Positions 1 through 64,000 of a stretch of 64,000 bases of DNA are shown here, one piece after another (within the stretch, counting starts at the first letter, position 1; each line of letters opens with the position of its first letter). The notes beneath the pieces are model-generated. The model was not told the DNA's origin. It saw only the letters and a list, made by a program, of their open reading frames with translations, and did not search any database. The position numbers were made by a program, and so were the translations under genes. The DNA comes from Phoronis australis (Eukaryota > Animalia > Phoronida), in the NCBI GenBank assembly GCA_002633005.1, contig NMRA01000589.1, positions 154,641-218,640 of the forward strand. Direction: 5' to 3'.

Positions 1-1542
1 CAGTGGCACACGGAAAACTAGGTCGCACGCTGGTTGCATAGAGATCGGTAGATTGTCCTATCCATTGTTCATTTTGTTTTTCTTTGTTACCATAATGAAC
101 AGCATTAATCCTTAACCGGCTGATGTGGATGCCAGGTAGGAGCCAGGTACGATGTCCATGCGACCTGTATTGTTATATCACAACAAAAACGCATCAAATG
201 AAAACAATGAAAGTGTCCCTAGGTAATAAACATACGTAGACGCACTTAAGCCCGTCGCATGGTCGTATAATGTTAAACAACACCTCGCGAGCTTGGTTCG
301 ACGTCATTTCGCATGGCAAATACCACTCGCGTTAATTTAGACCATTTACTCTTATTAAGTTAGCATCGTCTAGTCACTTTCCTCTTTGCTCAAGTGAGAA
401 TTGGTTCTGGGTTTGCAAAGAACAGACGGTTACGAATATTTCTTGAGCCAATAGAATGACACGTTGAGACAAACAATAACGAAATGCACTTCTTTCGAAG
501 CTGCAAAATGACCTCCACGTTGACAAAGGGACAATTTAGGACCCGTTTCATAACGTTAAGGAGGTCTAAATCAACTGTCGTTTTGTGATAGAAGGAAGGT
601 TTATAATGGCTTGTCTTTTTCTGGGAAGAATTAGCGTTAAATGTATAGACATTCTAAGCATTCAGCTTAGGAGTTTTTTTAATAATTAAAGTTTTTGAGC
701 TTCACTGCATGCAGTGACAAGCCAATTTATGGCACCTGTTGTCATGCAGGATCGAAGCACCTCCTCTCAAGCCAAGAAATCAACTCTGACCTGAGTACTG
801 TAATGAAAAAACTGATATAGTTATAAAACGAGAGCATGTGTCAATCAAATGTTTGAAGAGAGGCGGGTATACATACTCTCGGCCACATTCACGAAAACAA
901 TTTTCACTAATTTATGAAATAGTAGCTCAGTTCGCAGATTGCCATTGTTCTGTCAATCGCGAACAGGAAACACCCGACATTTAGAGAGACCGGCTCTGGG
1001 ATGTACATGGTTTAAAGTATGACGGCGTTAGTTCGAAGCTTATACAATTTCACACGGTTTGGGTAACGCTCAAGTAGCGATTATCTTCGGAGCATGTTTA
1101 GCTTAAGAACTAAGAACCTTATCGACAAGCCTGTTCAAAGCCTATAACCAAATTATCTAGAAAGCTATACGGACGTTAACTGCCGAAAAGCCTTCTGAAA
1201 GTAGAATGCTTATAGAACTCCTAACTCTATTTTGGAGATCAGAGCAACAGTACATGAAAGTCGCACGTGAATCCTATCACCCAATTCCGAGATGTGATGA
1301 GTCTAGGAGTTAGCCAAATATGGCTGTTTTACAGGGTCTTACATGACGTTAATTGAATTTGGAATTGGATTCAGACTCTAGTAGTTGTGAGCCAGAACAA
1401 TGATTCTTCACCAACATTTTAAACAACACTTTGATATTTTGAACTCATTCTTTTTGGAGATCTTCTCTTGGTTCATCTACATCTTACAATGGCGCATGCT
1501 GGAAATCGAATCAATTGTCACCAATTGATTGTATTTTTACAG

Positions 1543-4500
1543 GCAAACTTGAAACGTCTTACCTGCTTACAAACAACGCGTCTGGGCTGATGACAAGTCC
1601 AGGTTATCCAGCAAAATATAACGAGAGTTTCCAGAAAAGTTGGATATTAACAGTTCCAGAAGGACTGACAATAGACATGAAGCTGTACGTCAGATCGTTT
1701 GGTAATGGGGACTATATCAAAGTGAGTAGGTCTTGGACAGGTCTGATTTATAGACACTGTGTCGATTAGTCAATGCCGTACTAAGGGTTCAAGGATACGT
1801 ACTAGTACGGATTCTATTTAATCCAACGAATATTTACTATTCATTATGATATTCAACCCTTGTCAACCCACAAGTTGATGTCGGGGAAAGGTGTTCGTGG
1901 ATAAGGGCATTACAACCAGAACTTATTTAATGAGGTGCAGTGTTGTTCCCAGAATATGGCATTTGTTGGCATATACAGTCTACTCAATGCTTCAAGTTGA
2001 ACACAAGCATAGGAATTCTAAGTCAGAAACTGCTGCTAAAACAACACAAATAAATGGTTTGGATACGTTTTCGGAAGACTGCAGATTGGTGCTTGTTTGA
2101 GGGGGCGATTCTGTTTTAATACAAATCACGGGAGTTGAAGGGACTGATGTACGGTAGTTACCGATGATAATCGTGGACGCAGCCAATGTACATGTATTGA
2201 GTGTAGGAGAGATGTCTACACAAACTCTAACACAGTGTTTCCGACTGTTTGAGTATTACTTTCAATCAAACAAGACTGTTTTCGGCAAACTTTAATGTCT
2301 GAACAAAAGTGACGGTGGCTGTAAAATGTTCACAATCGACGACTAATCATCAAGTTAGATTTCATCCTTTTTAACACGTCACCTGCTTTTAATTGTTATT
2401 GGTAATTACCGTGGAATCATATCTCAAAGCATGTTTGTGATCTGTTTTGATATTTTTCAAAAATATTATCATTTGTCATTGGCGTATTTTCAGATTTACG
2501 ATATAAATTCGAACCATACCAGAGTGAACCTAATAAAGCAGTTTTCCGCGTGTTACTGGTGTAGCTGGAGATCCTGGAGTTCCTCTGGTAATTCCGTGGA
2601 GGTTTACATGTATAGTGACGTGTACGACACTGACTCTGGATTTGCTCTTGGATGGGCTATATCCATCATACGTAAGTAGGAAAGAACCGCTTCATAATTC
2701 AGAGATGACGTTAATATACCCAGTAATCAATGCTGAGTTCATACATTTTCTTTTTGAAACGAGGCGTATCCGGCGAGGGGTTAATCACGTGAGACTTGGC
2801 CGCAATTAGCTAGTAACTGTTTGAAAAAAGCGAATTGTTTCTCACATTTTGAAAAGGGTTCTCGACCTTTGAGCATTTAGTCCTGGTTCAACACGTAGGG
2901 AATGCAACACTAGTCACATTGCAAGTAATGAGTGAATCTTCATCTTCCGCTTACCCTATTGTTAACGCTGGTGTGAAGAATCCTCCTACTTAAAGACTGT
3001 ATTTTGATCTTGATCGCTTACCATGAAAAAACTAGCGTGCGTTCCATAGACGAAAGAACCTCGCGAAAGGTAGCGCAAGACTTTGCGTTGTTATTGCGAT
3101 CGAAGCACATGATTACCTGTCTTCGCTAGATACATGCATCCACGGAACTCTATTCGGCTCGAATCTCAATCTCTTTGCTCAGATTAGAAGTGAGACAGGC
3201 GCTACGGATGAACTGGCCGTTTGTTATGTCAACACTGAGGACTTGTCGGTGCTTGAAATGATTTCTCCGGCCAAGATAACTTTTTAACTTGGTCTCGGGC
3301 AAGAACAAAATACGAGATCTTTCCAAGCCCAAAAATCACTTTTCGGTATATTGAGTATGGGGACCAATTTAGTGTCTCCGGTTTCATAACGATTAGGCAG
3401 TATAAACCAAACGACAGCTAGAAGACAAATGTATTGTGACTTTTGTTTTGTTGCTATCATTAAAATATGTTTCGTGTTCCAATCCCAGGTTTATGAACTT
3501 TGAACAAATTACTTATTAGAATATCGGATTTTGCAACATTCGGAGTGACAACACGTGACCCAATGCAGAATCTTTCCAAAAATCGCAGTCTACGTGTCTT
3601 ATCGAAGGTAACCGTGGTTCAACTGCTTCCTTTTTTATAATTTTGTGTTTCGTGCTCTCTATTTTAGCATACCAAAATTTCACCCTGACTAATGTAACAG
3701 GTGAAATAACTTCACCAAGCTATCCTGGATATTATCCGAACAGCGTTCGCCTTAGATGGTTTGTGATTGGCCCTGAAGACAGTGTCCTTAGCTTCCGAGT
3801 CAGCGATCTTGTATTAGAAGCGTGTTGCGATTTTTTAGAGGTAAGGATGTTTCCCTTGCTTGTAAGTTTGCCAATTAGTTTCACCTTATTATCTGAAATT
3901 TCGCCTATCGTGAAGTTTTCATTGCTCCTAGTACGTTTTGAACGTTGGGTGTCGCTGCAGAAGACTGCGGGGGATGTGCTTGAATTTAAGCCACTGGATG
4001 CATATTTGCATTTAACAGCACTGATACAAAGCAGTACAAGATTGGTGTTTGCTTCTGGTTGGAAACTGTGCTTGTGCAGAGAATTGGAATATTGTAATAT
4101 ACAGTGCTGTGTTATATACTTACTGGTCTAGCGTCACCCAACCATAACGATATTTGCAATTCTGCACATATCAATGTCTTTTTTGTCGTACTACTCCACT
4201 GCATAAAGCACTGAGTTATTTAGGAGCTTCAAATATTAAACGCAACCGAATTATTTATGCCAAGGAAAATTGTTCATGCCACAATATGTAATTGCATATC
4301 AACCACCTACAATATAACACCAACAAAGTGTTTTGGTCAAACGTTTATCACCAAATGAACGGAAAATTCGTTCCATTGTATTGAGAATATTGGAAACCAC
4401 ATTCTGGTGATTTATTGCTTTGTTTTATAATTATAGATATACGAAATAGATGCCATTTCCAAATCTCGTTCACAACGTCTATACAGAAACGACGGAAAAA

Positions 4501-7500
4501 AGAAAATGACGTCAAGCACACAGGCTCTGGAATTCTCTTTCTTCTCCGATCCTGCCATTACGTATCAGCGAGGGTTTGCGTTAACATACGTGATTATCGG
4601 TGCGTATCTGTCAAACCAGTTATAAATCCGCTTCCTATCCTAAAAACAACTTTCGAGTTTGACTACTTACCACTGGCCCTCAAATTACTCTTCAGTCAAA
4701 TTAAGATGATTTCAGGGTGTGGAGACCACACTTTACACGGAGTTGGTTTCTCAGATCGTTTCACTTTATGCACCGCGTGCGGTAGTCTCGACAAATAACG
4801 AACGGTCAATTTTCAAAAGGTTGAGACCAAGCCTATCATGTTAAGTGGTGTGTTGACACTTTCAGTGGTCTAATTTCAATGCAAAAGTTTTGAGCACAAA
4901 GAGAATACCTGGCCGAGAATCGTTGAAAGCATAACACAGGCTCAATTGCTTCCGGTGACTCTACTGTAATAAATTGTGTACGACACATCGAGAAGTAAAC
5001 AGTGAATATACAAAGATGCTGTGTCGTATGAGTGATGTCATACCAAAGTAGTTATGTACAATCTCAAAATGCAATAGGGTACTATGGCACAGTTTATCTC
5101 CTAGCCACTTGTGTAGCCGTGCATTTCATAGATGTATTACTTTTCTACCTGAAGGAACAACAAACATTAGTTACCTTAATAAGACGACAACAGGGATAAT
5201 CCAGGCCCCTAACTTTCCCGGTGTATACCCGCTGTCAGTCGTCTACAGATGGATCATAACACTACCCGAAGGGGAGACCCTGTCTCTGAAAATAACGACC
5301 AGATCTCTGGAAGAGGCCTTCGATTTCCTAAAGGTAATTGTTGATGTATGAAACTCCCTCTGCTTCGTATATTTTCATTGTATATTGCACCATGCCCTCT
5401 AGGGGAGCTGTTCTTCACTCTGCATATTGTGCAGTCTATTGCTCACGTGACTTCTTCATATCTCCCTATGGACTCCTTTCATCATCTCACTGAAGATTAT
5501 AATAATTCCAGCCAATTACGTGATGAAATTTTGGCAGTACATGCTCACCCAGTGGGGGGCTCGAATTTTTGGGAATGTGGACCTTTCACTAAAAAAAAGG
5601 TTCACGGAGTACGTTCAGAGCTATGAATTTTGCATTCGTTGAATTTTGGTAGTTTCTGCCTTTTTAGTGGACTCGTTTTCTACTTTTTCGGAGTTTTTGT
5701 TTCTCTTAGGCGGACGTTTTTGCCCTCTTTGCCGAGCCTCCCGGAGTGCGCGCATGCAGTATGATCGTCTTTCAAATTTGCTGCGCAAACATTCATTAGT
5801 TCCAATGCAACGCAGGATTATGTTTTATAGACAGGCTTGGGACATTACAGTACGAGATACAATAGGATGTGTAGACTTCACGGTCAGCTGATTTTGTCCG
5901 GGAATTTACTTCAGAATAAACATGGCCAAAATAACATAAACGTACCTTCAGATAACTTTTTGCAAATATTTTCTTTTGTGTACCTGTATCTGATGTGGCA
6001 ATCATGGGACATAATTAAACGGATGACAATTATGTGACTTATGGAAATGTGACTTCGACTACAACCCAACCTCTCATTTTTATTACAAACATCAAATACA
6101 CCTCTGGCCAGCAAAACTGCGCTGGCTAATCGCTTCAGTGGTGCTATGGGATAGCTTACCAGCTCCACCTACCGTAAAAGTTCTTCAGTTTGGGACACAA
6201 TTTATAGCAAACATGTGAAATTACATTTTGCCAAATTTGTCTACAAAAATTAGGAAAATTTACTTTGCTTTTAGCATGGTTTGTATAGAGTATCTGTTAA
6301 GTAACAACATTTTGTAAAACTTTGAGCTTTTGAAACAACGTTGTAAGCCGCTGAAAAATAGAAATATAGCAGTCTTAGCAATTATTTTTGTCCCAAGTTG
6401 AGAACTTTTTTCGTGATCATGTAGCTGGACTTAAAGCGCAGTGTTAAATTACTGCAATGTCACGCGGTAACAAGCTGCTTAAATCATTCTGACATCCAAA
6501 TGAACTCACCGTTGATAGAAATGCACTTTACAATCTATTCTGAAGATTCTGACGCTTTGTGTTTAACTTTTTATTTCCCCCAGGGGGCGTTTGCGATTGT
6601 TTTCCGTGAAGTATCACCGAGAACACGACTAAAAGAATCCGGGCTCAGTTCCGTAGACGCGAAATTCTCGCGAGTAAAGCTGGTGCGATCACTTGCTTTG
6701 CTTGTAATGCACGGCGATATCTTGCAAATACTTGTGCTTGGATGGTCCTGCACCCCTTTTTGCGAACGCATTGTGTCTACGGAACCAGCGCCTGTTATTG
6801 CTGTACTTTGTTTGTGCGTGTGGTAATGGTATCTATGGTGGGCTTGGCCTAATTGCTTTTTATCAAAGCGGTGCTACTATATGATATCATTAACCGAATG
6901 TTATGCGATCAATGCGAGAGTTGCCCTAAGACTTAAAATGTGGATTTCAGTTCATACTATTAAATATTACAAGTATCGTATTTGAACAATAAAATGTCTT
7001 TTTTCTACAGATATACGAAATCAAGAACAACACACGCACTGCTCTTCTCGGCCAATATACGGATTTCTGGGGGTTTTCGAACAGTTTTGTTTTGTCAACT
7101 TCATCATCAACAGAAATATTCTTCTTCAGTGACATCGACATTGCGTACAACTCTGGATTTTATTTAGGAGCATTTTCAACCAATATCGGTAAGAGAATCG
7201 CTTGTGTGTATAATCTGCAGTATGAACATTCAAAAAGTGTAATTTAAGACCTTGCCCATATGAAATACAATCGCGGCATCTGACCAGAAGCACATCCTAG
7301 GAACAGACGCTCTCGCCTCATGATCTGTAGCATCCAACTGGAGCAGATGATGTCAGCTAATGTTCTCAACTCAGCAGACGTGACATCAAAAATCCATTTG
7401 TAAAAGGTTGTTAGTTTTCCGTTAGTCAAGACGGTCGTAACTTGGATTTTAAGTTGGGTCCAGTTCATTTACGTGGCTCTTGAAGTCAGTCGTTGAGTCC

Positions 7501-10319
7501 GAATGTGAAAAGTTACGCAACGTTTTTGTTTTTTTTTGTGGAAAACGCAGCATCGCGTTTGCTGTAGAGTGCGTACGATCGTCTTAGCTCCGACTTACGA
7601 ACATTGATAGAACGGGAACCTTATCTGCGCAGATCATTCAGAAATAGAGGAAACTTCAAGTGGATAAATTTTACTTTGTGCACTGAAGTTGTGAAAAGCC
7701 ACTACCTTCGTCTGGCAAATGAATTTATTGGGCCTGGCCTCCGTGAGAAGTGTCAGTTTTCCTCAAGTCCAGCAAGCACTTTTTACTTGACCAAGGAATG
7801 ACACATTTCCAGTTTTACAACAATAAATGGCCCAAACTGTTAATTATTTTTAATAAAGCTAGACCGATAATGTGTTTCAAAATGTCAATTCACAAAATAC
7901 TTCTCTTTTCTTCGTTCTTAGAAAACAAGACCGTTTCCATTTATAACCAGTCTAGTGGTGAAATCACGTCTCCCAACTACCCATTAGCCTACCCTGAAGC
8001 ATGCCGCTACTTTTGGGAGGTCAAAGTCAACCACACGGATTCGTACATTGGGTTGATCCTGAATCACGCTCACTTGGAAATGCATTACGACAAACTCCAG
8101 GTATTATTGTAATTATTCGAGTGACATCGCTTGGCATGATGCCTTCTATGTGTTGGCGGGTGCAAGCGATCACTCATTCATCAAAGAGTCAGAGGTGACT
8201 ACGAGATTTTTTGGAAACAATCTCTGCAAGCTTTGAAGAAACTGCCTGCAATAGCTGTTTCCTTATCTGTAAGAAGTCGATGTTTCGGGTTATTTGCGCT
8301 ACGTTCCGTAGTCACAAAAAACCCGCAAAAACGCAAGATTACACAGAATTCACAAGACATTGCCCGGCATTTCAATTGCAAATGATCTCATAAACTTTTC
8401 TAAACTAGTGAGTGTCTTAGATTTACTGAGTGCAGCCTAGATGTGGAGCAGTTGCTTTCAAAACTGATCGTGCAGTTTTCAAAAAGGTTGCATTGTGCTA
8501 TTTTGGTGGAAGCTACACTGAATATCAAAAAGTGTCCACATTACCTCAGGTAATTTCCTAGCCTACTAAAATATCAGATGTATGCTGATGACTTCAGGAA
8601 ATGACTTGGAACTGAATTAAATAAATCTTTGTCTTTATAGTTTCAAAAATGGTGCCCGTTTTAATGGGGTTCGTTACCATAAAATAGTTGTACCAATTGT
8701 ACCGATCACGGCGGGATTTGGCAATTTGTGAGAGGTGTTTTGAAAATGCACTAACTGATTCATCATTTTCACTTAATGTGATTTAAAATTTGCTTATTTT
8801 CCAAGGTAATGGATTCGCAAGGAAAAATTGTGCAAGATTATACGGGGTTGACATCAGAGTTATCCAGCAAGAGTCTAATACCGTCTACCGAAATGAAGAT
8901 CTACTTCTACAGCGATGAAGCGATAACATACGAGAAAGGATTCTCAATTACTTGGCAGGAGCTTCGTGAGTCTGTCGCAGTATTTCAAACATCAAGATCT
9001 CCAGGAAATTTATATTCGTATATATGTGGGCATACTCGGAATCTCCGTATAGCGTACATCTGGGGGTCATCATCCCTCCTAATATAAACGAAATCTATCA
9101 AGGAAACCATGATCGGCGTCTTTCCAATAGATTCGACTACTGATGCGCTTCTCTCCATGGCCTTTTCCCTCGCCATTGCATCACTCACGTCGGTGGGATT
9201 TCGTTCACATTTGGTGGGTTACTTGGGGATCTCTTTTTCCAGGTCACCACACTGAGAATCAAAGTTTTGTCTTTGCAATGGCTGATAAATAAATTTCTTA
9301 AGCACATGAAGTACGACTAGGTAAAACGGTGTTGAATCTGTGCTTGGCCGAGAGGGCGAAGGAGTAGACGTACTCCAACCATTCAAAGCATGTAAGGACA
9401 TCATTTTAGGTCTTCGCACGGATAAATGCAGTGTTCAGATAAAATGACCTAACTAGCGCAAGTGATCTTTAAGTAGTCTAATAGTTATATATACTAAGAG
9501 AACTCTCTCTCTCTCTCTATGTATATGCGTGTGTGTGTATTTACCTGTTAATATTTAGTTCTTTGGTGAAGCAATCTGGGATTTAAACGCATTTTTCACA
9601 TTCATCCAATTTTTTATCATTCTCAAATGACCTGACAACTCAAGTTACAGGCAGTGCGCACATTTTTTAATCCTCAATTTTAAGGTTCGTGAATGCTCTC
9701 TCTGATAGTTTCGGCATTCTATTGAGCAGGGGAGTGGAACCCTGTCACAATGAGGTATATCGTGAGACCGATAATAAGAAAATATAAGGCCTAATTCGCT
9801 TTATTTAAGCTAAACATGGATAAATGCTGCTTTAAGTTGAATCCTGCTTTTAGAACTCCAGTAATGCACCAATAGTGCAGAGCGGGGCCTGAACGAAGAT
9901 TGGTTGATATCAACAAAAGGAAGGTTAGCATCCTTTTATTAGGTAGTTTATGTATTTCACGTGGCATGCATACACTGTCAGTAATGTTGAACCAAATGTT
10001 AGTGATCGCTGACAACACACATAGCCTAACTATAAGTGTGTCCTATGTTGCCAGGTGTCGTCACAAGCCACATCAACGCCATTCAGTCTGGACTGATCAC
10101 GTCTCCCGGTTACCCCAACTTCTACCCAACAGCGTACATCTACAAGTGGTTTATAACCGTGTCCGCGGGGTCACGGGTGTACATGAAAATCACCGATGTT
10201 TACACCGAGACTTGTTGCGATTATTTGCAGGTGTGTGCAGGTTTTACCAATGGCTAGGTGAACAGTCTACATTCATAGACAAACTTAGAAGAGATCTGCC
10301 TGCTATTCTTGTTGCCTCG

Positions 10320-10366
<47 letters not shown>

Positions 10367-10420
10367 AATTCTTTTGTTGCGCCTGTTGCCTCTGCTGCAG
10401 CTTATTACTTACGTTTGTAC

Positions 10421-10454
<34 letters not shown>

Positions 10455-13400
10455 GTAATAGTAATAGTAATAGTAATAGTAATAGTAATAATAATAATTA
10501 TCATTATTATTACTATCATCATCATTATTATTAGTAGTGGTATTATTATAATAATAATTATTATTGTCATTGTTGTTGTTGTTGTTGTTGTTGTTATTAT
10601 TGTTATTGGTATTCTTATTATTATATTTAATATATTTCCAGTTATTTAAAGCTGCATTTTGCTGTTGTTCAGTTGCCAATGGTTGAATTTCTACCAAAGC
10701 GTTTTGGGTTTGAGAATATTACCACGTTCATTGAATTGTTGCCAAATGCCGAGCCAGTCACAGAAAATGGGTACATGCGCCATTTTGGAATCTGAATTTT
10801 TTTTAGGATTGGCCAACCCCAGTAAACTCTGAAGCGTTTTGTTGAGTCCATGATGGTTTCAATGTTTTTGTTGGTTACGGAAATAGAATCCTATTACCGC
10901 ATTGATTTACGTTGGTTTCAGATTTATAATCTGGTCAATGGAACAAGACAGGGAGAGGTTACTGCCCAACTTTCCTTCATCTTGTGGAATGCATTTTACA
11001 CTTCGGCCACTAACACTGTAGAAGTTTTCTTTATCAGTGACATGCGATTAACCTACCGCGGCTTCAGCCTGGGATGGCATTCTACAGGATTAGGTGTGTA
11101 AATTATTAAACAGAGCTAGGCCTACAGCAGGTGTTCTAGAGTGTGTTGTCCTTGTAAATGACATTGCTATTTGAAAATTCCTACACAAATATTGTTTGTC
11201 CTTTGGTTGAATTTCACGTGAATTAAACATCTGACCCAATGTTAGCTCAAATCGGAAAGATATGGCTTTAGCATCTTGACATGTCTAAATGTGGATGATA
11301 TAAAGATGCCCGATTGAAACGGTGTAATTCACGGGTGAGAAACAACATGACCGCCGGTCCTCTAAATCGGACTGACTCACCCAAAACAGGACCTCCGGGG
11401 ATCAAATGGGACAGTCGCACCAGAAAATGGGACTGACGCACCTAAAAACATGACCGCCTCACCAGAAAACAGGACCGCCGGAAACTGAACGTGACCGCCG
11501 GACAATACGTAGTTATCAATGTCTTTGTATGATACTGCTTGCGATTACGTAACCGGTTTTTAGGTGCGTCAGTCCCATTTTCTGGAGCGACGGTCCTATT
11601 TGATCCCCGGAGGTCCTGTTTTGGGTGAGCCGGTCCGATTTAAGAGGACCGGCGGTCATGTTGTTTCTCACCCGTGTAATTGCTATGAGCTATACACATT
11701 TCATCTATGTGAAGAATAATGCTGGATGCATGTGCATACTAAGAAAAAACAGAGTACTGGGAATTGTGGGATTTTGCATTAATGTTGGAGTACAGTTGAT
11801 ATCTATTGATACATCCGTGCACTCTCTTTCACAACGGAGTAATTGTTTTTTAGTCAAATAAACAATTACTCCATGCCGGGCCTGTGTTTTGTAGCAATCT
11901 TCACACTTACAAGTGTTGCTTTCCATCGCTCCCGCGCTGCATTAAGTCTTCCTTTTTGTCTTCTCTGTAGCTCACACTCTCTCAACTATAAACGGTAGTT
12001 CCTCCGGTGAAATCCTTTCACCTAACTATCCGCAGCAGTACAGCTCACCCATCAAGCACAGTTGGGTGATTCAAGCACAGCAGGCGTCTTCTTGGATTGG
12101 CGTAAAGCTGGTGTCGCTAGACCTGGAGGACTGCTGTGATAACGTTACGGTAACTAGGCTGACAATCTCAAGTTAAAGAAAAAACTTGCGAGCTGTGTCT
12201 TACAAAAGTGGACGCGAGATCATAACTGTTGAGTTGTTTTAAGTTTGCAATCATAGTCTAATATTTTTTGATACCATGAGTTTCTATACAGTTAATGCAA
12301 TTCGTTGACCGAAGCTGATTTTGATAAGAAATTTAGTAAGAAAATAACTACACCTACTTTGCCGGGGTAAACGATTAACTTGAAATAGAATCTACATTTA
12401 GTCTCTAACAATGGCAGTTAAGAAACTGGTGAGTTATTAGGGTATGGTCAAACTAAAATCAGTTATTGGGGTTTGTGGGATATTTCATGTCACATGACTG
12501 ATTTAAGGCCAAATCTGGCCGTTTTGTAACTTCAGGCCCGAGAGCTTGCCATGGTTAACAATTTCACCTGGTACAAAGTGCTAAAAACATCTTTTTTGTT
12601 CTTCTGTTTTCCGGTCCAGTTTTAGCAACTAATTGTTCTTCAGTTGTTGTCTCAGTGCAAAAACGAATGTTCCTAATTCGACATCTATGTTGTAGTCATT
12701 TGTGTGGCAAATGCGAATCCCGAATAATCGGTACTAAGGCACTTTTGGTATTACTTAATGTAAGATATTTATAAACACGTCCAAAGGTTTTGCTTAAACT
12801 CAAAATCGTCATCAATGGTGTAAACAAATCATCAAGGAAAACTTTGCAAGCGACCAATCACTCAAAGCATCAGAACCGGATTGAACACAACAAAACTGGA
12901 CGTCAAGGTCACAGTGGTAGTGTCAAGGTCAATTTGGCATTGATGCTGTGAGCTGTTGTTTGTTGCCATGGTTCGCTTTACTAGTGACTGTTTCCGATGA
13001 TGGAACTTCTGGATGTGTATACTATGTATTCTTATCTCTTTTCTGTCATTATTACTTTGGCTTAAAAACATAATTGTGAATCACATTCTATTTATTGCCT
13101 GTAGGGATACCTGATCGACTCCGCCGGTACCAAAACTCTACTTGACCTGAAAGCCTTGTGGTCGACCTTTGAAAAGAAATTCCTCAGCAAAAACCCTTCC
13201 TTGGAGATATTTTTCTACGCCGATCCAGCCATAAGTGCGGGTGGATTTAAAATACTTTGGACAGAATTACGTAAGACATGTTTCGATAGTTTGTGGCAAA
13301 CAAAATTGAAATCTAATGCTTTAGTGTTTCTCTTACACGGAACTGTTATGTATCACTCAGTGATGTTCGACATAAGTAACGGAAATTGAAAATCTAGCCC

Positions 13401-16400
13401 ATGTTAATGAAAATTCTATATCCATGTGATGTTTGATTTGGTATATAAAATTTTGTAAAAGCTTTCAGTCTCATTAAATAACTTCATTTTGAGTGGTCTC
13501 TAGCTGTAGTACAACACCTACTTTAGCATCACACTAAGCTATACGAAACAGCAGTTATTATTAAAAACTTTAATCATTTTATTCAACTAAAATATTCGTT
13601 TTTTTGGAAATTGAACTTTTTTGGTCATAATTGAGTTGCGTACTCTTAATGTGCTCCATATCCCTTGAATTTTTCAGCCTTGACGTCACATAGCATTACA
13701 AACGAAAAATTTGGAAAGATCTACGGCCCTGGGTATCCGGGGTCCTACAGAGTTGCTGAACAGCACCGGTGGCTTATAACTGTGCAAGCCGGGGCACGAG
13801 TGATTGTGAAGCTACTTGAGTTAAACATAGAACTAAACTGGGATGAGTTCAGGGTAAATTTTATCGTCTTTATTAGGAATTTTACTCCCGAAAGGGGCTG
13901 TGGTGTAAACCTTAAAATAATCTTTGAATTTTATTTGTCGTTCACAGTTATGAAGTAATATGTCATCAAATTTTCTTCCCCCATTGTTGCAGAATGGTAT
14001 TGTATAGAAAAATTTGCCTACCAACATTTTAGCAATGTTGTCCTAAAACTTTCTGAAACATATTTTTATTTGTGATATTTTTGCTAACGGTTGCATCTTA
14101 CTTTCTATCTAGATCACGGAGGGATCGGCGGATAGTAACGTTAACTTATGCTCGGGCGCCTCTTGTTCTCCCCTGCCACTCGTTGTTCAGACTGCAAGTT
14201 CCAACAAAATGAGTATAGTCTTCACTAGCGACATAGACACAGTATACGCCAAAAGCTTCTATCTTGGCTGGTCATCATCGCAGACAGGTAAATAAACTTG
14301 GAATGAATTTGTGACGTCAATGGAGACCTTTTTCATTATCTTTTCAAATTTTTAGTTGTTGTTACACTGGCATCATCCATAACAAATAGTAAGCTAACAG
14401 TGACGTAGTTTTATTTGCAAACTTTTGACCGTGCTATTTTTTGCCCTTTTGCCACATCACGTGTTCTGTATAACCACAAAACATTTCCCCATTTTATGCT
14501 TTACTATATTTATCTGCTTAGACTGTGCAATGTGTTGTATTTGAACTGTACATTCAGACCATATAGTGACGACCGTTGCCGGTCTCTCTGGAGTCATCAT
14601 ATCTCCCAACTATCCATCCACGTATAACGACTCCTCGCAACACTCCTGGACAATTAACTGCCCGTCAAACCACGCCGTCAACATCAAACTTGTCGTCATC
14701 GACTTGGAGACCGGGTATGATTTCCTTGAGGTGAGTACGCTTATAGACTCGGAGGACACTTGGACTTTTTGACAGTACTTTAGGGTGCTCAAAGTTCAAT
14801 AGAGAAGCAATAGACAGGTCGTGTATTTTGTTCCTTTTTCTTGACCTACAGTTGTTCTCAAGAACCTCTTCTTGCGCTTGCTCGCATTCTTAATATCGAG
14901 GAAGGTAAATATGAAAGCTATACATGTATAACTAAGATGCTAGATCAGTTGTTGACGTTCGCCATAACTATCTGTTCTTTCTAATGGGATATATATTTTG
15001 TGCCAGGTTTCATATCATGTTTGTGGTCTTATTTGAAGTTTCTCGGCCCCTATATAAACAGATTCGAAAGGTTAAAGGCGGGTCGAAAACAGTTCACACT
15101 TTCAACGGATATCTTAACGGAAGAATGACTGGAAGCTTGCCATCTTTAACCTCCTCGTGGCTGGACAATGTCGACCAAGTGGAGATTTACTTTAACTCCG
15201 ACCCCGCCATCTCAAGTCGTGGCTTTAAACTACACTGGGCATTGTCGGGTATGTGGAGAAGGATGATGATGAGGCTCTCTGGAATGTTGAGGTTCTTTAT
15301 AGGTTTGCCATTTGGCGGGAGTAATAGAATAAGCTGGCGTTGTGTTGCTCGATCTAAACATTCACACGGTTTTTAATTTGAAGCTGCAGTTAGCTAATCG
15401 TATGCTCTGTGTCAATGCTGAATACTTAATCGTAGCGGTTCGGGCTCAGAAATATTACCACGCTCATCCCATCTTAACTTATCGCCGAATGAATCGGCGA
15501 CTCCAGTCGCAATCAAAAAGTGCATGGGTGAGCCAACCCCATCAAATTCTAAAGCGCTCTCTCGAGTCGCTGATGGTTTCACTGTTCTTGTTGGTAACAC
15601 AAATTGAATCCCGTCCCAGTAAGGGATATTACAAGAGCAATTTTCTGATAATGAAGAACTTAAATTAGATTTTGCTTTTCAGCCGTCTAAACATAGTGAA
15701 CTGCAGGTTAATTAGATGCCATTTCAGCCGAAAAAAATTCTATATTTTCCATCCAGGTACGATGGGGAATTTCTTTATCGAATCTCACAGCCGGTTGTAA
15801 CCATTCCAGGAAATTCTATCCTTTAGGGATTAGAATAGTGAATCCGTTCAGTAACGTTAGGGCCTACAGTAGGACCTAGTTAAAATCTAGTAGGTCACGT
15901 GATCTCATTTAAAACACACGGCAGTATCTCAGGTAATCTCGCGAAGTCTTGATTTTTAGCGAGGTCCTAGCCTTACTCAACGGGAGGCTGTTCTAGAGTA
16001 TTGACTTGTGTGTTTATTTACGTACAACGTATTTGTTTATCCAGTGACCCCGAGGCTTTTTTCTCCACCCTTAAAAGTACGAGTTGTCTTTCATGACATT
16101 TACAGAGATTCTCGTCCCTGCCGCTCTGTCAGAAAAAGAGCTGGGTTCTTTCAAAACTCCACACTACGGCTCGGGTAACTATTCAGTGGGCTTCCGACAC
16201 TCATGGACTATCACCACAACAAACAACCTCGAAAGTGATTTCCAAATCCTCATCAAAATTGAAGAAGTAGATTTGGAATTTTGTTGCGACACGTTTCAGG
16301 TAAGAGATTGATACCTACACTGTTTCGAAACATAAATTTGATTTAGGTGTGTCTTCTTGTGTTTTGGCATTAGAACATTTTTCCGCACGAGTCAATGGCA

Positions 16401-19400
16401 TTTTGCATTTGTGAGATGAATTATTTAGTTAGTGCTGTAGCTAATATTTTTTAAAACAACTGTTACTGAGCGGCGGTAGGTGTTTGAACACCTCAATCCA
16501 ATCACAGTTGATGCAGGCGTGACGCAAAGTGTAAGTAGCCACAAGTGCTTATATTACACTACTGAACTTTTCTACTTGTTGCAAATACAAAGAATTTTGG
16601 TCACCGGCCTCTGGTTACCAAAGTTGGACTTTCCTGTGATTCATGTTCCATTCCTTCATACGTGTACTGTTGAAGTCAACATAGAACTGGCCTCTGTAAT
16701 CGGTAAAACTAACCCTTAATCAGGATTCTGTTTAAAAACTGAGTATTGGCTATGGCCTAGCTCTTCTGATCATAAATTGATCAGGTCTCTCTCATTTGAT
16801 CATAATTAATATGTAGTTACGTTGTTATGAATGACATCTCGTTTCCGCTTGTTCTATAACAGTGCTTGTAAGGTGCTTTGTCTTTGGGACGCACGCTGCA
16901 CATAAATACATAATGAATACATTAATGTTCGACATATGTCCCGAATAACCATAAGTAATGCGTTCGTCGCAACTGAGCTCGTTACCACGAAAAGGAGACA
17001 AAGGTAGGCGAAATAAGTTCATTTATTATGACAAAATTCAAGTACAAGGAATGCAATGGAAAATAAAACACGAAAGATAAAAATGACAGCGATGGATAAC
17101 GGTACGAGAAGGTGGTGAAAGTGATCGAATTTAGAGGGTGGCTCAATAGGTTTAAGCGCGTACGTCTATGTGGCTGACACAGTAAAGATGAACTGAAACA
17201 TGTGGATTTGAGAACATAGAAAATACCTTAGGACATGTGAAAATCATCAGCCTATAAGAACAAAATGCTGACCAAACTCAAGCAATGATAACACAAGACC
17301 AATCAGACGACTGGTAATAGGCGTCGTGTAGTCTTGCACAAAGGAATTAATGGACTGGTCCGAAATGATGAAAAAGAGGGGAAAGGAAGACGAGTTGATA
17401 TGCTCACATAAATAAAATAGAATGAATTGAAACGAAAAAAATAAATGATTATTTCAGATCACCGAATACAACAGTGGGGTGACAATGCGCACGATAACTC
17501 TAAGTACTGCATCTTCTATCTACAATGATAACCCCAAAGTTAACTACTTGACAGTCAAGGGCCCCACGTTTGCAGTAAACCTGGACAGTGACGCGTCAAG
17601 CACCGGAAGGGGCGTGGCATTGTCATGGGTGACTTTGCCGTTAGGTCAGTCTCAATGTGTTTCATTCAGAAAGTTGCAACCGTGATAAAGGAATTGATGC
17701 GGTGGCGTTTGTGTGTAAATGTGCCGTCATGAAATAATTTAAATGTAAATTAAATTTGAAACAGGTTCCTAGATACATTTGTATTTTGTTCCAACAAATG
17801 TACATTTCATTCAATTTCTGATGTTGCATTTTACACGTGCCCAGCTGTAGTTTCAAACAGCGTCTTTTGAAAATGTCGTTAATACTTGTTAAAACAGCAA
17901 AAACTGTATCGAGAATCATAACGAAAGTTGGTAAGCTGTTCATGTTGAGGAGAACATCTGACTTGCTGTGCGCCCCCTAACGACTATTTTAAGTTTGCTA
18001 GCATTGCTCCCTTTAGCGGCAATGTTTAAGTTAATGCCCATCCGCAGTATCTGCAATGTATGTGATGCACTTAGTGGGCGCCTTGCGTCTCCCTTGCGAG
18101 CCAATTTTTCATGAAAGGCTAATGTTTTCCATTCATTTTCTATACAAAATTCGTGTATAATTTCAGCACACACTAAAGAGGACGTGGCAATCAACGATAC
18201 CGTCCGTAGCGGTTTCCTCATCAGCCCTCAGTATTCCTCCGCTTACCCACCTGGCTTTCAGTACAGTTGGTTCTTCAACACGTCGGCAGTCAACGGGTCT
18301 TATAGCATATCCTTCTTAATCGTTACGTTGAGGATGGAAAACTGTTGTGACTATATTGAGGTAATACTGAACTTCTGAGACTGGTTCTGTGGCACCGTTG
18401 GCCCTACTGAATTTTAACTTCCGAACTTTGTTTAATCCTAAAATTGATTTCAATAATCTGCCTTGTCTTACATTTAGCCTGCGTTCGCGAAAAAGCAAAA
18501 TCCATCGTGTATTGCAGGCGAAGAACGTAATCACATTAGCTTTTTGTTATGGGTCTGCGGGAGGCGCTTCTACATTTGTTCATAACACAATTTCAGTTTT
18601 ATTCTTCTAAGCTGCAAGTCAAAGGAATACGTGGAAAAATATTTTCTGTTTTTACATAGTCTACTCGTTATATTTCCCGACACTTTGTTGTTAGGTGTTT
18701 GACCTAGATGAAGACGGTAACCGCGTGGCGTCGCGGGGTCGCCTCAGTGGCGCGGACGTGACTCATTACACTATGCAGGACACTACAAGCAGCTTTGTGG
18801 AGCTTTACTTCTACAGTGATCCCAGCATTGTGAGCGAAGGGTTCACGCTGGTCTGGGTGGCACGGAGCACGGTACCTACGACAATTTTAACATTCTTCGA
18901 CACCCCGGGCAACACTCCTGGTAAATATATTGCAATTTCTGTGCGGATTGAAAAATAACTGCGTCCATTATAAAAGGGGATAATTCCTTTTATTCCCTGT
19001 CTATTCAAAATTTTTGTGCTTATATCGCCCAGAATAGTACACCTAATTTTGACGCCCTTGTGCTTTCAAACTTGATAGATCTGTAAATAATCCACGCTAC
19101 AAGAAGTATTGTACTTTTTACAATTCCTCTAGAAAAGGTGCTACAAAACCGCGTTCTTTCAAAAAGTAACTCAATTTGCCATTATTAGAAGTATACTAAA
19201 CCCAGTATTGGCCCGTTCATATTTACAAAAAAACGAGATTGGCACCCTGCTCTCTAAAACAAAATAATTCTCTAACACTCTAAAACCATAAAAAAGTTCG
19301 CGACAACAGTAGGAAAAGCCCCCCCCCACCACCACCAGAAGCCATAATTTCCTTTTGTGACACAGTGAGTATGTGTGTCTTCATTGAATCCTACTGTAAT

Positions 19401-22327
19401 TATGCGCCCACATATTTATATGTGGACGCATTATGCCGTCATCTCCGTCCGTCCGTACGGGCGGCGTCCGTCCGGCGTCGGGTGTCCGGCGTCCGGCGTC
19501 CGCTGCTCTATCTCCAAAACCCTTTGACATACGTTCATGAAATTTGGCACATATGTTCCATTCATGAATGGGACGGCATGTGAGAACTTTTGGACGGATC
19601 CGACTACCGGTGTGCCCCCTAGTGGCAATTTTAGTTTTTTACGCTTACCTTTGTATCTTCAAAAGTCCTGAACGGATTTTCATGAAATTTGGTATGTAGG
19701 CACCTATTAGTGAGATGACGCTATCCTCCCGTTTTCAGATGGATTNNNNNNNNNNNNNNNNNNNNNNNNNNNNNNNNNNNNNNNNNNNNNNNNNNNNNNN
19801 NNNNNNNNNNNNNNNNNNNNNNNNNNNNNNNNNNNNNNNNNNNNNNNNNNNNNNNNNNNNNNNNNNNNNNNNNNNNNNNNNNNNNNNNNNNNNNNNNNNN
19901 NNNNNNNNNNNNNNNNNNNNNNNNNNNNNNNNNNNNNNNNNNNNNNNNNNNNNNNNNNNNNNNNNNNNNNNNNNNNNNNNNNNNNNNNNNNNNNNNNNNN
20001 NNNNNNNNNNNNNNNNNNNNNNNNNNNNNNNNNNNNNNNNNNNNNNNNNNNNNNNNNNNNNNNNNNNNNNNNNNNNNNNNNNNNNNNNNNNNNNNNNNNN
20101 NNNNNNNNNNNNNNNNNNNNNNNNNNNNNNNNNNNNNNNNNNNNNNNNNNNNNNNNNNNNNNNNNNNNNNNNNNNNNNNNNNNNNNNNNNNNNNNNNNNN
20201 NNNNNNNNNNNNNNNNNNNNNNNNNNNNNNNNNNNNNNNNNNNNNNNNNNNNNNNNNNNNNNNNNNNNNNNNNNNNNNNNNNNNNNNNNNNNNNNNNNNN
20301 NNNNNNNNNNCCCTAGTGGCAATTTTATTTTTTTACGTTTAACTTTGTATCTTCAAAAGTCCTTAACGGATTTTCATGAAATTTGGTATGTAGGCACCTA
20401 TTAGTGCGTTGATGCTATCCTCCCGTTTTCGGATGGATTCGACCTAGTTTGCGACACGCAGTAGCCATTTTTACTGTTTTTTAGTCTGTTTTTTGGCGTC
20501 CACCCCTCTATCAACCAAACCGCTCTAAGTATGATTGTGAAAATTGGGCATGTATGTTCTTACTATGAAGAGGACGGTTGACGCTGAATTTCCCATGACT
20601 TTGATTACTGTGGCGCCTCCTATTGGCAGTTTTTTTTTGCGCCCATGGCTGTATCTCCCAAACCGTTTGCAGGATCTTTACTAAATTTATGGTGGTAAAT
20701 TTGTTTTTAATTCTATGTTTTTGTGGTGCTTTAAGCAACTGATGTATAGGATGTGCTTGTATTATGAAGATCACTCACATTTTGCCCCTAGCCTATTGAG
20801 GAGACAATAACCATGCCTTTCCATTTTGCAAAGCACAACATACTACATATATGCCCTCTACTGGCCACTATATGGTACCAATAAACAACCCTAGAAGTAT
20901 ACCGTATACGGTGCAATTGTGGGCGCATTTCAACGCTCTGCGTTGCTCTTGTTAGTCAAGCTAGACGCCAATGGTGCTTTACCAGGGCACAGAAAGACGA
21001 TTGGTTGACATCGCCAAAACAGGGTTTTGCGTTTGTTTAAACTGATCCCAAGCTGTTCTTTCCTTAGAACTAATTTCTGGGCTTGGGAAAACTGAAAATT
21101 TGTTATTGTTTGGAAGACGCAATAACTTGGCTTGACCCTGCATTTCATATACGTTGAGTGTCAAGCACAAATTGTCATAATTACTTCCTAATTCAACAAA
21201 TATACCTCCGTCTGTGGAACACCTGTAGAACTGATTCTAGTATCAAGTCACTTTTTTGAAGAAAGCGGATTTGTATCCGATTTATACGTCAACTGCAGTC
21301 TTGTGGAAAATACGTTGGACAAGCGGAGAGCGTGCAGGTTCTACAAGGCATTGATCGTTTTCATGTGCATCAAAAACGTATTTCTGCGAACTCTTGGTTT
21401 TGCATTAGTTGCATTTGCTTAAAACCCATATTTGTCATCTTTATTAACACGGGTCTATTCCACATTAATTTTTGTTTTGTTCCAGAGGCTGTTGCCGCCT
21501 GCGTCATCGTATTCGTTGCTGTTGTCAGTTTGTTAGCACTCATTTGTTACTGCACGAAAACTGACTCGGGACGTATGTCAAGCGTAAAGACTTCTCAATC
21601 TAACAAAAAAGATATCGTCTTGGAAGATGTAGAAGAAGCAGACGGCAAATCACTACCTAATGACAATGTGACAGAAACGGACGAGGGAGGCTCAGAAAAA
21701 GACAAAGACACAGTTGCTGATGACCAAATGGAATCCCTCGATAAAAGTGACAAAGACACAAAGGGATTGAGTGCTGCTGATGCAGATAGGGGTGACATGA
21801 ACGTAGTGCAATATGAAGTGTTAAACATGTCTGGAACTAATACGCCTGCACCCTTCGCTTACGATACCGTAAACCCAGAACGGCGAAGTGTCGCGTCGCC
21901 CTCTGGTGTTAGTGCTTCTGACGTCACTCCGCTGGATGTGTCCTATAACCCAGACGGTTTGTACAATGAAGAGTCCTATGGGCAACCGTTAAAATTAGCC
22001 ACCGAAGGAGGACTTGATATAACGATTGCGCCAAAGACGGAAGAAGTACAAGTGCCAAAATTACAATCTCCAAGAAAGAAGAGGTTTTCGCTTACGCCAA
22101 GTTCAGAACGGCAGCGAAAATCATTGCTTAACACTAGAAGATTTAGTGTTCCAGCAGATATTGCCGCAAAGACGAGTCGCAATGCGGATGACTTACCTAG
22201 ATACGATATGGATTTTGCGGAGGAAAATGGGACACATGTTGCTCCCTCTAGTGACCAGCTGTATGGAGATGATGGCGTCAGCCATCCAGTTCTAACTCAG
22301 TCAGAAAATGAAGTTTCTTATGTTTGA
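1543..22327 (+). CDS. Multi-CUB-domain single-pass membrane protein (10 CUB + TM + cytoplasmic tail), ~1,480 aa in window, 5' end not located
   Basis: 21 hand-built exons, all with AG/GT boundaries and continuous frame: 1543-1721, 2494-2671, 3668-3840, 4437-4599, 5155-5333, 7011-7188, 7922-8100, 8806-8965, 10055-10230, 10922-11093, 11971-12149, 13105-13270, 13678-13853, 14113-14287, 14558-14730, 15062-15248, 16106-16299, 17458-17644, 18167-18360, 18695-18920, 21486-22327. Odd exons carry G.ITSP.YP..Y......W.I...LE...D; even exons carry F.SD......GF...W. Each pair is a multiple of 3 nt. The first exon starts in phase 1, so a signal-peptide exon lies upstream; the N gap could hide sequence. Confidence 0.88.
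5540..5756. mobile_element. Small MITE-like element
   Basis: Imperfect TIRs CATGCTCACCCAGTGGGGGGCTCG / CGAGCCTCCCGGAGTGCGCGCATG flanked by CAGTA on both sides. Confidence 0.45.
10320..10625. repeat. Compound microsatellite (CTG)n, (ATA)n, (GTAATA)n, (GTT)n in a CUB intron
   Basis: Directly visible; produces spurious poly-L/I/V and poly-N/Y ORFs. Confidence 0.95.
11330..11676. mobile_element. Non-autonomous DNA transposon with ~120-bp TIRs (CAC...GTG termini, 5-bp TSD; Transib-like)
   Basis: CACGGGTGAGAAACAACATGACCGCCGGTCCTC... is mirrored at 11556-11676; TAATT on both flanks. Confidence 0.75.
15843..15990 (+). mobile_element. Copy of ~150-bp interspersed repeat family A
   Basis: Core cacgtgatctcatttaaaa..cacggcagtatctca.gtaatctcgcgaagtcttg is shared with ~22960-23120, ~23200-23335 and ~58280-58420. 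Confidence 0.75.
19400..20955 (+). mobile_element. Helentron/DINE-1-like (HINE) element with internal ~150-bp tandem repeats, spanning the gap
   Basis: 5' subTIR ATGCGCCCACA with local hairpin, GTCC microsatellite, repeated unit ccctagtggcaatttt...catgaaatttggtatgtagg on both sides of the gap, 3' TGTGGGCGCAT and stem-loop CAACGC-tct-GCGTTG. Confidence 0.7.
19746..20310. other. Assembly gap (N run)
   Basis: 565 N. Confidence 1.
21486..22327 (+). CDS. Terminal exon of CUB gene: transmembrane helix and acidic low-complexity cytoplasmic tail
   Basis: Acceptor ttccag|ag is phase-compatible with the donor after 18920. AVAACVIVFVAVVSLLALICYC is a hydrophobic helix; the tail ends NEVSYV-stop. Confidence 0.8.
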
Positions 22328-22454
22328 AGCAAGTTACATTGTTCTATCAAAATGCCTAAATTCCCTGTATTGCGATGTCTAAATGAACCTGTAGTTGTGA
22401 CATTTGTATGCTACATGCACTGCACATGTAACATGCGGACAATGTAGAACTTCA

Positions 22455-22604
22455 GGCCCCAGTTGCATAAAAGTTTTACGCCGTATAGAACAATGACTTC
22501 GCATTATCACGCGCCACGTTGTTATTGTTGAACAATGCACCTGACCTTATGCAACAATTAAACTTATCCAGAAGATAATTTTTAAGTTTTATGCAACCTA
22601 GCCC
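22455..22604. mobile_element. MITE (Harbinger-like termini) in CUB gene 3' UTR
   Basis: GGCCCCAGTTGCATAAAA ... TTTTATGCAACCTAGCCC inverted ends. Confidence 0.5.
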
Positions 22605-22807
22605 AGGTGTAAATTTTGCTTATGTGCTGCACCACACTCTGTTAATTTTTGTGAAATGGGGTTTAAAAATCCACCTCGTCAGATTACGTTCTTGTTCTGG
22701 AATCATAAACAGTATGAAAATACCACAGAGAAAACATACTTCTGTTGCACACCAAAGTGCATTTTTATTGATAATTTGCCAAATAACATGTGAATATAAA
22801 GTATACA

Positions 22808-22813
22808 AATAAA
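22808..22813 (+). promoter_or_regulatory. Probable polyadenylation signal of the CUB gene
   Basis: AATAAA ~480 nt after the stop codon. Confidence 0.45.
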
Positions 22814-22959
22814 GCTTAACACGTGAATATAACAAAATAATTTCAATTCATCATGCAATTCTTCCTTAGTCTCCTAAAATGCAAAAAACAGTATTCACCT
22901 GCCACCCCTTGAGCTAAATCTACGTAGATAAAATCAAGGCAGGCCAAACTATCTCCATA

Positions 22960-23335
22960 CCAGGCGTGCGTTTAGTAATGCTTGGACCTACGCTAGGACA
23001 CATCTAAAATTTAGTCAAGGTCACGTATTCTCATTTACAATACACGGCAATCTCTAACGTAATCTCGCGAAGTCTTGCCTTTTTGGCGAGGTCCTGGCGT
23101 TACTGCACTGGAGGCTGGTCACGTCAATGCATATTGCGGACTGGTTTGATACGAGTGAACAAGGATCTGCTGCATGAAAGTGACTTGAGAATTACAGAAA
23201 TCTGCCTCCCGTTTAGTAATGCTAGGACCTCGCTAAAAGGCAAGACTTCGCGAGATTACGTGAGATGTTGCTGTTTATTTTAAATGAGAGCACGTGATTT
23301 TGGCTAGGTCCTAAGGTAGCTGAACCCACGCCAGG
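22960..23335. mobile_element. Two inverted copies of repeat family A
   Basis: ~22960-23120 (+) and ~23200-23335 (-) are diverged reverse complements. Confidence 0.7.
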
Positions 23336-23559
23336 TCTCTCGCTCCTATCTCGTGATTGACGAATAAAGCCTTGGCCAAGTAATTGCAAGGGCATGATGG
23401 AGTTTAGAGAACTAATTTATAGTTTATCTTGGAAACCAACAGTTACGCGCACTTTTGAGATTAATTATCTTTAGGATTCTGAAATAGTTGCATGGACTTT
23501 TAGAACAAATTTCTGTCTTAAGTAACGTAATTTCTGTCTTATTGACTTCGTGAAACTAT

Positions 23560-23803
23560 GACCGTTCCAGGAAAACTGACTTAGCTAAAACAAATCTTAA
23601 ATTTAAGCCAGTTTTAATATGAAAGTTCCATTTGTCTTAAATCCGTTACAAGAAAGGAGACTTAAGTTAGACTTGAGTTTCTGACTCAGGTTTTATCTTA
23701 AGTTCAACAACTTAAGAGATGTGGAAGTTTCAAATTTAAAAGTTGAGACAAACATTAGACTTAAGTGAAATTTGAACTTAGTCAGTTTCTTGGAACTAGC
23801 CCC
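23560..23803. mobile_element. MITE-like inverted-repeat element
   Basis: GTTCCAGGAAAACTGACTTAG ... CTTAGTCAGTTTCTTGGAAC inverted ends; internal CTTAAG subrepeats. Confidence 0.5.
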
Positions 23804-23849
23804 AAACCTCTGACCTGGTGGTAAAGGTTGAGTCAAACCAACTGACACA

Positions 23850-23855
23850 TTTATT
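23850..23855 (-). promoter_or_regulatory. Probable polyadenylation signal of the minus-strand gene
   Basis: TTTATT on + (AATAAA on -) ~155 nt after stop at 24009. Confidence 0.45.
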
Positions 23856-24008
23856 GAGGTGGAACTACAGGGACATTGAAAGGCGAAGCCAACCACAACA
23901 ATATGTCCATTTGCCGCTCTAAATAATTTTGTGAATTGCGTTCAGTTACCGAACCTCGACCCGTTCTCCAAAAAGTAGTGGCAAAGGTATTATGGATGAA
24001 CAGTACTT

Positions 24009-27000
24009 TTAGATTTCGTCTATTCGACATGTTGGTTTGTTGAATTCGAACACATTCATGTAGCCACATCGTGCCATATGGTTCGTCGACTTGTACGGTG
24101 TTACTCCACCTGCGGTTCCCGAGCATAGGTCGTCTTGGAAAATAGCACTCTCCCAGCCGTCCCCCTGCGTCAAGAAGCAACGGAACTCAAACCAACCATT
24201 CCTCGTCTGATTATAGTCCATTAGGAAGTCAAGCATCCAGTAGTGTTCCCCAAAACTGAAACAATTTCAACAAAGTGAGTGAAATGTAGTAGATTATTAA
24301 TACCTCTTAATTCTGCTGCTGCCGCTGCCGCTGATGCTGCTGCTGCAGCTGCTGCTGCCGCTGCTGCTGCTGCTGTTACCACTGCAGTAATTAGGCAACG
24401 CATTTAGCTTTGTCAAGAAAATCATGATTTTGTGATTAGTTATCAAAAATTTTAGATAGCTATCTGGACTTTTCAGTTGCTTTAATTTTGAATATATCCA
24501 CCATCTCCCTCAATTTGTAACATGATTGTCGTCTGATACACACATACACCTGAGTACACGTAATTTCATAATACATACCTGTAACGTTACTATACAATAC
24601 TACCGTGACCAAGACCTGAGTATTAGACAAATAATCAAATGGCTGCATTGATAATTCCACAATACAAAGGTTACGGGCATTAAAAATACTATGCTTGTTT
24701 TTCAATCTGACCTCAAACCAATCTAGTTCAAAAAACTTATTCTGAGCTGAAGCTGTTCATTGTATGGGAGATCAAGTGTTCAAAGTAACAAGAATTAAAT
24801 AGTTTCTGAATTTTTGATGATGCACTGGTAAAATGGCCGCCAAAGTTGAATGAACTTCACTTCTTTATAAATTGCCAGTAATTAACACAATATACGTAAT
24901 GTCTCTAGTTTATAGTAACTCTTTTTGTGTTCTAAATGGTGGAAATGAAGGAACTGCTTTTTAGAAATGAAGGAACGTAAACACTATTCAGTCACTGAGG
25001 CTGCCGAACAGCTGTCGTTTTACGTCGATTGCATGATATATTAGATTTCATCAGATATGTGAACACATTTGACATCGATTCGCCAATAAAATCAACTATC
25101 TGAATTGTGAACTAATAATGAACACAAGTGAGACGAGACAACTGTCATTTTCGAATCATTAAATAATAGTATTTTGAGACCACATATGTTGATTACCAGA
25201 CAATCGGTTTTACTGCCGGAAACGCACTTTTACAAATTTAGAAGGGGGTAGACTTCTTGAAGTTCTTAGTCGTGATCACAGTTATAAGACAACAAAACCA
25301 ATACTAAATCTAGTCTTGAAGACTGTTTGTCCTATTAAACTTGTTTAAATGATATAAAGTTAGAGTTTGCCAATTATGATGTTTTAAAACTTAACATGGC
25401 GTAAGAAACGTCGATTAAATAGGAGATGTTGGACATAATATTGACGATAACACGTGCAGTTTTTATCGATAGTTTAACGTTAAGCGGATATTTCCTATTG
25501 ACCAGAGATTTAAATGATGATTTGGATTAAAGGTCATTATCTCGGGTAGTAAACCTCGTGATTTGAAATTCCACCGAACGAGTGACCGCCTCTCAGGATA
25601 TTAGTGTAGATAAAACAAACATTATAAACAAGATTTTATTCTGGTGAGCGATTTCGAAGTGATATGAAATCAGTATACATGACGCAACGGTGTTTTATTT
25701 ATATACCGAGTCTTTTGTGAATTGAGGTATAGGGTTCTAGCGCGAACAAAATTTAGGACACGATTCTGGTCTGACATCAGTTTCTTTGAAATTCTTCATG
25801 AAAGCTCAACTTTTGTGGCTGCAGGATCACATTGGTGTAGCAGAATGCCATTCTTGGAACACTTATCCTTTGCAAAATGAAATGGTTTTGACTTGGCAGT
25901 TTGCAAAAAAATGAAGATGTGTATTAGTAATTTTAAATGTTAAAAAGATTTTTAAAAAATTACAGCAAACAATAGGGCCTACAAGGACGTGAAATGTAAT
26001 TAGAAAGACTTGAACGGCAGGCTTGCCCGTGATTAACCTCAAACATCAGCCACAATGAGAAGGCAAAATTAATCCAACTGCCCTGTATAGAACATGCATA
26101 AGCCAGATTAAAACTCTGCGTTACTCACGTGTTCAACGGCTGGTATTCCACAACGTCCGTTTTATTGGATGTCCAAGCCCCTGGAGCGCCAACTGCCGGT
26201 AATCCTTCAAAGCTCCCCTGTCCCCCTTCACATCCGTACCAGTCAAACTTAGTGACGCCCTTTCTCCACGAGTCGTATTTGTTGTAATGCGGTGTAGTGC
26301 CCAAGCTTTCGTATTGGATTGCTATTGACCCGTCTTTTCTCACGTTGTTATTTTGATCACCGTCTGAAAATCACAGTGAAGTCCGTTTTACATAGCCAGA
26401 GGCAAAGCATACGAATACAAGAAAACCCAGTTGACCATGCAAAAGACGTGAATACGCCGCAAATACTGGTGAAGGCTTATTGACAAACAACTTTCATTAC
26501 TGCCTTCACGATTCATGTCGAAACATGATGTTGGCGGAACGTTCTAGTTTTTTAAATGTGGTTATCAGTCATTATGTACATTAATTGGCACTAAGCCTAG
26601 AAAGGGTTAGAAAGAATTATCTATGGAACGGCGTCAAAAATATGACATAATTATGTATCAACATATACAACAAAGAATACACATATTTACATATACTCGG
26701 CTGTCTACTGGTTCACCATTTTGCGTCCATCAAGCAGGTGAGATAATGCCGTTTTAGTGTTGGTCACATGTGTTGGGGATTTGGTAAACGACGTACTCAT
26801 TCACGGTGTATTCCGATGATTTTATTCATTCACGTTTCCAGTAGCATCTCACCAAAAGAAGCGTGTTTCAGACAAGATGAAAAAAGTGCGATAAATACAA
26901 CTTTAAGGTGTGGATTTTCCAAAGATCACAGAAATAGCACCTTTATCAATACTAATAAAGCTTTTGAGAATTAGTATACGATATCAGCATATCATGAATA

Positions 27001-30000
27001 TCTGTAACCCCGATTTCAATGTGTCATCCAATATGACGGACATTAGTTTTGGGATACGTCAAAAAGCAGTGCTGTAGTGGGGCGTAGGCGCACGTAGGTG
27101 CACTCAACCACCCTTTGGCATTTGAACGTAGCGCCTACGCACCGTAAGTTACGTTCAGCGGTCAAGGTGGTACGGTGGGCTTTGAGCGCTTACTTACCTC
27201 TTATTTTACCACTACAGCACTGTCAAAACGATAATGACGCCTAATGCCTTTGGGGTGCCTCAGAGCCTCAGGAGATAGGAAAAAAACAGAATCTTACCAG
27301 GACAGAAAAAAATTAAATAAATTACTCACAATCAGTATTTGTACTAAGTCCCCCTCTGATGAATAAGTCTTGGCCGGGTACGGTCACCTTTTTAATGAAC
27401 AGAACAGTCCTCAGCCACATGGCAGGCAGTGGCAAGAGGGGAATTGATGACGAAACTGTGTCTGCAAAAGAAAAAGACAACAAATGCTAATCGGACACAT
27501 TTAACTTGACAGAGTCTCGATCAAAAATCGAGCACTTCTGGGAACCTAAATCATGATGGTCACTGTATAACTGAAATATTGGCCCCATGTGTGCTGTATG
27601 CAGCTCACTAATTCAGAGACAAGTACATTATGTTTTGGCGAAAAAGTTCACAAATGTCTATTTGAAAGTCGACCAACACCTGTACACGTAAATCGGTTAG
27701 TTGACAATGGACACGACCAAGCTTTATAGACACCACAAAACTGGTTACAAGATTTTTCATATTTTAAGAGATAATCCGATCACTGCGACGGAGCGATTTA
27801 AACCAACAAAGTTATAACTATTATAGCTAAAACTAGAGAGTGCGGCTTCTGGTATTTTGTTAAAAATTTAGGTAAAAACGCATTAGAGTTCTCATTCACA
27901 ACAAAGTTATCAACTTCAAAGGGAAACAATATATTTGAGTTGACTTGTCAATCAATTTGAAGAACAGCTGGATCTAGTCATTGGTTTTAACACCTTCTCA
28001 TTTGAAATGAGCTTTTCTCAAATAAATGAGCTTCGAAAAAAGGACTTAAGTTGAATACTTAATAAGGTATTTCCCAGACAATGCCACACTTGCAAATTCA
28101 TTAACCGGTCTATCCTATACATATATATAGGGTATACCACTAGCGTCATTCGTTTGAGTGGTCTATTCTATATATGTATAGGATAGACCGGTTAATGAAT
28201 TTGCAAGTGTGGCATTGTCTGGGAAATACCTTATTAAGTATTCAACTTAAGTCCTTTTTTCGAAGCTCATTTATTTGAGAAAAGCTCATTTCAAATGAGA
28301 TGTTTTTTACTTAAATTGAATAATAAACACTAGCGCTGCAAAAGCGCAAGTAGCCACTACGCTAACATTATAATTAGTTAGCCCCACTTGCAGGGCGTCA
28401 CACCCTGTGTGATCTACTGTACTCTCCCCAAGAATGACCCCTTCGAGCTTGACCAACACCCCACTGACTACTTCTCGAACATGAAGGTAAATAAAACCGT
28501 AATACGCAACCTAGTTTACTCGAAATAAAACAGAGCCTACGGTCAATTATCGTGTATACTGTCTGCACCGAAGCTACCTTAGAATTTTAGGAAATGTCGC
28601 AATATCACCAGAGTTCTATTCACTGGCCTCCCTTATTTGGGAAATTTGTGGAGATTGGAGATTCGTGACTTTTGGTTAGTAAGAAATTCTTAAGACTGAC
28701 AACCAGATTGCACGGTGGTCATTTGGTATAAAAACAAACAAAACCTGGGGGACACTAGTGGTCGATCTTAAAAAATACAGCCCTCATGTACGCCAACTAA
28801 ACCAGGCACTTATCATGTTTTCATTCGCACCAATAGTAAACCGTGCTAAAGATTCTCAGCATTATGGAGTGTTGGAATAACTTACACCAGACAAGTTATA
28901 TTTGTGTTGAATCAGTTCCAGGGTAAATAATGTAAACATTTCAATAAGTAACACGTACCCAGCAATATAGATTTCATTTTGTGCCAATTCCATTTGTGCT
29001 GCGATTCCGCGGAATCGTTAGCATGGGTGGTTCAAGATGAAGAAAACATGATCATTGGAATCCACAGATTTATGTTAGTGTATTTTTAGAAGGCGTTCAG
29101 CTTAAGGGACATGGTTTTTCCATCCTCATTCTGAAAACTTTCTTCCTTGTTTCGATTAAAAACAAATTTTAATAACAACTAAATAAGTCAATTTATTCTT
29201 AGTTTTTGATAAAGCCCAAAACGTTTAGAAATAACCCAATAAAGATTAGAAAATCATTTTTATTTCAAATTTATGATGAAAAATTGGCGGCCTCAGCTGG
29301 ACGGCCCTGAACTTAAAAGTGACCCGAAAAAATCACACAACAGCGGTAATTTCATAAATGATGTGTTTCAATTTCAATGATAATGTTGATTGATGAGATC
29401 AATTTTACGTTGCAAAGTTGACCAGGACAGGTCAACCACAATAACTCACCGACATCGACCACGTCAATGACCTCTTCTACCTCTTGACACGGCTCTAACA
29501 TGATATCTTTGACCCCTGTTTCGTCCAGACTGGTCACTGAATTGCTCGTCTCTTCTGACCGCGTAAGGTCACTCTCGTAGTCTGCGTCATGACGTGTATA
29601 GTCAACATCGTCAAGTCTAACGTGAGTGGCCGGGCCGTGCCAGTGGGATTTGTCCAACTCGATTTCGTGGTGTTGTCGAACGGATTCGAGTTTAATAATG
29701 TTTATTATAAGTTCAGACCTGGAATGAGTAAATGTGACTACAATTAACATTCACGGACTACTTGTCACGACAATGACGACGATAGCGTGAAAGATGAGGA
29801 GGTTTACCGTTTTAATGACAGCGATGATGGTGATGTTGATTGCGACTAAGATGATGATAAGATTTTGATGACGATACCGTATACTATGCAATTCAGCTCG
29901 CACGGCTAATTTGTGGAGCTGCGCCTAAGTGCGGATCTTAGGCGCGTGTGCCTATATGCAGGGCATTTGAGTAGGAATCAAGTGCTATTTCAACGACGAT

Positions 30001-31240
30001 TAAGGCTAAAGGTTTTCTTAAAAATATAGCTGTGTTGTATATTTTTAGTTTTTAACCATTACTCTAACCTCTTTAATCTTCTCAGAGTATACATGACGTC
30101 ACAGACGTTGTGTGAAATGAAATGGTTCGGCAGTGTTTTTTTTTAAATGAAGATGTGCAGTGTCGTGGAGCATCAAATAGACCTAATTGTAGAACATAAG
30201 CACGTGCACCCATATGCGGGACCTTTGATCGAAAAAATCAAGCGGAAAACCCGCATATAGTAGGCATATGTGCTTATTTGAGGGCTCATACCGTAATAAC
30301 TAGGGCTACGATAGTACTGATGACAACGACTATGATGACGAAGACGATGATAGTGAAGATGATGACGATTATGATGACGACGCGGCAGTGACTATGAGGG
30401 CAATCATGGCCATGATGCAGGTGGATAATGAAGACGATGATGAGGAATTTCGATGTTGGTGACAACGACAATGATGAAGACAATTGTGTCACTAGTGACG
30501 ACGACAATTTTGATGATAATGATAGAGTGACGGTGACTGTGATAATAGTGATAATGTTGTTGATGGCCGGTGATGACTGGGTTGTTGAATTCTTCCTTTT
30601 GGAACACAACTGAAACTTATTCTACCGGTATCCCTGACCGCATATCGAACTGAGAAACCAGACGGTTGGTTTCTGGCTCGATTATTTTTTCAATGTCATA
30701 TACAAGGTCATTGTCCCAGACGTGAAGAGCTTCGAGCTTGGGGGGTATTTATGATGTAAACAGCGCGACAAATACTGTTGAGTTGCGTGAAATTTGGATT
30801 CACTTATTGATTTCATGCCTTTATATTGAGCTATTGGATGCAGGTCAGCTTTGTAGGTGACAATTTAATCCTACATGAATGGCTACCTATTTGCTTTCTA
30901 GGCATGGGGTTTTCAATTAAAATGGCTTTGCATTATGACAACAAACGGAAGACAAGGCAAAAAGTACATTAGTGGAAAACATTGAATAGCGGCAGCTACA
31001 ATAATGACAATCCTCTTCGCGAGTGTCCTCGAACGTTTTTTGAGGTCACGTCTCAGTTACACGGCTGAAACGATAAATGCTGAGTATATAATCTGCACTG
31101 TGTTAAAACTAAGCGTAAATCAAAAGAACTCACATAAAGGTGTATTTGGTAACAGGTTCTTCAGTCGTATCTTCGGTGGATATCGGAGTGTTTGTATGTT
31201 GGACATTATAGGCTACGCCGGGAACTCCGGGAAAGTCCAT
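24009..31240 (-). CDS. Protein with alpha-amylase C-terminal-extension-like domain preceded by an acidic region (~329 aa)
   Basis: Exons 31240-31134, 29718-29450, 27461-27330, 26363-26129, 24255-24009 splice in frame (990 nt) with GTGAGT donors. Motifs [81 protein letters not shown] match, from recall, the domain C-terminal to some invertebrate and Pseudoalteromonas-type alpha-amylases. The last three exons are secure; the first two rest on splice phase only. Confidence 0.7.
24313..24385. repeat. (GCT)n microsatellite, intronic
   Basis: Directly visible. Confidence 0.9.
27067..27222. mobile_element. hAT-like MITE
   Basis: TIR CAGTGCTGTAGTGG / CCACTACAGCACTG; 8-bp flanks TCAAAAAG / TCAAAACG. 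Confidence 0.7.
27996..28300. repeat. Long near-perfect inverted repeat (~133-bp arms, ~38-bp spacer)
   Basis: TCTCATTTGAAATGAGC...TATACATATATA is mirrored by TATATATGTATAGG...GCTCATTTCAAATGAGA. Confidence 0.9.
30300..30590. repeat. Degenerate (GAT/GAC)n trinucleotide tract, intronic
   Basis: Directly visible; a similar tract at ~29770-29880. Confidence 0.8.
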
Positions 31241-33409
31241 AGTTGTTGTACCGGTCCTGTGTACGCAGTGCAAGTGTCGTTATTTCAGTATAGCGTAGCA
31301 GGACTGCCGTACTATACGTGACAATTGGGTCATGACGCCGGCACTAAACTATGTGTTTACTATTCCGGCCTTTCGTATTTTTTCAATTGCATGGGTTTGG
31401 TCTGGCATGCACCAAGCTGGTAGTGAACACGTGTTGATATTTTTACCAATTTTTGTTAGCGTGGCAGTGCAAGTTAACGACTGACTAGAAATAAAAGAAT
31501 GAGCGAGACGGAAACTAACCATATCCATCACAAACCTTCGCTACGCGGCAGTTACTATACACCATCCATCGAGTCCTTCTTCGATCTGAAATGTTTTGTA
31601 CCCTAAAATATTCTGTCCTTCGAACACATTGAAGGTTACCCATACGTCTGGTAAAATAAAAATTTGGAAATGTCGCATTTCAATTACCGGTATCATGTCC
31701 CGACCTCCCGGCGCACACCCACAACTTTTACACTCGAGGGGTCAGGTGATAGGCATGAACGGTTATGTAATTTATCAATTAAGAACTTCAGAGACATTTT
31801 GTGTGTGTGATATTCTAGTTGACCATCCATCGCCGTTATATCGAGATCTATTAATTACTCTTAGCTATTGCATAACAACACTGAGATTTACATTGTTAGT
31901 GGCTTACAGCACGTATTTTTCTATAGCTGCACCCAATACTATGTTGTAATTAAAGCGACAATAGACCGCGTCACGGTCGAAAAAAACTAAATTTTGGTTT
32001 AGAGCACTTATCGCTATAAAATTGCGGCAAGCCTCGGCTGGGCTCCTTACTTACATCTGGGAATCAGTTCCTAGCTTACATGAGAAGTGATTTTTGGTCC
32101 TGCAAAAGTCACAGTTTGTTATTCCTCGAGGCAATGCTCGGCGAATTAGATGACACGCCATGATAAGTAGAGCTGCCAGTTCCTTCCAAACTCGGAAATC
32201 ACACCTATTTTAACTAAAAACAGTTTGCGACCAATTTCATAACGGTCTAAACCACTTGTTGTGACAACCAGCTCTTCGTCAGCCATTCAAATAGGATTTG
32301 AAAATTAGCACGGAGTACTCAACACCACTTCCTCGGCAACCGCCTCAATCTTTCATTCCGGAACTATATTACGTCATCGGTTCCTTTGAAATCCTGTATT
32401 ACTTGGCGTGATCTGTGAGCTCTGCTAACTTTCAATCGAAGCAGTCTGCTCACCTCGTGTTTTTTTCTTCTGCACTGGCCCTTCGAGTTTATGTCTCCTT
32501 CACGGATACATGTATAGCGTCGGTTGTTCAATAGCAAGTATAAATTTGTTAAGCACTAGGTCAAATTCGATTTCGCGGTTGTGAATTGTCACGTACACGC
32601 AACCTATCCAAAAAGTTTGCTTTTGAACACAGTTTAACAACGTAACTATCTTAATATTTCACTTCGAGATGTTTACACTGCTCCCACCGACATTGTAGTT
32701 AGTAGATTTCGCAAAAATTCAATCACTTTTAACAAACACGTACATTTGCTTTTGCCGTGTAGGAAGTCATGTGTTCACCTACAACTGAAGCAATGAATAT
32801 GAAATTGCTCGGATTTCAAAATTTTAAAATATTTTTATTGGCAAACAGAAAAGAAAACGTGTCAAATAGATTTACTAAATAAGTAAGCATTAAAATAATA
32901 ACATAATAATCGCTTTCCCCGGTTAAGTATGATACAAAAGTTCAAGGTTTTCATTATAACGGTTGTGTTCCAAAAATACCCTATATGTCAATAGAAGCCG
33001 AATTGTTAACTGTATGTGTGAAATCCGATTGTGACTCAAGCATATGAAGAAATTCAACATAGCCATGCATTTTTGCCGTGCTAAATCTACCGTCAAAAAA
33101 CCGAGATGCCAAAAAATGGCCAAGAAGTGTGATTTTGACCATATTTTTATCTAAAAACACAAATTCAAGACTGCCCGGTGCAATAAAAGAGACTATCATC
33201 CAAATGTTCTTTCACCCTAAACTCTATAAATTCAAGTTAAATATGTCATTACTAATCACACTTTTGGCAAATTCCATTTGTCTGAAAGCTAAGTACCTGG
33301 ATTTGTGCCAAAAATTCAAGACTCAACAAGCATGTGCTCTCAAGTAGACAAGAGCACAGGCCAAATTTCTGGACACAGTTTACTAAAACAACTTCACGGA
33401 ACTACCGAA

Positions 33410-33620
33410 AACCATTTGTGGCAATCCCTTCCCATTTAGTCCACAAAACTGCCGTCAAACCGGACCCATCTCATTTTAATCATTTTGGGGGGAGCTAAAA
33501 GGGTCCGCACCGTGGTCTTAGATCATCCTTTGCAGAAGAGAGGTACAAAATTGTCATCTTATCGTAAACTTCGCAAAACATCCTGCACCAGTTTGAAGTG
33601 TCACAAATCTGTTTAAACAA
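33410..33620 (+). repeat. Interspersed repeat family B copy
   Basis: caatcccttcccatttagtccacaaaact...tcttagatcat...cctgcaccagtt.gaagt.tcacaaatctg recurs at ~61780-61970. Confidence 0.75.
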
Positions 33621-33699
33621 ACTGCTACATCGATGGCAATGTTTAAAAATAAACGTGTTTATGCTAAATGACAGAGTAAACAACCCCCTTGTTGGGACA

Positions 33700-34470
33700 A
33701 AGAATTTCAAACTTCAAAAAAACTTTATAAAATCACCTTTTGAATATTTTTCGGAGAGACTCTTCCCCTGGAAAATTGGCAGTATACAAAGAAAATAAGA
33801 AACAATTTCACATGTTATACAAAGAAAAAGAAAACGAGCTTCAAGCGAAGTTGCTGGAAAATATTCTGGATAGAAAAAATAATCCAAAGCAATTCTGGCC
33901 TCTGGTAAAATCAAATTTTAATAGTAGTCTGGAGGAAACTCCAGAACGGTGGTACATGTATTTTAATTTGTTGCTCAATGAACGGATAGAACCGAGCGAC
34001 ACTGTCAAATGCGGTCGTAAGACAACAAGAAAATCATGACAATTACTGTGATGCTTGTGACGAAAATTTACCCAGTGATATGAACACTTGTTTCTCATGT
34101 GAGGAAATTGACTGCGCTATAATGGATCTAGCAAACGGCAAAGCAGCCGGCATTGACCACGTTGTATTTGAGATGTTGAAGAGTACGAGGGTAGCTATTG
34201 TTCCTGTATTGGAACTGCTTTTCAATGGAATTCTCGCTACAGGTCACTACACACAATAATTGTTCCTATGTTAAAACAGGGTGACACCGAAGATGAGAAC
34301 AATTATAGGGGTATCTCATTGTTGTCAGCAGTAGGAAAGCTATTCACCAAACTTTTGAACAACCGGCTTAGCACCTGGGCTGAGGCAAATGGCGAACTTC
34401 GTGAATCACAGGCGGGATTCCGCAAGGGCTACTGCACACAGGACCAAATGTTTACGCTCCAGGCCATGTT
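33700..34470 (+). mobile_element. Degenerate non-LTR retrotransposon (LINE) reverse-transcriptase fragment
   Basis: EEIDCAIMDLANGKAAGIDHVVFEMLK ... KQGDTEDENNYRGISLLSAVGKLFTKLLNNRL ... QAGFRKGYCTQDQMFTL, with frameshifts and stops. Confidence 0.85.
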
Positions 34471-36894
34471 GTTAGTATGTTTTGAACTGCACTCAGTGTT
34501 CATTTATATGATTAGGTACGACGGTAAGCTATTTCACAGCACAAATGACGATGAGAAAAATTGAGTTTGCGCCCTTAGACAAAGTTAAATTTTGTTGATG
34601 GCCGCTGGTCTTAAGTTCAGCCTTGGCTTGCCGGCGAGGTCACGTGTAATGTCACTCATATATTTTATCATTAACCTTTATTAATTCACATCACAACATA
34701 GTATAGTTGAAAAACATCATGAAAGTGAATTTAAAATGTTTTTTTTTATTTTCAATTTCACCAAATCTTAAGGTCATCTGCAGTCGCTTGTGTCCCGCAA
34801 GCCTGTTCGTTCCACGTAAACCGTTGATCCGCATTTAGGTTTCCCAAGCTCTTCGAAAAACCATGTTGCAGCTTTCATTAGCGACGTGGGACTAAAATCA
34901 AATAATGTACTTCTTGCTAAAATGGAGGACGATCGCAGTCTCCCGCGCCCTGGCATATCGCAACTTACCCATTGAGTGTCACACTTAAAGTAGTCACTTA
35001 TGAATTCATGTTTGTACTCGTATAATACATGAAAACAAATGTAACAGCAGTTTTCAAAACAGTTAGTGGCGTACCTGATCAAGGTCCAAAATTTCTTTTT
35101 CCATATAGTTTGATTGAGTGGTATAGTTCTAATTTTACATCATGCGAATTCACATGAAATGACCTAAAAGTTACAACTATCAACCACCTGTAATCAAATC
35201 AAATGACGTTCCAGCAGCCAGGCTCTGTAATCTTATCACCATTGTTACGTGTACCATCTATATCGAAATAACTTTTAAGCATTCATTTCATAGATTCCTA
35301 GAGATAAAATAACCGCTTAACACATGCTTTGGTCAAGTCACGTGGATATCAACTCCGTGTCGCACGCGTCGCATAATACCGCGAGTAGCCTGGTTTTGAA
35401 GGAAAACATTACGATCTAATTGTTTGGACTGGGGATCAAAGCGGCAAAAACACAATTTGGTATTAAATGGCATGAACTTAATTCAGAGTAATTAGAAGGC
35501 CAAATCGTTTTTACTGCCGAAAAACGCATTTTAGGTGAGATTGCTTTTTGGGTGCCATAGACGTTTTGAAATTATTAGCCCAAAGCTGTAAGTCAAAAAA
35601 ATCAGTTGCGTCCTTGTATTTTTTTTCAAATCGGGTGCTGGGGGGTTGGGAGGCATAGCCCCCACTTTTTTTTAGTGCTGCGCTGTCCATGATCTATGAG
35701 TGGTGCACCACAGGGGGGCTGAAGGGGGGCTATAGCACCCACTTTTTAAGTGCTGCGCAGCCCATGTAACAGGAATAATTTTTGGACATTTCGTGCCGCG
35801 AAATGCGTTTTCGAGTAAAACTCACGTGAATAGGTGCTGGTATCAGATAATCCATACTCAGTGTTGCACTATTAAACCCATAGTACCTGATAACTGCAGG
35901 ACGAAACCATGTCAGAATTCAACACATTTTCCATACGAACAAGACAAAAGTATGTTTATTTGCAATACACTATATTCTACAAAACAATTACCGGCCTGAC
36001 TATGAAAACTTAAATCATGACTAAAATGCCTGTTCACTCTGAACGCCACTTTCGTCGTCATACCGACAATTTCCTACGCTCTACCCACCTCCCCTTTTTA
36101 TTGGCTTCCAAGTATTATAAAGCCCTATGACTATCATGTGGCGCATTGCCGGCAGATCCTTGGCGACGGCTTGGCAGGCCACAGAACTCTCGGACGTACA
36201 ATCACAAACGCATTGATTCGTAATGAGAAGGTGATCCCGAAGACTGAAGTGTCAACGAAGGTGTGCAACAATGACTGGCGGGTCAGGTAGGTGATTTTTA
36301 TTCCTTCAGGCGAGACCGGAAGACCTACAAAGCACTTTTATTATACATAAATGTTCTCTATCAACAGTTTATCTTGTACTTTATCTCTCTAATAATTCTA
36401 ATTGGATGGCGTTGATGATATCTAAGAACTTCGATTCGATTTTCATAGGAGCTTATTTAGCTGTAAATATAAACAGTTTTATACTGGTTAAACTAGAAGC
36501 AAATTAAAAAAAGAGTTTCTTCCCTTTAAATATATATTTAATGCATTCGTTGATGCAAAAAAGTTTAAGTCAAAACTCATTTAAACGACTATATTCGAAA
36601 GCAAACTTTGCTGCACTGCTTGAAAAGAGCAAAAATTCGCTTGTCCATGGTGACAATAAATTTTAGTGATTAAGACTCAAAAGGGTTGTTTTCAACTTTG
36701 GTTACACTTTTGTGGTAACTGCACATGCGTGAAATTAGTCTCATGTACCCATATTCAAAAATAAGTTTTTTCTAAAAATTATATTAACTGAAGTACTTAA
36801 CATGTACCTATGACAAAGTTGGCCAATTTTGTTTACGCTGTTAATGGTCGTTAATATACATGTACGTTAACATAGACCATTACGTCACGGATAA

Positions 36895-38345
36895 CACGGG
36901 TACCACAGAGTCATACCCACGAGCATCGCATCCTACCCACGAGCATCGCATCCTACGCACGAACGACCTATGAACCTATGAGTCATGCACACGAACCCAA
37001 AAATCACGCATACGAATAAAAATCATGCGTACGTTGAAGGTTTTTTAAAGTCCTGTTTTGAAAAAGGCTTAAGATTTATCAGAGATGTGTTTACCTCTTA
37101 TGGCGATTTCGTTAGTTTAAACCATATGATAAATGACTTCAAAGTAAAAACCAACTTTGTAGAATATATTGGTAATGTTTCTGTTCTAAGAAGGTTTAAA
37201 AAAGGCTGTTTCAAAGTAAATTTAACAGTTTTAATGTCTATTCTCTTTGCATGCCTTTAGCAATTACTCACTTACTGAAAGATTTGAACGGTTGTAGACA
37301 TACTTGTTCAATCTTTAACGACGTTAAGAAATCTTTTAAGTCAGAGTGTAAATGGGAAATAGAGTTAGAAGATAGTTTAGATTGGAATAAAATATTCGCA
37401 TTGCCTTATGAAATTACAAAGGATCCCAACATTAGACGGTTCCAATTTAGAATATTACACAAAATACAACAAATATTATTTTAGTCAAAATCCGTGCTTG
37501 GGATTCTAATTTATGTTCCTTTTGTTACAACGCTCCAGAGACGCTGTCACATCTTTTTGGGAATGTCACCCTTTACAAGATTTTTGTAAGGAATTTAGGA
37601 AACTACTTCAATAGTGTCTCTTTCAGGTTCTCAACTGTCTCTCTTATCAAAGTGTTATTCTTGAACTTTATAAGACACGTGATTTTCTATTTAAAATTTT
37701 GCTTTTACTAGCTAAACAGTACATTTACAAGGAGAGATGTCACAAAAATATAGATTACCTAAGATTCACGGGTTTGTTACATACACATATGAATACTATA
37801 ATGCTGAAAAATTAATTCCATATAAAAGTTTTGCATAAGACAGCTTCTCTGCGAAATGGGAAAAAATTATTGTTCACGTTATCTCCATGTAGCAGTTGTT
37901 TACTTTATACGAGATATGAAAATGGTCTCTCTTGAGGTGTGCATGCGTGAATGAATGGATGTACTTGTTTGTTTGTTTGTTTTTGTACTTTTGTATCAAT
38001 GGTAATAAATACCTAAAAAGTCATGCGCACGAATCACGAAAATCATACACTCGTGCATCCGAATCATACGCACGAACCACCCGGCTAGCCAAACGATAGT
38101 GTTCATGCGTGTCACTTGATGCTCGTGTGTATGATTTTTGTGTTCTTATGTATGATTTTTGTGGTTCGTGCGTAGGATTTTTGTTCGTATGCGTGATTTT
38201 GTGGGTTCGTATGCATGATGCATATGTTCTTATGCATGATGCATAGGTTCGTATGCATGATTGATGGGTTCGTATGCATGATTCATAGGATCGTAGGTGG
38301 TTCGTGCGTAAGATGCAATGCTCGAGCGTATAATTACTATGGTAC
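36895..38345. mobile_element. Foldback/MITE with ~20-bp subrepeats and inverted arms, interrupted by the LINE fragment
   Basis: 36900-37033 is the diverged reverse complement of ~38150-38345 (cgagcatcgcatcctacgcacgaac...aaaatcacgcatacgaa). Confidence 0.65.
37034..38020 (+). mobile_element. 5'-truncated LINE 3' end (L1/Tx1-like, zf-RVT region)
   Basis: KGLRFIRDVF, KWEIEL...WNKIF...FQFRILHK, CSFCYNAPETLSHLF.WEC; ends with AATAAA and a short A-run. Confidence 0.8.
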
Positions 38346-41203
38346 ACCTGGAAACGTTAAGATTACCTGTTATTTTTAAAAGTTGCTTCTTAGCTCAAAC
38401 GTTTGCAATTAGGCGCATGCACTTAATTCGGAAGTAGACATAACTTCACACATAAGTGCATAAATTTAAGCACGTACGTATCAGTTAATGCGCCAACATT
38501 TGAACACCGATATGTCCAAATATGGACCTTGCTTGTGTTTTTTACTGAACATTCATTACGAATTAGTTTTTGAGCAAAATGATTGTACCTCGGGCTCAGG
38601 AGGCTGGTTCTCGAAGAGTCTGTTGTCTTTTGGTTAAAATCAACCTGCAGACTACTTTGCCATTTCCACGAAATCAGGCTAAGGCTAAGCCAGTAAATCT
38701 GTGTTCAACTTGAAGCTGAGATTCAAATCCGTAATCTTCCCGGGAATAGACTCAAAGACAAAGCCAAAAAAAATCAACTTTTGGGTATAGACTAATGGAG
38801 AAATAGACAATAGGCTTGGATTTCCAAGAGTCAATTGCAATCAAGAACTATGCACGCTCTTTGTCTTCGGTAACCCGTATAAGTCTGTCTCAATCTGGGA
38901 GACGGTTGAATGAAGAACTCTGAATGAATCGTTTTGTGGATTTCGAAGTGAACAGTACTTGTCTATGACTTTGAGGTTTCAAATTGTGGGACACTCATGT
39001 TAGAGGTCGATTCTTTTATAAACCAGCATTATGTTTCGTTAAAACAGTAGAGTTAGAAAATGGCAATTTTTCGAAAATTTTTGAATGACAAAACTGGCAA
39101 AGGTAGGACCGGCTGCAGTCTGGTTTTAAGTGACATTATCGACGAGAATTTCTTATTTGAGAACGGTGACAACGTGGATCGAAGTTGAAACTCTAGCAGG
39201 GCAGCCAAACACCCGGCTGGAAGATCTGAATCCCCCTTAGTATTTGGAAGTGTTTTTAAATCTATTTAATTCGATTAAGTCGTCGGCCTCGATTTCAGCG
39301 AATGTCTGGCAGACAACAGCGAGAATGGCGATTTGTAATAAAATCACAAAAACGCAACAGATTTTATTGTTTACCAGTTGTCTGGTTAAAGCTAACTTAA
39401 TAACCTCAAAAATCTTTCTCAATCAACAATTGCGTTTTTGGGTTGTTAGAACGACAATGTCTCACGAATGCACATCATCCTGCAAGCGAAAACAATCTGC
39501 ATAGTAAATGTGAGTTCAACTAGGGCATTAAACTTTTAAGTTAAAACCATGCACGTACAAACTTGGGTGTCACTCTCTGCTTCGCTATGCTGGTAATGAA
39601 TACTCTCTTTTCCACTCTACTGATCTACACAAAACAAAGCGTTCAGGTATATCGAAGATACCCAAAGGACTACATTGAGACATCTCGATACGGCTGAAAT
39701 TGTAATACACATCCCGGACATTTCTAAATTCTACTCTATTCACACTATTCTCAAACCTAGAGACTCAAGGGTCAGTGGAATTGGACGGGTAGTCCATCTC
39801 AGAAACTCCTTTAAGCCAAATATTTACATATTAATTTACATATTTTAATATGTAAGAATTTGGCTTAAAGGAGTTAAATGTTTTTGCATGTAAACTGAAA
39901 TAAAACGCACGGATAGTATGACAATATACATTGGCAAGACGTTTCGAGCGGTCATTTCTTTGGTCATTTTCAGGATTAAAACATCCTTAGAAGAACGAGC
40001 TCGGGTATGTTTTAAACTCATGCTAGTCAGTGACGAGCACGTTCCGGAAACGGAATGCATTAACTACCGATTCACACAGTGTCGCTCATTCGATAAAATT
40101 CGTCATTTTCCGTACGACGTTGTAACGTACACAGATAAGTCGCTATACATTAAGCAGCAATTAACACGCTACGTCACACGGAAATGGACGAACTGTGTAT
40201 CGAATGAGCGTATTCTTGTTGTAACGCCAAACACCGCAAAAGTACTTTGTGTAATTTCTCTATGAGCTGAACACGGCATCATTTTTGTTTATAAATCCAT
40301 CACATTCAAGCCGACATTTACTGTACAATATAGTCCACAAATTTGCCACTAGTTTCCCGACTGTACAAGATGTTCACCTTTTCTCACATCTTAGAAGTGG
40401 AAAAAGGAAGTTTGGCTTCACCTTTAGTGCAGTCTTCACCAGATTATAATTGCTGTTCTTATAGTTATACACCAATGCATTGAAAGAATTACAAAAACGC
40501 CTAACACGTTTGAACAAAGTTCGATTGATCGGAGAGTCAGTCATGATTTTGTAAAGTCATTACTCTGCGGAGTGAAAGGGTTTTTGTAAGGTATGACATA
40601 ACCACAAGCTGGTTCAAAACGACCAGTCACTAGATGTCAGTGCTTTCTTCATTCGCCACCGGATGGTACTTGATTTACTTTTTATAAAACTGTTATTTGC
40701 TTTCAGCTCATTAATTTCTAGACTTGCGCTTTGAAGAATCATAGAGAAAAATGGCGAAAATTCTCTTTTAATATTTTATACATTTAGACGATGGTTGACA
40801 CCAACGAATTTTTTATGCATCCACACAAACAGAATTGGTTGCATCACAGTCAATAAACATCCACATAAACGTATGTAGCTGCCTATCGCCATCAACTCCG
40901 TCTAGCGCCTGACGTCGACTTCTCCAACACTGTTAGTAGGGTTTTCACGAACACACAGGTGTTTTCCTTTTAACGACATCTCGGCGAATGCTGTCAATTT
41001 TCAGACGTTGCATCTCAATGGGTGCACGTCATTGTTGGGTCAACCAGCTAACAACATCTGATTGATTATTACAAAGGGAGTTACACTAGGTGGCCAAATT
41101 AAGACAACCTGTCTAACTGCATTACAAAAACAAATATAAGCACCTCTTACAGTAGGCCTACACCGTTTGCGCACATCGACGCTCAGCGTTACTTTTATTT
41201 TAG

Positions 41204-44200
41204 CCGTGCACAGTAATGAAGCAGACACCAGATGCTCAGAGGGCAAAGAAAAACTTCACTTCAATTTAGATGAAGACAGATGTGCTCAGCTCAAGTCCAT
41301 AGCGAAGGCACTAGGATGTCATGTCATCGACGTTTTCGTGGCGTTTGTCTACGCAATTCTCGTACGTTACGAAGGAGCCGAAAAGTCGTCTTCTGTCGAA
41401 GTTGGCTTTGCAACTCCAAATGAAGATCAAACCTCAGAGACCACTCTATTCCTCTCAGACGAATTCCTGCAATTCACGGACATTCAGTTACCTACTGACA
41501 CACAAGGGGATGTTGCTAGCTTAATACAGTCATTCAAGACCAGCTTGGGAAAAGTAGTCAACGCTGTCTCACCATACAAGACATCTTTGCCTAACATTCT
41601 TATTGGTTTTAACTTCCCACGGGAATTTGAGAAGCATGTGGCGCTAGACAGGTTTGCAGTGCGGCTACAAGCAAACAGGTTTAAGAACAAAGACACAAAC
41701 CTTGATACGTACAGATGCACGCTTGTATACAGTGGTGAAGGCAAAAGTGCTGGCCTCCTGAAAATGTTCGAAGGGCACCTCCTTACGCTTGTTCAAGAGG
41801 TCATTGTATCACGAGAAGTCGGCAAACAAATGAATCTCTTTAGCTTACCAATGCTAACTCCAAGCGAAAAGAGTTTTCAGGATCATTACAATGACACCAA
41901 CAGAAAGTATTCTGAAGGCAAATTACTGATGCATGAACTATTTGAGAAGAAGGTGAAGATGTCCCAGGACGCAGTTGCTGTTAAATGTGAAAACGAAAGT
42001 CTTACATATGCAGAGCTTGATCAACTCTCAGATAGTCTAGCTGAACAGATATTGTCAACGGCAGGCGACAACTTGAGCAATCGCGTGGTTGGCATAAGCG
42101 TTGACGCCTCAGTCCAAATGGTTGTTGGTCTCTATGCCATAATGAAGGCAGGATTGGCTTACGTACCTTTAGACCCAAGCTACCCCGAGGATCGTCTGAG
42201 CTATATGATTGAAAACTCCGAAGCGTCATTGATTCTTGCAAAGACAGACATGACAGACAAACTTAAGAAGTTTTCAGCGAACGTCTTGTGTTTAGATGAT
42301 ATGCTCAACCAAGTAGAATTTGACCCAAACCACAACGTCATCAAGAGAAATAAGAAGGTTGACGTCAGACCAGACGACTTAGCTTACATCATCTACACAT
42401 CAGGGTCAACGGGAAAACCCAAAGGGGTAATGATAAGCCACAGAAATGCAGTCAATACAATTCTGGACATAAACGACAGATACAACATTACTGCCAAAGA
42501 TAAGTTACTCCTTGTTGCATCTTTAAGTTTCGACTTATCGGTATATGACATATTTGGTATTTTAGCAGCTGGTGGGACCCTAGTCATCCCTGTCCCAGAA
42601 ATTCGCGGTGTCCCGGATCCCGCCTGTTGGATAAAAACTATGAAGCAAGAGAGCGTCACGTTCTGGGACTCTGCTCCAGCAGTATTAAGCCTTCTGGTAG
42701 AGTATCTTCACTCAGAGGGGGACGTCTTACCTCAATCATTACGTCTTGTAATACTAAGTGGTGATCGCATACCCCTAATGCTGCCTTCTCACTTGCAAGA
42801 AATGGTGCCAAACGTACAGGTTATGAGCCAGGGGGGAGCAACCGAAGGTTCTATTTGGTCAATTTACTACCCAGTCAAAACAGTTAACCCTGCTTGGACA
42901 ACCATACCCTACGGCATGCCATTGACAAATCAGAAGTATTATGTTTTAGATGAGTTCCTGAACCCTGCACCTACCTTAGTGACTGGCGAGCTTTACATCG
43001 GTGGTCTCGGAGTAGCAATGGGATACATGAATAACGAAAAAGTCACCAGCTACCGTTTCCTCCCTAGTCCATTTAAAGACGGCGGACGCATTTACAAAAC
43101 GGGAGACTTAGGTCGATTTCACCCTGAGGGGTACATCGAGTTCTGTGGTCGCATTGACAACCAAGTAAAGATCCGAGGATTTAGAGTCGAGCTATCGGAA
43201 ATTGAATCCGCCTTGATTAACCAAGACGGTGTGGACGATGCCCTAGTCATGAAGGTTCAGGAAAAGCTTGTTGCTTACGTCATACACGACCAACATGCTA
43301 AACTAAACGCGACAGACCTTCAAAAGCATATTAGCGAAACCCTGCCAACATACATGGTGCCAGCATACATAGTTATCATGGATTCATTTCCGGTTACCGT
43401 GAACGGTAAAGTTAACCGAAAAAAATTACCTCCCGCGGAATCAACGAGCCACAGAACCGAAGGCACAGGACCACCAGACGAGACTGCCCAATCATCAGAG
43501 CTAAAACTTTCAAACAACGAACAAGCCATCGCATCTGTTTGGTGCGAACTACTGAACACCGACATCCAGTCAATAAAACCAAGATCGTCCTTCTATGAAG
43601 TTGGTGGAGATTCCATATCCGCCATGACTATAGTGACGCAGTTGAAAAAGAAAGGCTTGAGCTTGACTGTCCAACAACTTCTAAGTCAACCAACTCTAGA
43701 ACAATTGGCATTAGTAGCCAAACCCATCAAGAAGCGAGTGGGAACAAAACAACACGAAAGAGAGGCGTCATCACCAAACGTGGAACTGACTCCAGCACAG
43801 GTTTGGTTCTTTGAGCAGGAGTTTGACAACATCAATTTCTGGAACCAGTCTTTTCTCATGATACCAAAAGTTAGATTGGAAAAAGAAAAATTGTCAAATG
43901 CTGTCCATGGTCTTGTCTCAAAACACGAAATGCTGAGGTGTAAATTCACCAAAGATCATCTTGGAAAATGGAAACAGACAATAGGAAATGAAGTTTCCTT
44001 TGTTTTTGAAAATGAAGATATATCAATAGACTTACTTAACACTAATATTGACAAGCTTAGACGGTCACTTGACATTTCCAAAGGTATCCTTATTGCAGTT
44101 GGGCTATTTGAAATCGATGGAGAACAGAAAATCTTTGTCACTGTTCACCATCTTGTAGTTGATTTGGTATCGTGGCGCATAATTCTAGAAGACATCGAGT

Positions 44201-47200
44201 TTCTTTACACAGACTCCGCAACACAAGACACGACACTTTCATTTCAGCGATGGTCTTCACATCTTCAACAAAAAGCCATAAACTGTCGTAATATTAATAT
44301 GGATGACAAGTTTTGTCTATTGCACTGCGACTTCGACAGCGGTATTGTCCCACGAGCTAGTTCCAGAAGCGTTCTCTCAACTAAGCTACCTCATGACATC
44401 ACTGCCCAACTGACGACCACTGCGAACGATGCTTTCAGAACCACTACCGTCGACCTCCTCTTGACGACACTGATGCTGTCGTACAACCACTGTCTTGGAA
44501 AATCGGCCCTCCACATTGACGTGGAAGCTCATGGGCGTGAACCCTTAGATGCAGACATAGACATATCTCGTACACTCGGCTGGTTCATGACAATGTTTCC
44601 TCTAAAGCTTGAAGTCACACGAGAGCAATCGACAGAGGCAACACTTGAAAGCACAATTAAACGTACAAAAGAAGCGATCAGAAAAATTCCGCACAAAGGA
44701 ATTACATTCTGGTTATTGAAATATTTGAAGTCGCTCGACAGCATCAGCTTTCCATCGTCAGACGTCTTGTTCAACTACTACGGGAGGTTTGACCAGATAC
44801 AAACAAGAAGTGATTTCTGGGACATGGATCCGAGTTATAGCTCTGGCGAAGATGAATTTGATGAAAGCGAAAAGCTAACTCATAAGCTAGTTGTTGAATG
44901 TTACATAAAAGATGAGCTTCTTCATCTTAAAATGTTCTACAGTACCGACTTCCACAAACCTAACACCATTCAAATTTGGCTACAGAAATGGAAAGAGTCG
45001 TTGCTAAAGACTGCTCGACACTGCGCACAAAATGGAGTGCAAGGATACACCCCATCAGACTTCCCGCTTTTGAGCCTGTCACAGGGACACTTGGACTATC
45101 TCTTGGCTACAAGATTAGCGCAGCTTGATCTGAAAGCCGAGCAGATTTCGGATATGTATCCCTGTACACCAATGCAAGAAGGTTTCTTGTTCAGTCTGTT
45201 ACAAGATCCGTCATCATATCTCATTCAACGGTCTTGCACGGTGAACGGTGATCTCGATCAAAATCAGCTTCACCAGTGTGTGGCAAAGGTCATCCAGCGA
45301 CATGATGCACTGAGGACAAGGTTTTTCGTCGATAGACTCAATGGGTGCATGCAAATTGTTCGAAAAACACATGACACAACCTGGGCAGTCGAAGATTTGT
45401 CAAATGTCACGGAGTCTCAGGCGGAGGAAAGAGAGCAGCAGTATTTGAGTCAGGATCGCAAAAGAGGATTCAGCATGTCTGAGTCAATGATTCGATTCTG
45501 TCTCTTTGTCCTGACAAAGAGTAAACATCGACTCATTATGACCGTGCACCACAGTTTGTTAGACGGTATGTCCTGTTCCATTTTGTTGCAAGAAGTTGTC
45601 CAAGCCTGCAACAATTCGGCTTTACCGGAAGCGCCAAAATACAGAGAGTTTGTCCAAGAGGTTATGGTCTCGAGGCAGAGTGCCTACACATCAGAGGGAT
45701 TTTGGAAGGAAGAGATGCAGGACCTCCCTTTCCTTGGGAACCTTCGCATGCTGTCCCCAGTCACACCTCTTCGAGGTCACGAAGTAATCCTGGAATCATT
45801 TGACGTAGTTCCAAACTTTTCAGCATACACTGAACAACACGAGATATCGCCTGCTGCGATACTGTGTGCTGCATGGGCGTTCATCATCAATAAGTACTCT
45901 TGTGATCCAAATGACGTCATATTTGGGCTCATAGTGTCTGGGCGAAGTTCATCAAATATCGACCAAATTAATAAGATGGTTGGTCTAACTATTAACACTC
46001 TCCCGATGCGGGTTAAAATTCAAGATCACCACGTCACCGAATGGGTAAAGTATGTACAACGAAAAATTGCATCCATTACAGCTCAAGAAAAATCGTTCAC
46101 GACTGATATTCAAAAGTGGTGTGGTCTAAACCCAGACGATAAGTTATTCGAAACCGCTATTTCTTACCAAACGGCCCACACAGAAGTTGACCAGACTCCA
46201 CACGGCATTAGTATAACTGATGTTTATGACCACGAATATACAGAATATCCCCTGACTTTAGACATTTTAAATACGGGTACGTCTTTTCAAGTGAAAGCGA
46301 TTTACGATACCAAAATTATTGACGTTCTAGCACTGAAACAGATGTTGATGCAGTGGAAACAAGTCATCGGTGCCATAGTTAAGTCCGGCAATAGCTATAA
46401 AGTGTGCGATCTAAATATGCTCTCTAACGAAGAAAACACGATCGTTCGAGAATTCAATACTCCAAATGAATTCGACATAACCTTTGGTCATGTGAAAGGT
46501 GTTCATCAGCTGTTTGAAGACAAGATGAAGTTTTTACCAGCCAGTCATAAAGCTATTGAATCAAGACTCGGTTCTCTGACTTATGAGGAAGTCAACAATG
46601 CCGCAAATTTCATTGCTTCTCAACTGCGTGTCCTTGGCGTCAAGCGGGAGAGCAAGGTCGGCTTACTGCTCGATCGCAGTGAATCCATGCCAGTGTGCAT
46701 GCTTGCAGTCTGGAAAGCAGGAGGAGCATTTGTTGCGATTGAAGACTCGCTTCCCAGCGACAGAATCAACTTCATCCTTCAAGACAGTGGATGCACAGTT
46801 GTTGTTAATGCTGCGAACATCCCGTTAGACGACATAGCAGGACGTTTGGCGCAAATCACAGTGAGCAGAAGCGATATTTGCGACTACGCTAGCCGTCATA
46901 GGGAAAACTTAGCGAGCTTAAACGCATGGCAAGACCTTGCATATGTGAGCTACACGTCAGGATCCACTGGACGGCCTAATGGGGTTTTAATTGAACACGG
47001 CGGGATAATTAATCTTTTGCTGTGTAAGCCTGGAGGACTGTTTCAAGTCTCGCAAAAGTCACGAGTCATGCAATTCTTTTCCGCTAGTTCTGACAAGGCT
47101 GTAGGTGAAATATTTGGAACACTTTGCCATGGCGGATGTCTTGTTATCGCCGATGAAAATTTCGCAGAAAGTCTTAAGTCTGTTGACACAGCTACACTTA

Positions 47201-50200
47201 TGCCATCAGGATTTGGAATGCTGGACTTTAACGATTATCCCAATCTTGAACTGATCGTTTCAACCAGCGAACCTTGTACCCAAGTGATGGTTAATTCTTG
47301 GGGGCGAGACCGAATTGTGGAAAATGCTTATGGGACAGCTGAGTGTAGCATTTTTACCAATGTTGGCCGCCTTTTGCCGCACAAAAGAATAACCGTAGGA
47401 AAGCCTTTGCCAAACACAAAGAGTTACGTCCTTGATAAAAATCTGAGCTTATTACCAGTGAACGTAACAGGACATCTTTACATCGGGGGAGTTGCCGTTG
47501 CACGAGGTTACCACAATAGACCAGATTTAACTGACAGTGCCTTCATTGAAAATCCTTTCGACAATGGATACTTCTATAAGACAGGCGATTTAGCTAGGTG
47601 GCTGGACACGGGAGAGATCGAAATAATTGGTCGTCAAGACAGCCAGGTACACTTACGAGGAAAAAGAATTGAGTTGATGGAAATAAGATCTGCACTCGAA
47701 CAACTCCCAGAGGTAAAACAAGCACACGTTGTATTGCAAGACAAGCAGTATATAATTGCTTACGTGGTAGCGTCAGCTGAATGCGACATCATTGATAGGC
47801 TCAAAAGGCAACTGCCTAGTTTCATGGTGCCAACATCAGTTATTTCCGTGGATTTTCTCCCGTTGACATCGGGAAATAAGATTGATGACGCTGCTCTTCC
47901 CAAGTTCACTCCCAAGCCATCTCATGATGACTCTCGAACGCCACTCAATGACTTGGAATTTCTGACTTTGAAAGCATACAAAGAAGTTATAGATCCCAAC
48001 TTCACTATGGACGACGATTTCTTCAGTCTCGGCGGTCATTCACTTCTCGCGATAACATTGAAAACTGTTTTGGTTGAGAGTCTTGGATATGAGATTTCTA
48101 TGACGGACATCATGCGATACACAACACCTGCAGAACTTGCAGATCAACTGGGTAGAAGGATGTTAGCTCCACGGAAACTCCAAACATCTACCAGACTTAT
48201 TCCAAAATCCTGTCCATCGGATGAAGCTGTTATTAAAGAACGAACTTCCTTTCATCAAGAACAAATGTGCTTGTTGTACGAAGTGATACAGGACAGCCCA
48301 GTGTACAACGTGTCGCTCATTTTGACTTTCCGTGGTCAGCTGAACGTTGAGTCTTTGAAACAGTCACTCATCGCGGTAACTCAAAACCATCACTCATTCA
48401 GAACAGCTTTTGAAATTGCAGAAGACAAATTCGTGCAAGTAGTGAGACCGGTGAACGAGACAGCATTTGACTTTGAATACCATGAAGGTGAGCACAGCGA
48501 AGCCGAAACGAGAGAGATCATCTACACAGAGGCATCCAAACCGTTTAACTTGTATAAGCTTCCACTAGCAAGATTCCGATTGGTGGAACTCAATGCACAA
48601 GAACACAGAATGCTACTCTTGATGCATCATGCAGTAACAGACGGTGCTTCACTGAAGATCATTGTGGATGAAATGTCCGAACGTTACCACTGTTTGTCAG
48701 AAAATCTTAATTATAACGTACCTCCCCAAACCCTGGAATATATTGACTACAGCATCTGGGAGAGAAGTGTCCTAGAGACCGAAACCTTTGAAGCTCAACT
48801 TTCTTTCTGGAAACGCCAGTTGGAATACGCTCCTTCGTTACTGGATTTACCGTTGGACAGACCCCGCCCAGCAGTTCCGTCATACGACGGTGCGTCGGTG
48901 TTCTTTTCTATTCCAGAAAGTGTGACAAACAANTGTTAGCTCCACGGAAACTCCAAACATCTACCAGACTAATTCCAAAATCCTGTCCATCGGATGAAGC
49001 TGTTATTAAAGAACGAACTTCTTTTCATCAAGAACAAATGTGCTTGTTATACGAAGTGATACAGGACAGCCCAGTGTACAACGTGTCGCTCATTTTGACT
49101 TTCCGTGGTCAGCTGAACGTTGAGTCTTTGAAACAATCACTCATCGCGGTAACTCAAAACCATCACTCATTCAGAACAGCTTTTGAAATTGCAGAAGACA
49201 AATTCGTGCAAGTAGTGAGACCGGTGAACGAGACAGCATTTGACTTTGAATACCATGAAGGTGAGCACAGCGAAGCTGAAGCGAGAGAGATCATCTACAC
49301 AGAGGCATCCAAACCGTTTAACTTGTATAAGCTTCCACTAGCAAGATTCCGATTGGTGGAACTCAATGCACAAGAACACAGAATGCTACTCTTGATGCAT
49401 CATGCAGTAACAGACGGTGCTTCACTGAAGATCATTGTGGATGAAATGTCCGAACGTTACCACTGTTTGTCAGAAAATCTTAATTATAACGTACCTCCCC
49501 AAACCCTGGAATATATTGACTACAGCATCTGGGAGAGAAGTGTCCTAGAGACCGAAACCTTTGAAGCTCAACTTTCTTTCTGGAAACGCCAGTTGGAATA
49601 CGCTCCTTCGTTACTGGATTTACCGTTGGACAGACCCCGCCCAGCAGTTCCGTCATACGACGGTGCGTCGGTGTTCTTTTCTATTCCAGAAAGTGTGACA
49701 AACAAGCTGATGAGCTTGACATATAAGTTCGGGGGAACGATGTTTACAGCACTTCTTACGGTATATGCACTCTTGATACGCATATACTGCCAAGCAGACG
49801 ACATTGCACTGGGAGCGTTTGTTTCCGGAAGACACAACCAAGGTACAGAGAATATCGTGGGTTATTTTGTGAACACCCTCCCTCTTAGAGTTAAGTTTAA
49901 CAAGAAACAAACGTTCAACGATATGCTCATTATGATTAAAGACCTTATGCTGGATGTTCTAAACAACCAGGACGTGCCTTTTCAAAAAATCTTAGAAGCA
50001 CTCAGCATCCCACGTGACACAGCCTACCACCCAATCATTCAAGCCGCTACGATCTTGCAAGAAGGACTAGCAAGCAGACAAGTTAGTAAAGGGTTGAACT
50101 TAAACGTTGACAGTTTCGAACAGTTCACAGCAAAATTTGATTTAAACTTGGAGTATTTACGACATCCGAATGGCCAGATTTCAGGGCAATTTGTTTACAA

Positions 50201-50548
50201 TACTGACGTCTTTAACAAGTCCACTATTGAGCGGATGACTGATCACCTACTCTATTTGTTCGATTTGGTTACAAGAGACTGTGACACTCCAATGAACCAT
50301 CTGTGCATGCTACCTCCCAAAGATTTGGAGCGCATAATGTCTTTCAACACGACTGGAGACTGTACGGACGTTCGCATCCACCGACAGTTTGAAATGAGGG
50401 CAGACGAGTCGCCAGAGGAGATCGCGGTCGAAGAAAAAAGGCGCCATATAACTTATGGTGGACTGAACAAAGCCGCAAATGACTTAGCACGTCAGCTGCG
50501 ATCACTTGAAGTGACCTTTGATGTACCAGTGGCCTTGCTGGGAGAAAG
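41204..50548 (+). CDS. NRPS giant exon: half-C, A1 (~41930-43440), T1 (Ser 43612), E1 (~43780-45070), C2 (~45150-46430), A2 (~46490-47910), T2 (Ser 48040), C3, start of A3
   Basis: ORFs 41167-48939 and 49038-50552; acceptor ttttag at 41203; donor AG|GTAAG at 50549. Confidence 0.9.
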
Positions 50549-53500
50549 GTAAGAAATCATTTATTTTGGTAAAATTTAACGTCCCAGTGACTTACAGGAG
50601 TTTTCCGCAGATAAGCCCACCCGATGAAACGCTCATGGGCGTTTATTTGGTGTTACAACTGGTATCAAGTGTCTAGATAGTGGGCCGTTTATTCGGAAGA
50701 TTTCCTCTTAAGAGCCCACAATGAGGTCTGGAGGTGCACATTAATCTTCTTGTCCCACTGGGCAGATATTGCAAAAATTCATGGGCTGTTACACAATTAA
50801 CGTTGTTAACCCGCATTCACAACAATCCTTTTAGGACTACCAATCCACCCAGAAAGGCTGTTTCACTTACAAAAAATACGTACAGCGCTTCCTTTCGTCA
50901 TTTGCGTAGCCGAAACTATGACTTTCCATTTACACGCCCCCTTTTCCGAATAAACGCCAGGGCGTTTATTTGGCGTTACTAAAACGCCTGAAATTTTTCA
51001 CTTTCCGAATACACCCCATGGCTTATCCCCGGAAATATCGGTATTATGGAAAATCTTGTTTTAACATTGGTAAAACATCACCACTCGGATGCTTGTGACA
51101 TGTGGCAAAACTCTTCGCTTTTTCATGTTTTAGGACGTCCTTGCCAAATGCCAACTCGAACTAATCACTATGGAAATATATACATCAGTTACCTACTTTT
51201 TGTTTTAGAAACCTTGAGCTCATCGCTGCTATCCTGGGTACATTAAAAGCAGACGGAGCCTTTGTTTGCATAGACGTATCCTTGCCCCAAAATCGCATCG
51301 ACTACATGCTCGAAGATTCGGAATGTCACGTTGTCGTAACCTCGCAACGCATCCTTAATTCCGGAATCCTAAAGCATTTTGGGGGACATGTCATATGCCT
51401 AGACATAGAGAAATGCACAACAAAATACCCTATTCGTCTCAGCTCTGATAAAGACAGAGAAGTGCAAGCCCAGAGCAAAGTGACGTCCAGTAATATGGCA
51501 TACATAGTATACACATCGGGGACAACCGGGAAGCCGAAGGGTGTTATGGTAACACACAAAGGCGTAGAAAATCTTATCCCAAAAATGAACAAGGCGCTAG
51601 GTGTAAGGAAGGGAAGGAAAATAACACAGTTCTTCAACATAATGTTTGATGGCGCGTATCAAGAAATATTCATGGCGCTCTCCAGCGGAGCTACTCTTGT
51701 ACTTCGTGAGACGGACTACCGCAACACGTTGAAGTCGGTGGACTTTTCTATGATGACGCCAACTGTACTTGCATCTTTGGATCCAAGAGACTTCCCAAAC
51801 CTAAAAACTGTGGCTGTTCTTGGCGAAATATTGCCCGAATCTGTGGTCGCGTGCTGGGAGGATCACGTAGACTTATTTAATGAATATGGCCCGTGCGAGG
51901 TGACAATCAACTGTACTATTGGTAAGGTGAATAACAGATCGCAAGTGACAGCTGGAAAGCCAATAGAAAATTGCACGACCTTTGTGCTTGGAGACGACAT
52001 GAACCTGGTTCCAATTGGCGTGAAAGGAACAATTTTCATTAGCGGACTCGGTGTTGCAAGAGGATACCTCAACAGACCGGACTTGACCCTTCAGAAATTT
52101 GTAGATAATCCATTCGGTGAGGGTAAACTCTACAACTCCGGAGACGTTGGATGTTGGACCGACGACGGTGAACTCGTGGTCAATGGACGAAAAGACAGAC
52201 AGGTAAAGTTCAAACGGTGATCATAAGATGGGCTGTAATTTTTTCACAATGATGTCTTGCTCGCAATCCGATCTTTCCCAAGAAGTTTCGAGATATTCAT
52301 TGTCAGTTTGCCGTATGACTGTTGATAGGACAATAAACGGATAGGACGTGAATTTTAACGAGCTTTTATGATACTATGCAACAAATAAAACTGGTATGTT
52401 ACATAACTTACGTTCAATGTGTATAACTGAGACATAGCTTCAATACTACGACAAGAATTTGTCATGCTGCTTTGCATTCTTTATTATTCATTCCCGTGTC
52501 AACTCAATCAAAAATTGATAAACCCATGGGTTTCAATGGTCGTTCTAGGTCAAATTGCGAGGATTTCGAGTAGAGCTCGGGGAAGTGGAACACGCGCTTG
52601 CTACGTTGGAGGGCATTGGGAACGCTGCTGTGTTGATGAAAAAGGACATTTTAGTAGGATATGTCACGCCCGATATCGGTAAGTGTGTCAATCCGTTTAC
52701 TTAGACCGGTTTCCGGTATGAAATTGATCCTAACTTTACCTAGATGAAGATTGATTTCTGGGTTATGGAAAAGCTGGCAGTAAATTATTGTTTGCGAACG
52801 TGCTCGGCACATAACGTGACTGACACACTGTGACAATCCAAATTATCGAGTCTGATCCCAAGCAATAATGAACTGTGAGTTCTTCTACAACCCAGGAATT
52901 TTGTATCCGTCAGTGTCATAAACTAAAAGTTGTTTACGGAAGGCGAGTTAATAGCCGCTGTAAGAAGCCACTGCTAATGGTCACCTCGATGTCAACAAAT
53001 TTTTAATTGAAACTAAATGAGCCTTATTTCGCTATCTGAGTAAAATCATTTTTGTTTTATATCTCGCTGAAGCTGCAGTGTGTCTACAATCTCTTCTCAA
53101 AATCTTGTCTTCACAGGCACGACGAAAGCCCAAGAGCTTAAACAGAAACTCGAAGAAACTCTTCCGCGGTATATGATACCCACAGTGATCGTTCCTCTGG
53201 CAAAATTCCCAATGTCAACAGCCGAAAAGGTAAATTATCGCGCATTGCCCGAACCGAACTTAGTGCAACAGGAAACTGCCACAACAAAAGAAAAAATGCT
53301 CATACAAATTTGGAGCGAAGTTCTTGGAATCAGCCCATCAAAGATCAAACCAACAGATTCCTTCTTTTATTTGGGTGGAGATTCAATTTCTGCCATGAAA
53401 GTTTTCACTTTGGCAAGAAAACAAGACTTACGATTCACAGTACAACAAATTTTCCAAACGCGGAATTTGTCTCAACTCGCAGCTGTAGCCAAATTTGAAA

Positions 53501-56500
53501 AGTCATCTATAGAGGCAGATCAAGTCGAGATTTCTGGACTCATACCTTTGACACCAATTCAAGAGTGGTTCATAGGCTTGGACATGATGAACCTCAACCA
53601 TTTCAACCAGTCTGCTCTCCTCAAGCCTCATAACATACTTGATGCTCAAGCACTTCAGAAAAGCATTGACAAACTTGTGTCGCATCATGACATGCTTAGA
53701 GTAAAGTTCCATTTCAGAGACGACGGTACAGTCACGCAAGAAATCAAATCTTCAAATGATTGCATAAAACCAAAACTATTACACAAAGCTGTATCGCAAG
53801 ACCAGGTGAATGACACACTGCACCAAATTCAATCATCTTTGAGCATAACAGATGGCCCTGTTGCAGCTTTCTGCCTGCTAGACGTGAAGAGTCAAGGGCA
53901 GTTGCTCTTCATAACTGTTCATCACGTCGCAATTGACTTGGTTTCATGGCAAATCCTTCTTGAAGACCTTGAGCTGTTGTACTTAGGCAAGAAGTTACAA
54001 CCTAAAACAACGTCGTTCAAAGCATGGTCAGAGGGTCTCTCGAATGAGTATCGTTTAACTATGTCAACAGATACTTGGCCCAAATGGCAGAATACAGCAT
54101 CAAAAACTTTTGATCACTTCCTGTACGGGAACAAGATTAACGAGACTGGGGAAAACCGCACACTGAAACTGGAAAGTATTTCACTTCATGCTGAAACAAC
54201 GGGCAAACTGCTTTCTCTTCAGGGAACCCAGGGGAGCGATTTAACTTCCGTTAACGACGTGTTATTGACTGCCTTAATTGTAGCATATCACAGATGTACT
54301 GCGATGACATCTCTTGCTGTAGAACAAGAATGGTTTGGAAGGGAACCTTGGAATGAGAAATATGATGTGTCCAGAACAGTAGGTTGGTTTACCGTCATGT
54401 ACCCTGTTACAATGACAATTGACAAAAATGGAGAATTGGAAGATCATCTTGAAAAGACAAAATCAATTCTGCGACGAGTTCCACAAGGCGGGCTTCCATT
54501 CGGTGTCAATAAATACCTGAATAAAGACGAAGACTACAGGTTCCACCAAAGTTGTGACGTTCTCTTCAACTACCACGGTAGTGCAACACAATTTTCCCAA
54601 GACCTGACGCTTTGGGACGTATGCATGGATGGGGAATTCGTCTTCACAAACCGAGGCAAAGATGAGAAGTTATCCCATAGTCTTGTAATTGAGTGTTCCG
54701 TGCAAGACGAGTGTCTGAAGTCAATGTTCATTTATATGCACGATCAGAGAAGTCCGTTCATAAAAGAATTGGCTTCAACCTGGCTCGAAATCGTCAATTC
54801 CATTATGTCAACTTGCAAAGTAATGCAGGTTGATAAAGGCATAGATCCATCCAATGATACCCTTCCTGCGCTTAATACAACTCAAATCCTAACAGACAAC
54901 GACACCGAAGCCATTTACGAATGTACCCCACTTCAAGAAGGTTTCATTCTTTCACTGCTTCAAGATAAATCTTCATATCTTGTCCAAATGGCAATGGATA
55001 TTGAAGGAAAGTTGGATGTACCACGGTTCATAGACGCTTGGAATGTAGTCATTCGCCGCCACCAGTCTCTAAGAACCTCGTTTGCAATCGAAACAAAGGA
55101 CCACATGTTGAGGCAAAACGTCAGAAGACAAGCAAACATTCAGTGGACAAAAGATCACTGGACGGATCCACTGCAGCAAGAGAACGAGTATGTGATCAAA
55201 GACAGAAACGTAGGATTTGAAATGAAGGAGGTAATGATGCGCTTTGCGTTAATGAAACAACCTGATGACACATACAGGTTTATCTGGACGACCCATCACT
55301 CCCTGATTGATGGTTGGTCAACTCAGCTCGTGTTAAGAGAGGTTCTCTTAGCCTATCATCAACAGGAACTGCCTCCTCCACCACCTCCATTCCAAACTTT
55401 TGTCGAGTATTGTAAATCGCGAAATACTTCAGCCGCAAAGACTTTCTGGGGTGAATTCTTTGAAAACTTACATTCAAAGTTTTTAATTACCGGAAAGGAA
55501 ACCGTAAGACCCAAAGAAGTCTCATCGTCAAATGTGAAGAATTTCACCAAACAACTTGAAGTACGCACTGATAACCTCTGGCGTTTTGCACGTGAAAACA
55601 GTCTAACAATTTCCAGTGTCGTTTTTGGTGCATGGTCTATCGTGTTAGATAGATTTTGTAGCAATGGAGGGAACGATTGTGTGTTCGGCGTGGTACTGGC
55701 TTCCAGGAGTGCAGAAGTTGAAGGAATAGAAGACATGGTAGGTCTCTTGATTAACACATTGCCACTTCGAATCACATTTCCAACGAGTGCAGGTATTTCG
55801 ATGCTTGACTGGTTGCATTCAGTACAGTCCCGCCAAAGCAGTATAATGGAGTACGACTACTGCAACTTAGCAGATGTCGTACGATGGAGTGGCCTACCAA
55901 GAAACCAGAATATCATGGATTCTTTGGTAATTTTTGAAAATTATCCTCCGATGCACGACGTGGAAAACGGCGAAATAGCGCTCACTAATCTCCAAGCATA
56001 CGAGAAAGTACAGTTTCCCATAACAATAGAGGTTGCCGCGGACTCCGACTATGTTAGTGTCACGTGCATGCATGATACCAGCCGGATAAGCGATGATCTA
56101 GCTAGCGAGATGCTAGATTACATGAACAGTGCAATCAAGGAGCTGCTCAACTATGACACAGAGAAACCGATAGTTGAAATGGACATCGTCAAGGCGAGAC
56201 CTGGGAGAGATGCCAAAGGAGTACGTTTGGACATGTGGAACGGGGTGGGATCCACAAGCCAACTTAAATGTTATATCAGGGATCAAAAGGGACGCATGAC
56301 GCCACCAGGTATTGCCGGAAAACTAGAGTTCAGCACTAGTAATGGCGAGGCATGTCAAACGAACGTTGTGGCTCTGCTACATAACAACGGCGATATAAGC
56401 GTTTTATGCAAGAAAGGCAATTACGAACTTGAGGGTGCAGTTAAGTATGTTACGTTTGAAACTGAAGAGGGCGCGATAGCACTTACTCAGAAACCAGTTT

Positions 56501-59500
56501 CTTTTGAGGTTTTGAAAGAATTTCAAAAAAAGCACCTCAAGTGTATTCCAGTTCACAGCATTGAGTTTGTTCACGAAGAACTCATCAATCTCGTAACAGA
56601 TGAGGTAACGATCGATCAAGTGAGCACAATACAGGAAACACAGAGAGAAAGATTCGTTGACGAGTTCCAGATGACTTATTCCCAGAAACTGCTAAGAGAT
56701 ATTTGGAGCCAACTTTTAGAAGTACCGCGGGATGACATCAAACTTGACCACTCGTTCTTTGACTTAGGTGGGACATCTATAAAGGCAATTAGCATGACTT
56801 CTTTGGCAGAAAAGAAAGGGCTGCATTTGAATTTAAATGACATCTTGGAGTATCAAACTCTCAGAGGCATTTCAGCTGCTGCTAAGACACAGACAGGTGA
56901 GTTTTTCAAGCAAAATATTTCGTGTTTTCGAACAAAATTTAAAATTAGTATGTCTTTTAATAAGTATGCTAAAGAAAACTAACATTTCAGGTATTTTACA
57001 GGCATAAGTTTTTCATAATTGTTAGAATTTATTCAGGAATAACAAACCATTTTTTCTGCAAGAAATTAAACGGCCAACATAATGTGCCAGAGCCTTGGTA
57101 GGCGAAACAGTTGGCCAACTCTGAGAGTAATTACAGTTTCGTTACTCTCAGGCCATCGTAGTTCGTGTCCACCAGAAACTTTATCAGAAGCATTTCAACC
57201 GATTCTTGGAAGTTTTAGGTAGCTACTTCAGGTTCCTAAATCTCTACAGTCATTTATACCAAACCAATTAAAACAAATGAACGTGAGAGGGGACTGTCCA
57301 CGAAATGCAGGCGCTAGTAACAGACTTCGGGGTTATATGTGTTTGAATTCCACGAGGACCAGGCAAGTCTGGTAGCAGAAAATTAATGGAAATGTACACT
57401 GCACGCTCTTAAAAACCATTTAGAAAATTCTACATTTTCTACACTATTTCGTTGAACTGATATCTTCCGCCAAAAGTATTGCAAAGGCATAATTATTTAA
57501 TTTTGGTCCTTCAGTTTATCTGTCTTTTTAGAATTTCCAGCTTCGGTGATATCAAAACTTGACATTTCGTGATGAGGTCATTGCTTACAAAGTCGCTTGT
57601 TTCCTTGTTTTTAAAGTGACATGCTTGCTTCGCGTGGCACAAGTATGACCGACTGAAGTATTTTTACTTATTAACAAATTTTAACTTCTTACAGACAATG
57701 CAAACGACATTCTGGTGCGTCTGAATGAAGGAGAGAAGGACCGTATACCAATCGTTTGCGTCCACGCAAGCGATGGTGGCACGTCATCCTACGCGTACCT
57801 AGCAGGTAAATATTTCGCGTGTCCATTGTTGTTATTACATGTACTGCACGTGCAGTGCAGGTGACTGCGTACGAGTCCTCTAACTACAGTAGTAACCAAA
57901 CTGAATTGGAAAAAATACTGTTTGCCATCATGACGGCTACTTACCATCAAAAATGATTACTTACCACCAAGGCGGCAAACTTCTAATTACAGAATGGCTT
58001 ATAAGCCACCATATTAACTTTCCTGTTAACTGCTCTCCATTCTCGGTCACAAATGAGAGAAAATTTTTCTAACGACGAATTTGACTTCGGCCCAGCCATC
58101 ATGACGGGGAATCCCGGGTCATTTTTTCTGAAACACTTCTGGCTCGCGCTGTGCATAGATCTCTTCGTCGGAGGTATAAGCGCAAGAGGATTAAAGAAAC
58201 TTTATCGGCATTATTACAGGGAAACTCATTTTGGGAATTGTTGTTCGGTGGGATAAACTTCTTAATTTTATTACTTTTGACCAGCTTCCCGTCCAGTAAC
58301 GCTAGGACGTTGCTAAAAACCGACTTCGCGAGATTACGTGACATGATATTGTCGTGTATTGAGAACATGTGACTTTGGCTTGATTTTAGCTAGGTCCCAG
58401 CGTTACTGAACGCACGCCAGAACTATCGAAGAACATCTATCGTCTTTTTGTGATTTTATTACAAATTGCCAATTTTCGACATTTCCTGCCAGGAATTCGC
58501 CGAAACCAAGGCATGTACGCTTAACAACTCTGATATTTATCGAGGGGCCTTAGCTCTGTTAGCAGACCATAGAACTGTGATGGGGGGGTTGTATGCAGGT
58601 TTGATTGATCGCCGAGAGTGATCTCACAAAATTATTTTTCTCGCCAATAATGTCCCTTCATACCGCCAACCAGACCTTGCTTCACTCAAAGCGAAAAAAC
58701 GAACGAATACGCGAATACTACTACATGTATGGAACGGCCGGCCACAAATTCGTGAAACTGTGAAAAACGGAACACAGCGAATGATATGCACCACCCAACC
58801 AGTAAATAAAACAAGCCCTCGGTGAGGGTTTGCAGAAAACGACGTTTTTACAGAACCTGAGCTTATACCAGGTTCGCTAGTAGGCTCACAGCTGTTGTTT
58901 ATGCAAAAATGAGCTGAACTCCACCAGCCTGTATACATAGGTGTTGGTTCATTCTACATATAGTAACAGAAAAGCAGGCGGCAAATCTCATACTTTAGTA
59001 GCAAAATAAGAGCGAAATCACGAGAAGCTGAGTTCATAACCAACGCATTCAAAGCCCTTAGAAAGGATACACAGAAGGTTGTTGGATGTTTTATGTTAGC
59101 TAGACCGCCATCCGACGGTAATACTCGGAACTAGAGAAAATATTAGATAAACACTATGTCGAGCAGCTACAGAACGGAACACGTTTCACGCACTTTCCAC
59201 CAGAAAAAAGGCACACGCAGTTCTGTTGTACAAAAGATTTGAAATTATCCATTGGTCATGAAAGAGCATTCAACCAAACACTCGCCTATACTCTTGAGGA
59301 AACTTAATGACGTACTATCACGTGTTCATTTTGCAGGCAACTTAAACCGACATCCATTATACGCATTCCGCTTAAAAGAGGATACACCATTCGAGTCGAT
59401 TGAACAACTTTCTGCTTTGTACGTGGAAAGAATGGTCTCACTCGACTTCTTCGCCAACGTGCAACCATACTTACTGGTGGGGTATTCAACAGGAGGCGCA

Positions 59501-59977
59501 GTGGCGTTCGAGATGGCGCTTCAGCTTGAGCTAAAGCAATACCCACCCGCCAGACTGGTTCTGCTCGACGGCACACCAGAGTTTATGCGGAGAACTTATC
59601 ACGGCATCAGTAGTAAAAGCGAAGACGAAATTGTCGATGTAAAGAATTTCTTGACAAAAACGTGGGACGAGAAAGGACTGGACAAATCTGACCTTCAGAG
59701 AGCGTTGACCAACTTCAACAACACCGTCTCTCAGTACGCTAGCTACTCGCCGACTGAATTGTACCACGGCAGCACCGTTCTTGTTCAGCCAGCTAGCAAT
59801 GAAAATAATGAGTTGTTGATGGCGGCTATCTCGCAGATGCCAAGTGAAGATTATGGGCTACAGGCGCTGTGTACCCAACCTGTGAAGATCGTAGTGGTGG
59901 AGGGAGATCACTACAGCATGATGCGAGATGCAGACGGAGTGATATCTCATACAGTTGTGGAAGGACTATCTCAGTAG
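41204..59977 (+). CDS. Multimodular non-ribosomal peptide synthetase, C(half)-A-T-E-C-A-T-C-A-T-E-C-A(remnant)-T-TE, >=4,740 aa after removing the 772-bp assembly overlap
   Basis: Exons 41204-50548, 51209-52202, 52549-52678, 53117-56896, 57695-57805, 59337-59977 join in frame with GT-AG introns. A-domain P-loops YTSGSTGKPKG, YTSGSTGRPNG, YTSGTTGKPKG. Carrier motifs GGDS, GGHS, GGDS, GGTS. C-domain HHxxxDG x3. E-domain HHxxxDLVSW, ExxGRE and RTxGWF x2. TE motifs GYSTG and GDH. The start codon is on an unlocated upstream exon. Confidence 0.93.
48161..49705 (+). repeat. 772-bp direct duplication separated by one N (probable haplotype overlap at a contig join)
   Basis: 48161-48932 and 48934-49705 differ by about six substitutions, mostly synonymous; N at 48933. 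Confidence 0.9.
50593..51043. mobile_element. Tc1/mariner-like MITE inside an NRPS intron
   Basis: TA-flanked diverged TIRs TACAGGAGTTTTCCGCAGATAAGCC / GGCTTATCCCCGGAAATATCGGTA; internal subrepeats gcgtttatttgg and ttccgaata. Confidence 0.5.
51209..52202 (+). CDS. NRPS exon: core of adenylation domain A3
   Basis: AYIVYTSGTTGKPKGV, FDGA, NEYGPCE, GVARGYLNRP, YNSGD, GRKDRQ; donor CAG|GTAAAG. Confidence 0.9.
52549..52678 (+). CDS. NRPS exon: A3 A8 motif and Asub start
   Basis: Translates VKLRGFRVELGEVEHALATLEGIGNAAVLMKKDILVGYVTPDI, completing GRKDRQ|VKLRGFRVELGEVE; this frame is not in the ORF track. Confidence 0.9.
53117..56896 (+). CDS. NRPS exon: end of A3, T3 (Ser 53383), E2, C4, remnant A, T4 (Ser 56776)
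   Basis: LPRYMIP, LGGDSISAM, LTPIQEWF, HHVAIDLVSW, SRTVGWFTVMYP, WTTHHSLIDGWS, FFDLGGTSI; donor G|GTGAGT. Confidence 0.9.
57695..57805 (+). CDS. NRPS exon: N-terminal part of thioesterase
   Basis: Translates ILVRLNEGEKDRIPIVCVHASDGGTSSYAYLA, a typical TE start (P..CVH..xG...Y..LA); phase 1 at both ends. Confidence 0.85.
58280..58420 (-). mobile_element. Repeat family A copy inside the last NRPS intron
   Basis: gacttcgcgagattacgtga...ctaggtcccagcgttactgaacgcacgccag is the reverse complement of the copies at ~15843 and ~22960. Confidence 0.75.
59337..59977 (+). CDS. NRPS terminal exon: thioesterase catalytic part
   Basis: [32 protein letters not shown]; acceptor ttgcag; stop TAG. Confidence 0.9.
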
Positions 59978-60070
59978 CCATGAAGTCCTAAATGATGGAG
60001 CCCAGATGGAGAATTTCACGCACAAAACATACAGGGCAGACGATATGAGATAATTAACTAATAATTGTTC

Positions 60071-60076
60071 AATAAA
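60071..60076 (+). promoter_or_regulatory. Probable polyadenylation signal of NRPS gene
   Basis: AATAAA ~95 nt after stop; a second AATAAA at ~60152. Confidence 0.5.
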
Positions 60077-61779
60077 AAAATCCAATTATATGTTATAATT
60101 GTTGTTTCACGGATAACAGGTTGATATGATTTCGTTGTAACGATATTAAGAAATAAAAACATTTATCAAAGGATCAAAGGACTTCAATGGAGATGACTTC
60201 GGTGCATAGGACGGGCCAATCTAAGGTTAAAAATCCATTATTTGCAGGAATAGTGTGACGCAAAACGTTCAAATTAAATAAAACTCTGTTCAAATAATGT
60301 TTCGCTGTTTATACGCGAATGGTCGCCACTGCGACATTGTCCCAAACAATTACGAATAAATTTTCTGCCAGAGTTTACTCATCATCAAAAAAGCGTTTCA
60401 TATTTTCATTCTTGTTCATATATAACATCTCAACTTTTTAAAAATTATTAACAACTTCAGTGAGCGTACTTTTGGCAATTAAATGACTGTTCCAATGAGA
60501 CAAGTCCATGAAACTATTGAAGTATGAAAATACAGTTTGCCCGTGCGATCTAATACAATTCATCCTGCAACAGGACATGTGACCACGGCAGTAGCCAACT
60601 TTAAATTTAAGTGAGACAAATTCATGTACCAGTTACTCTGGTTAGACGTCCTGTTTACGCGTTATGCACGCGACAGATGCCTTTAATTGACGAACTTTTT
60701 CACGCAAAAAGCAAACCTCGCAAATGGGGAGGGAGCCTAAAGAGGGCGACACTGCATTGGTTTATAAAAGTGCAGCTGGGAGATTAATAAATCCGGGAAA
60801 GACTCTCCAATGGTAAGTAATCATACGGGTTATTTATGCGCAAAATGGAAACCATGTCGAATCTGCCAGGAACATCCTTGCAAACGCTTGAATCCGGATT
60901 TTCGCCATAGCCACGCGCCAGTCTTCCCCAAGCTCCAAAATATTCCTACCCTGTGTCATAAAAGCACATTTTGTTCTCGTTTGTGCCAGTCAGGTTCATT
61001 TTGAAGCAACCAAAAAGGGGAAAGCGCGTGCGCGTGTCATTTTTTTTCCAAAAATCTTATTTCATAAGCCTCACAAAGAAATTACTCAAATTTAGTTTAG
61101 TTTTTTAAGGCGAAGGCAACGCTTTTTATGTCATTTTTAGCAAAAATAAGATTCGTTGATTATCCCAGACATATTTTTCACTTAATTACAGGTTTTCAAA
61201 ATTTAATTAATCATTTCGTTCGTTACTCCGGAAGTGACGTTTTGGGAGGCAAGAATTTCGCGCCAATTTCTTTTCATATAGTCTGACTATGAGAGCTCTC
61301 TAGCCAGTCATCATTCTACATCCCAAGCAATAGCACTTAAACCAAGGCGTCCATGACTACCTAGTGATATTTCACCACATTGCTTTACGCCCAAGCGATT
61401 ATGCCTAACCTTACCAAACACATGTATAAGACAAAAACATAGCATTCACAAAAAGTTACAGCACTTGACGTTCATTGCTTCGCCATGTGGGTAATGAGGT
61501 CTACGACACGAGCACTGTAACCATACTCATTACCATACCTGAAATCAAAGAAACACAAGATTGTAATGTGTGACTTCATATTTACAAGCTGGTGCCAACG
61601 AAGGAAATGGTACATGAAACTAGAGGTGCATAAGTCTTCCCCTTCTGACAAAAACCAACTTTTATCGAGCCCATGTCTATAATCTGACGGTTATATAGTC
61701 CAAAGTTTCCACAGTCTGAAGGTTCGTCACTCAAACAACAAAACGCATGTCCCCTGTAGTCTGGAGAGCCCCACTATTA

Positions 61780-61970
61780 CACAATCCCTTCCCAATTAGT
61801 CCACAAAACTAATGTCAAACCCGACCCACCTAATTTTAATCATTTTGGGGGACCCAAAATGATCTGAACAGTGGTCTTAGATCATACATTGCAGAAAAGA
61901 GGGACAAAATCGTCATCTTGTTGCAAACCTCGCAGACTATCCTGCACCAGTTCGAAGTTTCACAAATCTG
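61780..61970 (+). repeat. Interspersed repeat family B copy
   Basis: Matches ~33410-33620. Confidence 0.75.
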
Positions 61971-62768
61971 AGCTGAAATCCTGCTGTATCAGGTTAGCAT
62001 CATGACGTCAAGGAAGTAGAACAAAAATCCAACTCACTTCTCATCTTCCAAAATGATTATTGATTAATTAGTTCAGATATAAGTGAACAGTATGTCGTTA
62101 ATAACCAGGTAATGGGAATATCGATATTTTTCTTTATCGTCCCAAAAATGCTAGGCCAAGTCGAAATTGAAAATTTCAAAAATGAATTAAATCAAATTAG
62201 CGGTGGTCATTAATTTCCCCCTTCATGCAATAATGATGTTAGAGGTAACTTGAAAAGCCTAAATTCTTGTGTTAAAAACAAAGGGTGCTATCTCAAAAGG
62301 GGAGAGCGGCATGGAGCTTCATGAGTTTAATATTTCACGTAATTGAAAGCGTAAAATTACGATGACTTCAATTTGTGTGTTACGTCAGGCAAAGTTGAGG
62401 CCACGGTGGACAAAAGACCGCGTAAAGCTGTAACGAAACCACAAAGCAAAGAGTTTCAAGTTCTTTATCGGAGATAAAGGTAGGCACTTTCCCTGTCTTT
62501 AAATATTATTTTGAAACATTCCGGTGTAACTTTACATGCTTTCTAAATAACACTGCCACTGCCTAAAATAAGTGTGATTTTAGAAAACGTTGCAAATATC
62601 TAACTGAATAGGATACGAAAACTGAAAATTGTTTCCAAAAATAAACAGCTTAAAAGTTTTGCCCTTTTGTATTCGGAACAACAACTCGTACCCGTTGTCT
62701 TAAATATTTAATGTATTTCCAGGCATCTACAGTTCACACCTGTATTGACAATAGAAATCGACGATATA

Positions 62769-63161
62769 ATGAATACGCGTATTCTTCTCGTCTGTATCTT
62801 GGGAGGAAGTTTTCTGGTGGCCGAAGCGCGCCCGTTGATGCCACGAGATACATCTCGTAAACCATCAGATGCATCCCAGCCTTCCAAACCTACTAAGAAA
62901 GTAGACGAAGGTACATGTAGACAACCTAAAGCGCAATTGTGATAATCACAATTTAATGAAACGAAAGATTCTTATTTAATCCAAGATTTTTCACTGAATA
63001 CTTCACAGTGTAAAGTCATTCGAGATCCCCGTCGATGAATTATTTAACTGTTTCTTCTGTCTTTTTCAGTCATAATTTCCTTCGTTCTGTTTGCTGCAAT
63101 TAGCGGTTCAGTGACATGCTTTGCTTGGATCATAAGCGACTTGTTCCTACCCCAATGGTAG
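62769..63161 (+). CDS. Small single-pass membrane protein, 77 aa (signal peptide + short polar ectodomain + TM)
   Basis: Exons 62769-62910 and 63070-63161 join in frame: MNTRILLVCILGGSFLVAEA-RPLMPRDTSRKPSDASQPSKPTKKVDE-VIISFVLFAAISGSVTCFAWIISDLFLPQW*. An upstream acceptor lies at 62722. Confidence 0.55.
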
Positions 63162-64000
63162 TCTCGACGTGGCCCAAACTCCAACAAAGGATTGGTGTAT
63201 TATGGCGACGGAAGAACCTGGTACCACTTCGTATAAAGTGCTGCAACAGTGGGGGAGATAATGGACTATAGGAGAATACATTTATATATACATATACATA
63301 TACATATGTAGTTTTTAATGCCGGTGCAAAGCCGTATATTTGTAAATATACGGCTTTGTACCAAAGCTAGCCTTGGTACAAAGCTGTATACTAAATATAC
63401 TACAGTCTTCTTTTAGTAGACTAAATTATTAAACGGTGTTGGAAAAAATGGCGTCCCACCGTTATTTTGCTGCTAAATTGTGGAGCGATCTATAGCGACG
63501 GCTTCCGGCGCCATGAAGTATTGCGTCACCTATTGGCCAGTTTCTTTTTCCCCCCGATTCTTCAATCAACTGTTGTTCTTTCACAAGTTGCGTACATGTC
63601 ACAAAAAATTATCGGAACTGATTTCACTTCATAATAAGTTTTTAGAATTTTGATACCGAAAGACCGAATTTCAGAACAAATTTTGCTGCTGGGAAGTTGT
63701 CGCAAAATTACGAAATGGCGCGTGCGCGTGACACGAGCGTACCGTTTTCAAAACGACGACATACTTTTCATTGTTAGAAAAGGCGGAGAGTTACGCAAGA
63801 AAACGACGCTTATTGCATTGTTTTTCACTTGAACGGCTGTAACGGGCAAAGTGAGTGTCGATTGATTCCCAGATTTTGCATGCACCGGGCCATCCGGTCA
63901 TTAGCTTTACATGTTGATACAAGTTTCACAGCGAGGTGACGAGCAGAACTACCCTGGTTGTGTGCAATTTCGGGGTCTAAGAAAGAAATGCACACAGTGT

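Follow-up and report, generated by a model that had tools for sequence, protein, structure and literature searches.

Does a single gene of an animal direct the synthesis of a peptide in which D- and L-residues alternate? The question is raised by a 64,000-nucleotide stretch of the genome of Phoronis australis (contig NMRA01000589.1; hereafter the window), which contains a nonribosomal peptide synthetase (NRPS) gene whose motifs led the original prediction to propose an internally consistent D-L-D programme and an animal-made product. Few products of animal NRPSs are known (PMC11869996), and our search of the literature found no paper on the stereochemistry of this gene. The NRPS clusters of a phoronid, echinoderms and molluscs have been tabulated by scaffold only (PMC10531068, Table S4), and hence the locus in the window may already be included there. 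Our analyses, which draw on sequence comparison, give about an even chance to the reading that this gene is an intron-bearing NRPS, likely animal-encoded and likely still working, with a predicted tetrapeptide product, D-X1-L-X2-D-X3-L-X4, in which X1 is Cys-like. A single expressed gene with two epimerization (E) domains would provide a direct test of host-made alternating D/L peptides in animals, and it bears on whether some of the marine invertebrate peptides that are credited to symbionts are host-made.

Gene Structure and Domain Organization

The NRPS gene is modelled over positions 41203..59977 of the window on the forward strand, where all of its domains lie, and is predicted to encode 4,742 amino acids (aa) with the domain order A-T-E-C-A-T-C-A-T-E-C-T-TE. 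Its exons are open throughout, with no internal stop once one copy of a duplicate is skipped, and include a stop-free frame of 14.2 kb; the first in-frame ATG is at 41764. Five GT-AG introns are predicted, of which three split module 3 (50549-51208, 52203-52548, and 52679-53116) and two more the thioesterase (TE) region (56897-57694 and 57806-59336). Neither the introns nor the extension of the gene beyond 56180, where a fourth carrier domain with the motif GGTSI is followed by a TE ending at 59977, formed part of the original prediction. All three A10 Lys residues, the Ser of all four T domains and the TE triad are kept. At the N-terminal end (41203..41907), the C-terminal lobe of a condensation (C) domain is found without its catalytic N-lobe; this remnant is matched to an LCL profile by hhalign at 95%, scores 10 bits where the best shuffle reached 2.3, and may be partly untranslated.

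A 772-bp segment covering the start of C3, also not previously noted, occurs twice at 48161..49705. The two copies (48161-48932 and 48934-49705) are separated by a single N at 48933 and differ at 6 positions, 5 of which are silent, and one DNA contig spans T2 into the duplicate with the letters of the second copy at both listed sites. The duplicate is likely a haplotype artefact, in which the assembler set two alleles side by side; a genuine tandem duplication of C3 is rejected on account of the copy differences, the DNA contig and the silent changes.

Epimerization Domains and Carrier Motifs

All of the motifs on which the D-L-D proposal was based are present in frame and at the expected place. 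E1 (43774..45102) carries the near-canonical motifs HHLVVD (44146), EAHGRE (44524), RTLGWF (44569), and FNYYG (44770), and E2 (53533..54864) carries HHVAID (53920), EWFGRE (54328), RTVGWF (54373), and FNYHG (54565). PDB matches, trees and architecture-labelled HMMs agree in identifying both as epimerase domains. For E1, the best 10 of 11 PDB matches are E-bearing chains and the score on TIGR01720 is 109.7 bits (cut-off 74.2); the second His of HHxxxD, the Glu of ExxGRE, RTxGWF, FNY and the T-E-C position are all present. E2 scores 51.7 bits on the same profile, below the cut-off; solved E domains come first in its PDB search, and a fold model of T3-E2 matches the PCP-E didomains of TycA and GrsA with a TM score of 0.80. 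E2 combines the catalytic His and Glu, a modelled E fold and the T-E-C position with EWFGRE in place of the canonical E[GSA]HGR motif.

The two catalytic residues, viz. the second His and the first Glu of ExxGRE, are found in both domains, as had been proposed, and are equivalent to His743 and Glu882 of TycA, each of which is required for epimerase activity (PMC8905534). As evidence for E2, the Glu of EWFGRE holds good; the Trp and Phe that follow it occur at these positions in none of the 486 reference E domains, and the His that is missing here is kept in 481 of these. The original prediction remarked neither on these substitutions nor on the atypical A2 and C2 described below. E2 also retains the catalytic Asp and Arg, RTxGWF and FNY, departs from the references at 3 of 37 conserved columns (a number matched by 13% of the references), and has a longer branch than E1 in the E-domain tree. 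This natural variant offers a probe of the role of a near-invariant His of E domains.

The carrier motifs are likewise as claimed, with GGDSI before E in T1 (43495..43737, motif at 43603) and T3 (53272..53505, motif at 53374) and GGHSL before C in T2 (47935..48162, motif at 48031). GGDS precedes 229 of 231 reference E domains, whereas GGHS precedes none of these and 23 of 108 C domains that are not E domains. The pattern of a D-L-D programme stands, but its internal consistency is ordinary, being what NRPSs with E domains normally show; it is no evidence of activity, and taken alone it adds nothing to known NRPS rules.

Condensation Domains

C2 (45136..46437) contains CTPMQEG (45163) and HHSLLDG (45547), C4 (54895..56184) contains CTPLQEG (54922) and an intact HHSLIDG (55294), and C3 (48999..50330) contains LPLDRPRP (49620), GYFVNTLPLR (49860), and QDVPF (49968). 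PDB matches, held-out HMMs and trees agree in placing C2 and C4 in the D-clade of post-E domains and C3 in the LCL type. In the HMM subtype check that had been suggested for these assignments, the margins in favor of the post-E model were +33/+40 bits for C2 and +69/+70 bits for C4 in two folds, so that neither classifies as LCL, and −101/−95 bits for C3, which favors the post-T model; 230 of 233 post-E reference C domains were classed alike. The margin of C2 marks the 5th percentile among post-E domains, whereas among post-T domains it stays below the 95th; C2 also departs from the references at 6 of 25 conserved columns, as many as are reached by 2% of 233 references.

C2 and C4 belong to a clade of 135 domains (support 0.996), 77 of them named fungal and none named bacterial, and in a second tree they group with 16 fungal domains (77.5). 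They are not nested among bacterial DCL domains, as a strict bacterial DCL assignment would have it, and their placement is compatible with the fungal CT-DCL subtype of He et al. (2023). Within this clade the type of sequence is not tied to the presence of an E domain upstream, as 52 of the 131 other members follow a T domain without one; selection of a D-donor by C2 and C4 is accordingly no more than presumed. C3 falls in a clade of 48 domains, all post-T (support 0.976); it follows a T domain without E, has a GGHS carrier upstream and clusters with LCL domains.

Adenylation Domains and the Terminal Module

A1 (41908..43452) is placed by trees in the bacterial Cys clade, and its best single-A PDB match is BmdB (411 bits). 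Its code, DLYDISQIWK, shares 7 of 10 positions with the Cys-activating code DLYN[LM]SLIWK (PMC12283262); the orthologue described below has an A1 of the same clade with all 10 (DLYNLSLIWK). One scan of prokaryotic genomes for A1 yielded 64 pattern matches and no close relative. The codes of A2 (46480..47916; DKGTVTAIFK) and of A3, which is encoded in four exons (50358..53259; DGQMALEINK, with position 331 taken from the sequence where the alignment is gapped), closely resemble none of the 468 other A domains compared, and their substrates are not predictable. A2 departs from the references at 7 of 48 conserved columns, a number reached by 3% of 463 references.

In the place expected for A4 there are about 157 aa (56185..56655), which probably represent an eroded A-domain fragment; hhalign gives a weak match to an A domain (score 25.2, probability 7.6%, against 22.7 for the best of 40 shuffles). 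A complete A domain is absent from module 4 both here and in the orthologue, a feature not recognized previously, and module 4 therefore cannot choose its own residue. E-C-T units lacking an A domain are present in 7 further proteins of the reference set. The module continues with T4 (56662..56895; GGTSI, Ser kept) and the TE (57715..59974, in exons 57695-57805 and 59337-59977), which carries GYSTGG, LLDG and GDHY. This conserved A-less C-T-TE end provides a means to probe non-linear loading.

Conservation, Transcription, and Genomic Setting

We have identified one collinear orthologue (P0056/P0175), 36% identical over 4,178 aligned residues, which shares the whole layout including the A-less last module. 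It and the gene in the window have the same 12-domain string, ATCCATCATCCT, found in no other of 174 proteins. Its T motifs are GGDS, GGHS, GGDS and GGTS (GGTSL in T4), its E2 has the canonical EGHGRE, and both genes retain the active site of C4 and the Ser of T4. The N-terminal C-lobe remnant is 21% identical to the N-terminus of P0056, from which the A4-remnant stretch is almost missing. The A-domain codes differ between the two genes, and their products are accordingly expected to differ. Further orthologues were not found among 54 long proteins, 113 shorter proteins and 75 metagenome loci, nor, besides P0056, among the best 120 of 799 proteins, nor among the best 150 of 628 TE matches; these searches were word- or rank-limited, which makes this absence a weak one.

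Allelic differences from 41764 onwards comprise 15 silent and 4 replacing changes (pN/pS 0.075; binomial p 2e-7), counting the differences listed, beyond which there are 70 more, and six from the 772-bp duplicate. The proposal that the logic of the assembly line has been maintained thus has real backing, because the orthologue keeps the layout and the alleles are under purifying selection. RNA reads cover the NRPS open reading frame (ORF) in two of three runs (X5 and X6), with a strand bias whose library orientation is not given, and there are zero reads over it in the third (X7); the depth is low, about 1-5x, and is seen over exon 1. Nearby lie a multi-exon CUB-like gene, whose sole Pfam CUB match is just below the cut-off, and LINE fragments. 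No tailoring gene is present among the long ORFs of the window, and no ABC transporter among its scanned ORFs of 150 aa or more; in an Atlas search with a flanking ORF all scores were below 0.9. We consider the NRPS gene likely to be encoded by the animal host.

Predicted Product and Alternative Explanations

For the tetrapeptide, A1 would load a small Cys-like residue onto T1, E1 would equilibrate it, and C2 would pass the D form to the L-residue on T2. C3 would extend the chain onto T3, where E2 would invert the third residue, and C4 would then couple the tripeptide to a fourth L-residue on T4. Without an A domain of its own, T4 would depend on one of the A domains upstream, A3 being the most likely, in the way put forward for the last module of fusahexin synthetase, which is reported to use its last A module again (PMC10967133; bioRxiv 10.64898/2026.07.13.738209), and the TE would free the peptide by hydrolysis or cyclisation. 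Of the product originally proposed (D-X1, L-X2, D-X3, plus possibly X4), the domain pattern is upheld; the product itself is only predicted, and X4 cannot be selected by module 4.

It is conceivable, though we think it unlikely, that the family follows D-L-D logic and that E2 of the window gene is dead or weak, with a fungal-type C4 accepting an L-donor and a product that is D-L-L(-L) or a mixture. The unique EWFGRE and the longer branch of E2 would fit this explanation, as would the clade relatives of C2 and C4 that lack a preceding E domain and the report that in fungi such a domain precedes only 66% of the CT-DCL domains (PMC10212144). It is opposed by the retained catalytic residues and motifs, by a number of departures that is not exceptional among references and by the E-like fold model, and the literature we searched assigns no catalytic role to the replaced His. 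Somewhat less probable still is a D-L-D tripeptide, with C4-T4-TE serving as a chirality gate and release unit that either cyclises the peptide or hands it to a free amine and adds no fourth residue. The lack of a complete A4 in both orthologues, the odd GGTS motif of T4 and the suggested ability of CT-DCL domains to end synthesis (PMC10212144) speak for such a unit; yet T4 retains its Ser and the TE its triad, both of them superfluous were C4 to release the product, and there are precedents for loading an A-less module by reuse.

A distinct adenylating enzyme from another locus could load T4 in trans, with a fourth residue unrelated to X1-X3, but this appears improbable to us. Nemamide synthesis does involve unlinked enzymes, and one of these charges an NRPS carrier directly (PMC8363725), and the long ORFs of the window include no tailoring gene; however, no candidate enzyme can be named, and reuse in cis requires no additional gene. 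We give marginally less credence again to a gene that is decaying or repurposed and whose D-L-D pattern is an ancestral relic. The eroded N-terminal C lobe and A4, the atypical A2, C2 and E2, and the low RNA depth could be read in this manner, but the long stop-free frame, the low pN/pS, the intact catalytic Lys, Ser and triad residues and the orthologue conserved across 4,178 aligned residues argue against it.

Comparison With Known Systems

The predicted tetrapeptide synthetase resembles the WARP synthetases (viz. fusahexin NRPS4, fungisporin HcpA, and apiosporin NRPS4), whose products are cyclic and hydrophobic, in having E domains in alternate modules and an alternation of D- and L-residues, here predicted, and it resembles fusahexin NRPS4 in its final carrier, which lacks an A domain and in that synthetase is believed to be loaded by reuse. 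The string A-T-E-C-A-T-C-A-T-E-C is also shared by fungal reference proteins. Unlike WARP synthetases, which end in C-T-C, it ends in a TE, its C3 is a true LCL domain and its A1 is a bacterial Cys-clade domain; moreover, WARP synthetases are ascomycete and have an upstream ABC transporter, whereas here A2 and A3 are non-ascomycete, no transporter is seen among the scanned ORFs of the window and the host is likely an animal. Tyrocidine, gramicidin S, surfactin and pyoverdine (PvdL) synthetases follow equal domain rules with the same catalytic residues and provide the best solved-structure matches, but bacterial E/DCL/LCL systems are only 25-37% identical, and spliceosomal introns are predicted here.

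An animal-made nonribosomal peptide with D-residues, although predicted here, is not unprecedented. The ACV synthetases of springtails and Plectus sambesii are animal-encoded, with three A domains, an E domain, a TE and a predicted D-residue (PMC10531068); their order is A-T-C-A-T-C-A-T-E-TE (predicted LLD-ACV), whereas the present gene has two E domains, each followed by C, and an extra C-T. Nemamides of C. elegans, made by PKS-1/NRPS-1, contain D-residues, proven in their case, and involve one A domain serving twice and release by a TE; this system differs in being a hybrid PKS with no identified epimerase (PMC8363725).

Evolutionary Affinities

By sequence, most domains of the NRPS are allied to fungal NRPSs, which calls into question the bacterial donor that is commonly assumed. 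In trees, the E domains and the C domains that follow them group with fungal sequences, and A2 and A3 lie outside the ascomycete clades with early-diverging fungi and basidiomycetes; a purely bacterial origin of E, C2/C4, and A2/A3 is rejected on these trees. The fungal placement is unstable, as sister to all 16 fungi in one tree and with chytrid and basidiomycete sequences in another. Support values, taken from the re-rooted trees, hold only approximately, and the sequences compared were chosen for resembling the query. The gene and its orthologue could represent an old animal NRPS family, hitherto unrecognised, that is allied to early-diverging fungal NRPSs and was possibly inherited from the animal-fungal ancestor rather than acquired from bacteria. 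With epimerases of its own and one A domain used again, such a family would make alternating D/L peptides that begin with Cys and would be an animal counterpart of the WARP synthetases, a conjecture to which we attach a small probability.

Several domains are related to the Basidiobolus meristosporus protein ORX93212.1 (P0214), a candidate for horizontal transfer from delta-proteobacteria (PMC7466969) that consists of a single module without E (C-A-T-TE), in contrast to the multi-module NRPS of the window. C3 is sister to its C domain (support 0.97), and A2 and A3 share a clade with its A domain (0.89). For the TE, whose best matches are FAS thioesterases (mammalian ones among PDB chains), an origin from an animal FAS is conceivable, but in the tree it is weakly sister to the Basidiobolus TE (0.56).

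Domain Organization, Conservation and Expression

Our analyses have identified an uncharacterised, expressed and conserved gene bearing a D-L-D layout, and it is this gene, rather than the consistency of its layout, that constitutes the finding. The predicted D-L-D region is a portion of a single + strand gene (41203..59977), in which 4 long ORFs and 2 short exons, joined across 5 predicted GT-AG introns, give 4,742 codons with no internal stop; these predicted joins are probably sound, because the A-domain and TE motifs that the junctions interrupt become whole upon joining. The domain order is C-lobe remnant, A1, T1, E1, C2, A2, T2, C3, A3, T3, E2, C4, ~157 aa holding no full A domain, T4 and TE. 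A 772-bp stretch is present in two copies flanking a single N (6 differences, 5 of them silent), and one DNA contig passes from T2 into this duplicate with the second-copy letters at both listed sites; we read the copies as two alleles placed in tandem. The C-lobe remnant may have become 5' UTR, or its translation may begin at a codon other than AUG or in an exon not yet seen. Ahead of the first ATG (41764) lie 208 open codons (41203-41763), RNA reads span a putative acceptor at 41203, and 4/4 allelic differences listed in this segment change residues, vs. 4/19 downstream.

A collinear orthologue, P0056, is a 4,451-aa ENA protein encoded on a 2.4-Mb contig, with 36% identity to the window protein across 4,178 residues; P0175 differs from it at 20 residues, as two alleles would. 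The window C domains and A1 each group with the domain at the same position in the orthologue. P0056 contains no A4 domain whatever, and its frame stops ~35 residues past T4, slightly into the region matching the start of the window TE, where an intron may lie. The allelic differences listed from 41764 onward comprise 15 silent and 4 replacing changes (pN/pS 0.075, with 70 further differences outside the count). The original prediction that the D-L-D logic has been maintained is thus backed by this ratio and by the identical domain string and carrier motifs of P0056 (GGTS of T4 included), and is weakened by departures in E2, A2 and C2. In the ~1/5 of each RNA run that was read, depth on the exon-1 ORF was ~1-5x in both X5 and X6; almost every such read lay on a single strand, whether sense or antisense, and no reads fell on the ORF in X7.

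Domain Subtypes and Substrate Codes

Every motif quoted in the original prediction of an internally consistent D-L-D programme (43500..56180) is in frame and at its position, and cross-validated HMMs placed all five domains as predicted (viz. E1 and E2 as epimerases, C2 and C4 as post-E, and C3 as post-T). These models, built by two-fold cross-validation on C-family domains from 174 proteins labelled by architecture alone, correctly classed 232/232 E, 230/233 post-E and 95/108 post-T held-out domains. The margin for C2 is small (+33 and +40 bits, against a median of +118 for post-E domains and a 95th percentile of +44 for post-T domains). E1 and E2 score 136-178 bits against solved E domains and ≤36 bits against other PDB chains. 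The top PDB matches of C2 and C4 are McyB, TycB, SrfA-C, PvdL and BacC (114-213 bits; TycC only 78 and 64 bits); we take McyB-C1, TycB-C1 and SrfA-C to be located after E domains, and the PvdL and BacC structure titles name E-C pairs. Those of C3 are Txo2, Txo1, 5u89 and TycC (162-216 bits), presumably all of the LCL group.

GGDS precedes 229 of 231 reference E domains and GGHS none; upstream of 108 non-E C domains, GGDS occurs in 56 and GGHS in 23. Excerpts of PMC10212144 state that LGGHSL-LCL and LGGDSI-DCL pairing holds, with exceptions. The observed pattern stands and its interpretation is supported in part. The D-L-D consistency itself is textbook and unsurprising, being expected in any NRPS having E domains. 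The clade holding C2 and C4 contains 135 domains (77 named fungal, none named bacterial); among the 131 others, 52 are preceded by a T alone, with no E, and membership is hence no proof of D selectivity. Unlike these, C3 falls among 48 domains that are all post-T, and two distinct C types are therefore kept at the expected places.

The code positions, anchored on motifs by GrsA numbering, read DLYDISQIWK in A1, whose best single-A structure match is BmdB, with an A domain that we take to be Cys-specific. The orthologue's A1 code, DLYNLSLIWK, is a Cys code in excerpts of PMC12283262. The A2 (DKGTVTAIFK) and A3 (DGQMALEINK) codes both differ from the orthologue's, and neither has a close counterpart among 468 other A domains.

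Proposed Route and Alternatives

In the most likely reading, held at about even confidence, A1 would charge T1 and E1 invert residue 1; C2 would join D-X1 to L-X2; C3 would append X3, inverted by E2; a reused A domain would place an L residue on T4, to which C4 would join the tripeptide; and TE would free a tetrapeptide. A-less E-C-T units occur in 7 other reference proteins, 2 of them with a T-TE end, and excerpts of PMC10967133 and bioRxiv 10.64898/2026.07.13.738209 propose A-domain reuse for fusahexin. The proteins P0081 and P0103 have E-C-T-TE ends without a last A domain; the carrier of this end in P0081 bears GGTS, and the last A domain of P0103 shares the Cys-like clade of A1. It is rather unlikely that the product is instead a tripeptide, with the end of the line acting as a gate, and loading of T4 in trans is improbable.

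That E2 is dead is unlikely, yet the foremost of the alternatives. Its motif reads EWFGRE (EGHGRE in the orthologue); the His of this motif is kept in 481/486 distinct reference E domains, and W and F occur at E2's two positions in 0/486. E2 nevertheless retains the catalytic His and Glu, as predicted for both E domains; these residues are His743 and Glu882 of TycA in excerpts of PMC8905534. A predicted T3-E2 model (pLDDT 77.6, 16 sequences) matches PCP-E didomains (TM 0.80), which supports an E fold and says nothing on activity. Conserved columns number 48 for A2 and 25 for C2; A2 deviates at 7 of them, a count equalled in 3% of 463 references, and C2 at 6, equalled in 2% of 233. That the gene is decaying is very improbable. 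The chance of a D residue at position 1 is high under the tetrapeptide route and all alternatives except decay, and D at both positions 1 and 3 is probable.

Comparison with Known Systems and Origin

The working scheme is like that of the fungal WARP synthetases, whereas, with a terminal TE and no transporter among the scanned window ORFs of ≥150 aa, it lacks the cluster and terminal-domain features of that family. The excerpted literature reports animal NRPSs in several phyla (PMC10531068), D residues in nemamides (PMC8363725), bdelloid NRPSs (PMC11258130) and a mollusc NRPS-like pathway (PMC11869996), and ACV synthetases with an E domain are already known in animals; in these excerpted publications, we found no description of an animal assembly line of alternating, two-E type, and literature searches likewise returned no paper on such a line. 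The cluster table of PMC10531068, as excerpted, names scaffolds only, and the window locus may therefore be listed there.

E1/E2 and C2/C4 cluster with fungal domains, A2/A3 with chytrid, mucoromycete, zoopagomycete and basidiomycete domains (support 0.95-0.996), and C3 with the C domain of Basidiobolus ORX93212.1 (0.97). A1 is the sole window domain in a bacterial clade. The TE best matches animal FAS thioesterases, and its tree neighbour, at low support, is a Basidiobolus TE. Fungal transfer, a shared donor or ancient inheritance may each account for the gene, and are indistinguishable with this biased sample and unstable placement. ORX93212.1 adjoins, in accession number only, ORX93211.1, which excerpts of PMC7466969 propose as the basidiosin cyclopeptide gene.

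Neighbouring Features

A multi-exon CUB-like gene with many repeats (1400-22330, +), whose last exon encodes a probable membrane-spanning segment and a cytoplasmic tail of low complexity, and broken LINE reverse-transcriptase-like fragments spotted by eye in short frames (33730-34560 and 36980-37850) suggest an animal host for the NRPS gene. An Atlas search with the CUB-like gene gave no score reaching 0.9. Another assembly overlap, a 565-N gap with a 129-bp duplicate (94% alike) on its flanks, lies at 19617-20439. A short ORF with a signal-peptide-like start (62761-62940, +), 2.8 kb downstream of the NRPS, is probably exon 1 of a gene for a secreted protein, and long inverted repeats or palindromes at 27996-28300, 11326-11681 and 10419-10582 are possibly small DNA transposons.

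Follow-up and report, generated by a model that had tools for sequence, protein, structure and literature searches.

A likely animal-encoded four-module nonribosomal peptide synthetase in Phoronis australis whose last module lacks a complete adenylation domain

How is the terminal carrier of a multimodular nonribosomal peptide synthetase (NRPS) used when its own module has no complete adenylation (A) domain? The question is posed by a gene in a 64-kb stretch of Phoronis australis DNA, called the window below. Removal of five GT-AG introns leaves a single stop-free NRPS reading frame, and the spliced model encodes a four-module enzyme of ∼4754 aa whose domain order, assigned with our own HMMs, is A1-T1-E1-C2-A2-T2-C3-A3-T3-E3-C4-dA4-T4-TE (T, carrier; E, epimerization; C, condensation; TE, thioesterase; dA4, A-domain remnant; Table 1), with an N-terminal C-like fragment preceding A1. 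The modeled start is provisional, and an extra exon upstream of the modeled 5' end is possible. The repeated C-A-T modules, core motifs, and release domain of a multimodular NRPS were found by Pfam, NCBIfam, and a motif check; only three A domains (A1-A3) are intact. The EWFGRE motif of E3 retains its Glu and has its His substituted, and the TE triad comprises Ser (GYSTG, 59480), Asp (LLDG, 59561), and His (GDHY, 59903). The two copies of a 772-bp duplication in C3 differ at 6 sites; one contig of run X1 joins 48508 to 49282, with the second copy missing, and the duplication is an assembly artifact.

Table 1. Features of the NRPS gene (window coordinates).
Feature	Position	Strand	Evidence
Spliced NRPS gene (model)	41167..59977	+	five GT-AG introns, Pfam domains, own HMMs
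A1, putative Cys-type adenylation domain	41845..43437	+	PDB match, orthologue A1, pocket
T1-E1-C2	43474..46416	+	GGDS; HHLVVD and EAHGRE; HHSLLDG
A2-T2	46411..48156	+	P-loop, TGD, A10 Lys, GGHS all found
772-bp direct duplication inside C3	48161..49705	+	flanks single N at 48933
A3, spread over four exons	50301..53256	+	P-loop, SGD, RGFR, A10 Lys found
T3-E3	53257..54813	+	GGDS; HHVAID; EWFGRE
C4, post-epimerization-type condensation domain	54886..56169	+	HHSLIDG at 55294; PDB matches; tree
dA4, remnant of A-domain C-terminal part	56170..56655	+	A5-like, A6-like, weak A8-like; catalytic residues absent
T4 carrier domain	56656..56883	+	Ser in GGTS; Pfam PP-binding; 42% identity to orthologue T4
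TE exon 1 (predicted)	57695..57805	+	AG/GT sites, in frame
TE exon 2 (predicted)	59337..59977	+	Pfam Thioesterase, E 3e-17

The gene is eukaryotic and likely encoded by the animal. Its introns, shared repeats, and the X1 contigs point to animal DNA rather than a contaminant: the repeat in intron 5 recurs at three sites among or just beyond neighboring multi-CUB exons, and X1 contigs extend from NRPS exons into high-copy repeats. To our knowledge, multimodular NRPSs with condensation and epimerization domains are rare in animals except rotifers, nematodes, and springtails, and no animal NRPS with an A-less module of the same form was found in the literature searched. A-less modules are already known in fungi and bacteria (SidC, PMC10192304; HcpA, PMC4041764; NPS6, PMC2823734).

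An ORF at 53080-56982 is stop-free from C4 (HHSLIDG, 55294-55314) to T4 (GGTS, 56767-56778); the TE lies outside it, on the two predicted exons listed in Table 1. An earlier, sequence-only reading had called both domains intact and placed them ∼160 aa apart, in agreement with the two motifs and with the 162-173 in-frame residues measured from 56170 to 56655/56688, a length that varies with the chosen T4 start. This spacer contains 0 stops in frame versus 3-13 in each of the five other frames. The two motifs quoted from it by that reading lie at 56269-56325 and 56374-56406; as it had stated, there is no P-loop or substrate pocket (the P-loop and substrate Asp are gone), and the A7 Asp and A10 Lys are also missing. 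Judged by these residues, the fourth module is without a catalytically complete A domain.

That reading described the spacer as decayed A6-A8-like sequence; in a sliding test, significance was confined to the A5-A6 part and did not extend to the A7-A8-like part. On a profile built from 250 A domains, dA4 scored 6.3 bits (E 1.3e-4), which none of 2000 shuffles reached (best of 46 non-A windows, 0.1), and the significant stretch is 28 residues long, in A5-A6. In HHalign, residues 31-104 of the spacer aligned to A6-A8 with a probability of only 9.6%, though 0 of 60 shuffles scored equally high. A deletion-tolerant chain alignment was unstable: with a gap cost of 6 it gave the reversed sequence a higher score than the real one, whose score was also equaled by 5 of 300 shuffles, whereas gap costs of 8 and 10 gave 1/300 and 0/300, with a non-A window at 26.5 versus 27.9. 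No Pfam match to the spacer was obtained, and comparison with the gene's own A1-A3 gave nothing significant (blastp E>2; HMM E 0.04-0.08). Folded as a single sequence, dA4 had a pLDDT of 33; when an A-T alignment was imposed, which is circular, residues 31-70 formed strands at pLDDT 50-62, the small-subdomain part was mostly <50, and T4 was >90, the Foldseek matches of this dA4 model to A-T structures being likewise circular. Relatives covering dA4 were not found: 182 matches among 1851 candidates and 14 among 2488 were all driven by the T domain, the best 150 of a representative search with dA4-T4 left the remnant uncovered and were due to T domains, a first metagenome scan for dA4-T4 relatives gave 0 of 73 stretches, a second gave 73 loci with none closer than ∼35%, and the ESM Atlas at 0.9 contained no match for dA4 or the host ORF at 21260-22324. 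Ten ORFs of the window were also searched for as exact entries in the protein collection used, with no match. The spacer appears to be derived from an A domain, with an ancestry that is real but faint. Long C-T spacers need not have this origin, since those of eight fungal-type loci and the metagenome locus L039 held no A remnant (best E 0.03).

Whether a full A4 had been dropped from the assembly, a case raised by the sequence-only reading, was answered in the negative at the DNA level. An independent X1 contig, which represents another haplotype with 28-29 differences from the window, spans 53076-57920 with its coding part gap-free and without extra DNA, so that the assembly has not lost an A4; no additional A pieces occur in any frame of the window, and no stand-alone A gene lies within it. 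RNA reads on 6.7 kb numbered 43 and 55 in two runs (depth 0-3), with zero reads outside repeats in a third run. Intron reads were present, intron depth was about that of exons, and no spliced joints were detected in the reads at threshold. The strand bias of the RNA could reflect antisense RNA.

An orthologue, P0285/P0405, was the best match among 404 proteins for A1, E1, C2, A2, T2, C3, A3, E3, and C4. P0285 is 31-51% identical to the window NRPS module by module, and P0285/P0405 have the same domain order as far as T4; a TE was not seen in them. In P0285, C4 runs to T4 over a linker of ∼45 aa with neither an A domain nor dA4, and HHALLDG of C4 and GGTS of T4 are retained. C4 is 31% identical between the orthologues, as is C2 (31%). 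The C4 domains of the two orthologues are each other's best match and pair as sisters in the C tree (SH 91). The window C4 sits among ordinary post-E elongating C domains, its top PDB matches being a McyB fragment, PvdL, and TycB; the A-less C-T-TE cases form no separate clade in this tree. P0285 has no A4 but has retained the His motif of C4 and the Ser of T4, so the A-less fourth module is likely old and maintained; because the orthologue manages without it, dA4 is probably a residual spacer that the enzyme could do without. The coding variants listed number at least 43 (28 synonymous, 15 nonsynonymous, 0 nonsense), with a pN/pS of 0.15-0.21 among them, and none of those listed falls in dA4 or T4. 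Since A4 is decayed in one member and absent from the other, the pair offers a natural experiment in how A-less modules originate.

By analogy with known enzymes, we give an even chance to T4 receiving its amino acid from A1, A2, or A3, the intact A domains farther upstream in the same chain, which would lead to a TE-released tetrapeptide. Activation is likely borrowed from an earlier module, since A4 is lost and the other catalytic residues are retained, as in the distant relative. A1 would activate a Cys-like residue, to be inverted by E1, as suggested by its substrate pocket (read by eye), its best single-module PDB match (bacillamide BmdB, E 1e-117), and its 51% identity to the orthologue A1. 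C2 would couple this D-Cys-like residue to an L-residue on T2, C3 would pass the dipeptide to the residue on T3, and E3 would invert the latter. An upstream A domain, most simply the adjacent A3, would also load T4 with C4 as docking platform, as may be supposed from SidC; C4 would then make the D-to-L bond, and TE is predicted to free the D-Cys-like/L/D/L tetrapeptide by cyclization or hydrolysis. The predicted product is a small peptide with D-amino acids, and if this is true, an animal would itself produce a peptide containing D-Cys, a type of compound generally attributed to microbes.

Precedents for such loading are known: A3 of SidC loads T4 and T5 and requires their C domains (PMC10192304), the A-less fourth module of HcpA follows an E domain and places an L-residue at position 4 (PMC4041764), and a single A domain of HMWP2 charges three carriers (cited in PMC4041764). 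The absence of a stand-alone A gene from the window and the ordinary elongating type of C4 also favor charging of T4 by an upstream domain. On the other side, HcpA owns a spare A domain and the window NRPS has none, A-less terminal modules in our sample follow only E domains (a pattern that the relay described below fits at least equally), and RNA coverage is weak, with the intron depth noted above. The proposal of a vestigial A domain, intact C4 and T4, and nonlinear chemistry is supported, and strengthened by the orthologue without A4, except that its free-amine option is unlikely; among the three mechanisms it offered, loading in cis by an upstream A domain appears best supported, the support being that of precedent.

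In FastTree analysis, which included no named SidC or NPS6 row, A2 and A3 cluster with NRPS domains of early-diverging fungi. Fungal siderophore NRPSs (SidC, NPS6) carry A domains that activate hydroxamates and are not known to contain E domains; this class was rejected for the window NRPS, which has two E domains and A domains that group elsewhere. ACV synthetase has the layout A-T-C-A-T-C-A-T-E-TE and makes Aad-Cys-Val. Identity with it (three modules, T-E-TE end) was also rejected, as the window NRPS has E1 and C4-T4 before TE, hence two E domains and an additional C-T, with the Cys-like residue first; in common with ACV synthetase, including its springtail and Plectus copies (PMC10531068), are an animal-encoded multimodular NRPS, Cys activation, E, and TE. 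The closest layout is that of the Penicillium fungisporin synthetase HcpA (PMC4041764), which, in a comparison of layout rather than homology, shares the A-T-E-C-A-T-C-A-T-E-C4-T4 frame and D/L/D/L tetrapeptide logic. HcpA has a displaced fourth A domain beside A2 and a C-T end, unlike the window NRPS, which ends in a TE and has no intact A domain beyond A1-A3. Parts of the respective papers report A-less or degenerate-A modules with inter-module loading seen by MS for the ferrichrome synthetase SidC (PMC10192304) and a degenerate-A dA-T-C module for NPS6 (PMC2823734); both are siderophore enzymes, and those parts describe neither an E-C-T-TE ending nor an animal host. Malformin synthetase MlfA, similar by description, has four modules, a product of D-Cys and aliphatic residues, and one module proposed to act twice, but is fungal and predicted to use a cyclizing C domain instead of a TE (PMC6298953).

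Less likely, but the main rival, is a relay in which C4 would add no residue and would instead hand the tripeptide with its D-end over from T3 to the free thiol of holo-T4, with a check on chirality. T4 would then let TE reach a peptide otherwise kept away by E3, and a D-Cys-like/L/D tripeptide would result. The terminal C-T of GliP reportedly acts by thioester transfer, and lugdunin LugC reportedly ends in E-C-T-R. GliP depends on its terminal A-less C-T pair (PMC11610984). E-C-T-TE endings arose independently at least four times in the sample, namely in the window NRPS with its orthologue, Bordetella P0314, Thermoanaerobaculia P0318, and L039; the last three, all bacterial, keep HHxxxDG and the carrier Ser intact but have a linker of ∼30 aa, no A remnant, and an independent origin in the C tree. 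Terminal modules were A-less in 4 of 10 clusters after E versus 0 of 28 after plain T (Fisher p 0.003), in a sample drawn from T-E-C and C-T queries with the window itself counted in. Six of the 10 post-E terminal modules retain A, however, internal A-less C-T follows both E (23/341) and T (30/858), where a relay to TE is needless, and C4 is no distinct C subtype. Similarly tentative is the broader version in which an old animal family of D-amino-acid NRPSs would use C-T-TE to relay the epimerized peptide to TE, a chirality-checking exit that bacteria reached independently, with A4 in mid-deletion here. As E-C-T-TE recurs in bacteria, a decision between cross-module loading and relay would also correct the products predicted for the bacterial clusters. 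Neither a thioester relay nor the spliced eukaryotic gene structure figured in the sequence-only reading.

That T4 is charged in trans, with the A domain supplied by another gene such as a paralogous NRPS, is unlikely. Trans-acting A domains are reportedly known (PMC7539972), and 9 + 5 reads of RNA run X6 match the A3 pocket over 41 bases but differ in their flanks, indicating a second A3-like sequence; these reads come from one run only and may stem from another organism in the sample, and the window is without such a gene. It is quite improbable that module four is dead or skipped, with TE taking the chain straight from T3: the severe decay of A4 and the low, unspliced-looking RNA coverage would fit, but two lineages ∼35% identical both retain the His motif of C4 and the Ser of T4, and C4 has 4 synonymous versus 1 nonsynonymous among the variants listed. 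Least probable of all is condensation of the tripeptide with a free amine by C4, which is intact without a cognate A domain and would resemble the known terminal C domains accepting amines, because release in this way makes T4 and TE superfluous, although T4, at 42% identity between the orthologues, has kept its Ser in each, and the window NRPS has an intact TE triad. GGTS was rejected as a marker of A-less carriers, occurring in 2 of 4 C-T-TE cases and also in 14 of 893 A-T-C cases.

The NRPS gene on the forward strand is eukaryotic and could be read as one 4754-aa frame once five GT-AG introns were spliced and a 772-bp assembly duplication was removed. Its domain order is A-T-E-C-A-T-C-A-T-E-C-T-TE, and catalytic motifs were found in all three A domains, both E domains, three C domains, four T domains, and the TE, with the Glu of the E3 motif (EWFGRE) retained. 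The duplication would disrupt automatic annotation; an independent contig from a separate sequencing run (X1) crosses the 48933 region without the second copy. No in-frame ATG was found near the start of the model (41167), and a likely splice acceptor near 41200 together with upstream RNA reads suggests that a 5' exon is missing from it. The ∼225 residues ahead of A1 (41167-41844) look like the second half of a C domain in a decayed state (blastp E 0.04 at best), and the distant orthologue P0285 carries a leader of similar length.

The sequence-only reading had placed about 160 residues of decayed A6-A8-like sequence, with neither P-loop nor substrate pocket, between intact condensation (C4) and carrier (T4) domains of the fourth module. 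Both C4 and T4 motifs were located (see table), the C4-dA4-T4 stretch (dA4 denoting the A-domain remnant) lies within an ORF at 53080-56982, and the spacer spans 162-173 residues and has a single open frame, with 0 stops against 3-13 in the other frames; normal A domains of this NRPS have ∼500. A Pfam search of the spacer gave no match, and comparison with the NRPS's own A domains gave no significant one. A profile built from 250 of 732 full A domains, out of 284 fetched proteins, matched it at 6.3 bits (E 1.3e-4), a score reached by none of 2000 shuffles; the best of 46 non-A windows scored 0.1. The match falls on motif A6, with an A5-like stretch ahead of it; HHalign and MAFFT carry it colinearly, if weakly, as far as A8 and some of the small subdomain (HHalign probability 9.6%; 0 of 60 shuffles equally high). 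Nothing in the spacer corresponds to a P-loop, to the substrate-binding Asp, or to the Asp of A7 and the Lys of A10. We conclude that dA4 is, as judged by these comparisons, a real, old, and catalytically dead A-domain remnant.

Coordinates of features in the window
Feature	Position	Strand	Remark
Reverse-transcriptase fragment	34172-34561		Pfam RVT_1, E 6.5e-5
Second stretch, LINE-derived look	37200-37700		by eye
772-bp duplication	48161-49705		flanks single N at 48933, splits C3; assembly artefact
High-copy interspersed repeats, introns 1 and 5	50560-51020 and 57860-58530		summed contig depth in thousands
C4 motif HHSLIDG	55294	+	
T4 motif GGTS	56767	+	
Start of another gene	62720-62910	+	signal-peptide-like N terminus; likely intron after 62911

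That a full A4 might be missing from the assembly is contradicted by a single X1 contig that covers 53076-57920 with 28-29 differences and an exon without a gap, and no further A fragment was found in any frame of the window. X1 is a separate assembly and another haplotype, and may come from the same sample as the window. Among the 43 coding variants listed, from variant tables with 208 and 29 further rows, 28 were synonymous, 15 non-synonymous, and none nonsense (pN/pS 0.15-0.21), and none of those listed fell in dA4 or T4. The A-less fourth module is a real feature of this NRPS.

A T1-E1-C2 query retrieved P0285 (4451 aa; 2.4 Mb contig; cluster mate P0405) well ahead of the next match (1199 versus 888 bits). 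Among 404 proteins it was the best match for nine domains, at 31-51% identity, and not for T1, T3, T4, or TE; when the two proteins are compared with each other, each C4 and each T4 has its counterpart as reciprocal best match. In P0285, C4 (HHALLDG) is followed by ∼45 residues and T4 (GGTS), with no A between. The record ends shortly after T4, without a TE and near an intron position of the window NRPS; we infer that its gene, too, is spliced. An A-less fourth module with C and T intact by sequence is common to two lineages ∼35% identical, and the simplest reading would be a single old A4 loss that went to completion in the P0285 lineage and part of the way in that of the window NRPS; the pattern could also stem from two separate losses or from a piece of A domain inserted later. 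In an A-domain tree (FastTree, 93 rows) A1 of the window NRPS and A1 of P0285 are sisters (99), placed among DLSVY-type rows that are mostly bacterial. A2 and A3 of both orthologues form one clade (97), which lies inside a wider group (100) that takes in domains from chytrids, zoopagomycetes, and Calcarisporiella. Pockets were read by eye in GrsA numbering. That of P0285 A1, D-L-Y-N-L-S-L-I-W-K, agrees with the Cys code; the window A1 differs at three positions, and among single-module PDB entries it matches best the Cys-activating BmdB. A2 and A3 of P0285 look to prefer an aliphatic substrate; in the window, the A2 pocket is unusual in a Lys adjoining the conserved Asp and that of A3 in containing Glu.

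About one fifth of each RNA run (X5, X6, and X7) was examined. Over 6.7 kb, 43 reads were found in X5 and 55 in X6; X7 had depth in just 3 of 30 bins, at intron repeats. Intron depth resembled exon depth, and no spliced joints reached threshold in these fractions. Away from repeats, the first mate maps to the plus strand for some four-fifths of the X5 depth, which in most stranded libraries would denote antisense RNA. Fourteen X6 reads share 41 bases of the A3 pocket (51624-51664) with different flanks, which suggests a second, expressed A3-like NRPS sequence.

The best mechanism, to which we give an even chance by analogy, is that an upstream A domain would charge T4, C4 would form a D-to-L bond, and the TE would free a tetrapeptide. 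Cross-module loading is proposed because A3 of SidC charges the A-less T4 and T5 (PMC10192304) and HcpA has the same frame with an L-residue at position 4 (PMC4041764). The main rival, appreciably less probable, is a relay in which C4 adds no residue and passes the D-ended tripeptide from T3 to T4. Domains were called in 407 proteins, and the 51 of these with a terminal TE form 42 clusters; with 4 clusters of other endings omitted, the last module was A-less in 4 of 10 after E versus 0 of 28 after T, in a sample biased by the queries used and containing the window NRPS itself. These four A-less endings have separate origins; internal A-less units also come after T. The terminal C-T pair of GliP reportedly performs thioester transfer, and the lugdunin NRPS is said to end E-C-T-R. 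With its terminal C-T pair, GliP offers the relay a partial precedent (PMC11610984; PMC9030297). Charging of T4 by a trans-acting A, for which the 14 X6 reads from a second A3-like sequence speak, is improbable. Of the mechanisms suggested earlier, upstream loading ranks first and trans loading lower; a free-amine acceptor for C4 conflicts with T4 conservation and, like a dead fourth module, which is scarcely likelier and at odds with the same conservation, deserves very little credence.

A-less and degenerate-A modules are already known, the latter from NPS6 (PMC2823734). A survey of 1059 animal genomes places NRPSs in several phyla, and each of its seven antiSMASH rows for Cnidaria is either probable contamination or inconclusive (PMC10531068). 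No animal NRPS of this architecture was found in the literature searched, subscription papers and preprint supplements aside, nor in the Cnidaria rows of that survey; MlfA only resembles it (PMC6298953). We infer that the gene lies in animal DNA because of its eukaryotic structure, its multi-exon CUB-gene neighbor (CUB-type matches in 9 of 95 ORFs scanned), and a repeat in intron 5 shared with three sites at 15.9-23.3 kb. In general appearance the DNA may resemble that of a stony coral. A transmembrane segment with a cytoplasmic tail (∼21490-22327) apparently closes the gene with many CUB-like exons (1400-22330). Opposite-strand joints suggest inverted ends of the intron 1 and 5 repeats.

Seven metagenome loci (L047, L072, L079, L082, L095, L096, and L103) hold fungal-type NRPSs ending E-C-T-C(-T), with no A remnant found in their 130-230 aa C-T spacers. 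Another, L039:1256-9546, encodes a bacterial-type single-A NRPS (C-A-T-E-C-T-TE), which offers a small and tractable system in which to study E-C-T-TE endings, and the gene 3' of it looks like an Sfp-type PPTase.
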